NCBI RefSeq assembly: GCF_026210795.1
Contig: NC_089432.1
Coordinates: 4,092,001 to 4,156,000 of the forward strand
Length of the DNA: 64,000 nt
Source: Rhizophagus irregularis
Lineage: Eukaryota
Direction of reading: 5' to 3'
Shown: positions 1 through 64,000 of the stretch, one piece after another
How the letters are laid out: each line of letters starts with the position of its first letter
Numbering within the stretch: position 1 is the first letter of the stretch
Program-made: the position numbers and the translations under genes
Notes under the pieces: model-generated
The model's database searches: none
Seen by the model: only the letters and a program-made list of their open reading frames with translations
What the model was told of the DNA's origin: nothing

Positions 1-2386
1 TCTTTCTTGGTAAAAATCAAAATTTTTTATTCGTCTATAATGTTGGCGTTATTTGAATAAAATTGAATAAATGGTTCTTATATCAACAGTTTTACTGGTA
101 TATAATTTGATTTAATATAAATGTTATTTTTGAAAAAAATTCTTGAAGGTTTCATTTCTTATTTCCATAAATTAAAAAATTTTCTAGTTCTAAATTAAAT
201 AAAAATTAATTAAAGGGGGCGAATCCGGGGGATGACGATTTTATGACCAACAAATACAGAATTATTTTGGCTAAAATATCATGTGGCATGAATAATAAAT
301 TTTTTTGTGTTATGAAGTATGAACAAGATTTTATTCAAAATTTTTAAAGATATCGATCCTAACCACACCGGTAAAATTTCAATGTTATTAATGTTATTTT
401 AATTGTGAAGATATAATTCGATTGACGATGATTATGGAAATTATGGAGATGTATTTCATAATAACAATGTTGTACCAATTGTATATTTTGTATTATTTGT
501 TGCCACTTCAATTGTTACATTGAACGAATAGTTAGAGTATCTTTGTGATTTCTATTAATTTAGCAATGAATATTAAATCTTTTTCTCTAAAATAAATAAA
601 GGAAAATACCAAGTTTTGGCAAATAAATTCCTCTTAAATTATTATCATTAGCATTATCATCATCGTATAATCAAAACTATGAATGCAAACTTTCAATTCT
701 GCTAAATTAATAAAGTTTGAAATTGCTTGAATTGGGAAATAAATTAAATAGTTGCGATTACAAAGTTCAAGAATTCCTTTAATTACTTTTTAAAAAGATT
801 CACCCTCTGTCTGATGTATATAATGTTATTTCTCTCGAATTTTTTTTTTTTTTGAGAGAATTAATATACTTATATTATCATTATAATTTGAACTTTTTTC
901 AGACATAATTTCTTCTGAGTCATGAGTTTGAGAGATCATTTCTAAATTATTATAAATTTTTAGATTTAATATTATCACAATCAAAAATTGATACGTATTA
1001 ATTTATGAATTATTTCTTCAGGACAGGAATCTTTAAAATTGAAAGTATGATAAAGATTTTGATGCAGAACATTCAAAAATATTCAAATTTTGGCATATTA
1101 AAATATTTAATAATTTTTAATCATTGATAATTATTTTATAATCAACAGGTGCTAATATCAAATACACTTTTGAGTCTTTGACTAATTTATTATTACTCTT
1201 GAAGAAATTATTTGAATATATAAACTAACCTTAAAAGTGGGTGTTTTTGTAATAATAAAAGATCTTTTTCTATTGTTTTTCAATAATAAATAATGAGGAG
1301 AATTTTGATTTCTTATTAAAACATTATTAGTTGTATTTCTTTCAAGAATTTCGGTAATCTTTTCTCCACAGGTAAATAAAGATTCTTCAATTTATTTCAG
1401 AAAAATATTCTAAGATTTCTTTAATAATAATACAATATATACTTTGGAAATTACCTATTGTTTTCTTTTTTATTTGAAGGTTAAAAAATTGAAACAAAGA
1501 AAAGTGACTTATTCATATTATGCCATTATGAATTATATATATATTTTTTATTTTAATCCCTCTGCCATGATAATCTTTAAGAATAATATAATGTCTATAT
1601 AATTGTTTTGCTTTGTATTCTATTTATTTTCGCAAAAATTTAATTTATCTTCCTTTAAAAATCACCTGTATAAATGATAAATTAGAAAAAATATATCCAT
1701 CAGTAAATGGATAATTAATTTAATGAATATTAAAAAATCAATTAACCAATATATGTCATTTTATGGAAATTCTTATTCAAATTAGAAGATATGAAACTTC
1801 AGTATTATGAAGAATAAATTCTGTAAAAGAAAAGCTTTTGAATGATTAAAATACTAAAATATAAATAAAATAGAAATGAAATGCTAAACGATTAAAATTC
1901 AGTAATAATCGTCGCATTTTTATAATTGTTACTTGTTAGTAATAAGTATAGTTGTAATCAAGGTTAAAAAACTTTTAATTGATCAATTCTTTTTTTGCTG
2001 GGGAAAATTAGAAAAGCTAAAATATTGGAAACTGAACTAGTAACTTTCTTTCAGTTTATTTTAACTTTAAGATTTATGTTTTAGTACTTACTTATTATAT
2101 TTTACAATTGAGTTATTTTCCTATATTTATTTTTTTTTAAAATAGAAAAGAATACAAGCATTAAAATTTTATATTTGATATTTGCAAAACATTTGAAAGA
2201 TATTATGGTATACACAAATTATGTTATTTAAGCATAAAAGAAAACTATATAAAAATGATTATATAAAATATACAATAAAATTATGACGATTTTATTTATT
2301 ATTTTATGTTTAAAGCAGTGTATTTACTATCTTGTAAATTTTTAGAAAAAAATAAACACTGTAAATAAAATGATTTAAGTTTTAAT

Positions 2387-3322
2387 TTAATAATTACCAT
2401 AAATTATTGATTTTTTCTGAAGGTTATTTAAATTATTTTTGGCTAACTCATTCCCTTGTTTGGCAGATTTTTCATACCAATATATTGCTTTATCTATATC
2501 TTTTGCAATTCCATTTCCTTTTTCATACATTAAAGCAAGACAATATTGCGCTTTATTATGTCCTAAATTTGCAGCATTTTGATATAATTCCAAAGCTTTA
2601 TTATAATCTTTATTAACACCAGCCCCAACTACATAACAATTACCAAGATTATATATTGCTATTACATTTCCTTTATCTGCAGCCTTTTCATACAAATAAA
2701 AAGCCTTTTTAAAATCTTTTTTAATACCTATTCCCTTTTTATAGCAACAACCAAGATTCAATTGGCCGTATGCTAAATTTTTAATAGCCACTTTTTCATA
2801 ATATTCAAAAGCTAATTTATCATTTTTCATAGTTCCAATTCCATATAAATAACAATGACCAATATAATGTTGTGCCAATATATGATTTGTTCCTAAATCA
2901 TTAATAAACAAATTAAATGCTTTTTCTTTATTTCTATTTGTTATGATTCCATAACAATTAAAATATCCAAGAATAAAAATAGAATTTGAACTATTTTGAT
3001 TATTTAATAACCAATTATAAAATTCTTGTGAATTTATATTATGATTAGAAAAATATTCAATAATTTGTTTTTCTGATTCCCGTTCAATCCCTTTAATATT
3101 TAATTCAGTAATAAAGTCATTTATTTTATCAACTATAATGTTAAAATCTTCAATTGTAAAATTTTCTTGTTTACTAAATATTACCATAGGATCAATTTCT
3201 TTAATATTAATTTTATCAAAATAATGAATAAGTTGAAATAAATCTCCTTGTAATTCTGAATTATTAGTACTTAAAGAAGTAAAATTAAATTTTTGTTCAT
3301 TTGTATACTCGATATCTTGCAT
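2387..3322 (-). CDS. Kinase-less Sel1-like repeat protein (one Sel1 repeat fewer than most paralogs)
   Basis: Intronless ORF. True ATG (MQDIEY) is at 3322 by comparison with paralogs. Repeats AQxxLGxCYxxGxGxxKDxxKAxxxYxKAA are of Sel1/TPR-like type. Confidence 0.9.
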   Translation of the reverse strand: MQDIEYTNEQKFNFTSLSTNNSELQGDLFQLIHYFDKINIKEIDPMVIFSKQENFTIEDFNIIVDKINDFITELNIKGIERESEKQIIEYFSNHNINSQEFYNWLLNNQNSSNSIFILGYFNCYGIITNRNKEKAFNLFINDLGTNHILAQHYIGHCYLYGIGTMKNDKLAFEYYEKVAIKNLAYGQLNLGCCYKKGIGIKKDFKKAFYLYEKAADKGNVIAIYNLGNCYVVGAGVNKDYNKALELYQNAANLGHNKAQYCLALMYEKGNGIAKDIDKAIYWYEKSAKQGNELAKNNLNNLQKKSIIYGNY

Positions 3323-3544
3323 TTTGAAATTATTGAGCGTTATCAAAACGTATTGAATAATGATAAGTTTAAGGAAAAAGTTAAGGAAAAAGTGAAAAGT
3401 AAAAGTATTAAAGTTTTATTGTGTATACCTATTTTATTTTATTTTTCTCCGATGATAGTCGTACAAGCGTACAGCGTGATTTAGTATGACCTGTAACCTG
3501 TTAAGTCAATCAACTTAGGTACCGCAGTAATTTTCATTTTCATA

Positions 3545-3554
3545 ATGACGTCAT
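3545..3554. promoter_or_regulatory. Palindromic CRE/ATF-type bZIP site ATGACGTCAT in the conserved upstream block of the Sel1 genes
   Basis: Perfect 10-bp palindrome here and at 16382, 28147, 34165, 41674, 53544 and 59572, each upstream of a Sel1 gene. A variant (GATGACGTTT) lies at ~18006. Confidence 0.55.
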
Positions 3555-4458
3555 CATTAAAATTGAATGTTGTCGTACGGTAAATAATTTATTAAAAGTA
3601 TTATAAGCCACATAATTATTTTAAACTACAGAGTACTATTAAGAGATATATAACTCCTTTCTTGGTAAAAATCAAATTTTTTTATTCTTCTATAATGGTG
3701 ATGTTATTTGAATAAAATTGAATAAATGATTCTTATATCGACAGTTTTACTGGTATATAATATGATTTAACATAAATGTTATTTTTGAAAAAAATTCTGA
3801 AGGTTTTATTTCTTTCCATAAATTAAAAAATTTTCTAGTTCTAAATTAAATAAAAATTAATTAAGGGGGGAATCCGGGGGATGACGATTTATGACCAACA
3901 AATACAAATTTATTTTTGGTTAAAGTACCATGTGGCATGAATAATAAATTTTTTCAAAGTTTTCCAAAGATATTGATCCTAACCACGCCGGTAAAATTTC
4001 AATGTTATTAATGTTATTTTAAATGATATAAATATTATTGTTTCAAAATTCTAACCATTCTATTTGAAAAAAAAAAATAAAAATAGAGAAAAGATTACAA
4101 AGAATAATTAAATTGGTTATATAATCAGAATTTAAATTAAAGCGCAGTAAGGAGTGTGGCTCTGTTAATAAATTTTTGGTGAAATGTTAAGTCTGGTAAT
4201 TTTAAATGCCGGTAAAACGGCAATGGAGTAGGTAAATTTTCATATCGGCAAAAATGGTGTCGGTTAATTTCATGTCGGTGAAATGGCTGTACTGTAACCC
4301 ATTACGTCATCTTAATATAATCAAAACTATGAAAACAAATTTTTTAATTCTGCCAAATAAGTGCAGTCACAAGGTTTAAAAATTCTCGAAGAATTAGAAA
4401 GATATTCGATAGTTAAGATTCAACATCTGTCTGGCGTGTAGTATGATAAGTTTTATTT

Positions 4459-4656
4459 CCCTATACAAAAAAGTACTAGATACGTTTTGTATACTGATTG
4501 ATACGCTTAGAGATACAGAAAAATACACAATTCCGTATCTTGCATACTAAAAAATGTATCATGTGAGATACGGAATTGTACATTTTTCCGTATCTAGACG
4601 TATCTCAGTATACATAACGTGTCTTTCAGAATAAAAGACTTATTTATTTTATAGGG
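4459..4656. mobile_element. MITE with CCCTATA...TATAGGG ends and 3-bp TSD (CACTA/CMC-like)
   Basis: Flanked by TTT on both sides; internal palindrome AGATACGGAATTGT/ACAATTCCGTATCT; absent from the paralogous site at ~38680. Confidence 0.7.
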
Positions 4657-5199
4657 TTTCTCTCATATTTTTTTTTGCGGATATTTATTATCATTATAAT
4701 TTGAATTCTAGTCTGAGAGATCACAGCTATTATTAGCAAATATATTTTTGAACGGTATCCGGTCTTTTCGCTAAGTTCATACTACTGAAACTCCAAAGTT
4801 AGTTATTTTGCCGAAGTGAAATTTTGCTGAAGTGATATCATTAAATTGAAGTTTTCAGATTTAATATTATCCAATCAAAATTTGTCCCGTTTTAATTTAT
4901 TAGGAGATTTTAATGTCGTATATTCGACATTTTTTATAAAAATAATTGATATTTTTGATTAATTATTTCTGTAAGCAGTTAATATCAAATACACCTTTGA
5001 CTAATTTATTATTATTTTTGAAGGAATTATTTGAATATATAAATTACTAACCTTAATTAAATGGGTTTTTGTAAAAATAATTGACCTTATTAAAAATTTT
5101 TTATAGCAATGAGATTTATTGGAGAATTTTTTTGTTTTCTTATTAAAACATTTTAGTTGTCATCCTTTCAAGAATTTCGGTAAATTTTTTCTCCTGAAT

Positions 5200-5335
5200 A
5201 AATACATACATTATTTATCACATATTATTTTCCACTAGTAAATAGACATGAATATAAAGTTTCTTCAGTTTATTTCTGAAAAATATTTCAAGATTTCTTT
5301 AATAATACAATACATATTTTGGAAGTGACCTATTG
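5200..5335 (-). pseudogene. Frameshifted F-box-like relic present in each repeat unit
   Basis: Minus strand reads across frameshifts as LPKY..CIIKEILKYFSE..EETLYSCLFT, resembling the F-box pattern LP..CI.EI..YL....LYSCL. Copies at ~1340, 31040, 39340, 44520 and 55770. Confidence 0.4.
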
Positions 5336-6213
5336 TTTTCTTTTTTATTAAAGGTAAATTATTGAACAAAGAGAGTGACTTGTTCATATATATAAAATAA
5401 ATTAAATCGCATAATATGAAATTAGTATGTATTTTTCTTTTTATTCTAATCCCTCCGCCATGATTATCTTTAAGAATAATATGACTTCTTTATAATTGTT
5501 TTGCTTTGTATTTATCTTCCTTTAAAAAATCACCTATATAAACAATAAATCAGAAAAAAATAAATGGATAATTATTTAAAAGAATATTATCAAACTACTA
5601 ATTAACTAACATGTGTCACATTATGGAAATTCTCATTTAATTAGATATGGAACTTCAAGAATTAAATTCTGTAAAAAAAAAAGCAATTGAATGATTAAAA
5701 ATAAATAAATTAGAAATGAAATGTTGCACTATTAAAATTCAGTAATAATCATTGCATTTATTATTAATAATAAATGTATAAATGTAGTTGTAATTAAGGT
5801 TAAAAACCTTAATTAATTAATTTATTTATTCTTTTTTTTTTGTTTGATGAGAAAGTTAGAAAAAGCTGAAATAATTTTATCATTTTGTATAAAATATCAA
5901 AAACCGACTAGCAACTTTTATTTTTAGCTTTAAGATTTATGTTTTACTTATTTATCATCTTTTTACAAGTGTATTTTTACATTTCAATGTTTGTTAATTT
6001 AAAAAGAAAGATATTATGACATACACAAAAATATAAAATAAATTTATTATATATAAAAATGATTATATAAAATAGATAAAATTATAACAATCTATTTATT
6101 TATATTTCTAAAGCAATATATTTATAACCTTGTAAAACAAATACTGTAATTCTGTAAATAAATGATTTAAGGTTTTAACAATTTAATAGTAATTAAAGGA
6201 AAATTATTATAAA

Positions 6214-6572
6214 TTATTTATTTTTTTTAAGGTTCTTTAATTTAATCTGTGCATCTTGATCTCCTTGTTTAGCAGATTTTTCATACCAATAAATTGCTTT
6301 ACCTATATCTTTTGTAATTCCATCTCCTTCTTCATACATTAAAGCAAGATTAAATTGTGCAGTATCATCTCCTAAAATTGCAGCATTTTGATATAATTCA
6401 AATGCTTTTTGCTTATTAATTTTAGTTCCAATACCATTATTATAACAATATCCTAACATCATTATTCCTCCTGAATATCCTCCTTCAGCTGATTGCTTAA
6501 ACAATTTAAAAGCTATATTATAATCTTTTTCAATACCAATTTCATTTCTATAACAATTACCAAGATTATATA
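6214..6572 (-). pseudogene. 3' half of a Sel1-repeat gene interrupted by the 8.9 kb transposon
   Basis: Reads [12 protein letters not shown]...LKKNK*. It joins in frame to 15486-16157 once the element and one TA are removed. Confidence 0.92.
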
Positions 6573-7294
6573 CTTTACTGAAACCTGTAATTTTTCAGCT
6601 TTGAAGCTACCTAGCTGCTACTTTTCTTCTTTTCCTAAGCTGCGGCTAGGCAACTGTGATTCAATGATTCACTTAAATTTTCTAATATCTTTTCGTTAAG
6701 TAGCTTATAAACAGAAGTTAGTTTTATTTAAGTGGCCTATAAGAAGTTGTTTGAACAATCGTAATATTATTTAATTAATGAAATTAATTTATCAAATAAA
6801 AGTCATAATAAGGCCGCCTACAAGAAACTTTAGAATTTACTAATCGATAATGAATGCCGATCATTTTTATTATGATTGCATCATCCGGACCTACGGATCT
6901 CTGGAAATTTTGCTATTAATGCCGGGTCCGTCTGATCGACAAATCAGGGACGTGACTTATTTTTTGACTTGATAATGACGTAATGACTCTAATAATGAGC
7001 GAGCTAATTTAATTTATTCTAATTATTAAAAAAAATGTAGTTATGTCTCAATCACAATTATATCAACTTGCCATTTTTAGTCGACAAAGATTTTTTTTTG
7101 ATTATTAAAAAAAAAAAAATTTTCTTTGACATCATTCTATCTGTTTTTTTCTAAAATTTCAATAATTTTTTTTTGTTAAAAAAATCCTTCTTTAGCTCCT
7201 CTGATTGATATAATAGTTTTTTTTTTGGTTAAAAAAAAAAATCCTTTTTCTTCTTTTAGTCCTCTAAATTTTAATCGTTCATTTTCAAGCAATT

Positions 7295-9020
7295 ATGTCG
7301 CAGAAAGATAAATCTGACGTAAATAATATCACTGCGCCTCAACAACAACCACTACCATACAATCCATACATGTTACCGCTCAAGGTGCCGTGACTCCAAT
7401 TATATCTAACCCACTAGTCCCACCTACTATGTCTCCAACATCTAATGCAGCTTCAAAATCTACTGAAACTGGTAATAGTATTTTATTTTATATAAACCCA
7501 CTTATGAATATTAACTCAAATTTAATAAATGATGAAGAGTTACAACGGAAAGATATGAATAACGAAACAGCTTATGATCAATGTGATGATCCACAAGACG
7601 ATAACCAAATTGTTGATACTGCTGAGTTACAGTGTAATTTTGTTTATTCATAATATTTAACGTTTATGGTAAGTATAAATTGTATAAATTATTAATCTAT
7701 ACTATTTTTTTAGCGGTAGATGAGCTTTTAGATCAACTCGATTTGCATGTTATTAGAAATTGTGAAGTGCGTAATAAAATTGCTCGACGATTCAATCTTG
7801 TAAATCTTGTATTAAAGGTAAAGTTAATTATCCATTAATGCAATTTGCTCATCAGGCTTGCAGATCATGCTTGCTAATGATTTCATATAGATTAATACTT
7901 TAAACACACTTGGTAAGCGAACGCATGTGAACATTGATAACGATATTGTGCAACCAAGAAAAAAAAGTGTTTCAACCAAAATAGTAAACAAATACAGATC
8001 ACCTGTGTAAGTACACTATTAATTATAACAATTTTTTTTTTCTTTTTCTTGTGATTAATTGATTTTTATTTATTTTATTATACTATAGCAATGAATATGA
8101 AAGATCTTTATCATCAACTGGTTATCAACTTCCGTCTCTTTTTTTTGATAAAGATGGAGGATTCCCTTTTTCAACTCGTCCAATGTCTAACCCACCAGAA
8201 AATTTACAAAATCCCGAAGATAAAAGCTGGCTAGACCAATATATGATTGATAAAGTATTAAGAGATAATAAACTTGTAAGTTTTGATTTAAAAATAATAA
8301 ATTACTAATTATATTATAGTAATAACTGAAAACAATTTTTGCCTTTTTCTTAGAATAATGAATGGTTATACAACAATCTTCGGGATGAATTACATTCATT
8401 ATTTTTACGAACACGTAACTTAGATGTTTCAAACAAATTGTTAAAGGATTTTGTAATGACTATGTATACCAGTCTTAATGCCATGCAAATAAGAGACTCA
8501 CTCGCAGATCGTTTACGAGGTTGTAATAATGATTGGCGATGCAAACTTTGGAAAAAAATTATAGCTTTATATAATAGTTTACGTCAAAAATATGACAAAG
8601 AGTAAGTATAATATTGCAGGAAATTTTTTTTTTTTTTAATTTTAATTAGAATTTAATTTTTGACTTTTTGTTTTCAGTGATCAACTTTCGGCAATGGACC
8701 TTTCAGATTTTTTGGTTAACGAAAATATTCAACAAGTTTTTAAGCAATGGACTGGAAATATCAGTCCAGATGCAATTAAAAATGCATCTGATGCATTAAA
8801 AAATGTAATATTGATAGGATTCAGATCACTAGAAAGTGCTGATTCACAGGAGAAGGCACATGACATATTTTTTAATCTTCATACTGATTTATATACGGTA
8901 AATCTTGATTTTCCTACTGATTATAATATTGGAACTTCAATTGATCTTTCACCGTACAATTTTGTATCTCAAAGCAGAAAAAGCAGCCCAAAAAAAATTA
9001 AAGATAACCATGAAAAATAA
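7295..9020 (+). CDS. Transposon accessory gene A (7 exons, unknown function; apparent 1-nt frameshift near 7378)
   Basis: Phase-compatible GT-AG introns join exons at approx 7295-7471, 7538-7633, 7714-7817, 7891-8006, 8089-8274, 8354-8601 and 8678-9020. The C-terminal part contains DELHSLFLRTRN, similar to gene B. Confidence 0.7.
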
Positions 9021-9294
9021 TAGTTGTTAGCTAGAAAATAGCCTATATTATAAATAATTATAAATAATTGCGATAATGTATTAAAATATGCGATAAATCG
9101 ATAATGTATTAAAATAATTGCTAATTTGCTTATATTGATATTGATAATCTTCATAAATTGATATTGATAATCTGCATAAATTGATAATAAATAATAATTG
9201 AAAATCAATTGAAAATCATTTTTAATCTGATAGTTTATCCCGTTAATCATAAACTTTTATTAAATTAAAAACTTTCGTTTTATTTTTCTGTAAA

Positions 9295-11139
9295 ATGCCA
9301 CCTAAGATAAATAAAAGGCAAACCAAACCTGTATCAATTGAAGTAAAACGAGGTAACTATAACGAAAATACAGTTAATAACAATGTAAATAATTTAAATA
9401 AAATACTATATTAATAATTTTTATTATTAAAGGACGCCCAAAAGGTAGCAAGAAAAAAACTGGAAATAATACTATATTAAATAAATCTAAATCCAGAGCA
9501 AATAAACGGCAAGTTGGTAATAATAAAATTACACCACCAAGAAACAAAACATCTTCAGTTGCTCGTAAAAATAAGAATCTTGATGAAGATGAAGACTACA
9601 GTCAAGAAAACGAAGAAAATATTAATGAAGAGGAATTATTGGAAAATTTGTCTGATATGAATTATGAAGAAGACCATAATAGTGAAGATAGTTTAGAAAG
9701 TAATATTTGTGAAAGCAATATTTGCTAATATGATTATCATATACATTAATTAATATTCATTTTTTAACGACTTTAAAGTTGTATCTCCAGAAAGAGGTTC
9801 GGAAGTGAGATCTAGACATGAAGCTATACCTCCATCACGAACTCCAGAAAGAAGCTCGGAAGTGAGATCTAGACATGAAGCTATACCTCCATCACGAACT
9901 CCAGAAAGAAGCTCGGAAGTGAGATCTAGACATGAAGCTATACCTCCATCACGAACTCCAGAAAGAAGCTCGGAAGTGAGATCTAAACATGTACCTCCAT
10001 CACGAACTCCAGAAAGAGGTTCGGAAGTGAGATCTAGACATGAAGCTATACCTCCATCACGAACTCCAGAAAGAAGCTCGGAAGTGAGATCTAGATATGA
10101 AGCTATACCTCCATCACGAACTCCAGAAAGAAGCTCGGAAGTGAGATCTAGACATGTACCTCCATCACGAACTCCAGAAAGAAGTTCGGTAGTGAGATCT
10201 AGACCTCTATCACAAACAGAAAGAAGTTCAACACCTTCATCAAGTGATGCGTCTTTACCAGCATCACTTTCAGAAATGTCAAACTTACTCGATATCTGCA
10301 ATTGGCTAGTCAAGCGACCACAAATTTTAGAACTCGCCAACCAAATGGTAGCAGCTAATAATACATCATCAAGTGCTAATACAATTGCAAATTACGTTCC
10401 TGGAATCAGTAATAATTCGCCTGTACTCACAGAAACAGGAGAGGTAAGATTATTTTATACTAATGACTAATTATAATTATATAATAAAATATTAATAAAT
10501 ACTGTCTGTATGACAAATTTAACAAATTTAGAATAAATCACGTTTATGGGATGAAGAAAGCAAATGCTTATTTTTGCGGATTCGTAATCCTTCATCTTCT
10601 GTCTTAGATAGCTTCATATTAGCTGTATTTGGATATCAGCCTTGTAGTGAAAAGGCAAAGGCAGTTTTTCAAGAAACGCGTAAAAGATTAGGGGATTTTA
10701 GAAATAAATTTAATGCTACATTACGTGGACTTGCCAGTGAGTTAAAGGAATCAAGACGCATGTATGTTTTGTGATTTGTTAATATTAATAAACATGCAAA
10801 TAAATAGTATACACTATTTTAAATTTTATTTCATTTTATTTTAAAAGAGAAAACATTAATACTATTACAATGCCTTCACAAAATATCATTGAGGAATTTA
10901 TTAGTGAAGAAGTCGTGATTCGAAAGGTATTAGCAAGATATTTTGTAACTACAAATGAAACTGAGCTTAGACGTAATGGATCATTAGATAGATTAGTAAG
11001 ATTTGTTCGGGAAGCATTTAAAATTCATTATAAAGATAGCAACAAGGAAAAAATTAAAGACCTTGATGTAATGACTAAGGATTTGGTTATTCCATCACGA
11101 AGTGGATATAATTTGGCGAGTTCTTTAACGGTACATTAA
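9295..11139 (+). CDS. Transposon accessory gene B: AT-hook, acidic tract, R/S/P tandem repeats, conserved helical C-terminal domain
   Basis: Exons approx 9295-9351, 9433-9699, 9779-10443, 10532-10761 and 10849-11139 splice in frame. Splicing creates KRGRPKGSKKK, which matches the AT-hook consensus. Confidence 0.8.
9786..10203 (+). repeat. Coding tandem repeat, 57-bp unit (54-bp variants), about 7 copies
   Basis: Unit encodes RSRHEAIPPSRTPERSSEV; copies are nearly identical. Confidence 0.95.
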
Positions 11140-11536
11140 TATGAAATACTTTTGTTATTTTTATTCTAATTATTAATCAATTTTTTTTTTAGATACTTTA
11201 AACCTCCTATATATTGATGATAAAGCTTTAATGCGAATATTTTTATGAAAATTTATTTTATATATTTAATTATTAATTTCAAAAAAGTACATATTTGTAA
11301 TAGCAAAACATAAGCGTGTTTAATCTATTGTTTATATTTGTATTGTTTGTTATTGAAATATACTTTAGCTTAACAGTATACTTTGAAGTTTATTTTTAAG
11401 TTAAAAATAATATAGTACTAGCTTAATTTAATAAACTATACTTCGAAAGTTTATTTTTAAGTCAAAAATAATAGTATAAAAATAAAACTTAGTCATTTTT
11501 TTCAACTAAAGTTTTCTTTCGCATTCAATATCCAAT

Positions 11537-14500
11537 ATGCTACGTAAAACATTTCGCTACAAACATGCAAATAAACAGTTAACACTTCACAAACGTTATT
11601 CTTACATATCATCTTTACGAGATTATGATATTAAAAATGCTATTAAAGCGTATTCAAATAATCCAGTTATCGAAGAACCATTACTAAATTATTCTCAAAT
11701 AACAAATGAAACTACTAATGAATTTAGTTTAATGCAAAATTATGATGAAATCAATCATATTGCCGAAGAAATACCAACTGATAATGAATACAATACACAA
11801 TACGATAGTTCTGAAAAAGAAAGAGATATAACTGATAATGAATATGATACTGATTCAGAATCACAAAATGATAATTCTGAAAAAGAAAGACATATAACTG
11901 ATAATGAATATGATACTGATTCAGAATCACAAAATAATAGTTCTGAAAAAGAAAGGCATATAATTGATAATGCTCTAGATCCTTCTAGATTGCCAAATAA
12001 TACAAGCGATTTTTCACCATATTTTGACAACATTACCACAGCTTTGTTATTTTGTTGGATACAGAAACATAATATATGTAAGCATATTATTATATTATTA
12101 TCCAATTTGATCAATATTAGGAAAGTTTTTTAACTATTGCTTGTAAGCCATACATTTATAAACTTTTTGTTTGATATTTTAGCTACACATGCGTATGATG
12201 ACCTTGTAAGTATCATCCATCATCCAAAATTCAATAGCAATGATGTAGTGACAAACATCCGATATTTTCGTCAATGGAGACAACGGCTACCTCTTTTGCC
12301 AATAGCAGCAAATACAGTTTCGATTTCATCTAAAAAAACGCCATCGACTTCTTCTGAATCTAAAATGACATACTATTTATTGATTAATGATATTATTTGG
12401 CATGTATTAAACAATCCAGCTATAATGAATCACATGTATTTTGGTCCAGGAATCGAAGCAAATGTAAAGTCAGAATTTTGGCATGGGACTTTATGGGCCG
12501 AATCTCCACTTTTTGGTCAAGAAAAGATTGTTATTTCACAAGGTAATAATAATATCTATTTTTTAGGATCATATTTTTTTAAAAACTAAGTTCTTCACTT
12601 TATAGTAACATATTATTGCGGAGAATTTATTTATTATTTGTCCAATGGTGGACATAAGCTGCTTGGTTTTCTTAGATCGATACAAGTTAATGAAGAAAAC
12701 CAATATGTATTGAAAATACAAAAACTTTTGTATTATGAAGATATACCTGGTATATTTAAAGGGCATCTTAGACAGCAACGATCCAAATCTGGTGAAGTAT
12801 GGATGCTTGATGATAACTTTGTTTTCATTTGTCCTTCACAAGTTTATAATAAAGCAACAGTCAAATTGCCACATTTACATCAAGTTCTGTCTCACAGTGA
12901 TCTTTATGTATTAGAAATAATTTATAAACATAATAATCATTGGCGGGTTAGAGATATTCAACTATCTTACCAACATCCTGCTCACTCCATTATAATTAAT
13001 AACCCACCTGTAGATTCAATGCCAGTTTATAAATTATTCTTAGATCTTTACTATGATGATTTCGGTACATTCAGAAATGTGTATCACTCATTGGGAGGAG
13101 TTTATGTGCAATTTGGCAATATGCCAGCACATATGCGAAAACGACTCAAAAATCATTTCGTAATTGGATTTGTGCCATTCGGCGGTAATTTTGATGAGTT
13201 TATTCAGCCATTCATTAATGAGTTAAAGGAATTTGAGAAGGGAAAAATAATGAATATACAAGGGCGAGACGTCTGGGTAGTTGCAGGTTTAGGAGTAGTT
13301 ACTGCAGACTTGCCTCAAGGGAATGATTTATCAGGTGTTTTAAGACATGGGGCAACAAAGGGGTGTCGTACTTGCACTGTAGAAAAATACTCATATACTG
13401 ATAATTCTACAGATATTATCAGACTATCACGTTATAAACAATGTACTGATTTAGATTTTTCCTTAATTGCAGCTGAAAGTTCAATAACAAGAAAAAAACA
13501 AATTGGTTCAGAATTCGGATTAAGAATAAAGCAAAGCATTTTAGATGAATTGCAAAGAGAAAGGCACTTGCAAACCCCGCAAGATATATATCATGCCACA
13601 GCAGGAAAAATTAAGCGCCTTCTTAGATTGACATGTGAATTATTTTCACATGAGGGGGAAAATGCATTCATCAGAACCTGGAAAGCTTTAGAAAAACCAA
13701 AGAAATGGGCTCATTTACCAAATCCCATAAGTCATCATGAAAGTTTCATGATGTCAGATTATCTTCGCTTGGCGATGATAATGCCATTTATCCTTCACCG
13801 TTTTCTAAAGGTTATACATATTAAAAGTGATAATCTGGCTTTAATTCAGCAACGAATTAACGTTCAGCGAAATGATTTGGTACCAAAATATATTGTAAAA
13901 TGTTGGGTTTGTGTTGCTCAAACCATGAAAATTGCTTTTGATAGACATTTTACTAATGAAAAATATATTGAATTGCAAAGATGTTTAGACGCCGAAATGA
14001 ATATTTTAACACAAGTAGTTCATAATATTTATTATGGTTCTTCATTAATTTGCCTTATATTGATTTACATATTATATATATTTAGGTTTTTGAAGAATTC
14101 GTCAACCTCCCAAATCTTCATCTTAATTTTCATTTTCTTTTACATGCCCGTACTTATGCCACTTTATCTAATACTCAAGTGGGTATAAAAGAAATGATAC
14201 ATAGGATTTTCAAATCAATGGTGCTAAAAACTAACCGAAAAACAGTGGAGCTTGATTTGATTAAACGTTATAACACTATCTTTGCAATACGGCATCTTGT
14301 TGATGGAGGAACCGATAGAAGATTTTCACGATCTAGCAATGGCTTCACTTCATTGCGAAAAAGTGACAAAAGCTTATTTACTAATTGGTATGTTACAGAG
14401 ATAATTCATTTTCTCAAGATGATTATGAAAATGAAACTGGAGGTAATAAAGTTGCAATTATTTTACTTTAATATAACTTCAATATAATTCAAAATTCGTA

Positions 14501-15064
14501 ATTATAACCCTTTATAAAGTTCAATTATCAATAGGATGTTTTTACGATATTAAACTAAAACAAAGAATATCTTCAAAAAATACTGGAAATTTTGTAACAT
14601 TTTCGTTACAAGATGCCAATTTTAAAGCTGAACTATATGAATCTTATAAAGATCTTAAACTTAATTCAGCACTCATAAATTCTTCTTTAACTTGGTATCA
14701 ACGGGTTTCCTACATGACGGAAGATAATTATGGAAATACTGAAAAAGTCTGTTTACAACTTGGAGATATTTTAACAATACAAGAAGAGGAGTGCGAATCT
14801 TATGCCAAGCTTCAATCGATATTTCAACATAAAGGCAATGATGATAAGTTCTATGTCTTTATTGTTGTTGCTTGGTTTGAATATGTTAACCAAAATCATA
14901 CAATTTTAGAATGTCCGATTTATAGGCTTAATGATCGGCAATGGAGAAGAGTATTCCCGATTACTGTTATTGATAAAGCTCATAAAGCACACTTTATACG
15001 CAGATCAGTTGACACAGATGATGGTTATTGGTACAAAAATCAATTTTATTTCACGGCTATTTGA
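11537..15064 (+). CDS. Spliced DDE transposase (CMC/Plavaka-like) with possible C-terminal BAH-like domain; apparent 1-nt frameshift near 14400
   Basis: Motifs LYYDDFG, VTADLPQG, GCRTC, QDIYH and PNLH...KEMIHRIFK match the D / D / CxxC / DxxH / E layout of CACTA-group transposases. Five exons approx 11537-12077, 12183-12542, 12607-14013, 14086-14442 and 14519-15064. A 66-bp acidic repeat lies at ~11810-11965. Confidence 0.82.
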
Positions 15065-15485
15065 TTGTTTTATTTATTACCTTTGTACTATTACAATGAA
15101 GCTGCTATTAGGTAGCTTAGTAGTTTAAATCAATATCAATACAATATAATATTTAGGTTACCTAATTTTATTGAATTTTTACCTATAAACTGCTTAGTAG
15201 CAACTTAAGAACAACCTACACATAAATATTTAAATTACCATTAAGTATTCTATAAATCGCTTATTTTAAATTATTAAACTACCTTCAAGTAACGTATAGG
15301 CTACCAATTATTAAATATCTAAGCTACCTATAAATCTTTATAGTGTTTACATAAATGATGCTTATCAAAATTGTCTAGGTTACTTTAAAGGTAACCTAGT
15401 TGTGATGTTTTATGTCTGCTAATAGGTGGCAGTTAGGTAATCTTTGTGTGGCCTAACTAAATCAAATTTTGGGGTTTCAGTAAAG

Positions 15486-16157
15486 TATTGCCATCAGGCT
15501 ACCATTATTTGCAGCTATTTCATACCAATAAAAAGCCTTTTTTAAATCCTTTTCAACACCTATTCCTTTTTCATAACAATAACCAATGCTTACTTGTCCA
15601 GGTGTAAAATTTTTATCAACTGCTTTTTCATAATATTCAATAGCTAACTTATCATTTTTCATAGTTCCTTTTCCATAAAAATAACACTCACCAATAAAAT
15701 ATTGTGCCAAAATATGATTTTTTTCTGATGCATTAATAAACAAATTAAATGCATTTTCATCATTTTTATTTATTTCAATTCCATAATAATCAAAATATCC
15801 AAGAATAAAAATAGAATTTGAACTATTTTTATTATCTAATAACCAATTATAAACTTCATGTGAATTTAAATCATAATTATTAAAATATTCAATAACTTGT
15901 TGTTTCACTGAATTTATTTCAAGTCCTTTATTTATTAATTTAAAAATAAAATCATGTATTTCATCAACTATAATGTTAAAATCTTCAATTGCAAAATTTT
16001 CTTGTTTATTTAATCTTGCTATAGGATCAATTTCTTTAATATTCATTTTATCAAAATAATGAATAAGTTGAGATAAATCTCCTTGTAATTCTGAATTATT
16101 AGTACTTAAAGAAGTATCATTAAATTCTTGTTCATTTGTATACTCGGTATCTTGCAT
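15486..16157 (-). pseudogene. 5' half of the transposon-interrupted kinase-less Sel1 gene
   Basis: MQDTEYTNEQEF...NNGSLMAI, highly similar to the 40408-41439 gene, and cut exactly at the TIR. Confidence 0.92.
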
Positions 16158-18233
16158 TTTGATATTATTGAGTGTTATCAAACGTATTGAATAATGATAA
16201 GTTAACAGTAAAGTTAGAAAAAAATGAAAAGTAAAAATTATTAAAGTTTATTGTGTATACCTATTTTATATTGTTTTTCTCGATGATAGTCGTACAAGCG
16301 TACATCGTGATTTAGTATTACCTGTTACCAAACAAAAAAGTCAGTTGATGCTCACCTTGGTACCACAGTACACAGTAAATAATGACGTCATCAAGAATTT
16401 TTTTAGCACCCAAGTTTTGTGGGCGTGGATTTTTGTGTTACAGGGGTGACAAATAAATTTTTGTCACTAAAAAATTCTGTCCCTCAGATACTTAATGTTT
16501 TTGAAGCAAGGGAATATGTACTGATCTAAAGCAGTACCCATACTATATGTTTTACCACTACCAGTTTGACTAAAAAAGTAGGGGGAAGGGTTGAATAATA
16601 AAATAATAAAATGGTTAATAAATTGTTTCATTTATCATGATTTTTTTTCTATGAAAAAGTTGTATATATTCTAATAATCATAGATGACATAGAACCGAAA
16701 ATAATTATGTGACTTATAATACTTTTAATTGAAAATAATAATACAAATTATAGTATTTTTCAATATACCTTCAGGACTAGGGAGTTTATCTTCGTTATCT
16801 TCAAATGGAAGTTGACATCTAAAGAGTTAAAAATAATAAAAAAATTGATTTCAAGTCTAACAAACTTAACTATTTCGTATGTAAGACTAAAGTTAAAAAA
16901 AAATCATAATTTTTGTTTTTTTGATAATCTCTTAACAGATTTATTTTTATGGAAAAAAATTTTCTTAAATCTTGCAAAAAAATAATAAATTTTGAAAAAT
17001 TTTATTCATCAACGGAAGATAAATTTTAATTTGTTAACCATTAAAATTTAACCAATCAGTTTGCACAAAAAATAAACGTGACTTATATATATGTGGCTAT
17101 GTATTTGTGGCTGGTAGCAAATAGGAAATAGGAAAAGTTTAAATCCGGCGACCGAAGGGAGCCCCTATACCAAATATTAATAAAGACTTTAAGATGCAAT
17201 TAAAGGATCATTTATTAAAGCAAATGAATAATATAATTTGTATTATTATTAATGATACAATTATTAAAGTATAAGAAAACGTAACGTCTGTCTAATATTA
17301 CTATTATAACTCAATAGTACAAGTTTTCGCATAATGTCCTATCCCATGGCATTTTTTTACAAGTTGCTTTTCGTTTAGATGATTTACTTTCTTGATCTTC
17401 ATAAGTATCTCGCAATGTTGCACCTGTTATAATTAGTTTTATCTGATAAAACAGTACTACGCACATTTTTCTCAACAGCGCGCGCTCATGGAAATTATCA
17501 TCTTACCGTTCAAACTCATCTTGTTCATGTTCAATAAATTCTGAAATGATAGCTACATGTTTAGTATTTACGTTACTTAATGTTATCATTAACATTTTGA
17601 AGAACTCATACCTGGATTATCAAAAGAAAAAAATCCCTTTCCGCCAAGTCCAACTTTCCAGAAGTGTCAAAGGAAAAAAAGTGTTGGTTATTCATTAGAG
17701 AAATGTCAAAGGAAGGAATGGTTTGGTTATTTATTAGAATTAAAGAATGAAAGAAGTGAAATAGAAGCGAAAAGAAAAGAAAATGATCTAGATGATAAAC
17801 TATTAAAAACTATCAAATAAACTATTTGCTGAAGTGGCCATACTCAAAAATCAGGCCGCTAAAAAAAACTAAGTCTCTCAGATACTTAATGTTTTTGAAC
17901 TCGTGGCTGCACGTGATCAGGTGACAGTTAAATGTCACTTGTTCCTTATATGGTGAAGATCGACACAAACCGCGCCCACAAAACCGGAGTGCAATAAATT
18001 TTAACGATGACGTTTTATATGTAAATTACTGCGGTACTGCTGCGGTACTGCGGTACCATGGCGACTGATTGACTTTTTTGTTTGGTAATACTAAAAATCA
18101 CGCTGTACGTTGTGCGACTATTTGGAGAAAAAAAATTTATATAATAGGCATACACAATTAAACTTAAAAAAAAAAATGAAAAGTAAAACTTTCTGTTAGC
18201 TTATTATTATTCAATACGTTCGATAATATCAAA

Positions 18234-20394
18234 ATGCAAGATACCGAAAATACAAATAATACAAATGAATGGGTCAATTGGATTGAAGAAGCTGTTGATA
18301 AAGAACATTTAAAATTTTATGAATATGAAGAATTTAATAATATTCAACATATTGGTACTGGAAGTTTCGGAAACGTATATCGTGCAAATTGGAAAAATTC
18401 AGGAAAACTAGTTGCATTAAAATCGTTTATTAGTCTTAATAACTTCACCATGAAAGAACTCGTTCGTGAGGTATTTTAATGCAGTATAATACATTTTTTT
18501 TTCGTCTATGAATTTTTATCTAATATATTTATTTCAAATATTTTATTTTTTTATTCAGTTAAAAATTCAACGCAAAGTTGATTTCCATGATAACATTATT
18601 AGTTGCTATGGAATAACAAAACTTGAGTTAGGTATTATTAACATCACATTGATAAATATAATATTCTTTTAATCGCAAAATTTTACAAAAGTTCATTTAG
18701 TAATTACTTCTTTTATTCATTAGAAAATCATAATATTTATCGGTTAGTATTGGAATACGCCGACGGTGGTACTCTTCGAAGTTATTTAAAGAAAAATTTT
18801 AACAAGCTTACTTGGGATGACAAATATAATATGGCATACCAGTTATCTTGTGCCGTATCATGCTTACATAATGAAAAAATAGTGCATCGTGATTTGGTAA
18901 TGTATTTGTATTATTAATTTATAAAAAATATTTAAATAATTTATATGTTTCTTTAATAGCACTCCTGTAATATACTAGTCCGTAATAACACAATCAAATT
19001 AGCAGATTTTGGATTATCTAAAAGAATTGGAACATCATCTAATTTTCAATCTAAATTATTTGGTGTGATTCCTTATGTCGATCCAAAAAGCTTTAGTAGA
19101 CGAAGAAATAATAATAATCAATCAACACAAATGTTCTCATTAAATGAAAAAAGTGATATTTATAGTATAGGCGTATTATTTTGGGAAATATCTAGTGGGC
19201 AGCCTCCTTTTTATGTTGAGGATGAAGAATATGATGTTGGTTTAGCTGTGGAAATTTTACAAGGTCTTAGAGAAACTGTTGTTCCTGATACTCCTGAAGA
19301 ATATATTAAAATTTATACCGGTGAGTAATATTTTAATTTTTAAATTTTATATTCTAAATATTATTAATTCTAAATTATGTTTGGTTTTAGAATGTTGGGA
19401 TGGTGAACCAGATAATCGTCCAACTATATATCAAGTCGTTGATTGGCTAAATGCAATAATTATAAAATCAGATGTAATAGTAGATAATCATCAAATGTCA
19501 AATGAACAAGAAAATGATTTTTTTATAAGTACTAATAATTTAGAATTACGAGATTTATCTCAACTTATTCAAAATTTTGATAAAATGAATACTAAAGAAA
19601 TTGATTCTATGGCAATATCAAGTAAACAAGAAAATCTTTCAACTGAAAAAGATTTTAACATTATAGTTGATGAAATAAATGATTTTATTTATAAATTAGA
19701 AAATAAAGGAATCGATTGGAAATTAAAAAAGCAGCAAGTTATTGAATATCTTAATAATCATAATTTAAATTCACAAGAATTTTATAATTGGTTATTAAAT
19801 AATCAAAATAGTTCAAATTCTATTTTTATTCTTGGATTTTTTAATTATTATGGAATTATAACAAGTGAAAACAATGATAAAGCATTTAATTTGTTTATTA
19901 ATGCATCAGAAAAAAATCATACATTAGCACAAAATTTTGTTGGTTTGTGTTATAGACATGGATATGGAACTATAAAAAATGATAAATTTTCTTTTGAATA
20001 TTATGAAAAAGCTGCAAATGATGGAAATATAGGTGCAGTGTATAATCTTGGTATTTCATATAAAAATGGAATTGGTGTTGAAAAAGATTATAATAAAGCT
20101 TTTGAATTGTTAAAGCAATCAGCTGAAGAAGGACATATAATGGGATTAATGATGTTAGGATATTGTTATGAAAAGGGTATTGGAACTAAAGTTGATAAAC
20201 AAAAAGCAATTGAATTATATCAAGAATCAGCAAATTTAGGAAACGAGGTAGCACAAAATAATCTTGGTGTTATGTATAAAAATGGAGATGGAATTGCAAA
20301 AGATATAGATAAAGCGATTTATTGGTATGAAAAATCTGCCAAACAAGGATATGAGCCAGCAAAAAATCATTTAAAAAGACTTCAAAAAAAATAA
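18234..20394 (+). CDS. Tyrosine-kinase-like protein kinase fused to Sel1 repeats (5 exons, intact)
   Basis: Exons 18234-18470, 18559-18631, 18724-18896, 18960-19320 and 19391-20394 splice in frame. Motifs GTGSFG, VALK, HRDLHSCN, DFG, SDIYSIG and [10 protein letters not shown] are followed by Sel1 repeats. Confidence 0.93.
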
Positions 20395-21465
20395 GTTTTT
20401 TAATAAACTATTCTCATTCAAATTTTAAAATTTTAGATCATTAGTTTACAGTATTTATTTTTATAAAAATTTACAAAATAGTAAACACACCGCCCTAAAA
20501 TAATGATAGTTAAAATTTTTACCTATTTTATTATATATACTTTATTTTATAATTAAACATACTCGTAAGAAGACATTTTCGATCTAACATACCTATTAAT
20601 AATGGAAGCACATTGAGACTTATCGCGAACCTTCAATTTTTCAATGGATTTTCTTTTTATTAACTACAAAAAAGAAATTTATTAATCAGAATTTTTTTAT
20701 TTATAATAATAATTTAAATACTTTATTTATTATTCCATCTATTATACAATGTATAGTCTTCTTTTTTTTCAATAGGATCCATTTGATAGTTTTTTTTTGA
20801 TAACTGAAGGTCCCATATGAAAAAATGAACACTACATTTCTTTAAAACCCCTATAAGTATTATTTTTACTAAGACCTTTTTAACTAAAATTTTTAATGAT
20901 CGTATCTTTTTTTCAAAATTAGAATTTAAAAAATCATCATAACTCTAAATTAATGCAACTGTAACTAATTATAGTGAGATATTGAGAATTTTCTTTTACA
21001 AAAAGAAGAATAAAGACATGAATATTTGAATTTATAAAAACACTTTTTAGAGAAAATAAATTAAAATAGGAAACGATTTCCAATTTTATTTGAATTTCTT
21101 TGGGTCAACTTTTTTATTATGGGCCGGTGCAAAAAGATTCGTACCTCAACAAAATGCCAATAAAAAAATTTTTTATTATATAAATGTTTATTTATTTATT
21201 TAATTTGAATTGATATATGTTTGGGAAATATAAAAATATAAGTGTAAGATTAAATTGTGTATTATCAATTAAAATTACTATAACCACTAAATTTTTATTG
21301 ATTAATTGTGCATTTTTTATATTATATTCAAAGTATTCTTTAACATATTTAAATGCCATTATCTAAAATTTAATTAAAACTTATGAAATTTTTTTTTTTA
21401 AACGAATTTAATAATGTATCATGAATGGATAAAGATTTTGAATGAGAACTTAAACTTACAATTTT

Positions 21466-24400
21466 CGCAATTATTTTAAAAAAATGGAATGCGATAAATT
21501 AATGACAAGAATTAATATGATTATAAAGAAAAGAGCAGGGCTAGCTAGAACAACTCCCAATTTTATAATTTACGAAAAAGATATCTTAGGAGTCAAATAT
21601 ATTTATGACCTACAGATGGAAATGTTGTGCAAGAATTTGTTATATCAAGCAAACGGAAATAACAAATTAAAAATTTTATTTAAAATTAAAATGATCCAAG
21701 AACAGAAAAATTTTTGGACTTCGAGATGTCCTGGTGAATTAGAAATAACGAATTATAGGAAAAATAATTGGATCATATCGGCATTAAAGGCGCTAAATAA
21801 CGAAAAAATAAAAATTTGCAATCATGAAACTAAAGATTTTAAAGAAAATCACAGAATACAAGGAGGAAAGATAGATTTAATAGAATTACTTGAAGAGAAA
21901 GACTTCGTGACAAGTGCACAATCAAGAAAATCGAAAAATATAATGTTTCTAGAAGACATCCTGGAAGCGGATGGTATTACGTTATTAAAATGGAAGCATT
22001 TATGTAAGGAACAAGTACTGAACACGAAAGGTAAAACCCCAAAATGGTTCAAAAATCTAGAACACAAATTAATAGCAGATGAGAGCGGACAAGTAAGAAG
22101 AATAAAAAATGAATTTATAGGACAATCACAAAAAGAAAACATTCACGTAAATTTATTTGATGAAAACGAAAAACAAGATAAAAGTAGCATTATAACTTGG
22201 AACGACGAAGGTGAATACCCGATATTTAGTATAGATAAAAAAAGATCGCAGAGCAAAAAATATAAAAGAATAGGTATACATTTAATATTAGTCGGAGACC
22301 ATTACGACCTAAACAATTCACCTCGATTAGAAGAATGCCAAGAATGCTACAGAAATATTAGTAAAAAAAAGGGGAACAACGAATGTTTAATATATATAGA
22401 AAATGAAATCAGCAGAAAAATGGACAGAAGAAAAGAAGAAGACGATATCAAACCTTATGAAACTTTAAATAACACTAGGGAAACGGGAACCGTTGTAAGT
22501 CCGGAGCAATAAGTCGTTTCGTCACCCAAAAGCTGCCTAAAATCTGCAACTAAAGAAACAAACAAAATATTAGCAGACGTTACATTTTGTTAAAAATAAA
22601 AAAAAAGACAAAGAAAAAATATTTAAACACATACCGTAATGCATCTATGGAGAACCGGATTTCCAACCTTACCGAAATTCATGTCCATAGATATTTGAAG
22701 AAACTGTCTAAAAAAAAGTAATAAAACAAAATGTTACTAGTAAAAGTTTTGTTATTTTGTTAAAACAAATAACAAAGTAAAAAAAATATCTTACCTAAAT
22801 CTAACGCGTCCAGATGACTCTAAAAAAAGTGAAGATGAAATATTAGCAAACATTTCGCTAAAAGAATTGATTTAAGTAAAAAGAATACTTCACTTACCAA
22901 AATATATGTCCAAGAGACTCAAAGAATCACCTACAAAAGAAAAAAAAGAAAAGAACTATTAGTAACATTTCATTAAAAGAAAAATAAAAAAAAAAGTCTG
23001 AAAGGGCCAAGTTTACACCAAAATTTATTCATAAAAAACCATTTTTCCTTGGCGCTGCTGGTAACTTTCAGTATTTTGTTTTAAACATCAACCATCTAAA
23101 AAAAGAGAAAAATTGAATGTTAACAATGCTTTGTTAGAATAAATAAATTCGAAAAAATACATTTGCAGATGTTCTCACCAAGTTTCTATGTATCCAAAGG
23201 GCTAAGAAACAATGCCTAAAAAAGAAAAAAATGTTAAAAACCGGTCATCAAGATAAAAAAATTAAAGAAAAAAAAATGAAAACCTGAAATATCACGCTCA
23301 AGGAAACTAAACACCAGAAAAAGTGAGAGAAGTAAGGGGAAGGGTAAGACGAAGGAAATAGGAAAGTACTTTTTTTTTTCATGTGACTTATTTGTTTGAT
23401 TATTGATCTTATCAGATGTGATACGCGGAGTAACGCGACGCGACAAAATTTTTTCAAATACGGGGTCTTTTTTTTTTATATAATGAACATGATACATTTT
23501 GCTTTATCAAGTAATCAAGGACATTGCATACAATGTTACTAAAAATAAAAAGTATAAAGGGAAATAAGCAGGGGCATTATGTTTCAAAAAGGAAATTGTG
23601 GTAATGACGTAGGTGGAAGGAAGGAAAAATTACATGGGTTAAACCGGTACTACAAATTTATCTAGTTCCGTACAATAAATAGTCCTTCGCTACGCTCCGG
23701 ACAATAATAAGAAAAAATGAATGGTTAAGATCTTATACAAAAGAAGATAAAAAAGATGAATTATTTAATAAAAAAATAGAATTAATAGATAAGATAATAA
23801 AAACGAATGAAGGAAATTTTACGGAGCTAATTAAAAATAGTATTTTTGAAGAAAACGAATCAAATTTGGGAACAAAACGAAGATTTTGCCTCTTAATCAA
23901 CATAAACAAAAAGAAATGGGATATAAATGATAAAGGTAAACGAATTTATCGTTATAACGTAATTTGGAAAATCTTCGAATTAGAAACTAAAAGAAATTCA
24001 AATGAAGAATTGATATTTTTAGCGAATCATGAATGTAATAATGAAAACGAATTTAAACTTATTTTATGAAGTATAATCGTGGGAATTTTAATAATTAGTG
24101 AGAATAGCGAGTTAATTTTGGGAATTAATGAGAAAGTTAATAGATTAATATTCGAATTTATTAACAATTTTAGTAATAGGAAAAAGATAGATAGTGATTT
24201 CTATCTTGAACTTTTATTTTTAGAGAATTTTTTAGAAACGAATAATATTGAACTAATCGAAAAAAATGAAAAAACATATAGAATTATAAAAGAAAAAAGA
24301 AAAGAGATGCAAGAAATGCTAAAAAACAAGAACGTAGTTAATACGATAAAATATAATTTTGAGTTAATAGAGGAAGGATTGATAAATAACGAATACAATT

Positions 24401-25505
24401 TAATTTGGAATAATAGATTAATTACAGGAGGATTTCGATCATGGAGAAAAGCAGTAACGAATGCAACGTGGAAAAATGAAATTTTAAATAGTGAAAAATT
24501 AGAAGATTTATTCATGTACAATTATAGAAAAGAATTTGATTGGATTACAAGCTTAGAATTCATCAGTAATAGAATTGAATTTTCACAAAGACAATGTGGT
24601 GCTAAAGATACGATCGACTGCTCATACAGAATTAAAAATTTGCTCAAAGAACAACCACGTATAAAACTTTATATAGAAGAAATACTAATAAAATAGATAC
24701 AGATAAATGTATAAGATGTGGGAAAATAGAACTAGAAGATTGGGAACATATATGGATATGTGAAGATAATGAATTTTCAATCGATGAAATTATACGAGAA
24801 TCACCATATAAATTTGAGAAAATCCTAACCGACTCCAATTAAAGTGAAGAATTAGATATATTAAGAAACTATAATTGTGAATTTATTAATATAATTGAAA
24901 GCCCATCAAATATTCTATTAGGAAAAAACAGAAAATGGGAATTGATCAGAGGAATATATAATAATAAATTCAATGATTTATCAAAAGAGAAGAAAGTCAA
25001 AGATCTGATAAAAAGACTCTGGATTTTTACATACGAAGAAATAAAGAATTGTATATGGATTCTGCGATGCAACAAAATAAAAAGGTTGGAAGAAAAAGCC
25101 CAAATAAAAAAAGTAGATTTAAGAAGGAAAAGAGATGAAAAAGAAGATATAATAGAAGAAGAACACGATAAACAATCGGAAAAAATAAAAAAACAAAAAA
25201 CAAATAAAAAATTGGATAAAAAAGAAAAAACAAAGAAAAGTAAACAAATTAGTCTAGTAACGTTAGATAAAATGAAAAGATCAATTACAGATGGTAATAA
25301 TATAGCTAGATCTTGGGATACACCTATTAAGATAGCGAATAGTTAAATTTAGACTTAGTATAGATAGATTTAGTTATAGTTCGATAAATACTTAGTTATA
25401 GGGTTTGAAATTTTTTCAAGCTCTAGGTGTTTAATTTTAATTATGTAATTTTTATGATTAAATAATTAATAAAATGCATTACTATTTAAAAAAAAAAAAA
25501 AAAAA
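21466..25505 (+). mobile_element. 5'-truncated non-LTR retrotransposon (LINE), degenerate ORF2 C-terminal part
   Basis: 15-bp TSD TAAACTTACAATTTT (21451-21465 and 25506-25520), AATAAA at 25468 and an 18-nt poly(A). Zinc knuckle CIRCGKIELEDWEHIWIC at ~24707. Broken ORFs at 21484, 23866, 24079 and 24942. Confidence 0.9.
22475..23704 (-). mobile_element. Non-autonomous Helitron/Helentron-like element inserted in the LINE
   Basis: On the minus strand it starts TTGTCCGGAGC and ends with GCTCCGGAC, a short hairpin AACGG-TTC-CCGTT and CTAG. It sits between A and T with no TSD, and its removal restores the LINE frame (ETLNN-IIRKNEW). Confidence 0.8.
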
Positions 25506-26339
25506 TAAACTTACAATTTTACACTTTACAACTATTTAAAAACCTTCAATTAGTTAAAGTTTGTGGTAATAAGTAGAGATAAAATTTTTTTTGATAATTA
25601 TAGTATTTTGCTATTTTAGAACAAGAAAATAAATGCTTTTTCTTTGTTTATTTAAATTAATTTTAAAAATTCTGATATTTTCCATTTATTAAAAAGGAAA
25701 TATTGTAAATTATTAGACAGTTTAATATTTATTTGCATTTTATATGTAAAGTTTTAGCATGAATATACTGCTGCTATACCTTATTTTAATTTGATATCAT
25801 AATTTTAATTGTACTTTTAGTAATTCCCAATGCTTCGGCAGTTTGCTTGTGTAATATGAACATCAGATGGCTCATCCTCATAAAATTAATTTAAAAAGTG
25901 TAATTGCAATCATTAATTATTACTATTTTTTTGTTATATTTTAACAGTATTCTATTTTATTTTAAAAAAGAAAAAAGGATGATATAAGAAAGAAAATTAA
26001 AAATCAAGTACTTCTAGTTATTATTTATCAAATATATGACTCAGACCATTATATTTTGTTGTGCAATATTTGACCTTAATGTAAATCTTATCTATTTTTA
26101 GTGAGGTACGAATCTTTTTGCACCGGCCCATATGAAATAAATTAAAAATGGTATGTGATTTCATAATGGTGTAGTTAGCCGAAAAACGGAGCCTAATCGA
26201 TCATCCGGACCCAGTTTAATTGCAGAAAATCCATTGGCTGAGCCTCACGTTGCGGCTAGTTATTTTTCATTTTTTTTTTATTTGTTTCTATCTTAAGAAA
26301 AGGATATCACTATTATCACTATAATAGAGTGGTTAGCCG

Positions 26340-29300
26340 AGAAATGAAATGTAAAGTAAAAACAACTGAACCTTAATTGCAGAACCGGAAGGACTAAAAG
26401 ACCTAAAAATAATGAAATAGAGTTAGTAAGAAACAAAGTGTAAGAATGTAAGTTAGAAATAAAAATAAAAAGAAAAAAAGAAAAATACCTCGAGACTGAA
26501 AGAATCGAGGAAACGAACCTTGAACCTATAATGAAAATGAGATTTGAACAAATGAACATGACGCGATCATGTGGCTAATCTGGCCAATCAAAAATATTAA
26601 ATCTGCCGCATGACCGAATACCCAGCTGACCCAGCCAATGTTTACCAATTCCTAATATAATTTATACTATCATTCTAATATTATAATTATAATTTAATTA
26701 TTATTTTATTAATTTTTGTTAACTAATTATTACCTATATTAAATTCCAATTATAAACAAAAAAACTGCTGTAACCATCTTTAATTTACTTAGCATTACAT
26801 TATAATACTAAAATTTTCTATTGAAACAAACTCATTGGTCCCAGTGCGGAGCAATAGGCCCGCCAATACTATATTTAATCTTATAATAATTACCTATATG
26901 AAAATTTACCTATTCCATTTAACCGAAATGTCATCTTACCGACATGTAAAATTACCTGTTCATCAAAAATTTGTTAGCTGCGCCTCACTCCTTACTGCGT
27001 CTTAACTGAAATGTAAGATTATATACCAATCTAATTATCCCTTTGTAATCTTTTCTCTATTTTTTTTTCAAATAGAATGGCTAGAATTTAGAAACAAAAA
27101 AATTTTATATCATTGAAAATATTCCTTGCTTTCTTATTGGACTTAATAATAATACTGTATTTCACTATGTTGATCATGGCTTGTCGGTAAAATAGGGACG
27201 GAACGTTAAAGATGCCGGTGAAGGCGAAATGACGCTGGTATAATTTTATGTCGGTAAATAGGTGTCGGTGAATACGGACATAATGATAGTAGTTTAAAAG
27301 AGATTTATTTACAAAAACTTGAAATTCTCTACTAAATTTAGAGAGAAAAATTTGTATATACAGTATTTATTACAATTTAATAGAAACCGCAAATTAGATT
27401 TCAAGGATGCTTAATATTCGTTCTCATATGAATAATGCAACTAATATTGAAATGATAAATAATAATATAACATACAATTGATACATCATTATTACTACAA
27501 AATACATATTATCAATCGAATTATATTTTCACACGATTAAAATAACGTGTTCAAATATTGAAGTTCACCGGTTGAAAAATTTTGAAGATTTATTGAAATA
27601 TTGTTAAAAATTTAAAAAAAACTATCAAATTGATAATATTTTAACCAAAAAAGTTTTACATTTATTAACTATAAAATCATCATCACCCTTTTTTAATATA
27701 CATTCATTTAATTGAGAATGAAAATTTCCAATATTAATAATATTAATTAGAAAATTTTTTAATTTATAGAAAAAAATGAAAAGAAAACCATTAGAATTTT
27801 TTTTATATTAAATACAAATTATAATTTAAATATTCCAAACAATATAAATGTAATCTTTGTAATGATACATTTGATGAATTAGAATATTCTTATTTCATCT
27901 TATAGTACATTTTAAAAAGATTCCAATATGTTGTTGGAATGATTATGGTAGGGATCATTTACTCATTTTATTCAAATAACGTAATACTTTATACCGAATA
28001 AAAAAATTTGATTTTATCAAGAGAGTTGTATATATCTGAATAACATTCTATAAATAATTATTTGACTTTAAATTATAACAATATTATTAAATGTTGTACC
28101 GTAAAAAGAATATATTAAAAGTATTTAATAATTTCAAAATTTCTTGATGACGTCATTACATATCTGAAAAGCACGTGTGACAGGTTAGGCCCAAATAACG
28201 GGCGACAAATAAGTTTTGGACCACTAAAAAAAATCTCTGTTGTTTTTGAACTCGTGATCAGGTGAAAACATCATCCCTTCCTATTATAGTTGTGATCGAC
28301 ACTAACTGGTCACACATGCAAATGAAAATTACTGCGTACTGTGCATCAACTGACTTTTTTGTTTGGTGGTACGCTTGTACGACTATCATCGGAATATAAA
28401 ATAGGCATACACAATAAAACTTTACTTTTTCTAACTTCACCGCTAACTTATCATTATTCAATACGTTCGATAATATCAAAATGCAAGAGGATTCATCTCA
28501 ACTTATTCAAAATTTTGATAAAATAAACATAAAAGAAATTGATCCTATGGTAATATTAAGTAAACAAGAAAATTTTGATTTTAACATTATAGTTGATGAA
28601 ATAAATGATTTAATTTATAAATTAAATAGTAAAGGAATTGAATGGGAATCAGAAAAACAAGTTATTGAATATTTTTATAATCATAATATAAATTCACAAG
28701 AATTTTATAATTGGTTATTGAATAATCAAAATAGTTCAAATTCTATTTTTATTCTTGGATATTTTAATTATTATGGAATCTTAACAAATAAAAATAAAGA
28801 GAAAGCATTTAATTTGTTTATTAATAAATTAGAAAAAAATCATATATTGGCACAACATTTTATCGGTCATTGTTATTTTTATGGAAATGGAACTATGAAA
28901 AATGATAAATTAGCTTTTGAATATTATGAAAAAGTGGCTAATAAAAATTTAACATATGGCCAATTAAGTCTTGGTTATTGTTATAGAAATGAAATAGGCG
29001 TTGAAAAAGATTCAAAAAAGGCTTTTTATTTGTATGAAAAAGCTGCAAATAATGGAAACATAATAGCAATATATAATCTTGGTATCTTATATGAAGATGG
29101 AATTGGTACTAAAAAAGATAATAATAAAGCTTTTAAATTGTTTAAGCAATCAGCCGAAGTTGGATATTTAGGTGGAATAATGATGTTAGGATATTGCTAT
29201 GATTTAGGTATTGGAACTAAAATTGATAAGCAAAAAGCGTTTGAATTATATCAAAATGCTGCAAATTTAGGACATAATATAGCACAAAATAATCTTGCTT

Positions 29301-29594
29301 TAATGTATGAAGAAGGAGATGGAATTGCAAAAGATATAGATAAAGCAATTTATTGGTATGAAAAATCTGCCAAACAAGGATATGCGTCAGCAAAAAATAA
29401 TTTAAGTGACCTTCAGAAAAAAATCAATAATTTATAGTAATTTCTCTTTAATTATTAAATTAAAAGGTTAAAACATTTATTTAGTGTTTATTTTTCCTTT
29501 GCTTTAAACATAAAATAAATAAATTGTTATAATTTTATTATATATTTTTTATAATCATTTTTATATAATTTTCTTTTATGTTTAAACATAATTT
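26340..29594 (+). repeat. Left arm of a ~3.2 kb inverted duplication
   Basis: Reverse complement of 32743-35899, apart from scattered substitutions and small indels in the non-coding parts. Confidence 0.9.
28481..29437 (+). CDS. Kinase-less Sel1-like repeat protein (318 aa)
   Basis: Intact intronless ORF; differs from 32874-33830 at one residue (D/N). Confidence 0.92.
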   Translation: MQEDSSQLIQNFDKINIKEIDPMVILSKQENFDFNIIVDEINDLIYKLNSKGIEWESEKQVIEYFYNHNINSQEFYNWLLNNQNSSNSIFILGYFNYYGILTNKNKEKAFNLFINKLEKNHILAQHFIGHCYFYGNGTMKNDKLAFEYYEKVANKNLTYGQLSLGYCYRNEIGVEKDSKKAFYLYEKAANNGNIIAIYNLGILYEDGIGTKKDNNKAFKLFKQSAEVGYLGGIMMLGYCYDLGIGTKIDKQKAFELYQNAANLGHNIAQNNLALMYEEGDGIAKDIDKAIYWYEKSAKQGYASAKNNLSDLQKKINNL

Positions 29595-30392
29595 CATTGC
29601 TGAAATCCGTGATTTTATGACATCACTTTCTCTATATTATCACGTTGTTATTTTAGTAACGTAACAATCATTGTACGTTAACACGAAATTGCAATACATT
29701 TACAATACTGTTTTTGCGTTGTTTGATATATTGTGACTATATCATAAATATGGCTTTTTTTATATTAAATTTTTTAAGTATTATTTTTTTCACTTTCATA
29801 ATATTGATGTTGAAAATGTGACTACAATGCTTATAATTGCATAGTAACGAACTAACGATGATGATACTAGTATATTATACTGAAATAATCAATTGGTTTT
29901 ATGCCACAGATATTTATACTTAAGTATCAGCTAATGTAAGACAAAAAAATTTAACAATAATTTCTTAAAATATTTCTGAATGCCATTTATTTTTTTATTA
30001 TTTATATTCATTCTATAGACACTAGTAATGGATATACATATCAAAATCAAATTTATTTTATGTCAAGCAGGAAAAAAAAAATCAAATTTCGGGGAAAAGC
30101 CCCTAATTTATATAAAATTATGTATCACATGATTAACGTGACAATTTTAACAGATCAGCCACTTTTTTTTAAAAACTTTAACAAACCTTTTTCCTTTCTC
30201 ACAGTCTCACCCTTTGCCTTCCCCATCTTTTTCTCTTTCTCTCGTTTCACTCTCTCAAATAAAAATCTTTAGTGGAACTTTTAGCAACATGTTGATATTT
30301 TTCTTTATTAGACAAAAATCATTGCATTATGCAATGAAAATTAAGAGTTCATAATGATTTTTTTTTAAAAAAAATAAGTATATTATAACTTA

Positions 30393-30520
30393 AATGTCAA
30401 TATAACTTCGGTAAAAAAATGGATTGAGAAAAAGCTAGAGAATGAGTGTATTCATTATTTTAAATATGATGAATTTATAATCGATGAAGAAGAAATTGGT
30501 AGAGGAAGGGCAGAATTCTG
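30393..30520 (+). pseudogene. Fragment of the first exon of a different protein-kinase gene
   Basis: KKWIEKKLENECIHYFKYDEFIIDEEEIGRG resembles [28 protein letters not shown]. It has upstream stops and no downstream kinase exons. Confidence 0.55.
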
Positions 30521-31378
30521 GTAAGATTTTCTTTTCTTTTTTTTAACTTTATTTTTTTAATGAATGGTTCTAATGGTTCATTTTTTTTCTTTCTTTAGAT
30601 GACACAAATTTCTAATTTTGGAAATAGTGTAACGACGATCGATACCAATTAAGGGAATTTCACATAAAATGAAATTTCGAAAAAAGAAATTTCAAAAATC
30701 TGAAATTTCAAATTTCAAAATTTCGATTTTCATAATTTTGTCACTTTTGGTCCAAATGGTACACCGTAGTATTATATTCGACATCTTTTATAAAAATAAT
30801 TGATATTTTTGATTAATTATTTTTAATTAACAGTAAACAGTTAATATCAAATGCACCTTTGATTTTTAATTATTATTTTTGAATATAAATTACAAACCTT
30901 AATTAAATGATTTCTGTAAAATAATTGACCTTATTAAAATTTTTAATAATAATGAGATTATCAAAGAATTTTTTGTTTTCTTATTAAAACATTTTAGTTG
31001 TCATCCTTTCAAGAATTTCAATGATTTTTTTCTTCTGAATAAATACATTATTTATCATGGATTATTTTCCCAATAGTAAATAGACATGAATATAAAGGTT
31101 CTTCAGTTTATTTCTGAAAAATATTCCAAGACTTTTTTAATAATACAATGCATACTTTGGTTTTCTTTTTTATTTAAAAGTAAAAAAATTGAACAAAGAA
31201 AGTGACTTATTTATAATTTCATATTATGTGATTTAATTTATATTTATAATTACATATTTTCTTTTTATTCTAATTCCTCCACCATGATTATCTTTAAGAA
31301 TAATATGACTTCTTTATAATTGTTTTGCTTTGGATTTAGGGATGGCAACGGTTGGTTATGGTCAGTTATCAGTCAGTC

Positions 31379-31623
31379 TAAAGTTGCTGGAGAAACTAGG
31401 AGGTTTTGGCAAGTTGGCGAAATGCCAAAATAGTGAAACTTTGCCAAAACTATATGAAAGTCTTATTAAAAAGTTAGCGAAACTCTGGAGAAAAGTGAAA
31501 CCTGACAAAACTTATTATAAATGCTGAAACTGCCAAAACCTTGCCAAAACTATAATAAAACTATAGTAAAATCTTGGAGAAACTAATCGTAGAATTTTGG
31601 AGAGGTTTGGGCAGGCAACCTTA
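31379..31623. mobile_element. Nested hAT-type MITE
   Basis: TAAAGTTGC / GCAACCTTA ends with perfect 8-bp TSD AGTCAGTC; absent from the 62986 copy of the host element. Confidence 0.75.
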
Positions 31624-31874
31624 AGTCAGTCATAACCAGTTAAGGGCCTTTGACTGACCAACTATTTTGGCTGACCATTTTTCTGACCATTTAACTGACT
31701 GTTTAACCAACCATTTAACTAATCACTTCTTTCTTTTTAACAAATTTTAATCAAAAAAAAATGGTATTTAACTTTTTTTATTAATTAAGTTTGTAAAAAA
31801 AGTGTTAAGTGAATAAATTTGGCTAATTAATCAGTTAAACAGTCGGTTAAACAGTCAGTCAAACTGGTTGGTTA

Positions 31875-32085
31875 CAGCTGATTTCATAATGTACGGGACA
31901 CTTGGCAAAATTTAAAGAACTCGTAAATATTCAGTAAAGTTTGAAATAAGATAAAATTATACCACCATTCTCAGATAGTACTCCAAAATTACTAGCATAT
32001 AATTTTTATTTTATATCAAGCTTTACTGAATACTTCTGAGTTCTTTAAAATTTGCCAAATGTTCCGCACATTATGAAATCAGCTG
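31875..32085. mobile_element. Nested Tc1/mariner-type MITE
   Basis: Long TIR CAGCTGATTTCATAATGT... / ...ACATTATGAAATCAGCTG with TA flanks. Confidence 0.85.
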
Positions 32086-32742
32086 TAAATGGTTGTCAGA
32101 AGCCTTTGACCAACTGATATTGGTCACGATTATAACCGGTCATGACTGGTTAATGACCATGACCATTGCCATTCCTATTTGTATTCTATTTTCACTAAAA
32201 TTTAATTTATCTTCCTTTAAAAATCACCTATTTAAATGGATAATTATTTAAATGAATATTATTAAACTAATTAGCTAATATCGATATGTGTTATATTATA
32301 GAATTTCTCATTTAATCTAGATATGGAATCCCAATATTATGAAAGAATTATATTCTGTAAAGAAAAGCTTTTGAATGATTAAAATACTAAATATATATAA
32401 ATTGTTACATTATAAACATCTTTATAATTGCTAGTAATAAGTATAGTTATAAGTAAGGTTAAAAACTTTTAATTGATTAATTTATTCACCTTTACTTTTT
32501 TTTAATGGTAAAGGTTGGATGATTTTTATCAAAATCATTTTGTATAGAATATCCAAAAACTGACTAGGAATTTTCTTTTATTTTAGCTTTAAGATTTATG
32601 TTTTACTTACTTATTATCATTTTACAATTGAGTTATTTCCTATAATTTATTTTTAAAAGTAGCAAAGAATACAAGCATTAAAATTTTATACTCTTAAATT
32701 TTTTATATTTGAAAAACATTTGAAAGATATTATAATATACAT

Positions 32743-35700
32743 AAATTATGTTTAAACATAAAAGTAAATTATATAAAAATGATTATAAAAAATATATAAT
32801 AAAGTTATAACAATTTATTTGTTTTATGTTTAAAGCAAAAGAAAAATAAACACTAATAATTAAAGAGAAATTACTATAAATTATTGATTTTTTTCTGAAG
32901 GTTACTTAAATTATTTTTTGCTGACGCATATCCTTGTTTGGCAGATTTTTCATACCAATAAATTGCTTTATCTATATCTTTTGCAATTCCATCTCCTTCT
33001 TCATACATTAAAGCAAGATTATTTTGTGCTATATTATGTCCTAAATTTGCAGCATTTTGATATAATTCAAACGCTTTTTGCTTATCAATTTTAGTTCCAA
33101 TACCTAAATCATAGCAATATCCTAACATCATTATTCCACCTAAATATCCAACTTCGGCTGATTGCTTAAACAATTTAAAAGCTTTATTATTATCTTTTTT
33201 AGTACCAATTCCATCTTCATATAAGATACCAAGATTATATATTGCTATTATGTTTCCATTATTTGCAGCTTTTTCATACAAATAAAAAGCCTTTTTTGAA
33301 TCTTTTTCAACGCCTATTTCATTTCTATAACAATAACCAAGACTTAATTGGCCATATGTTAAATTTTTATTAGCCACTTTTTCATAATATTCAAAAGCTA
33401 ATTTATCATTTTTCATAGTTCCATTTCCATAAAAATAACAATGACCGATAAAATGTTGTGCCAATATATGATTTTTTTCTAATTTATTAATAAACAAATT
33501 AAATGCTTTCTCTTTATTTTTATTTGTTAAGATTCCATAATAATTAAAATATCCAAGAATAAAAATAGAATTTGAACTATTTTGATTATTCAATAACCAA
33601 TTATAAAATTCTTGTGAATTTATATTATGATTATAAAAATATTCAATAACTTGTTTTTCTGATTCCCATTCAATTCCTTTACTATTTAATTTATAAATTA
33701 AATCATTTATTTCATCAACTATAATGTTAAAATCAAAATTTTCTTGTTTACTTAATATTACCATAGGATCAATTTCTTTTATGTTTATTTTATCAAAATT
33801 TTGAATAAGTTGAGATGAATCCTCTTGCATTTTGATATTATCGAACGTATTGAATAATGATAAGTTAGCGGTGAAGTTAGAAAAAGTAAAGTTTTATTGT
33901 GTATGCCTATTTTATATTCCGATGATAGTCGTACAAGCGTACCACCAAACAAAAAAGTCAGTTGATGCTCACCTTGGTACAGTACGCAGTAATTTTCATT
34001 TGCATGTGTGACCAGTTAGTGTCGATCACAACTATAATAGGAAGGGATGATGTTTTCACCTGATCACGAGTTCAAAAACAACAGAGATTTTTTTTAGTGG
34101 TCCAAAACTTATTTGTCACCTGTTATTTGGGTCTAACCTGTCACACGTGCTTTTCACATATGTAATGACGTCATCAAGAAATTTTGAAATTATTAAATAC
34201 TTTTAATATATTCTTTTTACGGTACAACATTTAATAATATTGTTATAATTTAAAGTCAAATAATTATTTATAGAATGTTATTCAGATATATACAACTCTC
34301 TTGATAAAATCAAATTTTTTTATTCGGTATAAAGTATTACGTTATTTGAATAAAATGAGTAAATGATTCCTACCATAATCATTCCAACAACATATTGGAA
34401 TCTTTTTAAAATGTACTATAAGATGAAATAAGAATATTCTAATTCATCAAATGTATCATACAAAGATTACATTTATATTGTTTAGAATATTTAAATTATA
34501 ATTTGTATTTAATATGAAAAAAATTCTAATGGTTTTCTTTTCATTTTTTTCTATAAATTAAAAAATTTTCTAATTAATATTATTAATATTGGAAATTTTC
34601 ATTCTCAATTAAATAAATGTTAATTAAAAAAGAGTGATGATGATTTTATAGTTAATAAATGTAAAACTTTTTTGGTCAAAATATTATCAATTTGATAGTT
34701 TTTTTTAAATTTTTAACAATATTTCAATAAATCTTCAAAATTTTTCAACCGGTGAACTTCAATATTTGAACACGTTATTTTAATCGTGTGAAAATATAAT
34801 TCGATTGATAATATGTATTTTGTAATAATAATGATGTATCAATTGTATGTTATATTATTATTTATCATTTCAATATTAGTTGCATTATTCATATGAGAAC
34901 GAATATTAAGCATCCTTGAAATCTAATTTGCGGTTTCTATTAAATTGTAATAAATACTGTATATACAAATTTTTCTCTCTAAATTTAGTAGAGAATTTCA
35001 AGTTTTTGTAAATAAATTTCTTTTAAACTACTATCATTATGTCCGTATTCACCGACACCTATTTACCGACATAAAATTATACCGGCGTCATTTTGCCTTC
35101 ACCGGCATCTTTAACGTTCCGTCCCTATTTTACCGATTGACCAACATAGTGAAATACAGTATTAATATTAAGTCCAATAAGAAAGCAAGGAATATTTTCA
35201 ATGATATAAAATTTTTTTGTTTCTAAATTCTATCTGTTATATTTGAAAAAAAATAGAGAAAAGATTACAAAGGAATAATTAGATTGATATATAATCTTAC
35301 ATTTCAGAACTTGAAATAATTTGAATTAAGGCGCAGTAAGGAGTGAGGCGCAGCTAATAAATTTTTGATGAAATGTAATTTTACATGTCGGTAAAATGAC
35401 TATTTCGGTAAAATGGAATAGGTAAATTTTCATATAGGTAATTATTATAACCGGACCAATGAGTTTGTTTAAATAGAAAATTTTAGTATTAAAGATGGTT
35501 ACAGCAGTTTTTTGTTTATAATTGGAATTCAATATAGGTAATAATTAGTTAATAAAAATTAATAAATAATAATTAAATTATAATTATAATAATATTAGAA
35601 ATATTGGGAATTGGTAAACATCGATCATGCGGCAGATTTAATATTTTTGATTGGCCAGATTGGCCACATGATCGCGTCATATTCATTTGTTCATCAAATC

Positions 35701-35899
35701 TCATTTTCATAGGTTCGAGGTTCGTTTCCTCGGTTCTTTCGGTCTCGAGGTATTTTTCTTTTTTTCTTTTTATTTTTATTTCTAACTTACATTCTTACAC
35801 TTTGTTTCTTACTAACTCTATTTCATTATTTTTAGGTCTTTTAGTCCTTCCAGTTCTGCAATTAAGGTTTAGTTGTTTTTCACTTTACATTTCGTTTCT
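32743..35899 (-). repeat. Right arm of the inverted duplication (probable source copy)
   Basis: Retains the normal downstream flank (30767-32742) and the complete MULE-like element, whereas the left arm is truncated at both ends. Confidence 0.88.
32874..33830 (-). CDS. Kinase-less Sel1-like repeat protein (318 aa)
   Basis: Intact ORF, inverted twin of 28481-29437. Confidence 0.92.
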   Translation of the reverse strand: MQEDSSQLIQNFDKINIKEIDPMVILSKQENFDFNIIVDEINDLIYKLNSKGIEWESEKQVIEYFYNHNINSQEFYNWLLNNQNSSNSIFILGYFNYYGILTNKNKEKAFNLFINKLEKNHILAQHFIGHCYFYGNGTMKNDKLAFEYYEKVANKNLTYGQLSLGYCYRNEIGVEKDSKKAFYLYEKAANNGNIIAIYNLGILYEDGIGTKKDNNKAFKLFKQSAEVGYLGGIMMLGYCYDLGIGTKIDKQKAFELYQNAANLGHNIAQNNLALMYEEGDGIAKDIDKAIYWYEKSAKQGYASAKNNLSNLQKKINNL

Positions 35900-37088
35900 T
35901 ATTTTTTTATTTTTTATTATTTTGTTTCTGTTTTATATTTCGTTTTTACTAATTTTATTTCATTTTTTTTAGATCTTTTAGTTCTTTCGCCCAGTAATAG
36001 TTTTTGTATAAATCTATACCAAACGGGCTCATCGGCTCGAAATTAGCTCAAATTTATGCAAAAAATAATCCAAATTTAAGCCAATCTAGAGCCAATTATA
36101 TATGGATGAGTCCATTTGGTACAAATTTATACAAAAACTATTTACTGGGTCGGTTCTATAATTAATAAAGGTATGTTTTTTATTTTTTTTATTTTGTTTC
36201 TATCTTATATTTCGTTTCTTACTAACTTCACTTTTTTACTTTATGATTTATTTTTTTACTTGGTTTCCTATCATTATCTTTTGCTACTCAACCTTCTATC
36301 ATAATCATTTTTTTTATTTTTGTCTCTCATCATTTTCCACCTCCTATTACTTCTCATTATTCCATTCTTTTCGTCTCCCATTATTTTCTATTACATCTTT
36401 TCATTTTCCATTATTTCTTATTCTCTCTTGTTTACTTCCCATCATTTCTTTTTGTCTCTCATCACTCCTTTTCGTCTCCCATCACTCCTCTTCATCTTCC
36501 CATCACTTCTTTTTGTCTCCCATCGCCTTCCATCACTCCTTTTCGTTTCCCATCACTCCTCTTCACCTTATCATTATTCCTCTTCATCTTCTCATCGCTC
36601 CTTTTCATCTCCCATCACTCCTTTTCTTCTCCTATTACTCCTCTTCATCTTTCTATCACTCCTTTTCGTCTCCCATCATGTCCTATTTCTCCTTTTTGTT
36701 CCTATCACTTTATTACTCTTTTTTACTCCCCTTCATCTTCTATTACTTCTCATTACTCCATTGTTATTTCATTTTTTTATTGGCATCTTTTTTCTTGATC
36801 ATTGTAATTTACTTTTCTTTCATTTGTATCACTTCATTAAAAAATAAATACATTGATTTTTTTCTTTAAAATCGTAAATGTGTGATTTAAATTTTAATAT
36901 TTGCAAATAAAATATCATTAGATAAGATTATTTTGGATAAATATGTTTGCAAAAATTTTTTTTTTTAAAGTAGATCTTTGCGATAAAATTTTTAATCAGC
37001 CGTCAGCCGATTAATATATTGTACATCATGTGACATATTTGAAAAAAAACCCAGGCGACAATCGCCCAGGCGACGTTTAGCAATTCCC
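35606..37088. mobile_element. Mutator-like non-autonomous element with internal CT-rich degenerate repeats
   Basis: TIR GGGAATTGGTAAACATCG / CGACGTTTAGCAATTCCC. The right flank AATTATATT equals the flank preserved in the inverted copy at 26654-26662, giving a 9-bp TSD. Confidence 0.7.
35990..36149. mobile_element. CCCAG...CTGGG MITE (3-bp TSD, CACTA/CMC-like)
   Basis: Long TIRs, TSD TCG; near-identical copy at 56245-56405. Confidence 0.88.
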
Positions 37089-37149
37089 AATTATATTTAC
37101 AATAATGTAGCTATTTATATTACTGATTTGACGTTTGAGTGTAGAATTA

Positions 37150-37600
37150 AGGAATTGTGAAATAATAATTATCAATAAAGTTGATTAACTTTTAGAAGTA
37201 TTTTCGAAAAAATTTTAATATTATGAAAATAATACACAAATATTTTTATTAATTAAATTATAAATTTTATAATTATTTCTTATTATTTTATATTACGTCA
37301 ATCTTAAATTTATAACAAACTTAGGAAAAATATTTGAAGAATTAAATGTATTAGAATCTGTTCATTTATTTATTATTATCCTTTTGATATTCATTTTACT
37401 CATTTTACTTGATAAATTATTAATTTAACTAAACCATTTGAATTAAAATCTTTATTCAAAAATCTGGTGATTATTTAGAGTATTTCGGATATGGATTTGG
37501 TTATTTTTTTTTGATTTTTATGAATTTGAAAATCAAACTATTTATCCAGCGTTCAATTTAATTGAAAAAACCTTAATCATCTTTCTATTAACGTATCTCA
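37150..37600 (+). pseudogene. Degenerate fragment resembling the LRR/RNI-like region of glomeromycete F-box proteins
   Basis: Broken frames give KIFEELNVLESVH, IINLTKPFELKSLF and KSGDYLEYF. Recognised from memory of this family, not verified. Confidence 0.4.
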
Positions 37601-38253
37601 ATTTTCCTATATGTTACTTATTTTTTTTTAAAAAATAATAATTTTGTAAATATATTTAATACAATATTTTATTTCTTTATTTAATAATAATAAAAAATTA
37701 AAAAAAAATTGGGGGAAAGAAAAAGGATAAAAAAAGAAATCAGTTTAAAAAAAAGGAATCTGAAAAAAAATAAGTACCGAAAAAAATCCTGAAAAAAAAC
37801 GGTCCAAAAAGAGTGAAAAAAAATTTTTTTAATAAAAATAACAATACGATCTAAAAAAAAAGATCGAAAAAAAATTAATATAAAAAAATCGGTCTTAAAA
37901 GACCGAAACATTAGGATTATTTAATAATAAAAAATATTTTTTTCAGTTTGGGAAAAAAAATTAAACCTAAACGGGAAAAGAATGAGAAAACAAATTTTTC
38001 GGTTTGAAAAAGGATGAAAAAATTTAAACCATTAATAATCAAAAAAAAATTTCTGATTCACATGGATCTATAGCATGGGATTTCAAGTTACACAATTCAA
38101 ACTATTTAAACTATTTATACATGCTCGTCTAAATGTTACGGTTACACATTGTATTTTTTTAGTTTATATATAGATGGTGATGATGGTGGAATATGTGAAA
38201 TGGAAGTCAGCAAAATGGCGTCTGTTAATTTCATCCCGGTGATGTACTATAAC

Positions 38254-38557
38254 TAGGGATGGAATCGGTTCAAATTGAGTCAACCCGAGTCGATTCTGGA
38301 ACCGATCTTAAATTTAAAAGGTTCTGGATCTCTTTTAGCTTTAAACTACTTTTAACCATAAAAACCGTTCTGAACTTCGAACCGACTTCAAGAACCGTCT
38401 CAAATTGGTCATCTGACAATCACACACCAACTCCAACTATCATTTAAAGGCCAATCAAAATTTTTCTGATTGATCATCATCACATGCTCTACTTGTGTCT
38501 CATATTTTTATTAGAGCAGATGTGGAATTAGAACCGACGAACCGATTTTCATCCCTA
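38254..38557. mobile_element. hAT-type MITE
   Basis: TAGGGATGGAATCGGTTC / GAACCGATTTTCATCCCTA; 8-bp TSD ACTATAAC/ACTGTAAC; empty site at ~4290. Confidence 0.85.
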
Positions 38558-38746
38558 ACTGTAACCCATTACGTCATCTTAATGTAATCAAATTATTAAA
38601 TTAATGCCAAATAAGTTCAAAGAATCAGTAAGATATTCGATAGTTTAGATTCAACGTCTGTCTGACGGTAGTATATATTTTATTTCTCTCAAATTTTTTA
38701 TATTATCATTATAATTTGAACTCTTTCTTCAAACACATTATCATCT

Positions 38747-38850
38747 CCCTATAAAAAATTTTCAGAAAAATGATCACGTGTCTGAGTTTCTTCGGAATAA
38801 AAACTAGTATAAAAATGATCAGTTTTTTTCAGAATTTTTTTTTTATAGGG
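38747..38850. mobile_element. ~100 bp CCCTATA...TATAGGG MITE
   Basis: TSD TCT; related copies at ~42812, ~44000, ~62043 and ~62454. Confidence 0.7.
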
Positions 38851-40407
38851 TCTGAGCCTGATAGATCACAGTTATTATTAGTAAATATATTTTTAAACTG
38901 TATCCAGACTTTCCGCTAAGTTTGTATTACTGAAACTAATTCCGCCGAGCCGAAGTGGAAGTTTCAGATTTAATATTATCCAATCAAAATTTATCCCGTT
39001 TTAATTTATTTAGGGTGATGATAAAGATTTTAATGTAGTATATTTGATATCAAATATTTAATTAACATCTTTCATAAAAATAATTGATATCTTTGATTAA
39101 TTATTTAATTATTTTTAATTAATAGTAAACAATTAATATCAAATACACCTTTGACAAATTTATAATTATTTTTGAAGAAATTATATATAACATTAATCAA
39201 ATGATTTTTGTAAAATAATTGACCTTATTAAAATTTTTTAATAATAATGAGATACTAATGAGATTATTGAAGAATTTTTTGTTTTCGTACTAAAACATTT
39301 TAGTTGTCATCTTTCCAAGAATTTCGGTAATTTTTTTCTCCTGATTAAATACATTATTTATCACGGATTATTTTCCAATTAGTAAATAGACATGAATATA
39401 AAGATTCTTCAGTTTATTTCTGAAAAATATTCCAAGATTTCTTAATAATACAATACATACTTTGGATTGTTTTCTTTTTTATTTAAAGGTAAAAAAAATT
39501 GAACAAAGAACATAATTTCATATTATGCAATTTAATTTATATTTATAATTATATATTTCTTTTTATTCTAATCCCTTCGTCATGATTATCTTTAAGAAGA
39601 ATATGACTTCTTTATAATTGTTTTGCTTTGTATTCTATTTTCGCTAAAATTTAATTTATCTTCGTTTAAAAAATCACCAATATAAATGATAACTTAGAAA
39701 AAAATTAAATGGATAATTATTTAAGTGAATATTATTAAACTAATTAACTAATATGTGCCATATTATTGAAATTCTCATTCAATTTAGGTATGGAACTCCA
39801 ATATTATGAAGAATTAAATTCTGCGAAAGAAAGGCCTTTGAATGATTAAAATACTAAAATATAAATAAATTAGAAATGAAATGTTACACGATTAAAATTA
39901 ATCATTGCATTAAATAATTGTTAGTAATAAGTATATTTGTAATTAAGGTTAAAAACTTTTAATTAAAATATTTATTCTTTTTTTTTTTATGAGAAAGTTA
40001 GAAAAGCTAAAATGATCTTTTCAAAAATCATTTTGTATATAAAATATCGAAAACTGACTAGTAACTTTCTTTTATTTTCAGCTTTAAGATTTATGTTTTA
40101 CTTATTTATTATCTTTTTACAATTGAGATTTTCCCTATAATTTATTTAATAAAATAGAAAGAATGCAAGCAATAAATTTTTGCATTTTTAAATTTTTAAT
40201 ATTTGAAAGAAATTTTAATTTAAAAAGAAAGATATTATGACATACACAAAAATGATTATATAAAATAGATAAAATTATAACAATCTATTTTTCATATTTT
40301 TAAAGCATTATATTTATAATCTTATAAAAAAAAATACTGTACGTAATTCTGTAAATAAATTATTTAAAGTTTTTACAATTTAATAATTCAAGGAAAACTA
40401 TTATAAA

Positions 40408-41439
40408 TTATTGGTTTTCTTGTAGTTTCTTTAAGCTATTTTGTGCATCTTGATCTCCTTGTTTAGCACATTTTTCATACCAATAAATTGCTTTATTTAT
40501 ATCTTTTGTAATTCCATCTCCTTTTTCATATGTTAAAGCAAGATTATATTGTGCTACATCATCTCCTAAAATTGCAGCATTTTGATATAATTCAAATGCC
40601 TTTTGTTTATCAATTATAGTTCCAATACCATTATCATAACAATATCCTAGCATTATTATTCCTCCTAAATATCCTCCTTCAGCTGATTGCTTATACAATT
40701 CAAAAGCTTTATTACAATCTTTTTCAATACCAATTCCATTTCTATAACAATCAGCAAGATTATATATTGCCATTAGGCTACCATTATTTGCAGCTACTTC
40801 ATACCAATAAAAAGCTTTTTTTAAATCCTTTTCAACACCTATTTCTTTTTCATAACAAAAACCAAGGCTTACTTGTCCAGGTGTAAAATTTTTATCAACT
40901 GCTTTTTCATAATATTCAATAGCTAACTTACCATTTTCCATAGTTCCTTTTCCATAAAAATAACATTCACCAACAAAATATTGTGCTAAAATATGATTTT
41001 TTTCTGATGCATTAATAAACAAATGAAATGCGCTTTCCTCATTTTTATTTATTTCAATTCCATAATAATCAAAATATCCTAGAATAAAAATAGAATTTGA
41101 ACTATTTTTATTATCTAATAACCAATTATAAAATTCTTGTGAATTTAAATCATAATTATTAAAATATTCAATAACTTGTTGTTTAACTGAATTTATTACA
41201 AGTCCTTTATTTATTTTTTTAAAAATAAAATCATGTATTTCATCAACTATAATGTTAAAATCTTCAATTGCAAAATTTTCTTGTTTATTTAATCTTGCTA
41301 TAGGATCAATTTCTTTAATAATTATTTTATCAAAATTTTGAATAAGTTGAGATATATCTCCTTGTAATTCTGAATTATTAGTACTTAAAGAAGTATCATT
41401 AAATTCTTGTTCATTTGTATACTCCTCGGTATCTTGCAT
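40408..41439 (-). CDS. Kinase-less Sel1-like repeat protein (intact)
   Basis: Intronless ORF from ATG MQDTEEY at 41439 with the full Sel1 repeat set. Confidence 0.92.
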   Translation of the reverse strand: MQDTEEYTNEQEFNDTSLSTNNSELQGDISQLIQNFDKIIIKEIDPIARLNKQENFAIEDFNIIVDEIHDFIFKKINKGLVINSVKQQVIEYFNNYDLNSQEFYNWLLDNKNSSNSIFILGYFDYYGIEINKNEESAFHLFINASEKNHILAQYFVGECYFYGKGTMENGKLAIEYYEKAVDKNFTPGQVSLGFCYEKEIGVEKDLKKAFYWYEVAANNGSLMAIYNLADCYRNGIGIEKDCNKAFELYKQSAEGGYLGGIIMLGYCYDNGIGTIIDKQKAFELYQNAAILGDDVAQYNLALTYEKGDGITKDINKAIYWYEKCAKQGDQDAQNSLKKLQENQ

Positions 41440-41715
41440 TTTAATATTATTGAGCGTTATCAAATGTATTGAATAATGATAAGTTAACGATAACAATAAA
41501 GTTAAGGAAAAAGTTAAGGAAAAAGTGAAAGTAAAAGTATTAAAGTTTTATTGTGTATACCTATTTTATATTTTTTTTTCTCCGATGATAGTCGTACAAG
41601 CGTACAGTGTGATTTAGTATTACCTGTTACCAAACAAACAGACTTTGGTACCGCAGCAGTATTCACTTACATAATGACGTCATCAAGAAATTTTGAAAAA
41701 AAAAAATTACTATAA

Positions 41716-41954
41716 GGCCGGGCAAAAAAAATTTTTAGATTCTCGTGACATAAAATTTTAAAAATGACCCGGCCGGCCGGTATTTTTTTTTTATATATGT
41801 AAAATTTTTTCATGTGTGAAATTTATTTACGCACATTGGCCAAAAACTTAAAATCACGTGATAAAAATTTTATACTATAAAAAAAAAATTTTCCATTTTT
41901 CGAAAAACTGATCCGGCCGGATCACGAGAATCTAAAATTTTTTTTTGCCCGGCC
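41716..41954. mobile_element. PIF/Harbinger-type MITE
   Basis: GGCCGGGCAAAAAAA... long TIRs with TAA on both sides. Confidence 0.8.
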
Positions 41955-42986
41955 TAAATTATAACAATAATATTATTAAATGTCGTACCGTAAAAAGAAT
42001 ATATTAAAAGTATTAATCACATAATTATTTACAGAGTATTATTATAAGATATATACAACTCTCTTCTTGATAAAAATATTCGTTATAAAGGCTGACGTTA
42101 TTTGAATAAAATGAATAAATGATCCCTACCATAATCATTCCAACAAGTTATAAGATGAAATAAGAATATTCTAATTTATCAAAAGTATTACTATTATAAA
42201 GTTTACACTATATTGTTTAGAATATTTAAAATATAATTTAATCTAATATAAATGTAATAAATATTATTTTTGAAAAAAATTCTAATGGCTTTCTTCTCAT
42301 TACTTTCTATAAAATTAAAAAATTTCTAATTAAAATTAGAAAATTTTTATTCTCCAATTAAATGAATATTAATTAAAAAGGGTGATGATGATTTTATGGC
42401 TAATAAATGTAAAATTCAAGTTTTTGTAAATAAATATCTTTTAAACTACTATTATCAAACTACTATTATCAATCATTGCGTCCGTATTCACCGATCTATT
42501 TTACCGACATAAATTATGCCGGCATCATTTTGCCTACTTGCCATTTCATCGCACAAGCCATGATCATCATAGTGAAATACAGTATTAAATCAATAAGAAA
42601 GCAAGAAATATTTTCAATTATATAAATTTTTTTGTTTCTAAATTCTAACCGTTCTATTTGAAAAAAAAAAAAATAGAGAAATGATTACAAAGAAATAATT
42701 AGATTAGCGCTATATAATCTTACATTTCGGAACTTGAAATAACTTGAATTAAGGCGCAGTAAAGAGTGAGCGCAGCTAATAAATTGGTAAGCTGGTAATT
42801 TTAAAACGGAATCCTATAAAAAATTTTTCAGAAATGATCACGTGACTGAGTTTCTTCGGAATAAATTGATCATTTAAAGAAGTTTTTTTCATATAGGGAG
42901 TAGGTAAATTTCATATCGGTAAAATGAATGGCGTCGGTTAATTTCATGCAATTGAAATGGCCGTAACCCGATACGTCATCTTAATA

Positions 42987-43786
42987 CACAAGACTACAAT
43001 AAATTACCGGATTTCTTTAAAAATGCTTGGTAATTTTCATATTGCATGAAAGTTTATAAATTTCTGATGAAATCGTTCAAATTTTTTTTTATTTGAAAGC
43101 TAGTCCATTGTAGATTTTAAATTTTAAATAAAAAAAGGATATTTTATAGTATGGAAAAAAATTGTCTAATTGTTAATTATGACAGCCTTTTTTAGAATTA
43201 TTTTGTATATTTATTTACATAGATAGGTTTTAGAATGTCAATTATATAACATTTTTAATTACATTTTTAAAAACTACAACTGATTAGCTTTCAAATAAAA
43301 AAAAATTTATTAAAATCTATTGAAAATTGACAGATTTTTGTATATCTAGAAAAATGCCAATTTTACTGAAAATTACTAATAAACTTGAAAAATAATAGTA
43401 AAATATAGTAAAATAGGCATTTTTTAAGATATATACAAGTCTGTCAAATTTTAACAGATTATAATAATTATTTTTTTATTTGAAAGATAATCAATTGTAG
43501 TTGTTAAAAATGCAAATAAAAATGGTTGACATATTTGAAATTTTAAAAGTTATCTATGTGCAAATAAATATATATAATAACCTCAAAAAGTTATCATATT
43601 TTATAATCAGATAATTTTTTTTATATCTTATAAACATTTTTTTTATTTAAGATATAAAATCTACGAAGGATTATCTTTCAAATAAAAAAAAATTGAGTGA
43701 TTTCATCAAAAACTTATGTATTTTTATGCAATGTGAAAATTACCAAGCATTTTTAAAGAAATCCGGTAATTTATTGTAGGCTTGTG
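42987..43786. mobile_element. 800-bp foldback element (CAC...GTG ends, TA TSD)
   Basis: Almost the whole element is an imperfect palindrome starting CACAAGACTACAATAAATTACCGGATTTC. The empty site CTTAATATAATC is seen at ~4311 and ~62221. Confidence 0.85.
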
Positions 43787-44898
43787 TATAATCAAAACTA
43801 TGAAAACAAATTTTAATCCTGTTAAATTAATGCCAATCACAAGGTTCAAAAATTCTCAAAGAATTAGAAAGATATTTTATAGTTTAGATTCAACATCTGT
43901 CTGATGCGTAGTATAGGTTTTATTTCTCCCAATTTTTTTTTTGCGGGTATTTATATTATCATTATAATTTGAACTCTTTCTTCAAACACATTATCATCTC
44001 CCTGTAAAAAATTTTTCAGAAAAATGATTACGTATCTAAGTTTCTTCGGAATAAAAACTAGAAAAATGATCATTTATCTGTGTTTTTTCCAGAATTTTTT
44101 TAGTTATTATTGGCAAATATATTTTTGAAAGGTATCGCTAGTTCGTATTACTGAAACTCATTCCGCCGACGGAAGTTATTTTGCCGAAGTAAAATTTCGC
44201 TGAAGTGACATCAAGTTTTCAGATTTAATATTAGTTATCCAATCAAAATTAGTAATTTATTAAAGGTGATGATAAAGATTTTAATGTAGTAAATTCGATA
44301 AAAATAGTTGATATTTTTGATTAATTATTTTTAATTAACAGTAAACAATTAATATCAAATACACCTTGGACCAATTTATTATTATTTTTGAAGAAATTAT
44401 ATATATAAATTACTAACCTTAATTAAATGAGAGATTTTTGGAGAATTTTTTGTTTTCTTATTAAAACATTTTAGTTATCATCCTTTCAAGAATTTCGGTA
44501 ATTTTTTTCTCCTGAATAAATGCATTATTTATCACGGATTATTTTCTACTAGTAAATATACATGAATATAAAGATTCTTCAGTTTATTTCTGAAAAATAT
44601 TCCAAGATTTCTTTAATAATAGTACAATCCATACTTTGGAAGTGACCTATTGTTTTCTTTTTTATTTAAAGGTAAAAAATTGAACAAAGAAAGCGACTTA
44701 TTCATAATTTCATATTATGCGATTTAATTTATATTTATAATAATTATATATTTTCTTTTTATTCTAATCCCTCTGCCATGATTATCTTTAAGAATATTTA
44801 TGACTTCTTTATAATTGTTTTCGCTAAAATTTAATTTATCTTCTCTTAAAAAATCACCTATATAAATGATAAATTAGAAATAAATAAATGGATAATTA

Positions 44899-45146
44899 CT
44901 GTATATCGCGGGCCACAGTACCCCACAAATTTCGGAGGTTTGGCCGATTTGCCTGTACCCCCCCCCCTATTACGCGAATTTTTACTATTAATAGAGGGTG
45001 TTTAAACTTATAAAATAATTAGGATATTGTTACACGTCACACCTAAGATATTTGCTGGATTACTTAAGTAATAAAATCAATGGAGAATGTGACTTCATTT
45101 TTGAGGGGTACTATACATAGGGGGTACTATGGGCCGCGATATACGG
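44899..45146. mobile_element. Tc1/mariner/pogo-type MITE
   Basis: CTGTATATCGCGGGCCACAGTACCCC / GGGGTACTATGGGCCGCGATATACGG with TA flanks. Confidence 0.82.
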
Positions 45147-45763
45147 TACTTAAATGAATATTTATATTAAACCAATTTATAACTAATATGTGCCATATTA
45201 TTGAAATTCTCATTAAATTTAAGTATGGAACTCCAATATTATGAAGAACTAAATTCTGTGAAAGGAAAGCCTTTGAATGATTAAATACTAAAATATAAAT
45301 AAATTAGAAATGAAATGTTACACAATTAAAATTCAGTAATAAGCATTTCATTTTTATGATTGTTGGTAATAAGTATAGTTATTATAAGTAAGGTTAAAAA
45401 CTTTTAATTAATTAATTTATTCATTCTTTTTCTTTTTTTTTTTATGGGAAAGGTTAGAAAGCTAAAATGATCTTTTCAAATATCAAAAACTGACTAGCAA
45501 CTTTCTTTTATTTTTAGATTTAAGATTTACGTTTTACTTATTATTATCTTTTTACAATTGAGTTTTTCCCTAAAATTTATTTTTTAAAAAATAAAAAGGA
45601 TGCATTCAGTGCAAGCATTTAATTTTTGCATTTTTAAATTTTCAATGTTTGAAAGAAATTTTAATTTTTAAAAAAAGATACTATGACATACACAAAAATC
45701 TAAAAGAAATTTACTATATAAAAATGATTATATAAAATAGATAAAATTATAACAATCTATTTA

Positions 45764-48700
45764 CTTTGCAGAAACTTGATGATTTGCGACCTAGCCATCA
45801 CAAGATCGATCTAAATTCACATCGATCACGTGGCGGCATGTTATCTTTGCGAAATTTTTACGATTCGTAAAAATTTTGTCAACTTATCGTCAATAAATAG
45901 TTTCGTAATAACTTCGAATTGTAATAAAAGTATTAATAAATTAGTGGTTAAAGTAGGAGATTAGGCGAAAAAATTAATTAAAGACGTTTTATCAAATTAT
46001 TAGATAATATTCAACGAAGCTTATTATTTGATATAATAAATCAAATTTTATTTAATTATTGTAATAATTGTAACAGCAATTTTCATTGTAATAATACATT
46101 GTAATAGAAATGACTAATAAAAACGCAAATAATAAAAATATATATTTTTGTAATAAAACAATCATTGTAAAATGCAGTATTTAATAAAATTCACTATATT
46201 TTAATAAAAATGTTATATCTAACCGAATTTTTATAATTGTAAATTATTAGCGAAGTTTCAGCCATTTCTAAATGAAACTGCTAAATTTTTTGTCATTACG
46301 TCCAAAGTTTTCAGTCTTTCTGGATCTCTGGTATTATAATTAAAAATTACAGCTTTTTTAACGAGATTATTTAAATAAATCATTGAATCTTCTCTTCTTA
46401 AATCATCAATTTTCACAGCATTCAACCAGCGTCATAATACAATTATTATTTTTCTTCATCAATAAAATCATCAATAACTTCTTTCTGCATTAAAGTTGTT
46501 TCAAGAATACCTTGTCACAAAATATTATTATTATATTTCGGTTAAATAATCATATCTGTCAATTGAAAGCTGAAATGAAAAAGAAAAGAAATAATTACTT
46601 GTTTCTTTTTTCTTTGAACGAATTGACCAATTTTTTTATCCCGTCAAGAAACTAGTTTCTGAAATCTCCAAATTACCTAAACCTGATCCTTAATAACCAT
46701 TCTAAACCTTCAACTGAGTTAAGATTGCACTTGATTTATTTGTCGTATCAACTCCTCAAGAGCATGTTTTGGAGGATTTCTGACACACAAGAAGAAACAT
46801 TTGATTTTTCTAAAAAATTGCAACTGGTCATTGACTGTAAGTATCAAAATAATAGTGTTAGTGGCTTTTAGTGGCTTTTAGTGGCTTTTTTAAGCAATTA
46901 AAACAAAAATCAAATAATTCTTACTTTGTCTTCTTGCAATGGTGATTGCAATTGTAATGCTGTTGGATTTGCTAAATTTGATGATGTGAACTGTTGCCCA
47001 TTTGCGAAAGATGTTTGCATTGATGAATATATAGCATTATTAGCAAATTGAAGAACATTTGGATTCGCACATAGCCAAGTGGTGAGCTGAAAGATCGTAT
47101 CTATGTCATTAAAACATGGTGGAAGTGTAGGAGAAGCAGATGTATTACAAACATAAAGAAGCTGATGTATTTAAATCTCTTGATTCTGGACGCGAATGAG
47201 CTGATACACTATCAAGTTAATCTGTATTTCTATGAACTTCACGTAAAGGAGTTGATGTATCCAAATTCCTAGATCTTGAAACTTCACGTAAAGAAATTGA
47301 GAGATCCGAATTCCTAGATTTTGAACGTAAAAGAGCCAATGAATTTTCAAGATCGTCTGTATTTCTAGTTGATATATCTGAATTCCTAGATCTTGGAACT
47401 TCATGTAAAGGAGTTGAAAGATCTGAATTTCTAGACATGAAGGAGCCAATGAATTTTCAAGATCATCTGTATTCCTATTAATTTCTTGTAAAGATTCTGG
47501 ACATGAAGCTGATGTACTATCAAATTCATCCATATTTTTATGAATATCACGTAAAGAAGCTGATGTATTCAAAGCCCTAGATTCTGGACGTGGAGCTGAT
47601 GCACTATCAAGATCATCTAAAAGATAGAAGTACACATTGTTTATTTGGAGATAACAAATTAAAAGGACAAGAAAATGATTATTCCATTAAATCTTTACCA
47701 TAATCACTATCTTCTAAAATTTCATTTAAAAGATGTGGATTTTTTTTAGTAAGAGATGTGTCACTTTTTTAACGTCCATGTCCACAGCTACGTCCACAGT
47801 TAGCAGTTTGAAATTGTTCATCTTGAGATGTATTATTTCGTCCACGTTCACGTTTGGTTTTGGATTTTTTGTGAGAAGATTCATCTTTTCTAGTACTGCT
47901 ACATCTATGAGTTTGAGGCATTTTTAATTTGAATATTTATGTAAATAAAATATTTATTTTATTTTATTTGTCAAATATCTCTTGATTAAAAATTAAATAA
48001 TATTTTTTTTTGCTAATCATGTACTTAAAAATTGATCTTAAATAGTATTTTTTTTTTTCGCTAATCATATACAAATTAACTAATTATGTCAGTATGTATT
48101 TTTAGTTAATTTAGACTATATTTAGTTAGTTTAATTCAATACGTAGTACTTTTTATACTTTTTTAATTTAGTATAAAAATTAATCAAATTATGTCAGTAC
48201 GTATTTTATTTAAATTAGTCTATATTTAGTTAGTTTAATTCAATATACAATATTTTTTTCGTATGCTTTTTTTTAATTTAATATAAAAAGTTAGTTAATT
48301 TCTACTGACTATTTAATTAATTTATACTATAATAAGCTGGTTTAATCAATGTACAGCACTTATTTTCGTATACTTTTTCAATTAATATAAAAGCATTAGT
48401 CAAATAAAGTTTGATTATTTTCTTTTATTATGATATTATGTAATTGATTTAAATAAAATATTACAAGCATCATACGAAATAAATTGATTTTTCACACACT
48501 TCTTTTACTTGTTAAAATGTTTCGAAATCGTTATACTTCATTTAATCCACATCATACTTATATTAGATACTGTCATAGCAAAATTAAAAGGTATCTTTAC
48601 AAATATCAAATGAAGAAAATGAAAGAAATGCATCTGAAGATACAATACAGATATACGTTCATTTTTCTGAAAAATTTTTTATAGATGTAGTATTAGAACT

Positions 48701-50542
48701 GGCTCACCCTTTAGAACAATTATTTTGAACACTTGGGCTCCAGTATAGATCAGTATTTTGGCGCACTGCTTTCATCCCACCTTCCCATTCAGCACTAGTA
48801 AGAAGATAATGAATGGAATAACCCTTTTTAGCTGTTCTTTTTATTTTCCAACAGGACGCTTATATTTTGTGGATGTCTTAGACTCCACTCGCTCCAGTAT
48901 GATAGCTTCTAGTATAGACATGATTTCTATTTTTCAGTTCCTGGTATACAAATGACGTAGGAGAATTATTTTAGATACTTGCAATTGTATGGGGATATTT
49001 TATCATTGAAATTATTAATATTTTACTTTTATTACTTTTATTATCATTGATTAGTTTGAATAGTGGCTCCTTGAAAGCTCAAGTTGAACAAAGCCAAGTT
49101 GAACTGGCAGGCTGATGGGACTGATGGAGTCATGGCAATTTATTATTAAAAAAAAAAAGATATCAGATTTTTTTGTGTACTTCAATGATCAGACTAAATT
49201 ATTACTGATACATTTTTTTTTAAAAAAAGACATTAAAAAAAAAGATAATGTTTTTTTAGACCAAGTTTTTTACATTTTCTATATATTCTATATACTCGGT
49301 TTTATTTTTAACTATTCTTGTGTTCATTTTATTTTTAGATTTAGAGAACTATGGAAAGTAAAATGGTCAGAAGAGAGTGTTGTAATTTTTACAGAAAAAT
49401 ATTAACTATCTTTTTCTTTACTATTTAGGACATGAATACCAAGTTTTTGGACTTGTGAACTTTGGATTTAAGACATAAAAAGTATGTTGGTTAGAATTTA
49501 GAAGTAGGAGAGTATAATGATTAATTTATTTGTGTGCATTTTTTTTTTTATTTTTTAGGGCGCATATTTATTGGAATACCAGTTTTGGATGTCTGAAGTT
49601 CCAATTTCTGAACATGGAAGGTGGGTTGGTTGAAATTAGAGAAATTTAGGAAACGTTAGTAGAATGTTACTAATGTTTCTTTCTTATTTTATAGGTACCG
49701 GCTCCTTAGGTAAAGGGAATGGAAGGTTATATTATTATTGAAAGAAAAGATATTATTATCTTTTCTTTTATTTTAGGTGAGCACAGCCAACTGGGGAGCT
49801 AGAGAGGGATTAATTCTTGAAATGGTACTTACGTTTTTTAATTTCTTTTATGAAAATTACAAAAATTAGATCGAAATATAATATTAGTTTCATCGACTCC
49901 ATTGACCCCATTGACCCCTATCGGCTTATTTTTTCAAGCCGAACTGAACTGAATGACTTCGGAGCATCAAGTCAAACCAAATTGACCCCATCAGCACGGT
50001 TCAGTGCGGCTTGGACTTAACTTAATAGTGTACATTTGTAACAGTCATGATCTTAGAAACGATATGTACATTCAAAATATGTATTATTATAATATTAGAT
50101 ATTAATTATTTAAAGTTTCGAAAATAGTACTTTAATACAATTATATTTAATTTTTACAATTTTCATAATATCAATTTATTAAATTTTTAAAATTTTGATA
50201 ATAAATTGTTAATATCCATAATATTAATTTATTTAATTTCGATAATACTAATTTACTAATTTATTAAAATTTTAATAATATTAATTTAACTATAATTTAT
50301 AATTTCGATAATGTAAATTTAAAATTTCGATAATATAAATTTAAAATTTTTTATTAATATATTTATGGCTTCGAAATGAAATCGATTAAAATAAACTATC
50401 GATCATCTTAATATGCAGTAACTGCATCTTGAAGAATTTTAATTAAGTCGAAACTGAGTTTTGACCATAACTTTGCTTTAAATTTAATATGAACATGCGA
50501 TTTGGTCAAGATTTGGTTTCGGTTTAAAAAATTTCTGCAAAG
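45764..50542 (-). mobile_element. 4.8 kb non-autonomous relative of the 8.9 kb transposon
   Basis: 11-bp TIR CTTTGCAGAAA / TTTCTGCAAAG and TA duplication; empty site visible at ~6087-6112. It contains a homolog of accessory gene B and no visible transposase. Confidence 0.85.
46231..47921 (-). pseudogene. Decayed homolog of accessory gene B
   Basis: TIFQLTTWLCANPNVLQFANN aligns to NLLDICNWLVKRPQILELANQ, KCFFLCVRNP to KCLFLRIRNP, FGDFRN to LGDFRN, and LDVMTKNLAVSFRNG*NFA to LDVMTKDLVIPSRSGYNLA. It has R/S-rich repeats, the same intron phases, and several stops and frameshifts. Confidence 0.82.
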
Positions 50543-50655
50543 TATTTATATTTTTAAAGCAGTATATTTATAACCTTGTAAAAAAAAATACTGGAATTCT
50601 GTAAATAAATGATTTGGAGTTTACAATTTAATAATTAAAGAAAAATTACTATAAA

Positions 50656-51683
50656 TTATTGATTTTTTTGAAGTTTCTTTAATTTATTTTGTGCATCTTG
50701 ATTTCCTTGTTTGGCAGATTTTTTATACCAATATATTGCTTTATCTATATATTTTGTAATTCCATCTCCTTTTTCATACATTAAAGCAAGATTATATTGT
50801 GCATGTACATCATTATGTCCTAAATTTGCAGCATTTTGATATAATTCAAATGCTTTTTGTTTATCAATTTTAGTTCCAATACCATTACTATAACAATATC
50901 CTAGCATCATTATTCCTCCTGAATATCCTCCTTCAGCTGATTGCTTAAACAATTTAAAAGCTTTATTATAATTTTTTTCAATACCAATTCTAAGATGCCA
51001 AGATTATATATTGCCATTAAGTTTCCACTATTATTTGCAGCTTTTTTATACCAATAAATTGTCTTCTTTAAATCTATTTCAACACCTATTCCTTTTTCAT
51101 AACAATAACCAAGACTTAACTGGCCATATGATAAATTTTTATTAGCCACTTTTTCATAATATTCAAAAGCTAATTTATCATTTTTTGTAGTTCCATTTTC
51201 ATATAAATAACATCTACCAACAAAATATTGTGCTAAAATATGATTTTTTTCTGATGCATCGATAAACAAATTAAATGCTTTCTCATTATTTTTACTTGTT
51301 GCAATTCCATAATAATTAGAATATCCAAGTAAAAAAATAGAATTTAAACTATTCTGATTATTCAATAACCAATTATAAAATTCTTGTGAATTTATATTAT
51401 GAACATTAAAATATTCAATAACTTGTTGTTTCACTGAATTTGCATTAAGTCCTTTATTTAATAATTTAAAAATAAAATCATGTATTTCATCAACTATAAT
51501 GTTAAAATCTTCAATTGCAAAATTTTCTTGTTTACTTAATATTACCATAGGATCAATTTCTTTTATGTTTATTTTATCAAAATTTTGAATAAGTTGAGAT
51601 AAATCTCCTTGTAATTCTGAATTATTAGTACTTAAAGAAGTCTCATTAAATTCTAGTTCATTTGTATACTCGGTATCTTGCAT
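50656..51683 (-). pseudogene. Kinase-less Sel1 gene with a frameshifting ~10-bp deletion near 50990
   Basis: Two overlapping ORFs (50910-51707 and 50656-50952). ATC TTA GA ATT GGT here versus ATC TTA TAT GAA GAT GGA ATT GGT in the 28481 paralog. Confidence 0.88.
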
Positions 51684-52010
51684 TTTGATATTATTGAGCG
51701 TTATCAAATGTATTGAATAATGATAAGTTAACAGTAAAGTTAGAAAAAAATGAAAAGTTAAGTTTATTGTGTATGCCTATTTTATATTTTTTTTTTCTCC
51801 GATGATAGTCGTACAAGCGTACAGCGACCAAACAAAAAAGTCAGTTGATGCTCACCTTGGCACCGCAGTACGCAGTAATTTTCACTGACAGGGATGCGTC
51901 ACTGATCACGTGCAAGCACGACTGAGTTCAAAAATACTAATTATCTTAGGGACAGAGATTTTTTTTAGTGGTCCAAAACTTATTTGTCACCCGTTAATTG
52001 GGCCTTAACC

Positions 52011-52481
52011 CAGTGTTTGGAAATGACCTACCATTTAAATGATTTATGAAATCATTTGGCATTATTTATAATCATTTGTCATTTGGTCATTTCAATCATT
52101 TGATTTTGATTGGCTAATATTTATCACATAAATAATCATGTGACTATACTAATTAAAAAATAATGAATGTAGTGTAGGCAAAAATTATAATGTTGACCAT
52201 AAGTACAGATCGAAGAGTGAGGTCCCGTAGGGGATGACGAACAAAGTTCTATACACATATATTAGTTTTAAGTCTTTACGAACTCTTTCTTCTTTTATTT
52301 GTAATAGTCTGGGTTCTACCACTCTTTTAGTAATAAAATAAATAAATAAATAAAACATAATGTTGACCAAAATTACATTCAAATGACCAAGGTCATTTGT
52401 CATTTTAGCATTGAAATGACATGTCATTTGTCATTTGTTATTTGAATCATTTGGTCATTTCAAGTCATATGCCGGACACTG
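52011..52481. mobile_element. hAT-type MITE with TCATTT subterminal repeats
   Basis: CAGTGTTTGG / CCGGACACTG ends; 8-bp TSD CCTTAACC/GCTTAACC. Confidence 0.75.
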
Positions 52482-52519
52482 GCTTAACCTGTCACACATT
52501 TCGGACATGCTTTTCACAT

Positions 52520-53529
52520 GCACGTCCGTATTGTGTGCCAGGTTGGTGGCGCAACCAAAGTGCCACAGCCACAATCACGTGATATATCCAATCACAAAAT
52601 ATATTCGTATTGTCAAAATTATTTTTTTTTTTAAGATATTATAAAAAATAAAATTATTTCATTACTTTTTACGATAATTACATTTTTATTCACAATTTTA
52701 TTAAATTTAAAAACAAATAAACAATATTATTTTAAAGAAATTAATTTTCAAATACACTAAAAAATGCTAACTACTCCATAACGATAATATTTAGTTACGA
52801 TAAAAATTAATATCTAAGTAATTCCACACCAGCTAAATGATGTTGCTTAATCTTTTTAGGCTTGTTTTATCTAACAAAAGCATTAAAATAATGCGGTAAA
52901 GTGAAAAAAATCAATCGCACGCGATATAGTAATTTTATACAAAAAATATTCATACTTTTGCAAATATTAAAGATTTTTAATAAAAATTAATATGTAAGTA
53001 GTTCCATACCTGCTAAAAAACTTAGCCTAAGCTTCTTAAACCTATTTCATTTAGTCAAAATCCTGGAATCACGCTACAAAAATAAAAAACAAATGTAACT
53101 CAATAAACTTTCTTATATTTTGCAAATATTTAAACAATATTAATAAATAAAGTAATATAATAGTGTTCTCATACTTGTTAAATAGCTCTCTTTAGCCACT
53201 CAAATATTGTTTCTTTTAATAACTAAAATTGTTTTAACTAATATGTCAAAATCTATTAAAAAACGCGTTTATTGTAAATAAAAAGTAGCCACAGCTTTAT
53301 AATAATATTCTATTACTCAAACTTTTAGAAAGTATTTATTTTTTTTTATTGTTATTTAATGGTTTTAAAAAATATTTTAACATAGTTTGAAAAAAAAGGA
53401 GAGAGAGTCGAGAAATAATTTTATCTGTTATTGCAAACAAATAAACAAATAAACTAGTATGGCTAGTATGGCATCACAATCTGTGGCACAGCATGTACGC
53501 CACTAACCTGGCACACAATACGGACGTGC
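52520..53529. mobile_element. Mutator-like non-autonomous element
   Basis: TIR GCACGTCCGTATTGTGTGCCAGGTT... with perfect 9-bp TSD TTTTCACAT. Confidence 0.88.
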
Positions 53530-56244
53530 TTTTCACATATATAATGACGTCATCAAGAAATTTTGAAAAAAAATTTACTAAATAGTACCTTTAATATATT
53601 CTTTTTACGGTATGACATTTAATAATACTGTTAAAATTTAAAGTCAAATAATTATTTACAGAGTGTTATTAAGATATATACAACTCTCTTAATAAAATCA
53701 AATTTTTTTATTCGTTATAAAGGTTGGCGTTATATGAATAAAATGAGTAAATGATCCCTACCATAATCATTCCAACAATATATTGGAATCTTTTTAAAAT
53801 GTGACAAAGATAAGAAGAAACAGGACGTGGGATTTGGCTGGAATACTGCTGGAACTCAGGAATTTTTTTTCTAGATGAGTTTGATGGTGGGAACTTGAGC
53901 ATTTTTTTAAACCATTTTTTTAACGAAATACTTACTAACGTTTTGTTTCTTCTTTTTTTAGATGGCTAAAGAACGCAACAGTAAATAGCATTTTATCCAA
54001 ATATCCAAAAACTTGATACTACTATACTTATGATAGCCAAATGATCTACGAAGTCAGCAAACTCATACTTGTCTTATCAAGATACACATAATGATACTTA
54101 TCAAGATGAAATTATTATACGAGTTTGGCCTACTGGATTTACTTTAAATGATAAAATCTTTGCAATGACAATTTGTCATTTTATTTTAAGCAAAGATTAT
54201 GACGGAATGTCACAGTATATTATGAAGATCATAGAAGTAACGTACCGTATATTCATTATTTGTATACTAATTACTAATTAGTATTTTTACCTTATAGGTA
54301 CAAAATGAATGATGGTTAATACTTATTTTCATTAAGTATGTATAGTATTTTACTTATTAAACATTTTTTTTATATATGTAAATTGACATTAAAATATATT
54401 TCTCTTTTTATTAGCGAAAATTTGGAAAGATATACATAACATTTGCATACAGCACATAGAATTTCGTTTACTTTAATGTTTTAATACAATAAAAATTATA
54501 ATATAATATAATACTTAAAATCGTACAATATAATACATAAAATGTATAATATAATGTTTAAAAGTGTAAATACATTGTAAACAAAATTTTACAATTTATT
54601 ATTTCATTAATGCGCGTTTTGAGGGTGCACAATTCGATTATCATAAAACACAAAATCTTGCACATTTTTGTAATTTTTTTTTGTGCATATACTGCGCATA
54701 AAAATTTAGTGATGAAAGTCCAAAATAAGACAAACTCTAAAAAAATAAATTAGTACTAAAGATAAAAAGATAAATTAAAAAACCCAAAATTCACTTACAT
54801 TTTCATAAGAGATCGCTAAAACAAAAATGTAATATAAAAAATAAATCTATAATTTTTTCACATTAAGAAAAGTGTTTAATCTAGGTAAAAGAGAAGGATG
54901 AAAAGAGGGAGAGAGGAATAAAAAGAGAGGGAGAGAAAGGCGAAGAACGAAAAAAGGGGAAAAGGAAAAAATGGGAGAGGAAAAGGAAAAAATGAAAGAG
55001 AGGGAAAGGGAAAGTACGAAAAAAGGGAAAAAGGAAAAAATGGGAGAGGAAAGGAAAATGAAAGAGAGATAAAACTGTAAAAGAGGAAGAACGAAAAAAA
55101 AGAAAAAGAAAAAGAAAAACAAAGAGAGGGGGAAAAAGGAAAGGGGAAGAAATCCGAAGAATAAAAGAAAAGTTTTGTTAAAAAAAAAGCTTAAAAGTTA
55201 GATCAGTTAGATCGATCATTAGTATTATATCACGTGATACACGTGATACATAAATTTATATCGCATTCAATATTTTGCAGTGCGAATCCTGAACAAAAAT
55301 TACATGCACAATATTTTGCAATGAATTGTAAAATAAAATTTCTATTTTGCGCAAAAAATCAACAATTTAAATACTTTACAATATATTGCACAATATTGAA
55401 ATTATTGAGCAATAATGTGCAATATTGAATCCTCCAAAATTTAGTGATGTTGATATTTTTGATTAATTATTTTTAATTAACAGTAAACAGTTAATATCAA
55501 ATACACCTTTGACTAATTTAATTATTATTTTTAAAGAAATCATATAGTATATAAATTACTAACCTTAATTTGTTTTTTTTTTAATTGATAAACGCATTAT
55601 TATTTCTGTAAATGTAGAAGAACAAGTTACATGTAATTACTAACCTTAATTAAATAATCTCTGTAAAATAATTGACCTTATCAAAATTTTTAATAATAAT
55701 GAGATTATCGGAGAATTTTTTGTTTTCTCATTAAAATATTTTAGTTGCCATCCTTTCAATCTAAATAAATACATTATTTATCACGGATTATTTTCTCAAT
55801 AATAAATAGACATGAATGTAAAGACTCTTCAGTTTATTTCTGAAAAATATTCCAAGATTTTTTTAATAATACAATGCATACTTTGGAAGTGATCTATTGT
55901 TTTCTTTTTTATTTAAAGGTAAAAAAATTGAACAAAGAAAGAGACTTATTCATAATTTACACTATGCGATTTAATTTATATTTATAATAATTATGTATTT
56001 TCTTTTTATTCTAAGCCTCCGCCATGATTATCTTTAAGAATAATATGACTTATTTATAATTGTTTTGCTTTGTATTCTATTTTCGCTAAAATTTAATTTA
56101 TCTTTAAAAAATCACCTATATAAATGATAAATTAGAAAAAAAATAAATAGATAATTATTTAAATGAATATTATTAAACTAATTAGCTAATATGTGTCATA
56201 TTATGGAAATTCTCATTCAATTTAGATATAGAATCCAATATTAT

Positions 56245-56405
56245 CCCAGTAAATAGTTTTTGTATAAATTTATACCAAACGGGCTCATTGGCTCGAAATT
56301 AGCTCAAATTTATGCAAAAAATAATCCAAATTTAAGCCCATCTAGAGCCAATTATATATGGATGAGCCCATTTGGTACAAATTTATACAAAAACTATTTA
56401 CTGGG
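56245..56405. mobile_element. CCCAG...CTGGG MITE (3-bp TSD)
   Basis: TSD TAT; empty site CCAATATTATGAAAG at ~32331. Confidence 0.9.
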
Positions 56406-57042
56406 TATGAAAGAATTATATTCCGTAAAAGAAAGCTTTTAATGATTAAAATACTAAAATATAAATAAATTAGAAATGAAATGTTACACTATTAAAATAC
56501 AATAATAATTATTGCATTTTTATAATTGCTAGTAATAAGTATAATTATAAGTAAGGTTAAAAACTTTTAATTAATTGATTAATTTATTTATTTTTCTTTT
56601 TTTTTTGATGGGAAAGGTTAGAAAAAGCTAAAATGATTTTTATCAAAAATCATTTTGTATAGAATATCCAAAAACTGACTAGGAACTTTCTTTTATTTTA
56701 ACTTTAAGATTTATGTTTTACTTATTTATTGTCATTTTATAATTGAGTTATTTTACTATAATTTATTTTTTAAAAATAGCAAAGAATACAAATGTTAAAA
56801 TTTTACACTCTTAAATTTTTGATATTTTAAAAGACATTTGAAAGATATTATGGAATACAAATTATATTTAAGCATAAAAGAAACTATATAAAAATGATCA
56901 TATAAAATACATAATATTATTATGACAATTTATTTATTTTATGTTTTAAAGCAGTGTATTTACTATATTGTAAATTTTTAGAACAAATAACACTGCAAAT
57001 AAAATGATTTAATGTTTTAATTTAATAATTAAAGAAAAATTA

Positions 57043-59336
57043 CTATAAATTATTGATTTTATTCTGAAGGTTACTTAAATTACTCTTTGCTAACTCATAT
57101 CCTTGTTTGGCAGATTTTTCATACCAATATATTGCTTTATATATATCTTTCGCAATTCCATCTCCTTTTTCATACATTAAAGCAAGATTATTTTGTGCGA
57201 CATTATCTCCTAAATTTGCAGCATTTTGATATAATTCAAATGCTTTTTGCTTATCAATTTTAGTTCCAATACCATTACTATAACAATATCCTAGCATCAT
57301 TATTCCTCCTGAATATCCTCCTTCAGCTGATTGCTTATACAATTTAAAAGCTTTATTATAATCTTTTTTAACACTAATTCCATTTCTATAACAATTACCA
57401 AGATTACACATTGCTATTAAATTTCCGTTATTTGCAGCTTTTTCATACAAATAAAAAGACTTTTTTAAATCTTTTCAACACCTATTCCATTTCTATAACA
57501 ATAACCAAGACTTAATTGACCATATGATAAATTATTATTGGCCACTTCCTCATGATATTCAAAAGCTAATTTACCATTTTTCATAGTTCCATATCCATAT
57601 GTATAACAAATACCAATAAATTGTTGTGCCAATATATGATTTTTTTCTGATGCATTAATAAACAAATTAAATGCTTTCTCATCATTTCTATTTGTTATGA
57701 TTTTATAATAATTAAAATATCCAAGAATAAAAATCGAATTAGAACTATTTTGATTATTTAATAACCAATTATAAAATTCTTGTGAATTTATATTATGATT
57801 ATAAAAATATTCAATAACTCGTTTTTTTGATTCCTCTTCAATTCCTTTAATATTTAATTCAGTAATAAAGTCATTTATTTCATTAGCTATCATGTTAAAA
57901 TCTTTTTCAGTTGAATGATTTTCTTGTTTACTTGATATTGCCATAGAATCAATTTCTTTTGTATTCATTTTATTAAAATTTTGAATAAGTCGAGATAAAT
58001 CTCCTTGTGATTCTGAATTATTACTGCTTAAAGAAGTCACATTAAGTTCTAGTTCATTTGATATTTGATGATTTTCTATTATTACATCTTTTTTTGTAAT
58101 TATTGCATTTAGCCAATCAACTACTTGATATATAGTTGGACGATTATCTGGTTCCCCATCCCAACATTCTAAAAACAAGCATAATTTAGAATTAATAATA
58201 TTCAAATTATAAAAATTTTAAAACATAAAATTATTACTTACTGGTATAAATTTTAACATATTCATCAGGTGTATCAGGAACAACAGTTTCTCTATGACCT
58301 TGCGAAATATCCAAAGCTAAACCAATGTCATATTGTTCACCTTCAACATAAAAAGGAGGTTGCCCGCTGGATATCTCCCATAGTAATACGCCCAAACTAT
58401 AAATATCGCTTTTTTCATTTAATGAATACACTTGCGTTGATTGGTTATTATTTCTTCGTCTACCAAAACTTTTTGGGTCGACGTAAGGAACTATCCCAAA
58501 TAATTTAGATTGAAAATTTGATGATGCTCCGATTCTTTTGGATAATCCGAAATCCGCTAATTTGATTGTGTTATTACGTAGAAGTATATTACAGGAGTGC
58601 TATTAATAAATGTATATTCAGATAAGTAATACAGTATAATATCATTAATAATCGAATAATGTTAAATAAATTACCAAATCACGATGCACTATTCCTTCGT
58701 TATGTAAGCATGATACAGCGCAAGATAACTGGTATGCCATTTTATATTTGTCGTCCCAAGAAAGTTTAGTAAAGTTTTCCTCCAAATAACATCGAAGACT
58801 ACCACCGTCGGCGTACTCCATTACTAACCAATAATTATTATGATTATCTAATGAATAAAAAAAAAAAATCGCTAAATGCATTTCTTTGAATTTTATGATT
58901 AACAAGAATATTATATTTATTAAAGATAACGTCGGTCAATAATACCTGTCTCGAGTTTTGTTATCCCATAGCAACGAATAATGTTATCATGAAAATCAAC
59001 TTCTCGTTGAATTTTTAACTAAAATAAAATTTAAATATTTAAAAATAAGTATATTAAATAAATACTGTATAATCGTAAACGAAAAAAAATTATTTTATAT
59101 TAAATTACCTCACGAACAATTTCTTTCACGGTGACGTTATCAAGACTAAAAAAAGATTTTAACGCAAATTGTTTTTCTGATTTTTTCCAATTTGCACGAT
59201 ATACTTTTCCGAAACCTCCGGTACCAATATGTTGAATATTATTAAATTGGTTGTATTCATAAAATTTAAAATAGTCTTTATCAACAGCTTCCTCAATCCA
59301 ATTTACCCATTCATTTGTTTGCTCGGTATCTTGCAT
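57043..59336 (-). CDS. Kinase + Sel1 repeat gene (5 exons) with a 1-nt frameshift in an A-run near 57473
   Basis: Same exon structure as 18234-20394, with GTGGFG, FALK, HRDLHSCN and DFG. GAAAAGATT here instead of GAAAAAGATT separates ORFs 57465 and 57043. Confidence 0.85.
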
Positions 59337-59811
59337 TCTGATATTATCGAACATTATTGAACGTATTGAATAATGATAAGTTAACAGTAAAGTTAGAAAA
59401 ATATGAAAAGTAAAAAATTATTAAAGTTTATTGTATGTGCCTATTTTATATATTTTTTTTTCTCCGATGATAGTCGTACAAGCGTACAGCGTGGTTTAGT
59501 ATTACCTGCTACCAAACAAAAAAGTGTTTCACCTTGATACCGCAGTACGCAGTAATTTTCACGTTTATATAATGACGTCATCAAGAAATTTTGAAAAAAA
59601 AAAATTATAACAATATTATTAAATGTCGTACCGTAAAAAGAATATGTACAATCTATTCCCTCCTATTTATATAAAAGTTAAAAATTCAAAAATAAATTGA
59701 AAAAAAAAGTCGAATGTACTTATATTTATATAATATGTTTTAAGCTTATTATTTTTTTTTTTGAAATGAATATTACAAAGTTAGTAAAAAAATGGGGATA
59801 TTAAAGTATTA

Positions 59812-60248
59812 TTGCCATTTTCAGAAATGTTGACAATCTAAAATTTTGACCATTTTATACCGAACACACCGAACACACCGTGAACACATACAAAAAATTA
59901 TGCAAACTTGAAGTATTCATGCATAACTTTATATAAAAACTATTTTTGTCATTTTTTAGATATGAATAAAATTGAAAATATGAAAATTTGTACCGAACAC
60001 ACACCGAACACACCGAACATTGGCAAATACAAGCAAATACAAGTGAATACATATATGTAAATAATATAATTTTTATACATTTTTTTATGCACACTACCTA
60101 AAAATATATTACTGAAGTTTTAATTTTGTTTTTTTTAAAGGAAAATTTGTTTTTTTTTAATTTTAATTGCTGTGTTCGGTGTGTGTTCGGTGTGTTCGAT
60201 TTATAGAAATGATCGACATTCTAATGTCAACATTTCTGAAAACGGCAA
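59812..60248. mobile_element. MITE with TA TSD and CCGAACACA subterminal repeats
   Basis: TTGCCATTTTCAGAAATGTTGACA / TGTCAACATTTCTGAAAACGGCAA; empty site AGTATTAATCAC at ~42009. Confidence 0.8.
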
Positions 60249-61114
60249 TAATCACATAATTATTTACAGAGTATATACAACTCTCCTCTTGATAAAAATC
60301 AAATTTTTATTCGTTATAAAGGCTGACGTTATTGAATAAAATGAATAAATGATCCCTACCATAATCATTCCAACAACATATTGGAATCTTTTTAAGATGT
60401 GTTATAAGATGAAATAAGAATATTCTAATTTATCAAAAGTATCATTACATAATTTGATCTAATATAAATGTAACAAATATTATTTTTGAAAAAATTCTAA
60501 TGGTTTTCTTCTCATTACTTTCTATAAATTAAAAATTATCTAGAAAATTTTTATTCACCAATTAAATGAATATTAATTAAAAAGGATGATGATGATTTTA
60601 TGGCTAATAAATGTAAAATTTTTTTAGCTAAAATATTATCAAATGATTTTGTGGCATAAATGACAATTTTCTTATGTTTTCAATAAAACTTCAAAATCTT
60701 CTAACCGGTAAAACTTCAATATTTGAACACGTTACTATTCAGTAGAGAATTTCAAGTTTTTGTAAATAAATTTCTTTTAAACTATTATCATCATTACGTC
60801 CGTATTCACTGACACCTATTAAACTGACATAAATTATACCGGCGTCATTTTGCCTACTTGCCAATTCACCGGCATCACATTTTCCCGAAACCATTTTAAC
60901 GAATCCCTATTTTGCCGACAAGCCATGATGATCAACATAGAACAGTATGTATATTAAATCAATAAGAAAGCAAGGAATATTTTCAATGATATAAATTTTT
61001 TTGTTTCTAAATTCTAACCGTTCTATTTGAAAAAAAAAAAAATAGAGAAAAGATTACAAAGGAATAATTACAGTAGATTGGTGCTATATAATCTTACATT
61101 TTAGAACTTGAAAT

Positions 61115-61928
61115 TAGTGCTTTGATCCAGATATTTTTTTTTTTGGATATCCAGATTTTGCAGTTTTCATCCAGATTATAATCCGGATGAAAAATATACG
61201 GTTTAAACCGGAATCCGGATGAATCTTTATATATATTTTTTTTGCATAGCACCATAACTTTATATAATTAAGATTTATAAATTATTATATTTTTTTTTTC
61301 ATTAAAGTGCGACCAATCCGACCATAGACAAAATTTCAAATACTGAAAAGTGAAAACACCAAAAACACTTGCATCACATGTTGGTCAACTAAGTTTAAAA
61401 CATAATAATTTACTAAACAAAGAATCATTTTTCACATTCAAATATTCAAAAGAAAAAAAAATTTATTATTATTTTTTTTACAATGAAATAATAATTATTA
61501 TTTTTAAATGAAAAATTATTCAGATCAAATTACAAAAAATTGAGATACTATAAAATTTATATAATTATAATAACTTTTTTTAGAAATTAAAATCTTAGTG
61601 TTGTATAATTTGATTCAAATAATTCTTTAATTTTTGAAAGAAGAAACAAATCTCATTTTAACATTTTAAAAATTGCCTTACTAACTCAACACATCTATCT
61701 ATAGCAATCTTTAGCTGTATATAAAAATATCTTGTTTATCAAAAATTTCATAATTATAGTTACAAGTAATTCTGGCCGAAATTAATATCACGTAACACTG
61801 GGAAAATAAAAATTTTTCGAAAATTTTTAATGTTACACAAATTTTAATTCTGGCCAGCATTATGAATACTGGCCAGAATTATTACCGATTAGTTGTAAAT
61901 CCAATCTGGATTCTGGATCAAAGCACTA
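61115..61928. mobile_element. hAT-type non-autonomous element
   Basis: TAGTGCTTTGATCCAGA / TCTGGATCAAAGCACTA with perfect 8-bp TSD CTTGAAAT. Confidence 0.9.
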
Positions 61929-62610
61929 CTTGAAATAACTTGAATTAAGGCGCAATAAAGAGTGAGGCGCAGTTAATAAATTGGTAAGCCGGTGATTTTA
62001 CATGTCGGTGAAATGGCATTTTGGTGAAAAGCTGAAACGGAGCCCCATAAAAAATTTTTCAGAAATGATCACGGGACTGGGTTTCTTTGGAATAAAATGA
62101 TCATTTATAGGAGTTTTTTCATATAGGGAGTAGGTAAATTTCATATCGGTAAAATAGAAGTCAGCAAAATGGTGTTGGTTAATTTCACGTAATTGAAATG
62201 GCTGTAACCCAATACGTCATCTTAATATAATCAAAACTATGAAAACAAATTTTAATCCTGTTAAATACTTAAATTAATGTTAATCACAAGGTTTAAAAAT
62301 TCTCAAGGAATTAGAAAGATATTCTATAGTTTAGATTCAACAACTGTCTGACGTGTAGTATAGATTTTATTTCTCAAATTTTTTTTGCGGGTATTTATAT
62401 TATGTTTTATTATCATTATAATTTGAACTCTTTCTTCAAACACATTATAATCTCCCTGTAAAAAATTTTTCAGAAAAATGATCACGTGTTTTGAGTTTCT
62501 TCAGAATAAAAATTAGAAAGTGATTATTTATCTAAGTTTTTCCAAAATTTTTTTATAAGACCTGAGCCTGAGTTATTATTAGCAAATATATTTTTGAACG
62601 GTATCCAGAC

Positions 62611-62977
62611 TAGAGGTCTGCATTGACCACTATTTTACAACCCAGCCTGGCCCACACTTGGAAATTAACATAAAGTGCCCAGCCTGACCTGGACTTAAAA
62701 TATCAAAAACCCAGCCTGGACCGGACCTGGACTTTTATTATATTATTTTGTTGTAAAAACAAAAAAATTGGCCAACTTAATTTTGGCCAGTTTTAATTTC
62801 GGCCGGAATTAAGACGATTTTGGCCAGAATTACAAAAATCTGGGTTTGACGAAAATTCATGTGCCGGCCTGGACCCAGTCCGGGTGAATTTTGAAGAAAA
62901 TTTGCCGGCCTAAACCCGGATCTGGGTCTGGGCCGGGTTAGGGTTTCCAGGTTCCAGGTCCCATTTGCAGACCTCTA
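62611..62977. mobile_element. hAT-type MITE
   Basis: TAGAGGTCTGCA / TGCAGACCTCTA with 8-bp TSD ATCCAGAC. Confidence 0.9.
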
Positions 62978-62985
62978 ATCCAGAC

Positions 62986-63603
62986 TAGGATGGCAATGGT
63001 CACGGTTATTAACCAATCATAACCAGTTATGACCGTGATCGATATCATTCAGTCAAAGGCTTCTGACTGACTATTTACAGCAAATTCAAAATATATGGGA
63101 TACGAGCAATTTGATTGTTGGGTTGTCAGGGTTATTATATAATCTGATATACTACTTACTATTATACTCATATCATGATTGTCACGTGTTATTTATACTT
63201 TTCTAATAAATAACCTACTGCTGAGTAACCCAGCTACCTGACAACCTGACAATCAATTTTCTTAAGTTTCCCGTATATTTTGAATTTTACTGTAACTGAC
63301 TGTTTAACTGACCATTAACTGACCATTTAATCATTTAACACTTTTTTTATGAACTTAATCAATAAAAAAAGTTGTTATAACATTTCTTTAGTGGATTTAA
63401 TCAAAAAAAAAACACTTTAACATTTGTTCTTAATTAAATTCATTAAAAAAAATGGTTAAATGGTCAGTTAAACGGTTGGTTGAATGGTTCGTTCAACAGT
63501 CAGAAAAACAGTCAGTCAAAATGGTCAGTCGGTCAAAGGCCCTTAACCGGTAACCGGTTATGACTGACCGATAACTGATCGTGACCGACCATTGCCATCC
63601 CTA
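62986..63603. mobile_element. hAT-type MITE (same family as 31337-32177, opposite orientation)
   Basis: TAGGATGGCAATGGTC / GACCATTGCCATCCCTA with 8-bp TSD ATCCAGAC. Confidence 0.88.
63078..63292. mobile_element. Nested Tc1/mariner-type MITE
   Basis: CAGCAAATTCAAAATATATGGGA / TCCCGTATATTTTGAATTTTACTG with TA flanks. Confidence 0.78.
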
Positions 63604-64000
63604 ATCCAGACTTTTCACTAAGTTCGTATTACTGAAACTCATTCCGAAGTTATTTTGCCAAAATGAAATTTCGCTGGAGTGATATCATTAAATTGAAGTT
63701 TTCAGATTTAATATTATCCAATCAAAAATTGTCACGTTTTAATTGATGATAAAGATATTAATATAGTATGATATTTTTGATTAATTATTTTTAATTAACA
63801 GTAAACAGTTAATATCAAATACACCTTTGACTAATTTAATTATTATTTTTGAAGAAATTATATGGTATATGAATTATTAACCTTAATTGAATAATTTCTA
63901 TAAAATAATTGACCTTATTAAAATTTTTATTAATAATGAGATTATCAGAAAATTTTTTGTTTTCTTATTAAAATATTTTAGTTGCCATCCTTTCAAGAAT

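What the first reader, a model, noticed from the sequence alone, without database searches (positions are those of the whole stretch)
6573..15485. Three-gene TA-targeting CMC-like transposon: DDE transposase plus two paralogous uncharacterised accessory genes
Seen: exact ends (13-bp TIR, TA duplication, empty site in a paralog) enclose three co-oriented spliced genes. Genes A and B share a C-terminal region (DELHSLFLRTRN vs EESKCLFLRIRN) flanked in both by a phase-0 then a phase-2 intron, so they appear to be old paralogs retained in one element. Established: CACTA elements carry a second DNA-binding protein (TnpA), and plant VANDAL elements carry anti-silencing VANC proteins. Inference: A and B form a dedicated accessory module (end-binding, targeting or anti-silencing) of a transposon family with non-canonical CTTT ends. 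I do not recognise the domain as a named family.
Basis: partly seen in the sequence, partly recalled or inferred. Interest (0 to 1): 0.85.

Follow-up and report, generated by a model that had tools for sequence, protein, structure and literature searches.

The report
Fungal transposon with Prospero-like accessory genes
A cut-and-paste jumping gene of arbuscular mycorrhizal fungi carries, beside its transposase, two related helper genes; the predicted structure of one of them matches the DNA-binding domain of Prospero/Prox1, a developmental regulator reported only from bilaterian animals, so the helpers likely bind the element's own ends and may hint at a transposon origin for that animal domain.

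The parts
6571..6572 (.). left copy of the TA target-site duplication
   Evidence: empty-site match in 7 paralogous places
6573..6585 (+). left 13-bp TIR (CTTTACTGAAACC)
   Evidence: family-wide end motif
6586..7022 (.). left subterminal region with copies of a TAGGTAGC-like motif (candidate binding sites, inferred)
7295..9020 (+). gene A, 7 exons; frame from the first ATG (7295) breaks at codon 33; from ATG 7429 it gives 378 aa with the whole shared domain
   Evidence: 376 of 378 identical to P0115; 4 introns spliced in run X24
8354..8970 (+). shared A/B domain in gene A (exons 8354-8601 and 8678 onward), homologous to B's Prospero-like domain; not folded itself
9295..11139 (+). gene B, 5 exons, intact 503 aa: basic N-terminus, acidic tract, 19-aa repeats (about 9785-10204), conserved helical hairpin, C-terminal domain
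   Evidence: 503 of 503 aligned residues identical to P0105
10532..11130 (+). domain of B predicted to have the Homeo-Prospero fold (exon 10532-10761 = homeodomain-like half; exon 10848 onward = helical-bundle half)
11537..15064 (+). DDE transposase gene, 5 exons; D..D..CxxC..HxxxH..E core; BAH-like domains; one-base frameshift near 14398 cuts off the C-terminal domain in this copy
15065..15472 (.). right subterminal region with clustered TAGGTAGC/TAGGTTAC-like motifs
15473..15485 (-). right 13-bp TIR
15486..15487 (.). right copy of the TA duplication; the element splits a minus-strand Sel1-repeat gene (about 6214-16247)
45764..50542 (.). second, non-autonomous member of the same lineage in the window: same end motif, TA on both sides, broken B-type gene (46261-46877, minus strand), transposase almost wholly deleted
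   Evidence: empty site at 6017-6168 (93%) and 40248-40372 (90%)

Best explanation
This is a cut-and-paste DNA transposon of arbuscular mycorrhizal fungi whose two accessory proteins share a domain predicted (for B) to have the Homeo-Prospero fold and likely act as sequence-specific DNA-binding helpers on the element's own ends, in the way plant TnpA does. Shown: exact ends, 2-bp duplication, gene structures, A-B paralogy, tight linkage and co-divergence of B-type genes with the transposase, splicing of A. Predicted: RAG1-like catalytic core with BAH domains (model of a 54-59% identical relative) and the homeodomain-plus-bundle fold of B. Inferred: the transposase reads the conserved CTTT(A/G)C(A/T)GAAA tip and cuts and pastes with a 2-bp, TA-biased duplication; B, the core helper, binds family-specific subterminal repeats, helping to pair the ends and/or keeping the element's promoters active against CG methylation; A is an ancient duplicate with altered specificity kept in some families; BAH domains may read chromatin at the target or donor site. 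This copy looks recently disabled, while other isolates hold about 99% identical copies with an open frame at that place.
Confidence: 0.62

Rival explanations
1. A and B are anti-silencing or transcription factors only (VANC-like): they bind internal or promoter motifs and keep the element unmethylated and transcribed, but take no part in the transposition reaction.
For: R. irregularis TEs carry CG methylation and expressed copies have less (PMC8647823, passages). The one long locus without B, L073, has a TET/JBP-like ORF in the same position (PF12851, E 1.9e-6, below the gathering score). Arabidopsis TnpA itself causes end hypomethylation. A was transcribed without the transposase in run X24.
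Against: Near-universal retention of B across a deep transposase tree fits a required cofactor better than an optional counter-defence gene; motif clusters lie at both ends, including the 3' end that has no promoter in this layout.
Confidence: 0.2
2. The match to Prospero is a convergent helical arrangement (a helix-turn-helix plus bundle); A and B are accessory proteins of another kind, for example a target-choice or transposase-scaffold factor.
Against: The hit stands 5 Z units above all other 48,160 chains, covers both halves of the Prospero domain and the whole B domain, and the runners-up are homeodomains on the N-terminal half; both search programs single out Prospero.
Confidence: 0.13
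3. A (and perhaps B) are captured host transcription-factor genes riding as cargo, without a role in the element's life cycle.
For: A-type genes were not found in any of 80 transposase loci; their context is known only here and from fused gene models (P0114, P0117); A alone was expressed.
Against: B is linked to, co-diverges with and is conserved beside the transposase; fused gene models place an A-type gene only 37% identical to ours directly before a B-type gene (P0114) and a B-type gene directly before a transposase (P0150).
Confidence: 0.05

Closest known systems
Plavaka (PlavakaA/B; CMCT clade; PMC12730594, and reported as prevalent in R. irregularis in PMC11075540)
   Same: C(2)C and H(3-4)H motifs, 2-bp TSD, similar size (6-9 kb), weak PF18759 hit in 2 of 34 homologs (best E 1.2e-5), partial in-register likeness of the first 16 bases (4 of 6 Plavaka ends reached by at most 83 of 2000 shuffles)
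   Different: ends are CTTT..AAAG, not TGT..ACA or CATCA..TGATG; 32 of 34 homologs have no Plavaka hit; no Prospero-like accessory gene is mentioned in the passages read
ESTA (EnSpm-like with TA TSDs, rust fungi; PMC12730594) and CNEST (Cryptococcus; PMC12810828)
   Same: CMC-type transposase found RAG1-like (ESTA), 2-bp TA duplication
   Different: their ends begin CAC (all ESTA sequences shown; CNEST CACGG); TA is only a bias here; different accessory genes
Plant En/Spm (CACTA) with TnpD and TnpA
   Same: separate DNA-binding accessory gene, clustered family-specific subterminal motifs, CMC transposase
   Different: no CACTA end, no 3-bp TSD, no PF02992/PF03017/PF03004 hit in 34 transposases or the accessory sets; TnpA is described as two tandem three-helix HTH units and restricted to flowering plants, with the DNA-binding domain typically fused to the transposase in fungi, whereas here it is a separate gene with a homeodomain-plus-bundle fold
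Prospero/Prox1 Homeo-Prospero domain (PF05044; PDB 1MIJ, 1XPX)
   Same: predicted fold over the whole domain, with the long third helix joining a helical bundle; domain sits at the C-terminus behind a long low-complexity region
   Different: 17% identity, no profile hit; encoded by a multi-family fungal transposon rather than a single-copy bilaterian gene; published Prospero sites are absent from the ends
PIF/Harbinger two-gene elements (transposase plus Myb/SANT protein); PAIRED domain from Tc1-like transposases
   Same: two-component logic; some members here also carry a Myb/SANT gene; PAIRED is the precedent for a homeobox-class domain taken from a transposon (PMC4901127, passages)
   Different: unrelated transposase; 3-bp TSD in canonical Harbinger

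Membership tests
CMCT clade | [quoted passage not shown] | tested here: met
   D475/476, D559, C578/C581, H806/H810, E830 conserved in 34 homologs; catalytic roles assigned by analogy
CMCT clade | RAG1/Transib-like fold | tested here: met
   model of relative P0004 matches RAG1, E 1.6e-7, prob 1.0
CMCT clade | TIRs and a 2-5 bp TSD | tested here: met
   13-bp TIR, 2-bp TSD shown by empty sites for two elements
CMCT clade | 5'-CA..TG-3' termini (stated as 'in most cases') | tested here: not met
   21 of 24 ends begin CTTT, 3 of 24 begin CATT
En/Spm (CACTA) proper | CACTA/CACTG ends and 3-bp TSD | tested here: not met
En/Spm (CACTA) proper | Transposase_21 (PF02992) match | tested here: not met
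   0 of 34 at E up to 0.05
En/Spm (CACTA) proper | TnpA-type tandem HTH accessory protein | tested here: inconclusive
   no TnpA Pfam hit; no TnpA model was available to compare folds
Plavaka | PF18759 match | tested here: inconclusive
   2 of 34 homologs, best E 1.2e-5; none for the window's exons
Plavaka | TGT..ACA (A) or CATCA..TGATG (B) ends | tested here: not met
   only partial likeness further in
Plavaka | placement inside the Plavaka clade of a transposase tree | not testable with these tools
   reference transposases could not be fetched; supplement cells are cut at 400 characters
ESTA / CNEST | TA TSD | tested here: inconclusive
   TA for both window elements; 10 of 20 other ends, background 0.10
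ESTA / CNEST | CAC..GTG ends | tested here: not met
PROS-class homeodomain (Homeo-Prospero domain) | atypical homeodomain whose third helix runs into a four-helix bundle | tested here: met
PROS-class homeodomain (Homeo-Prospero domain) | sequence-profile match to PF05044 or to Prospero chains | tested here: not met
   (HMMER filters drop most matches above E about 0.1)
PROS-class homeodomain (Homeo-Prospero domain) | sequence-specific DNA binding | not testable with these tools
   needs an experiment
VANC-type anti-silencing factor | trans-demethylation of cognate copies | not testable with these tools
   no methylome or expression test available

The most novel reading that the evidence does not exclude
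The A/B domain is a true homolog of the Homeo-Prospero domain, so a domain held to be bilaterian-specific exists as a diverse family of transposon-borne DNA-binding proteins in Glomeromycotina; Prospero/Prox1 then arose by domestication of such a CMCT-transposon accessory gene (as PAIRED did from a Tc1-like transposase), and these elements define a new CMCT lineage with CTTT ends and a Prospero-like TnpA equivalent.
Probability: 0.3. Interest if true: 0.9.

Novelty: new variant of a known kind. Interest (0 to 1): 0.72.

Why it matters
It gives a fold and a testable job to a family of at least 185 unnamed proteins (50% clusters) and defines an abundant transposon lineage of the main plant-symbiotic fungi by its ends and gene set. 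It also shows a fungal CMCT element with a separately encoded DNA-binding helper, a layout described as typical of plants. If the Prospero link holds, it offers the first non-animal relative I could find of the Homeo-Prospero domain and makes the origin of the Prospero/Prox1 regulators of neural and lymphatic development directly testable.

Tried and rejected
No whole genome was held, so copy number and the share of A/B genes inside elements genome-wide were not measured. Pfam on 16 window ORFs named only the flanking Sel1 repeats. PDB sequence searches with the transposase or the accessory alignments gave nothing significant. ESM Atlas gave no usable hit for A or B. The viral structure library gave no match. 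Scans of viral contigs and prokaryote genomes found no relative; a context scan for A-type genes could not be run. The second structural look at other Prospero/Prox1 chains (pdb_via) never ran, and PF05044 could not be run directly on the loci. A complex prediction of a near-cognate B with a transposase core gave no answer (score 0.00, alignments not used, partner fold uncertain); it is not evidence either way. No RNA holder was listed by the run search. Published Prospero sites are not enriched in the ends. CpG ratios do not separate the element from its flanks. In three loci with both ends (L028, L038, L054) the flanking dinucleotides differ left and right; these short-read contigs may join flanks of different copies, so I did not use them as TSD evidence. 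One seed (B exon 2) was in the wrong frame, and the intron coordinates were off; replace them. Rejected: assembly artefact (independent assemblies hold the element); strict TA targeting; membership of CACTA proper, ESTA or CNEST by their ends. Our earlier findings held nothing.

Full report
The element. The 13 bases at 6573-6585 are the exact reverse complement of 15473-15485 and both are flanked by TA. Joining the flanks with a single TA gives a sequence found across the join at 7 paralogous places in the window (77-93% identical), so the 8,913 bases are an insertion with a 2-bp duplication. It splits a minus-strand Sel1-repeat gene of a tandem family. The main transposase exon is 100% identical to a Rhizophagus irregularis protein, and every one of the 103 longer homologs listed carries a Glomeromycotina name. 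A second insertion with the same end motif lies at 45764-50542, also with TA on both sides and an empty site at two paralogous places; it keeps a broken B-type gene and only about 19 codons of the transposase start.

Gene structure. All 14 introns are GT..AG, and the last two introns of A and of B are phase 0 then phase 2. B is intact (503 aa). A is intact from ATG 7429 (378 aa, 376 identical to P0115), but its frame from the first ATG ends at codon 33 because about 33 codons present in P0115 are missing. The transposase stops at codon 894 through a one-base frameshift near 14398, after the catalytic core. One assembly matches the window exactly there, while two other samples hold copies about 99% identical with an open frame at that place (X15 against X17 and X19; X17 has its own one-base loss at 13654). 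In four RNA-labelled runs, A was covered and four of its introns were spliced in one run (X24); B and the transposase had almost no reads in all four.

Transposase. Pfam does not name the window's exons; among 34 homologs 2 hit Plavaka (best E 1.2e-5) and 2 hit BAH weakly. Conserved residues give D..D..CxxC..HxxxH..E, the CMCT signature described in PMC12730594 (passages). A model of the relative P0004 (pLDDT 72) matches RAG1 (E 1.6e-7) and BAH domains. It is a CMCT-clade enzyme; its exact branch could not be placed because reference transposases were not available.

Ends and target. In 80 transposase loci from metagenomes (the best 80 of 138 confirmed) the motif CTTT(A/G)C(A/T)GAAA occurs 17 times facing inward and never outward in 187 kb of flank, spread over the whole transposase tree. 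TA precedes 8 of these 17, and 10 of 20 hand-picked ends outside the window, against a background of 0.10; AA, TT, AT, TC, CA and TG make up the rest. So the ends are a family trait and TA is a preference. ESTA and CNEST also duplicate TA but begin CAC; PlavakaA makes variable 2-bp duplications with TGT ends. The first 16 bases resemble some Plavaka ends more than shuffles do, but only modestly.

A and B are paralogs. The window's two proteins are only marginally alike. A mixed profile found 185 representatives among 1.84 billion proteins (150 listed). Sorted into 30 A-type and 120 B-type, the two profiles align over 160 columns at 98.2% probability, E 4.5e-14 (the sets were gathered with a mixed profile, which favours this). 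A check free of that bias: a profile of two A-type proteins alone hit the B-type exon in 9 of the 21 B-bearing loci that had been found through the transposase (E 5e-5 to 0.03). The 13 A-type among 60 near-full domains form one clade (support 1.0). Of 20 members looked up, the 10 with an organism name are all Glomeromycotina (Rhizophagus, Gigaspora, Dentiscutata, Scutellospora, Cetraspora).

B belongs to the element. A B-type gene lies beside the transposase in 17 of 18 loci with at least 2.5 kb upstream (15 clear; L049 and L050 weak upstream; two pairs are near-duplicates) and in 20 of 31 with at least 1.5 kb, in either orientation, mostly with the same mid-domain intron gap. It is under purifying selection in 6 of 6 pairs and co-diverges with the transposase (9 of 13 nearest neighbours agree; Mantel rho 0.34). 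No A-type gene was found in the 80 loci; L028, L031, L038 and L054 have both ends and only one such gene; L047 has two. Fused gene models put a distant A-type gene before a B-type gene (P0114) and a B-type gene before a transposase (P0150). L003, L043 and L015 carry a Myb/SANT gene upstream of the transposase, and L073 has a TET/JBP-like ORF instead of B.

How it likely works. A TAGGTAGC-like motif clusters at both ends of this element (9 copies against 0.11 expected, pattern defined afterwards; 2 of 300 shuffles reach the shared-word count), and other motifs do so in the second element and in L028, but not in L038 or L031. With a homeodomain-like helper that co-diverges with the transposase, this is the layout of plant En/Spm, where TnpA binds clustered family-specific motifs, is needed for transposition and lowers methylation at the ends (10.64898/2026.08.24.746577, passages and section 6; that text has no occurrence of 'prospero' or 'homeo' and calls the DNA-binding domain typically fused to the transposase in fungi). 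R. irregularis methylates its TEs at CG (PMC8647823, passages). I therefore infer that B, and A where present, bind the subterminal repeats to help transposition and self-activation. Binding itself is untested.

What is known. CMC-EnSpm and Plavaka are reported as common in R. irregularis (PMC11075540, PMC8647823, PMC5751038; passages), so the element probably sits in such libraries under one of those labels; a figure legend in PMC12810828 lists an R. irregularis sequence in trees I could not see. The supplement of PMC12730594 has no Rhizophagus hit, but its long cells are cut; supplements of the bioRxiv papers were closed and may bear on the TnpA fold comparison. Verdict: real element, new variant of a known kind, with a surprising and testable structural link of its accessory genes to Prospero.

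Noticed in passing
window 45764-50542: Second, non-autonomous element of the same lineage with TA duplication shown by an empty site, a broken B-type gene in divergent orientation and TCGA-rich subterminal repeats; inserted in the same tandem gene array.
   Followed up: yes
L073:348-1703: TET/JBP dioxygenase-like ORF (PF12851, E 1.9e-6, below gathering score) upstream of a transposase of this lineage, in the only long locus without a B-type gene; TET-bearing elements were described only from Basidiomycota and Ascomycota in PMC12730594. Ends not found, host unknown.
   Followed up: partly
L043:3492-3869, L003:8096-8524, L015:152-583: Myb/SANT-like (PF13837) gene upstream of the transposase in some families (between B and the transposase in L003 and L043); also fused to the transposase in 4 of 103 gene models.
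   Followed up: partly
L003:5961-7189: hAT-type transposase fragments (DUF659, E 3.6e-20) nested between B and the transposase.
   Followed up: no
window 27184-29457 and 32854-35136: Large, nearly perfect inverted duplication (arms 98-100% complementary) around a 3.4-kb spacer; a CATTGCTGAAATCCGTGA end-like motif lies at 29595, with no accessory or transposase hit nearby.
   Followed up: no
window 2390-58217: Tandem array of at least seven Sel1-repeat (and kinase-like) paralogs in both orientations, the host of both insertions.
   Followed up: partly
window 21454-25343: Long ORFs (352, 208 and 167 aa) that read like parts of a LINE-type reverse transcriptase and a CCHC-knuckle protein (label from recall, not tested).
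   Followed up: no
window 9785-10204: Seven or eight in-frame 57-bp repeats in gene B whose number varies between isolates (P0105 has one more); similar low-complexity repeat tracts occur in other B-type genes (L031).
   Followed up: partly
B residues 4-30 of P0104 (about window 10275-10355): A short conserved helical hairpin (C-x-W-L...P-x-I-L) separate from the Prospero-like domain in most B-type proteins; possible dimerisation or partner-binding motif.
   Followed up: partly
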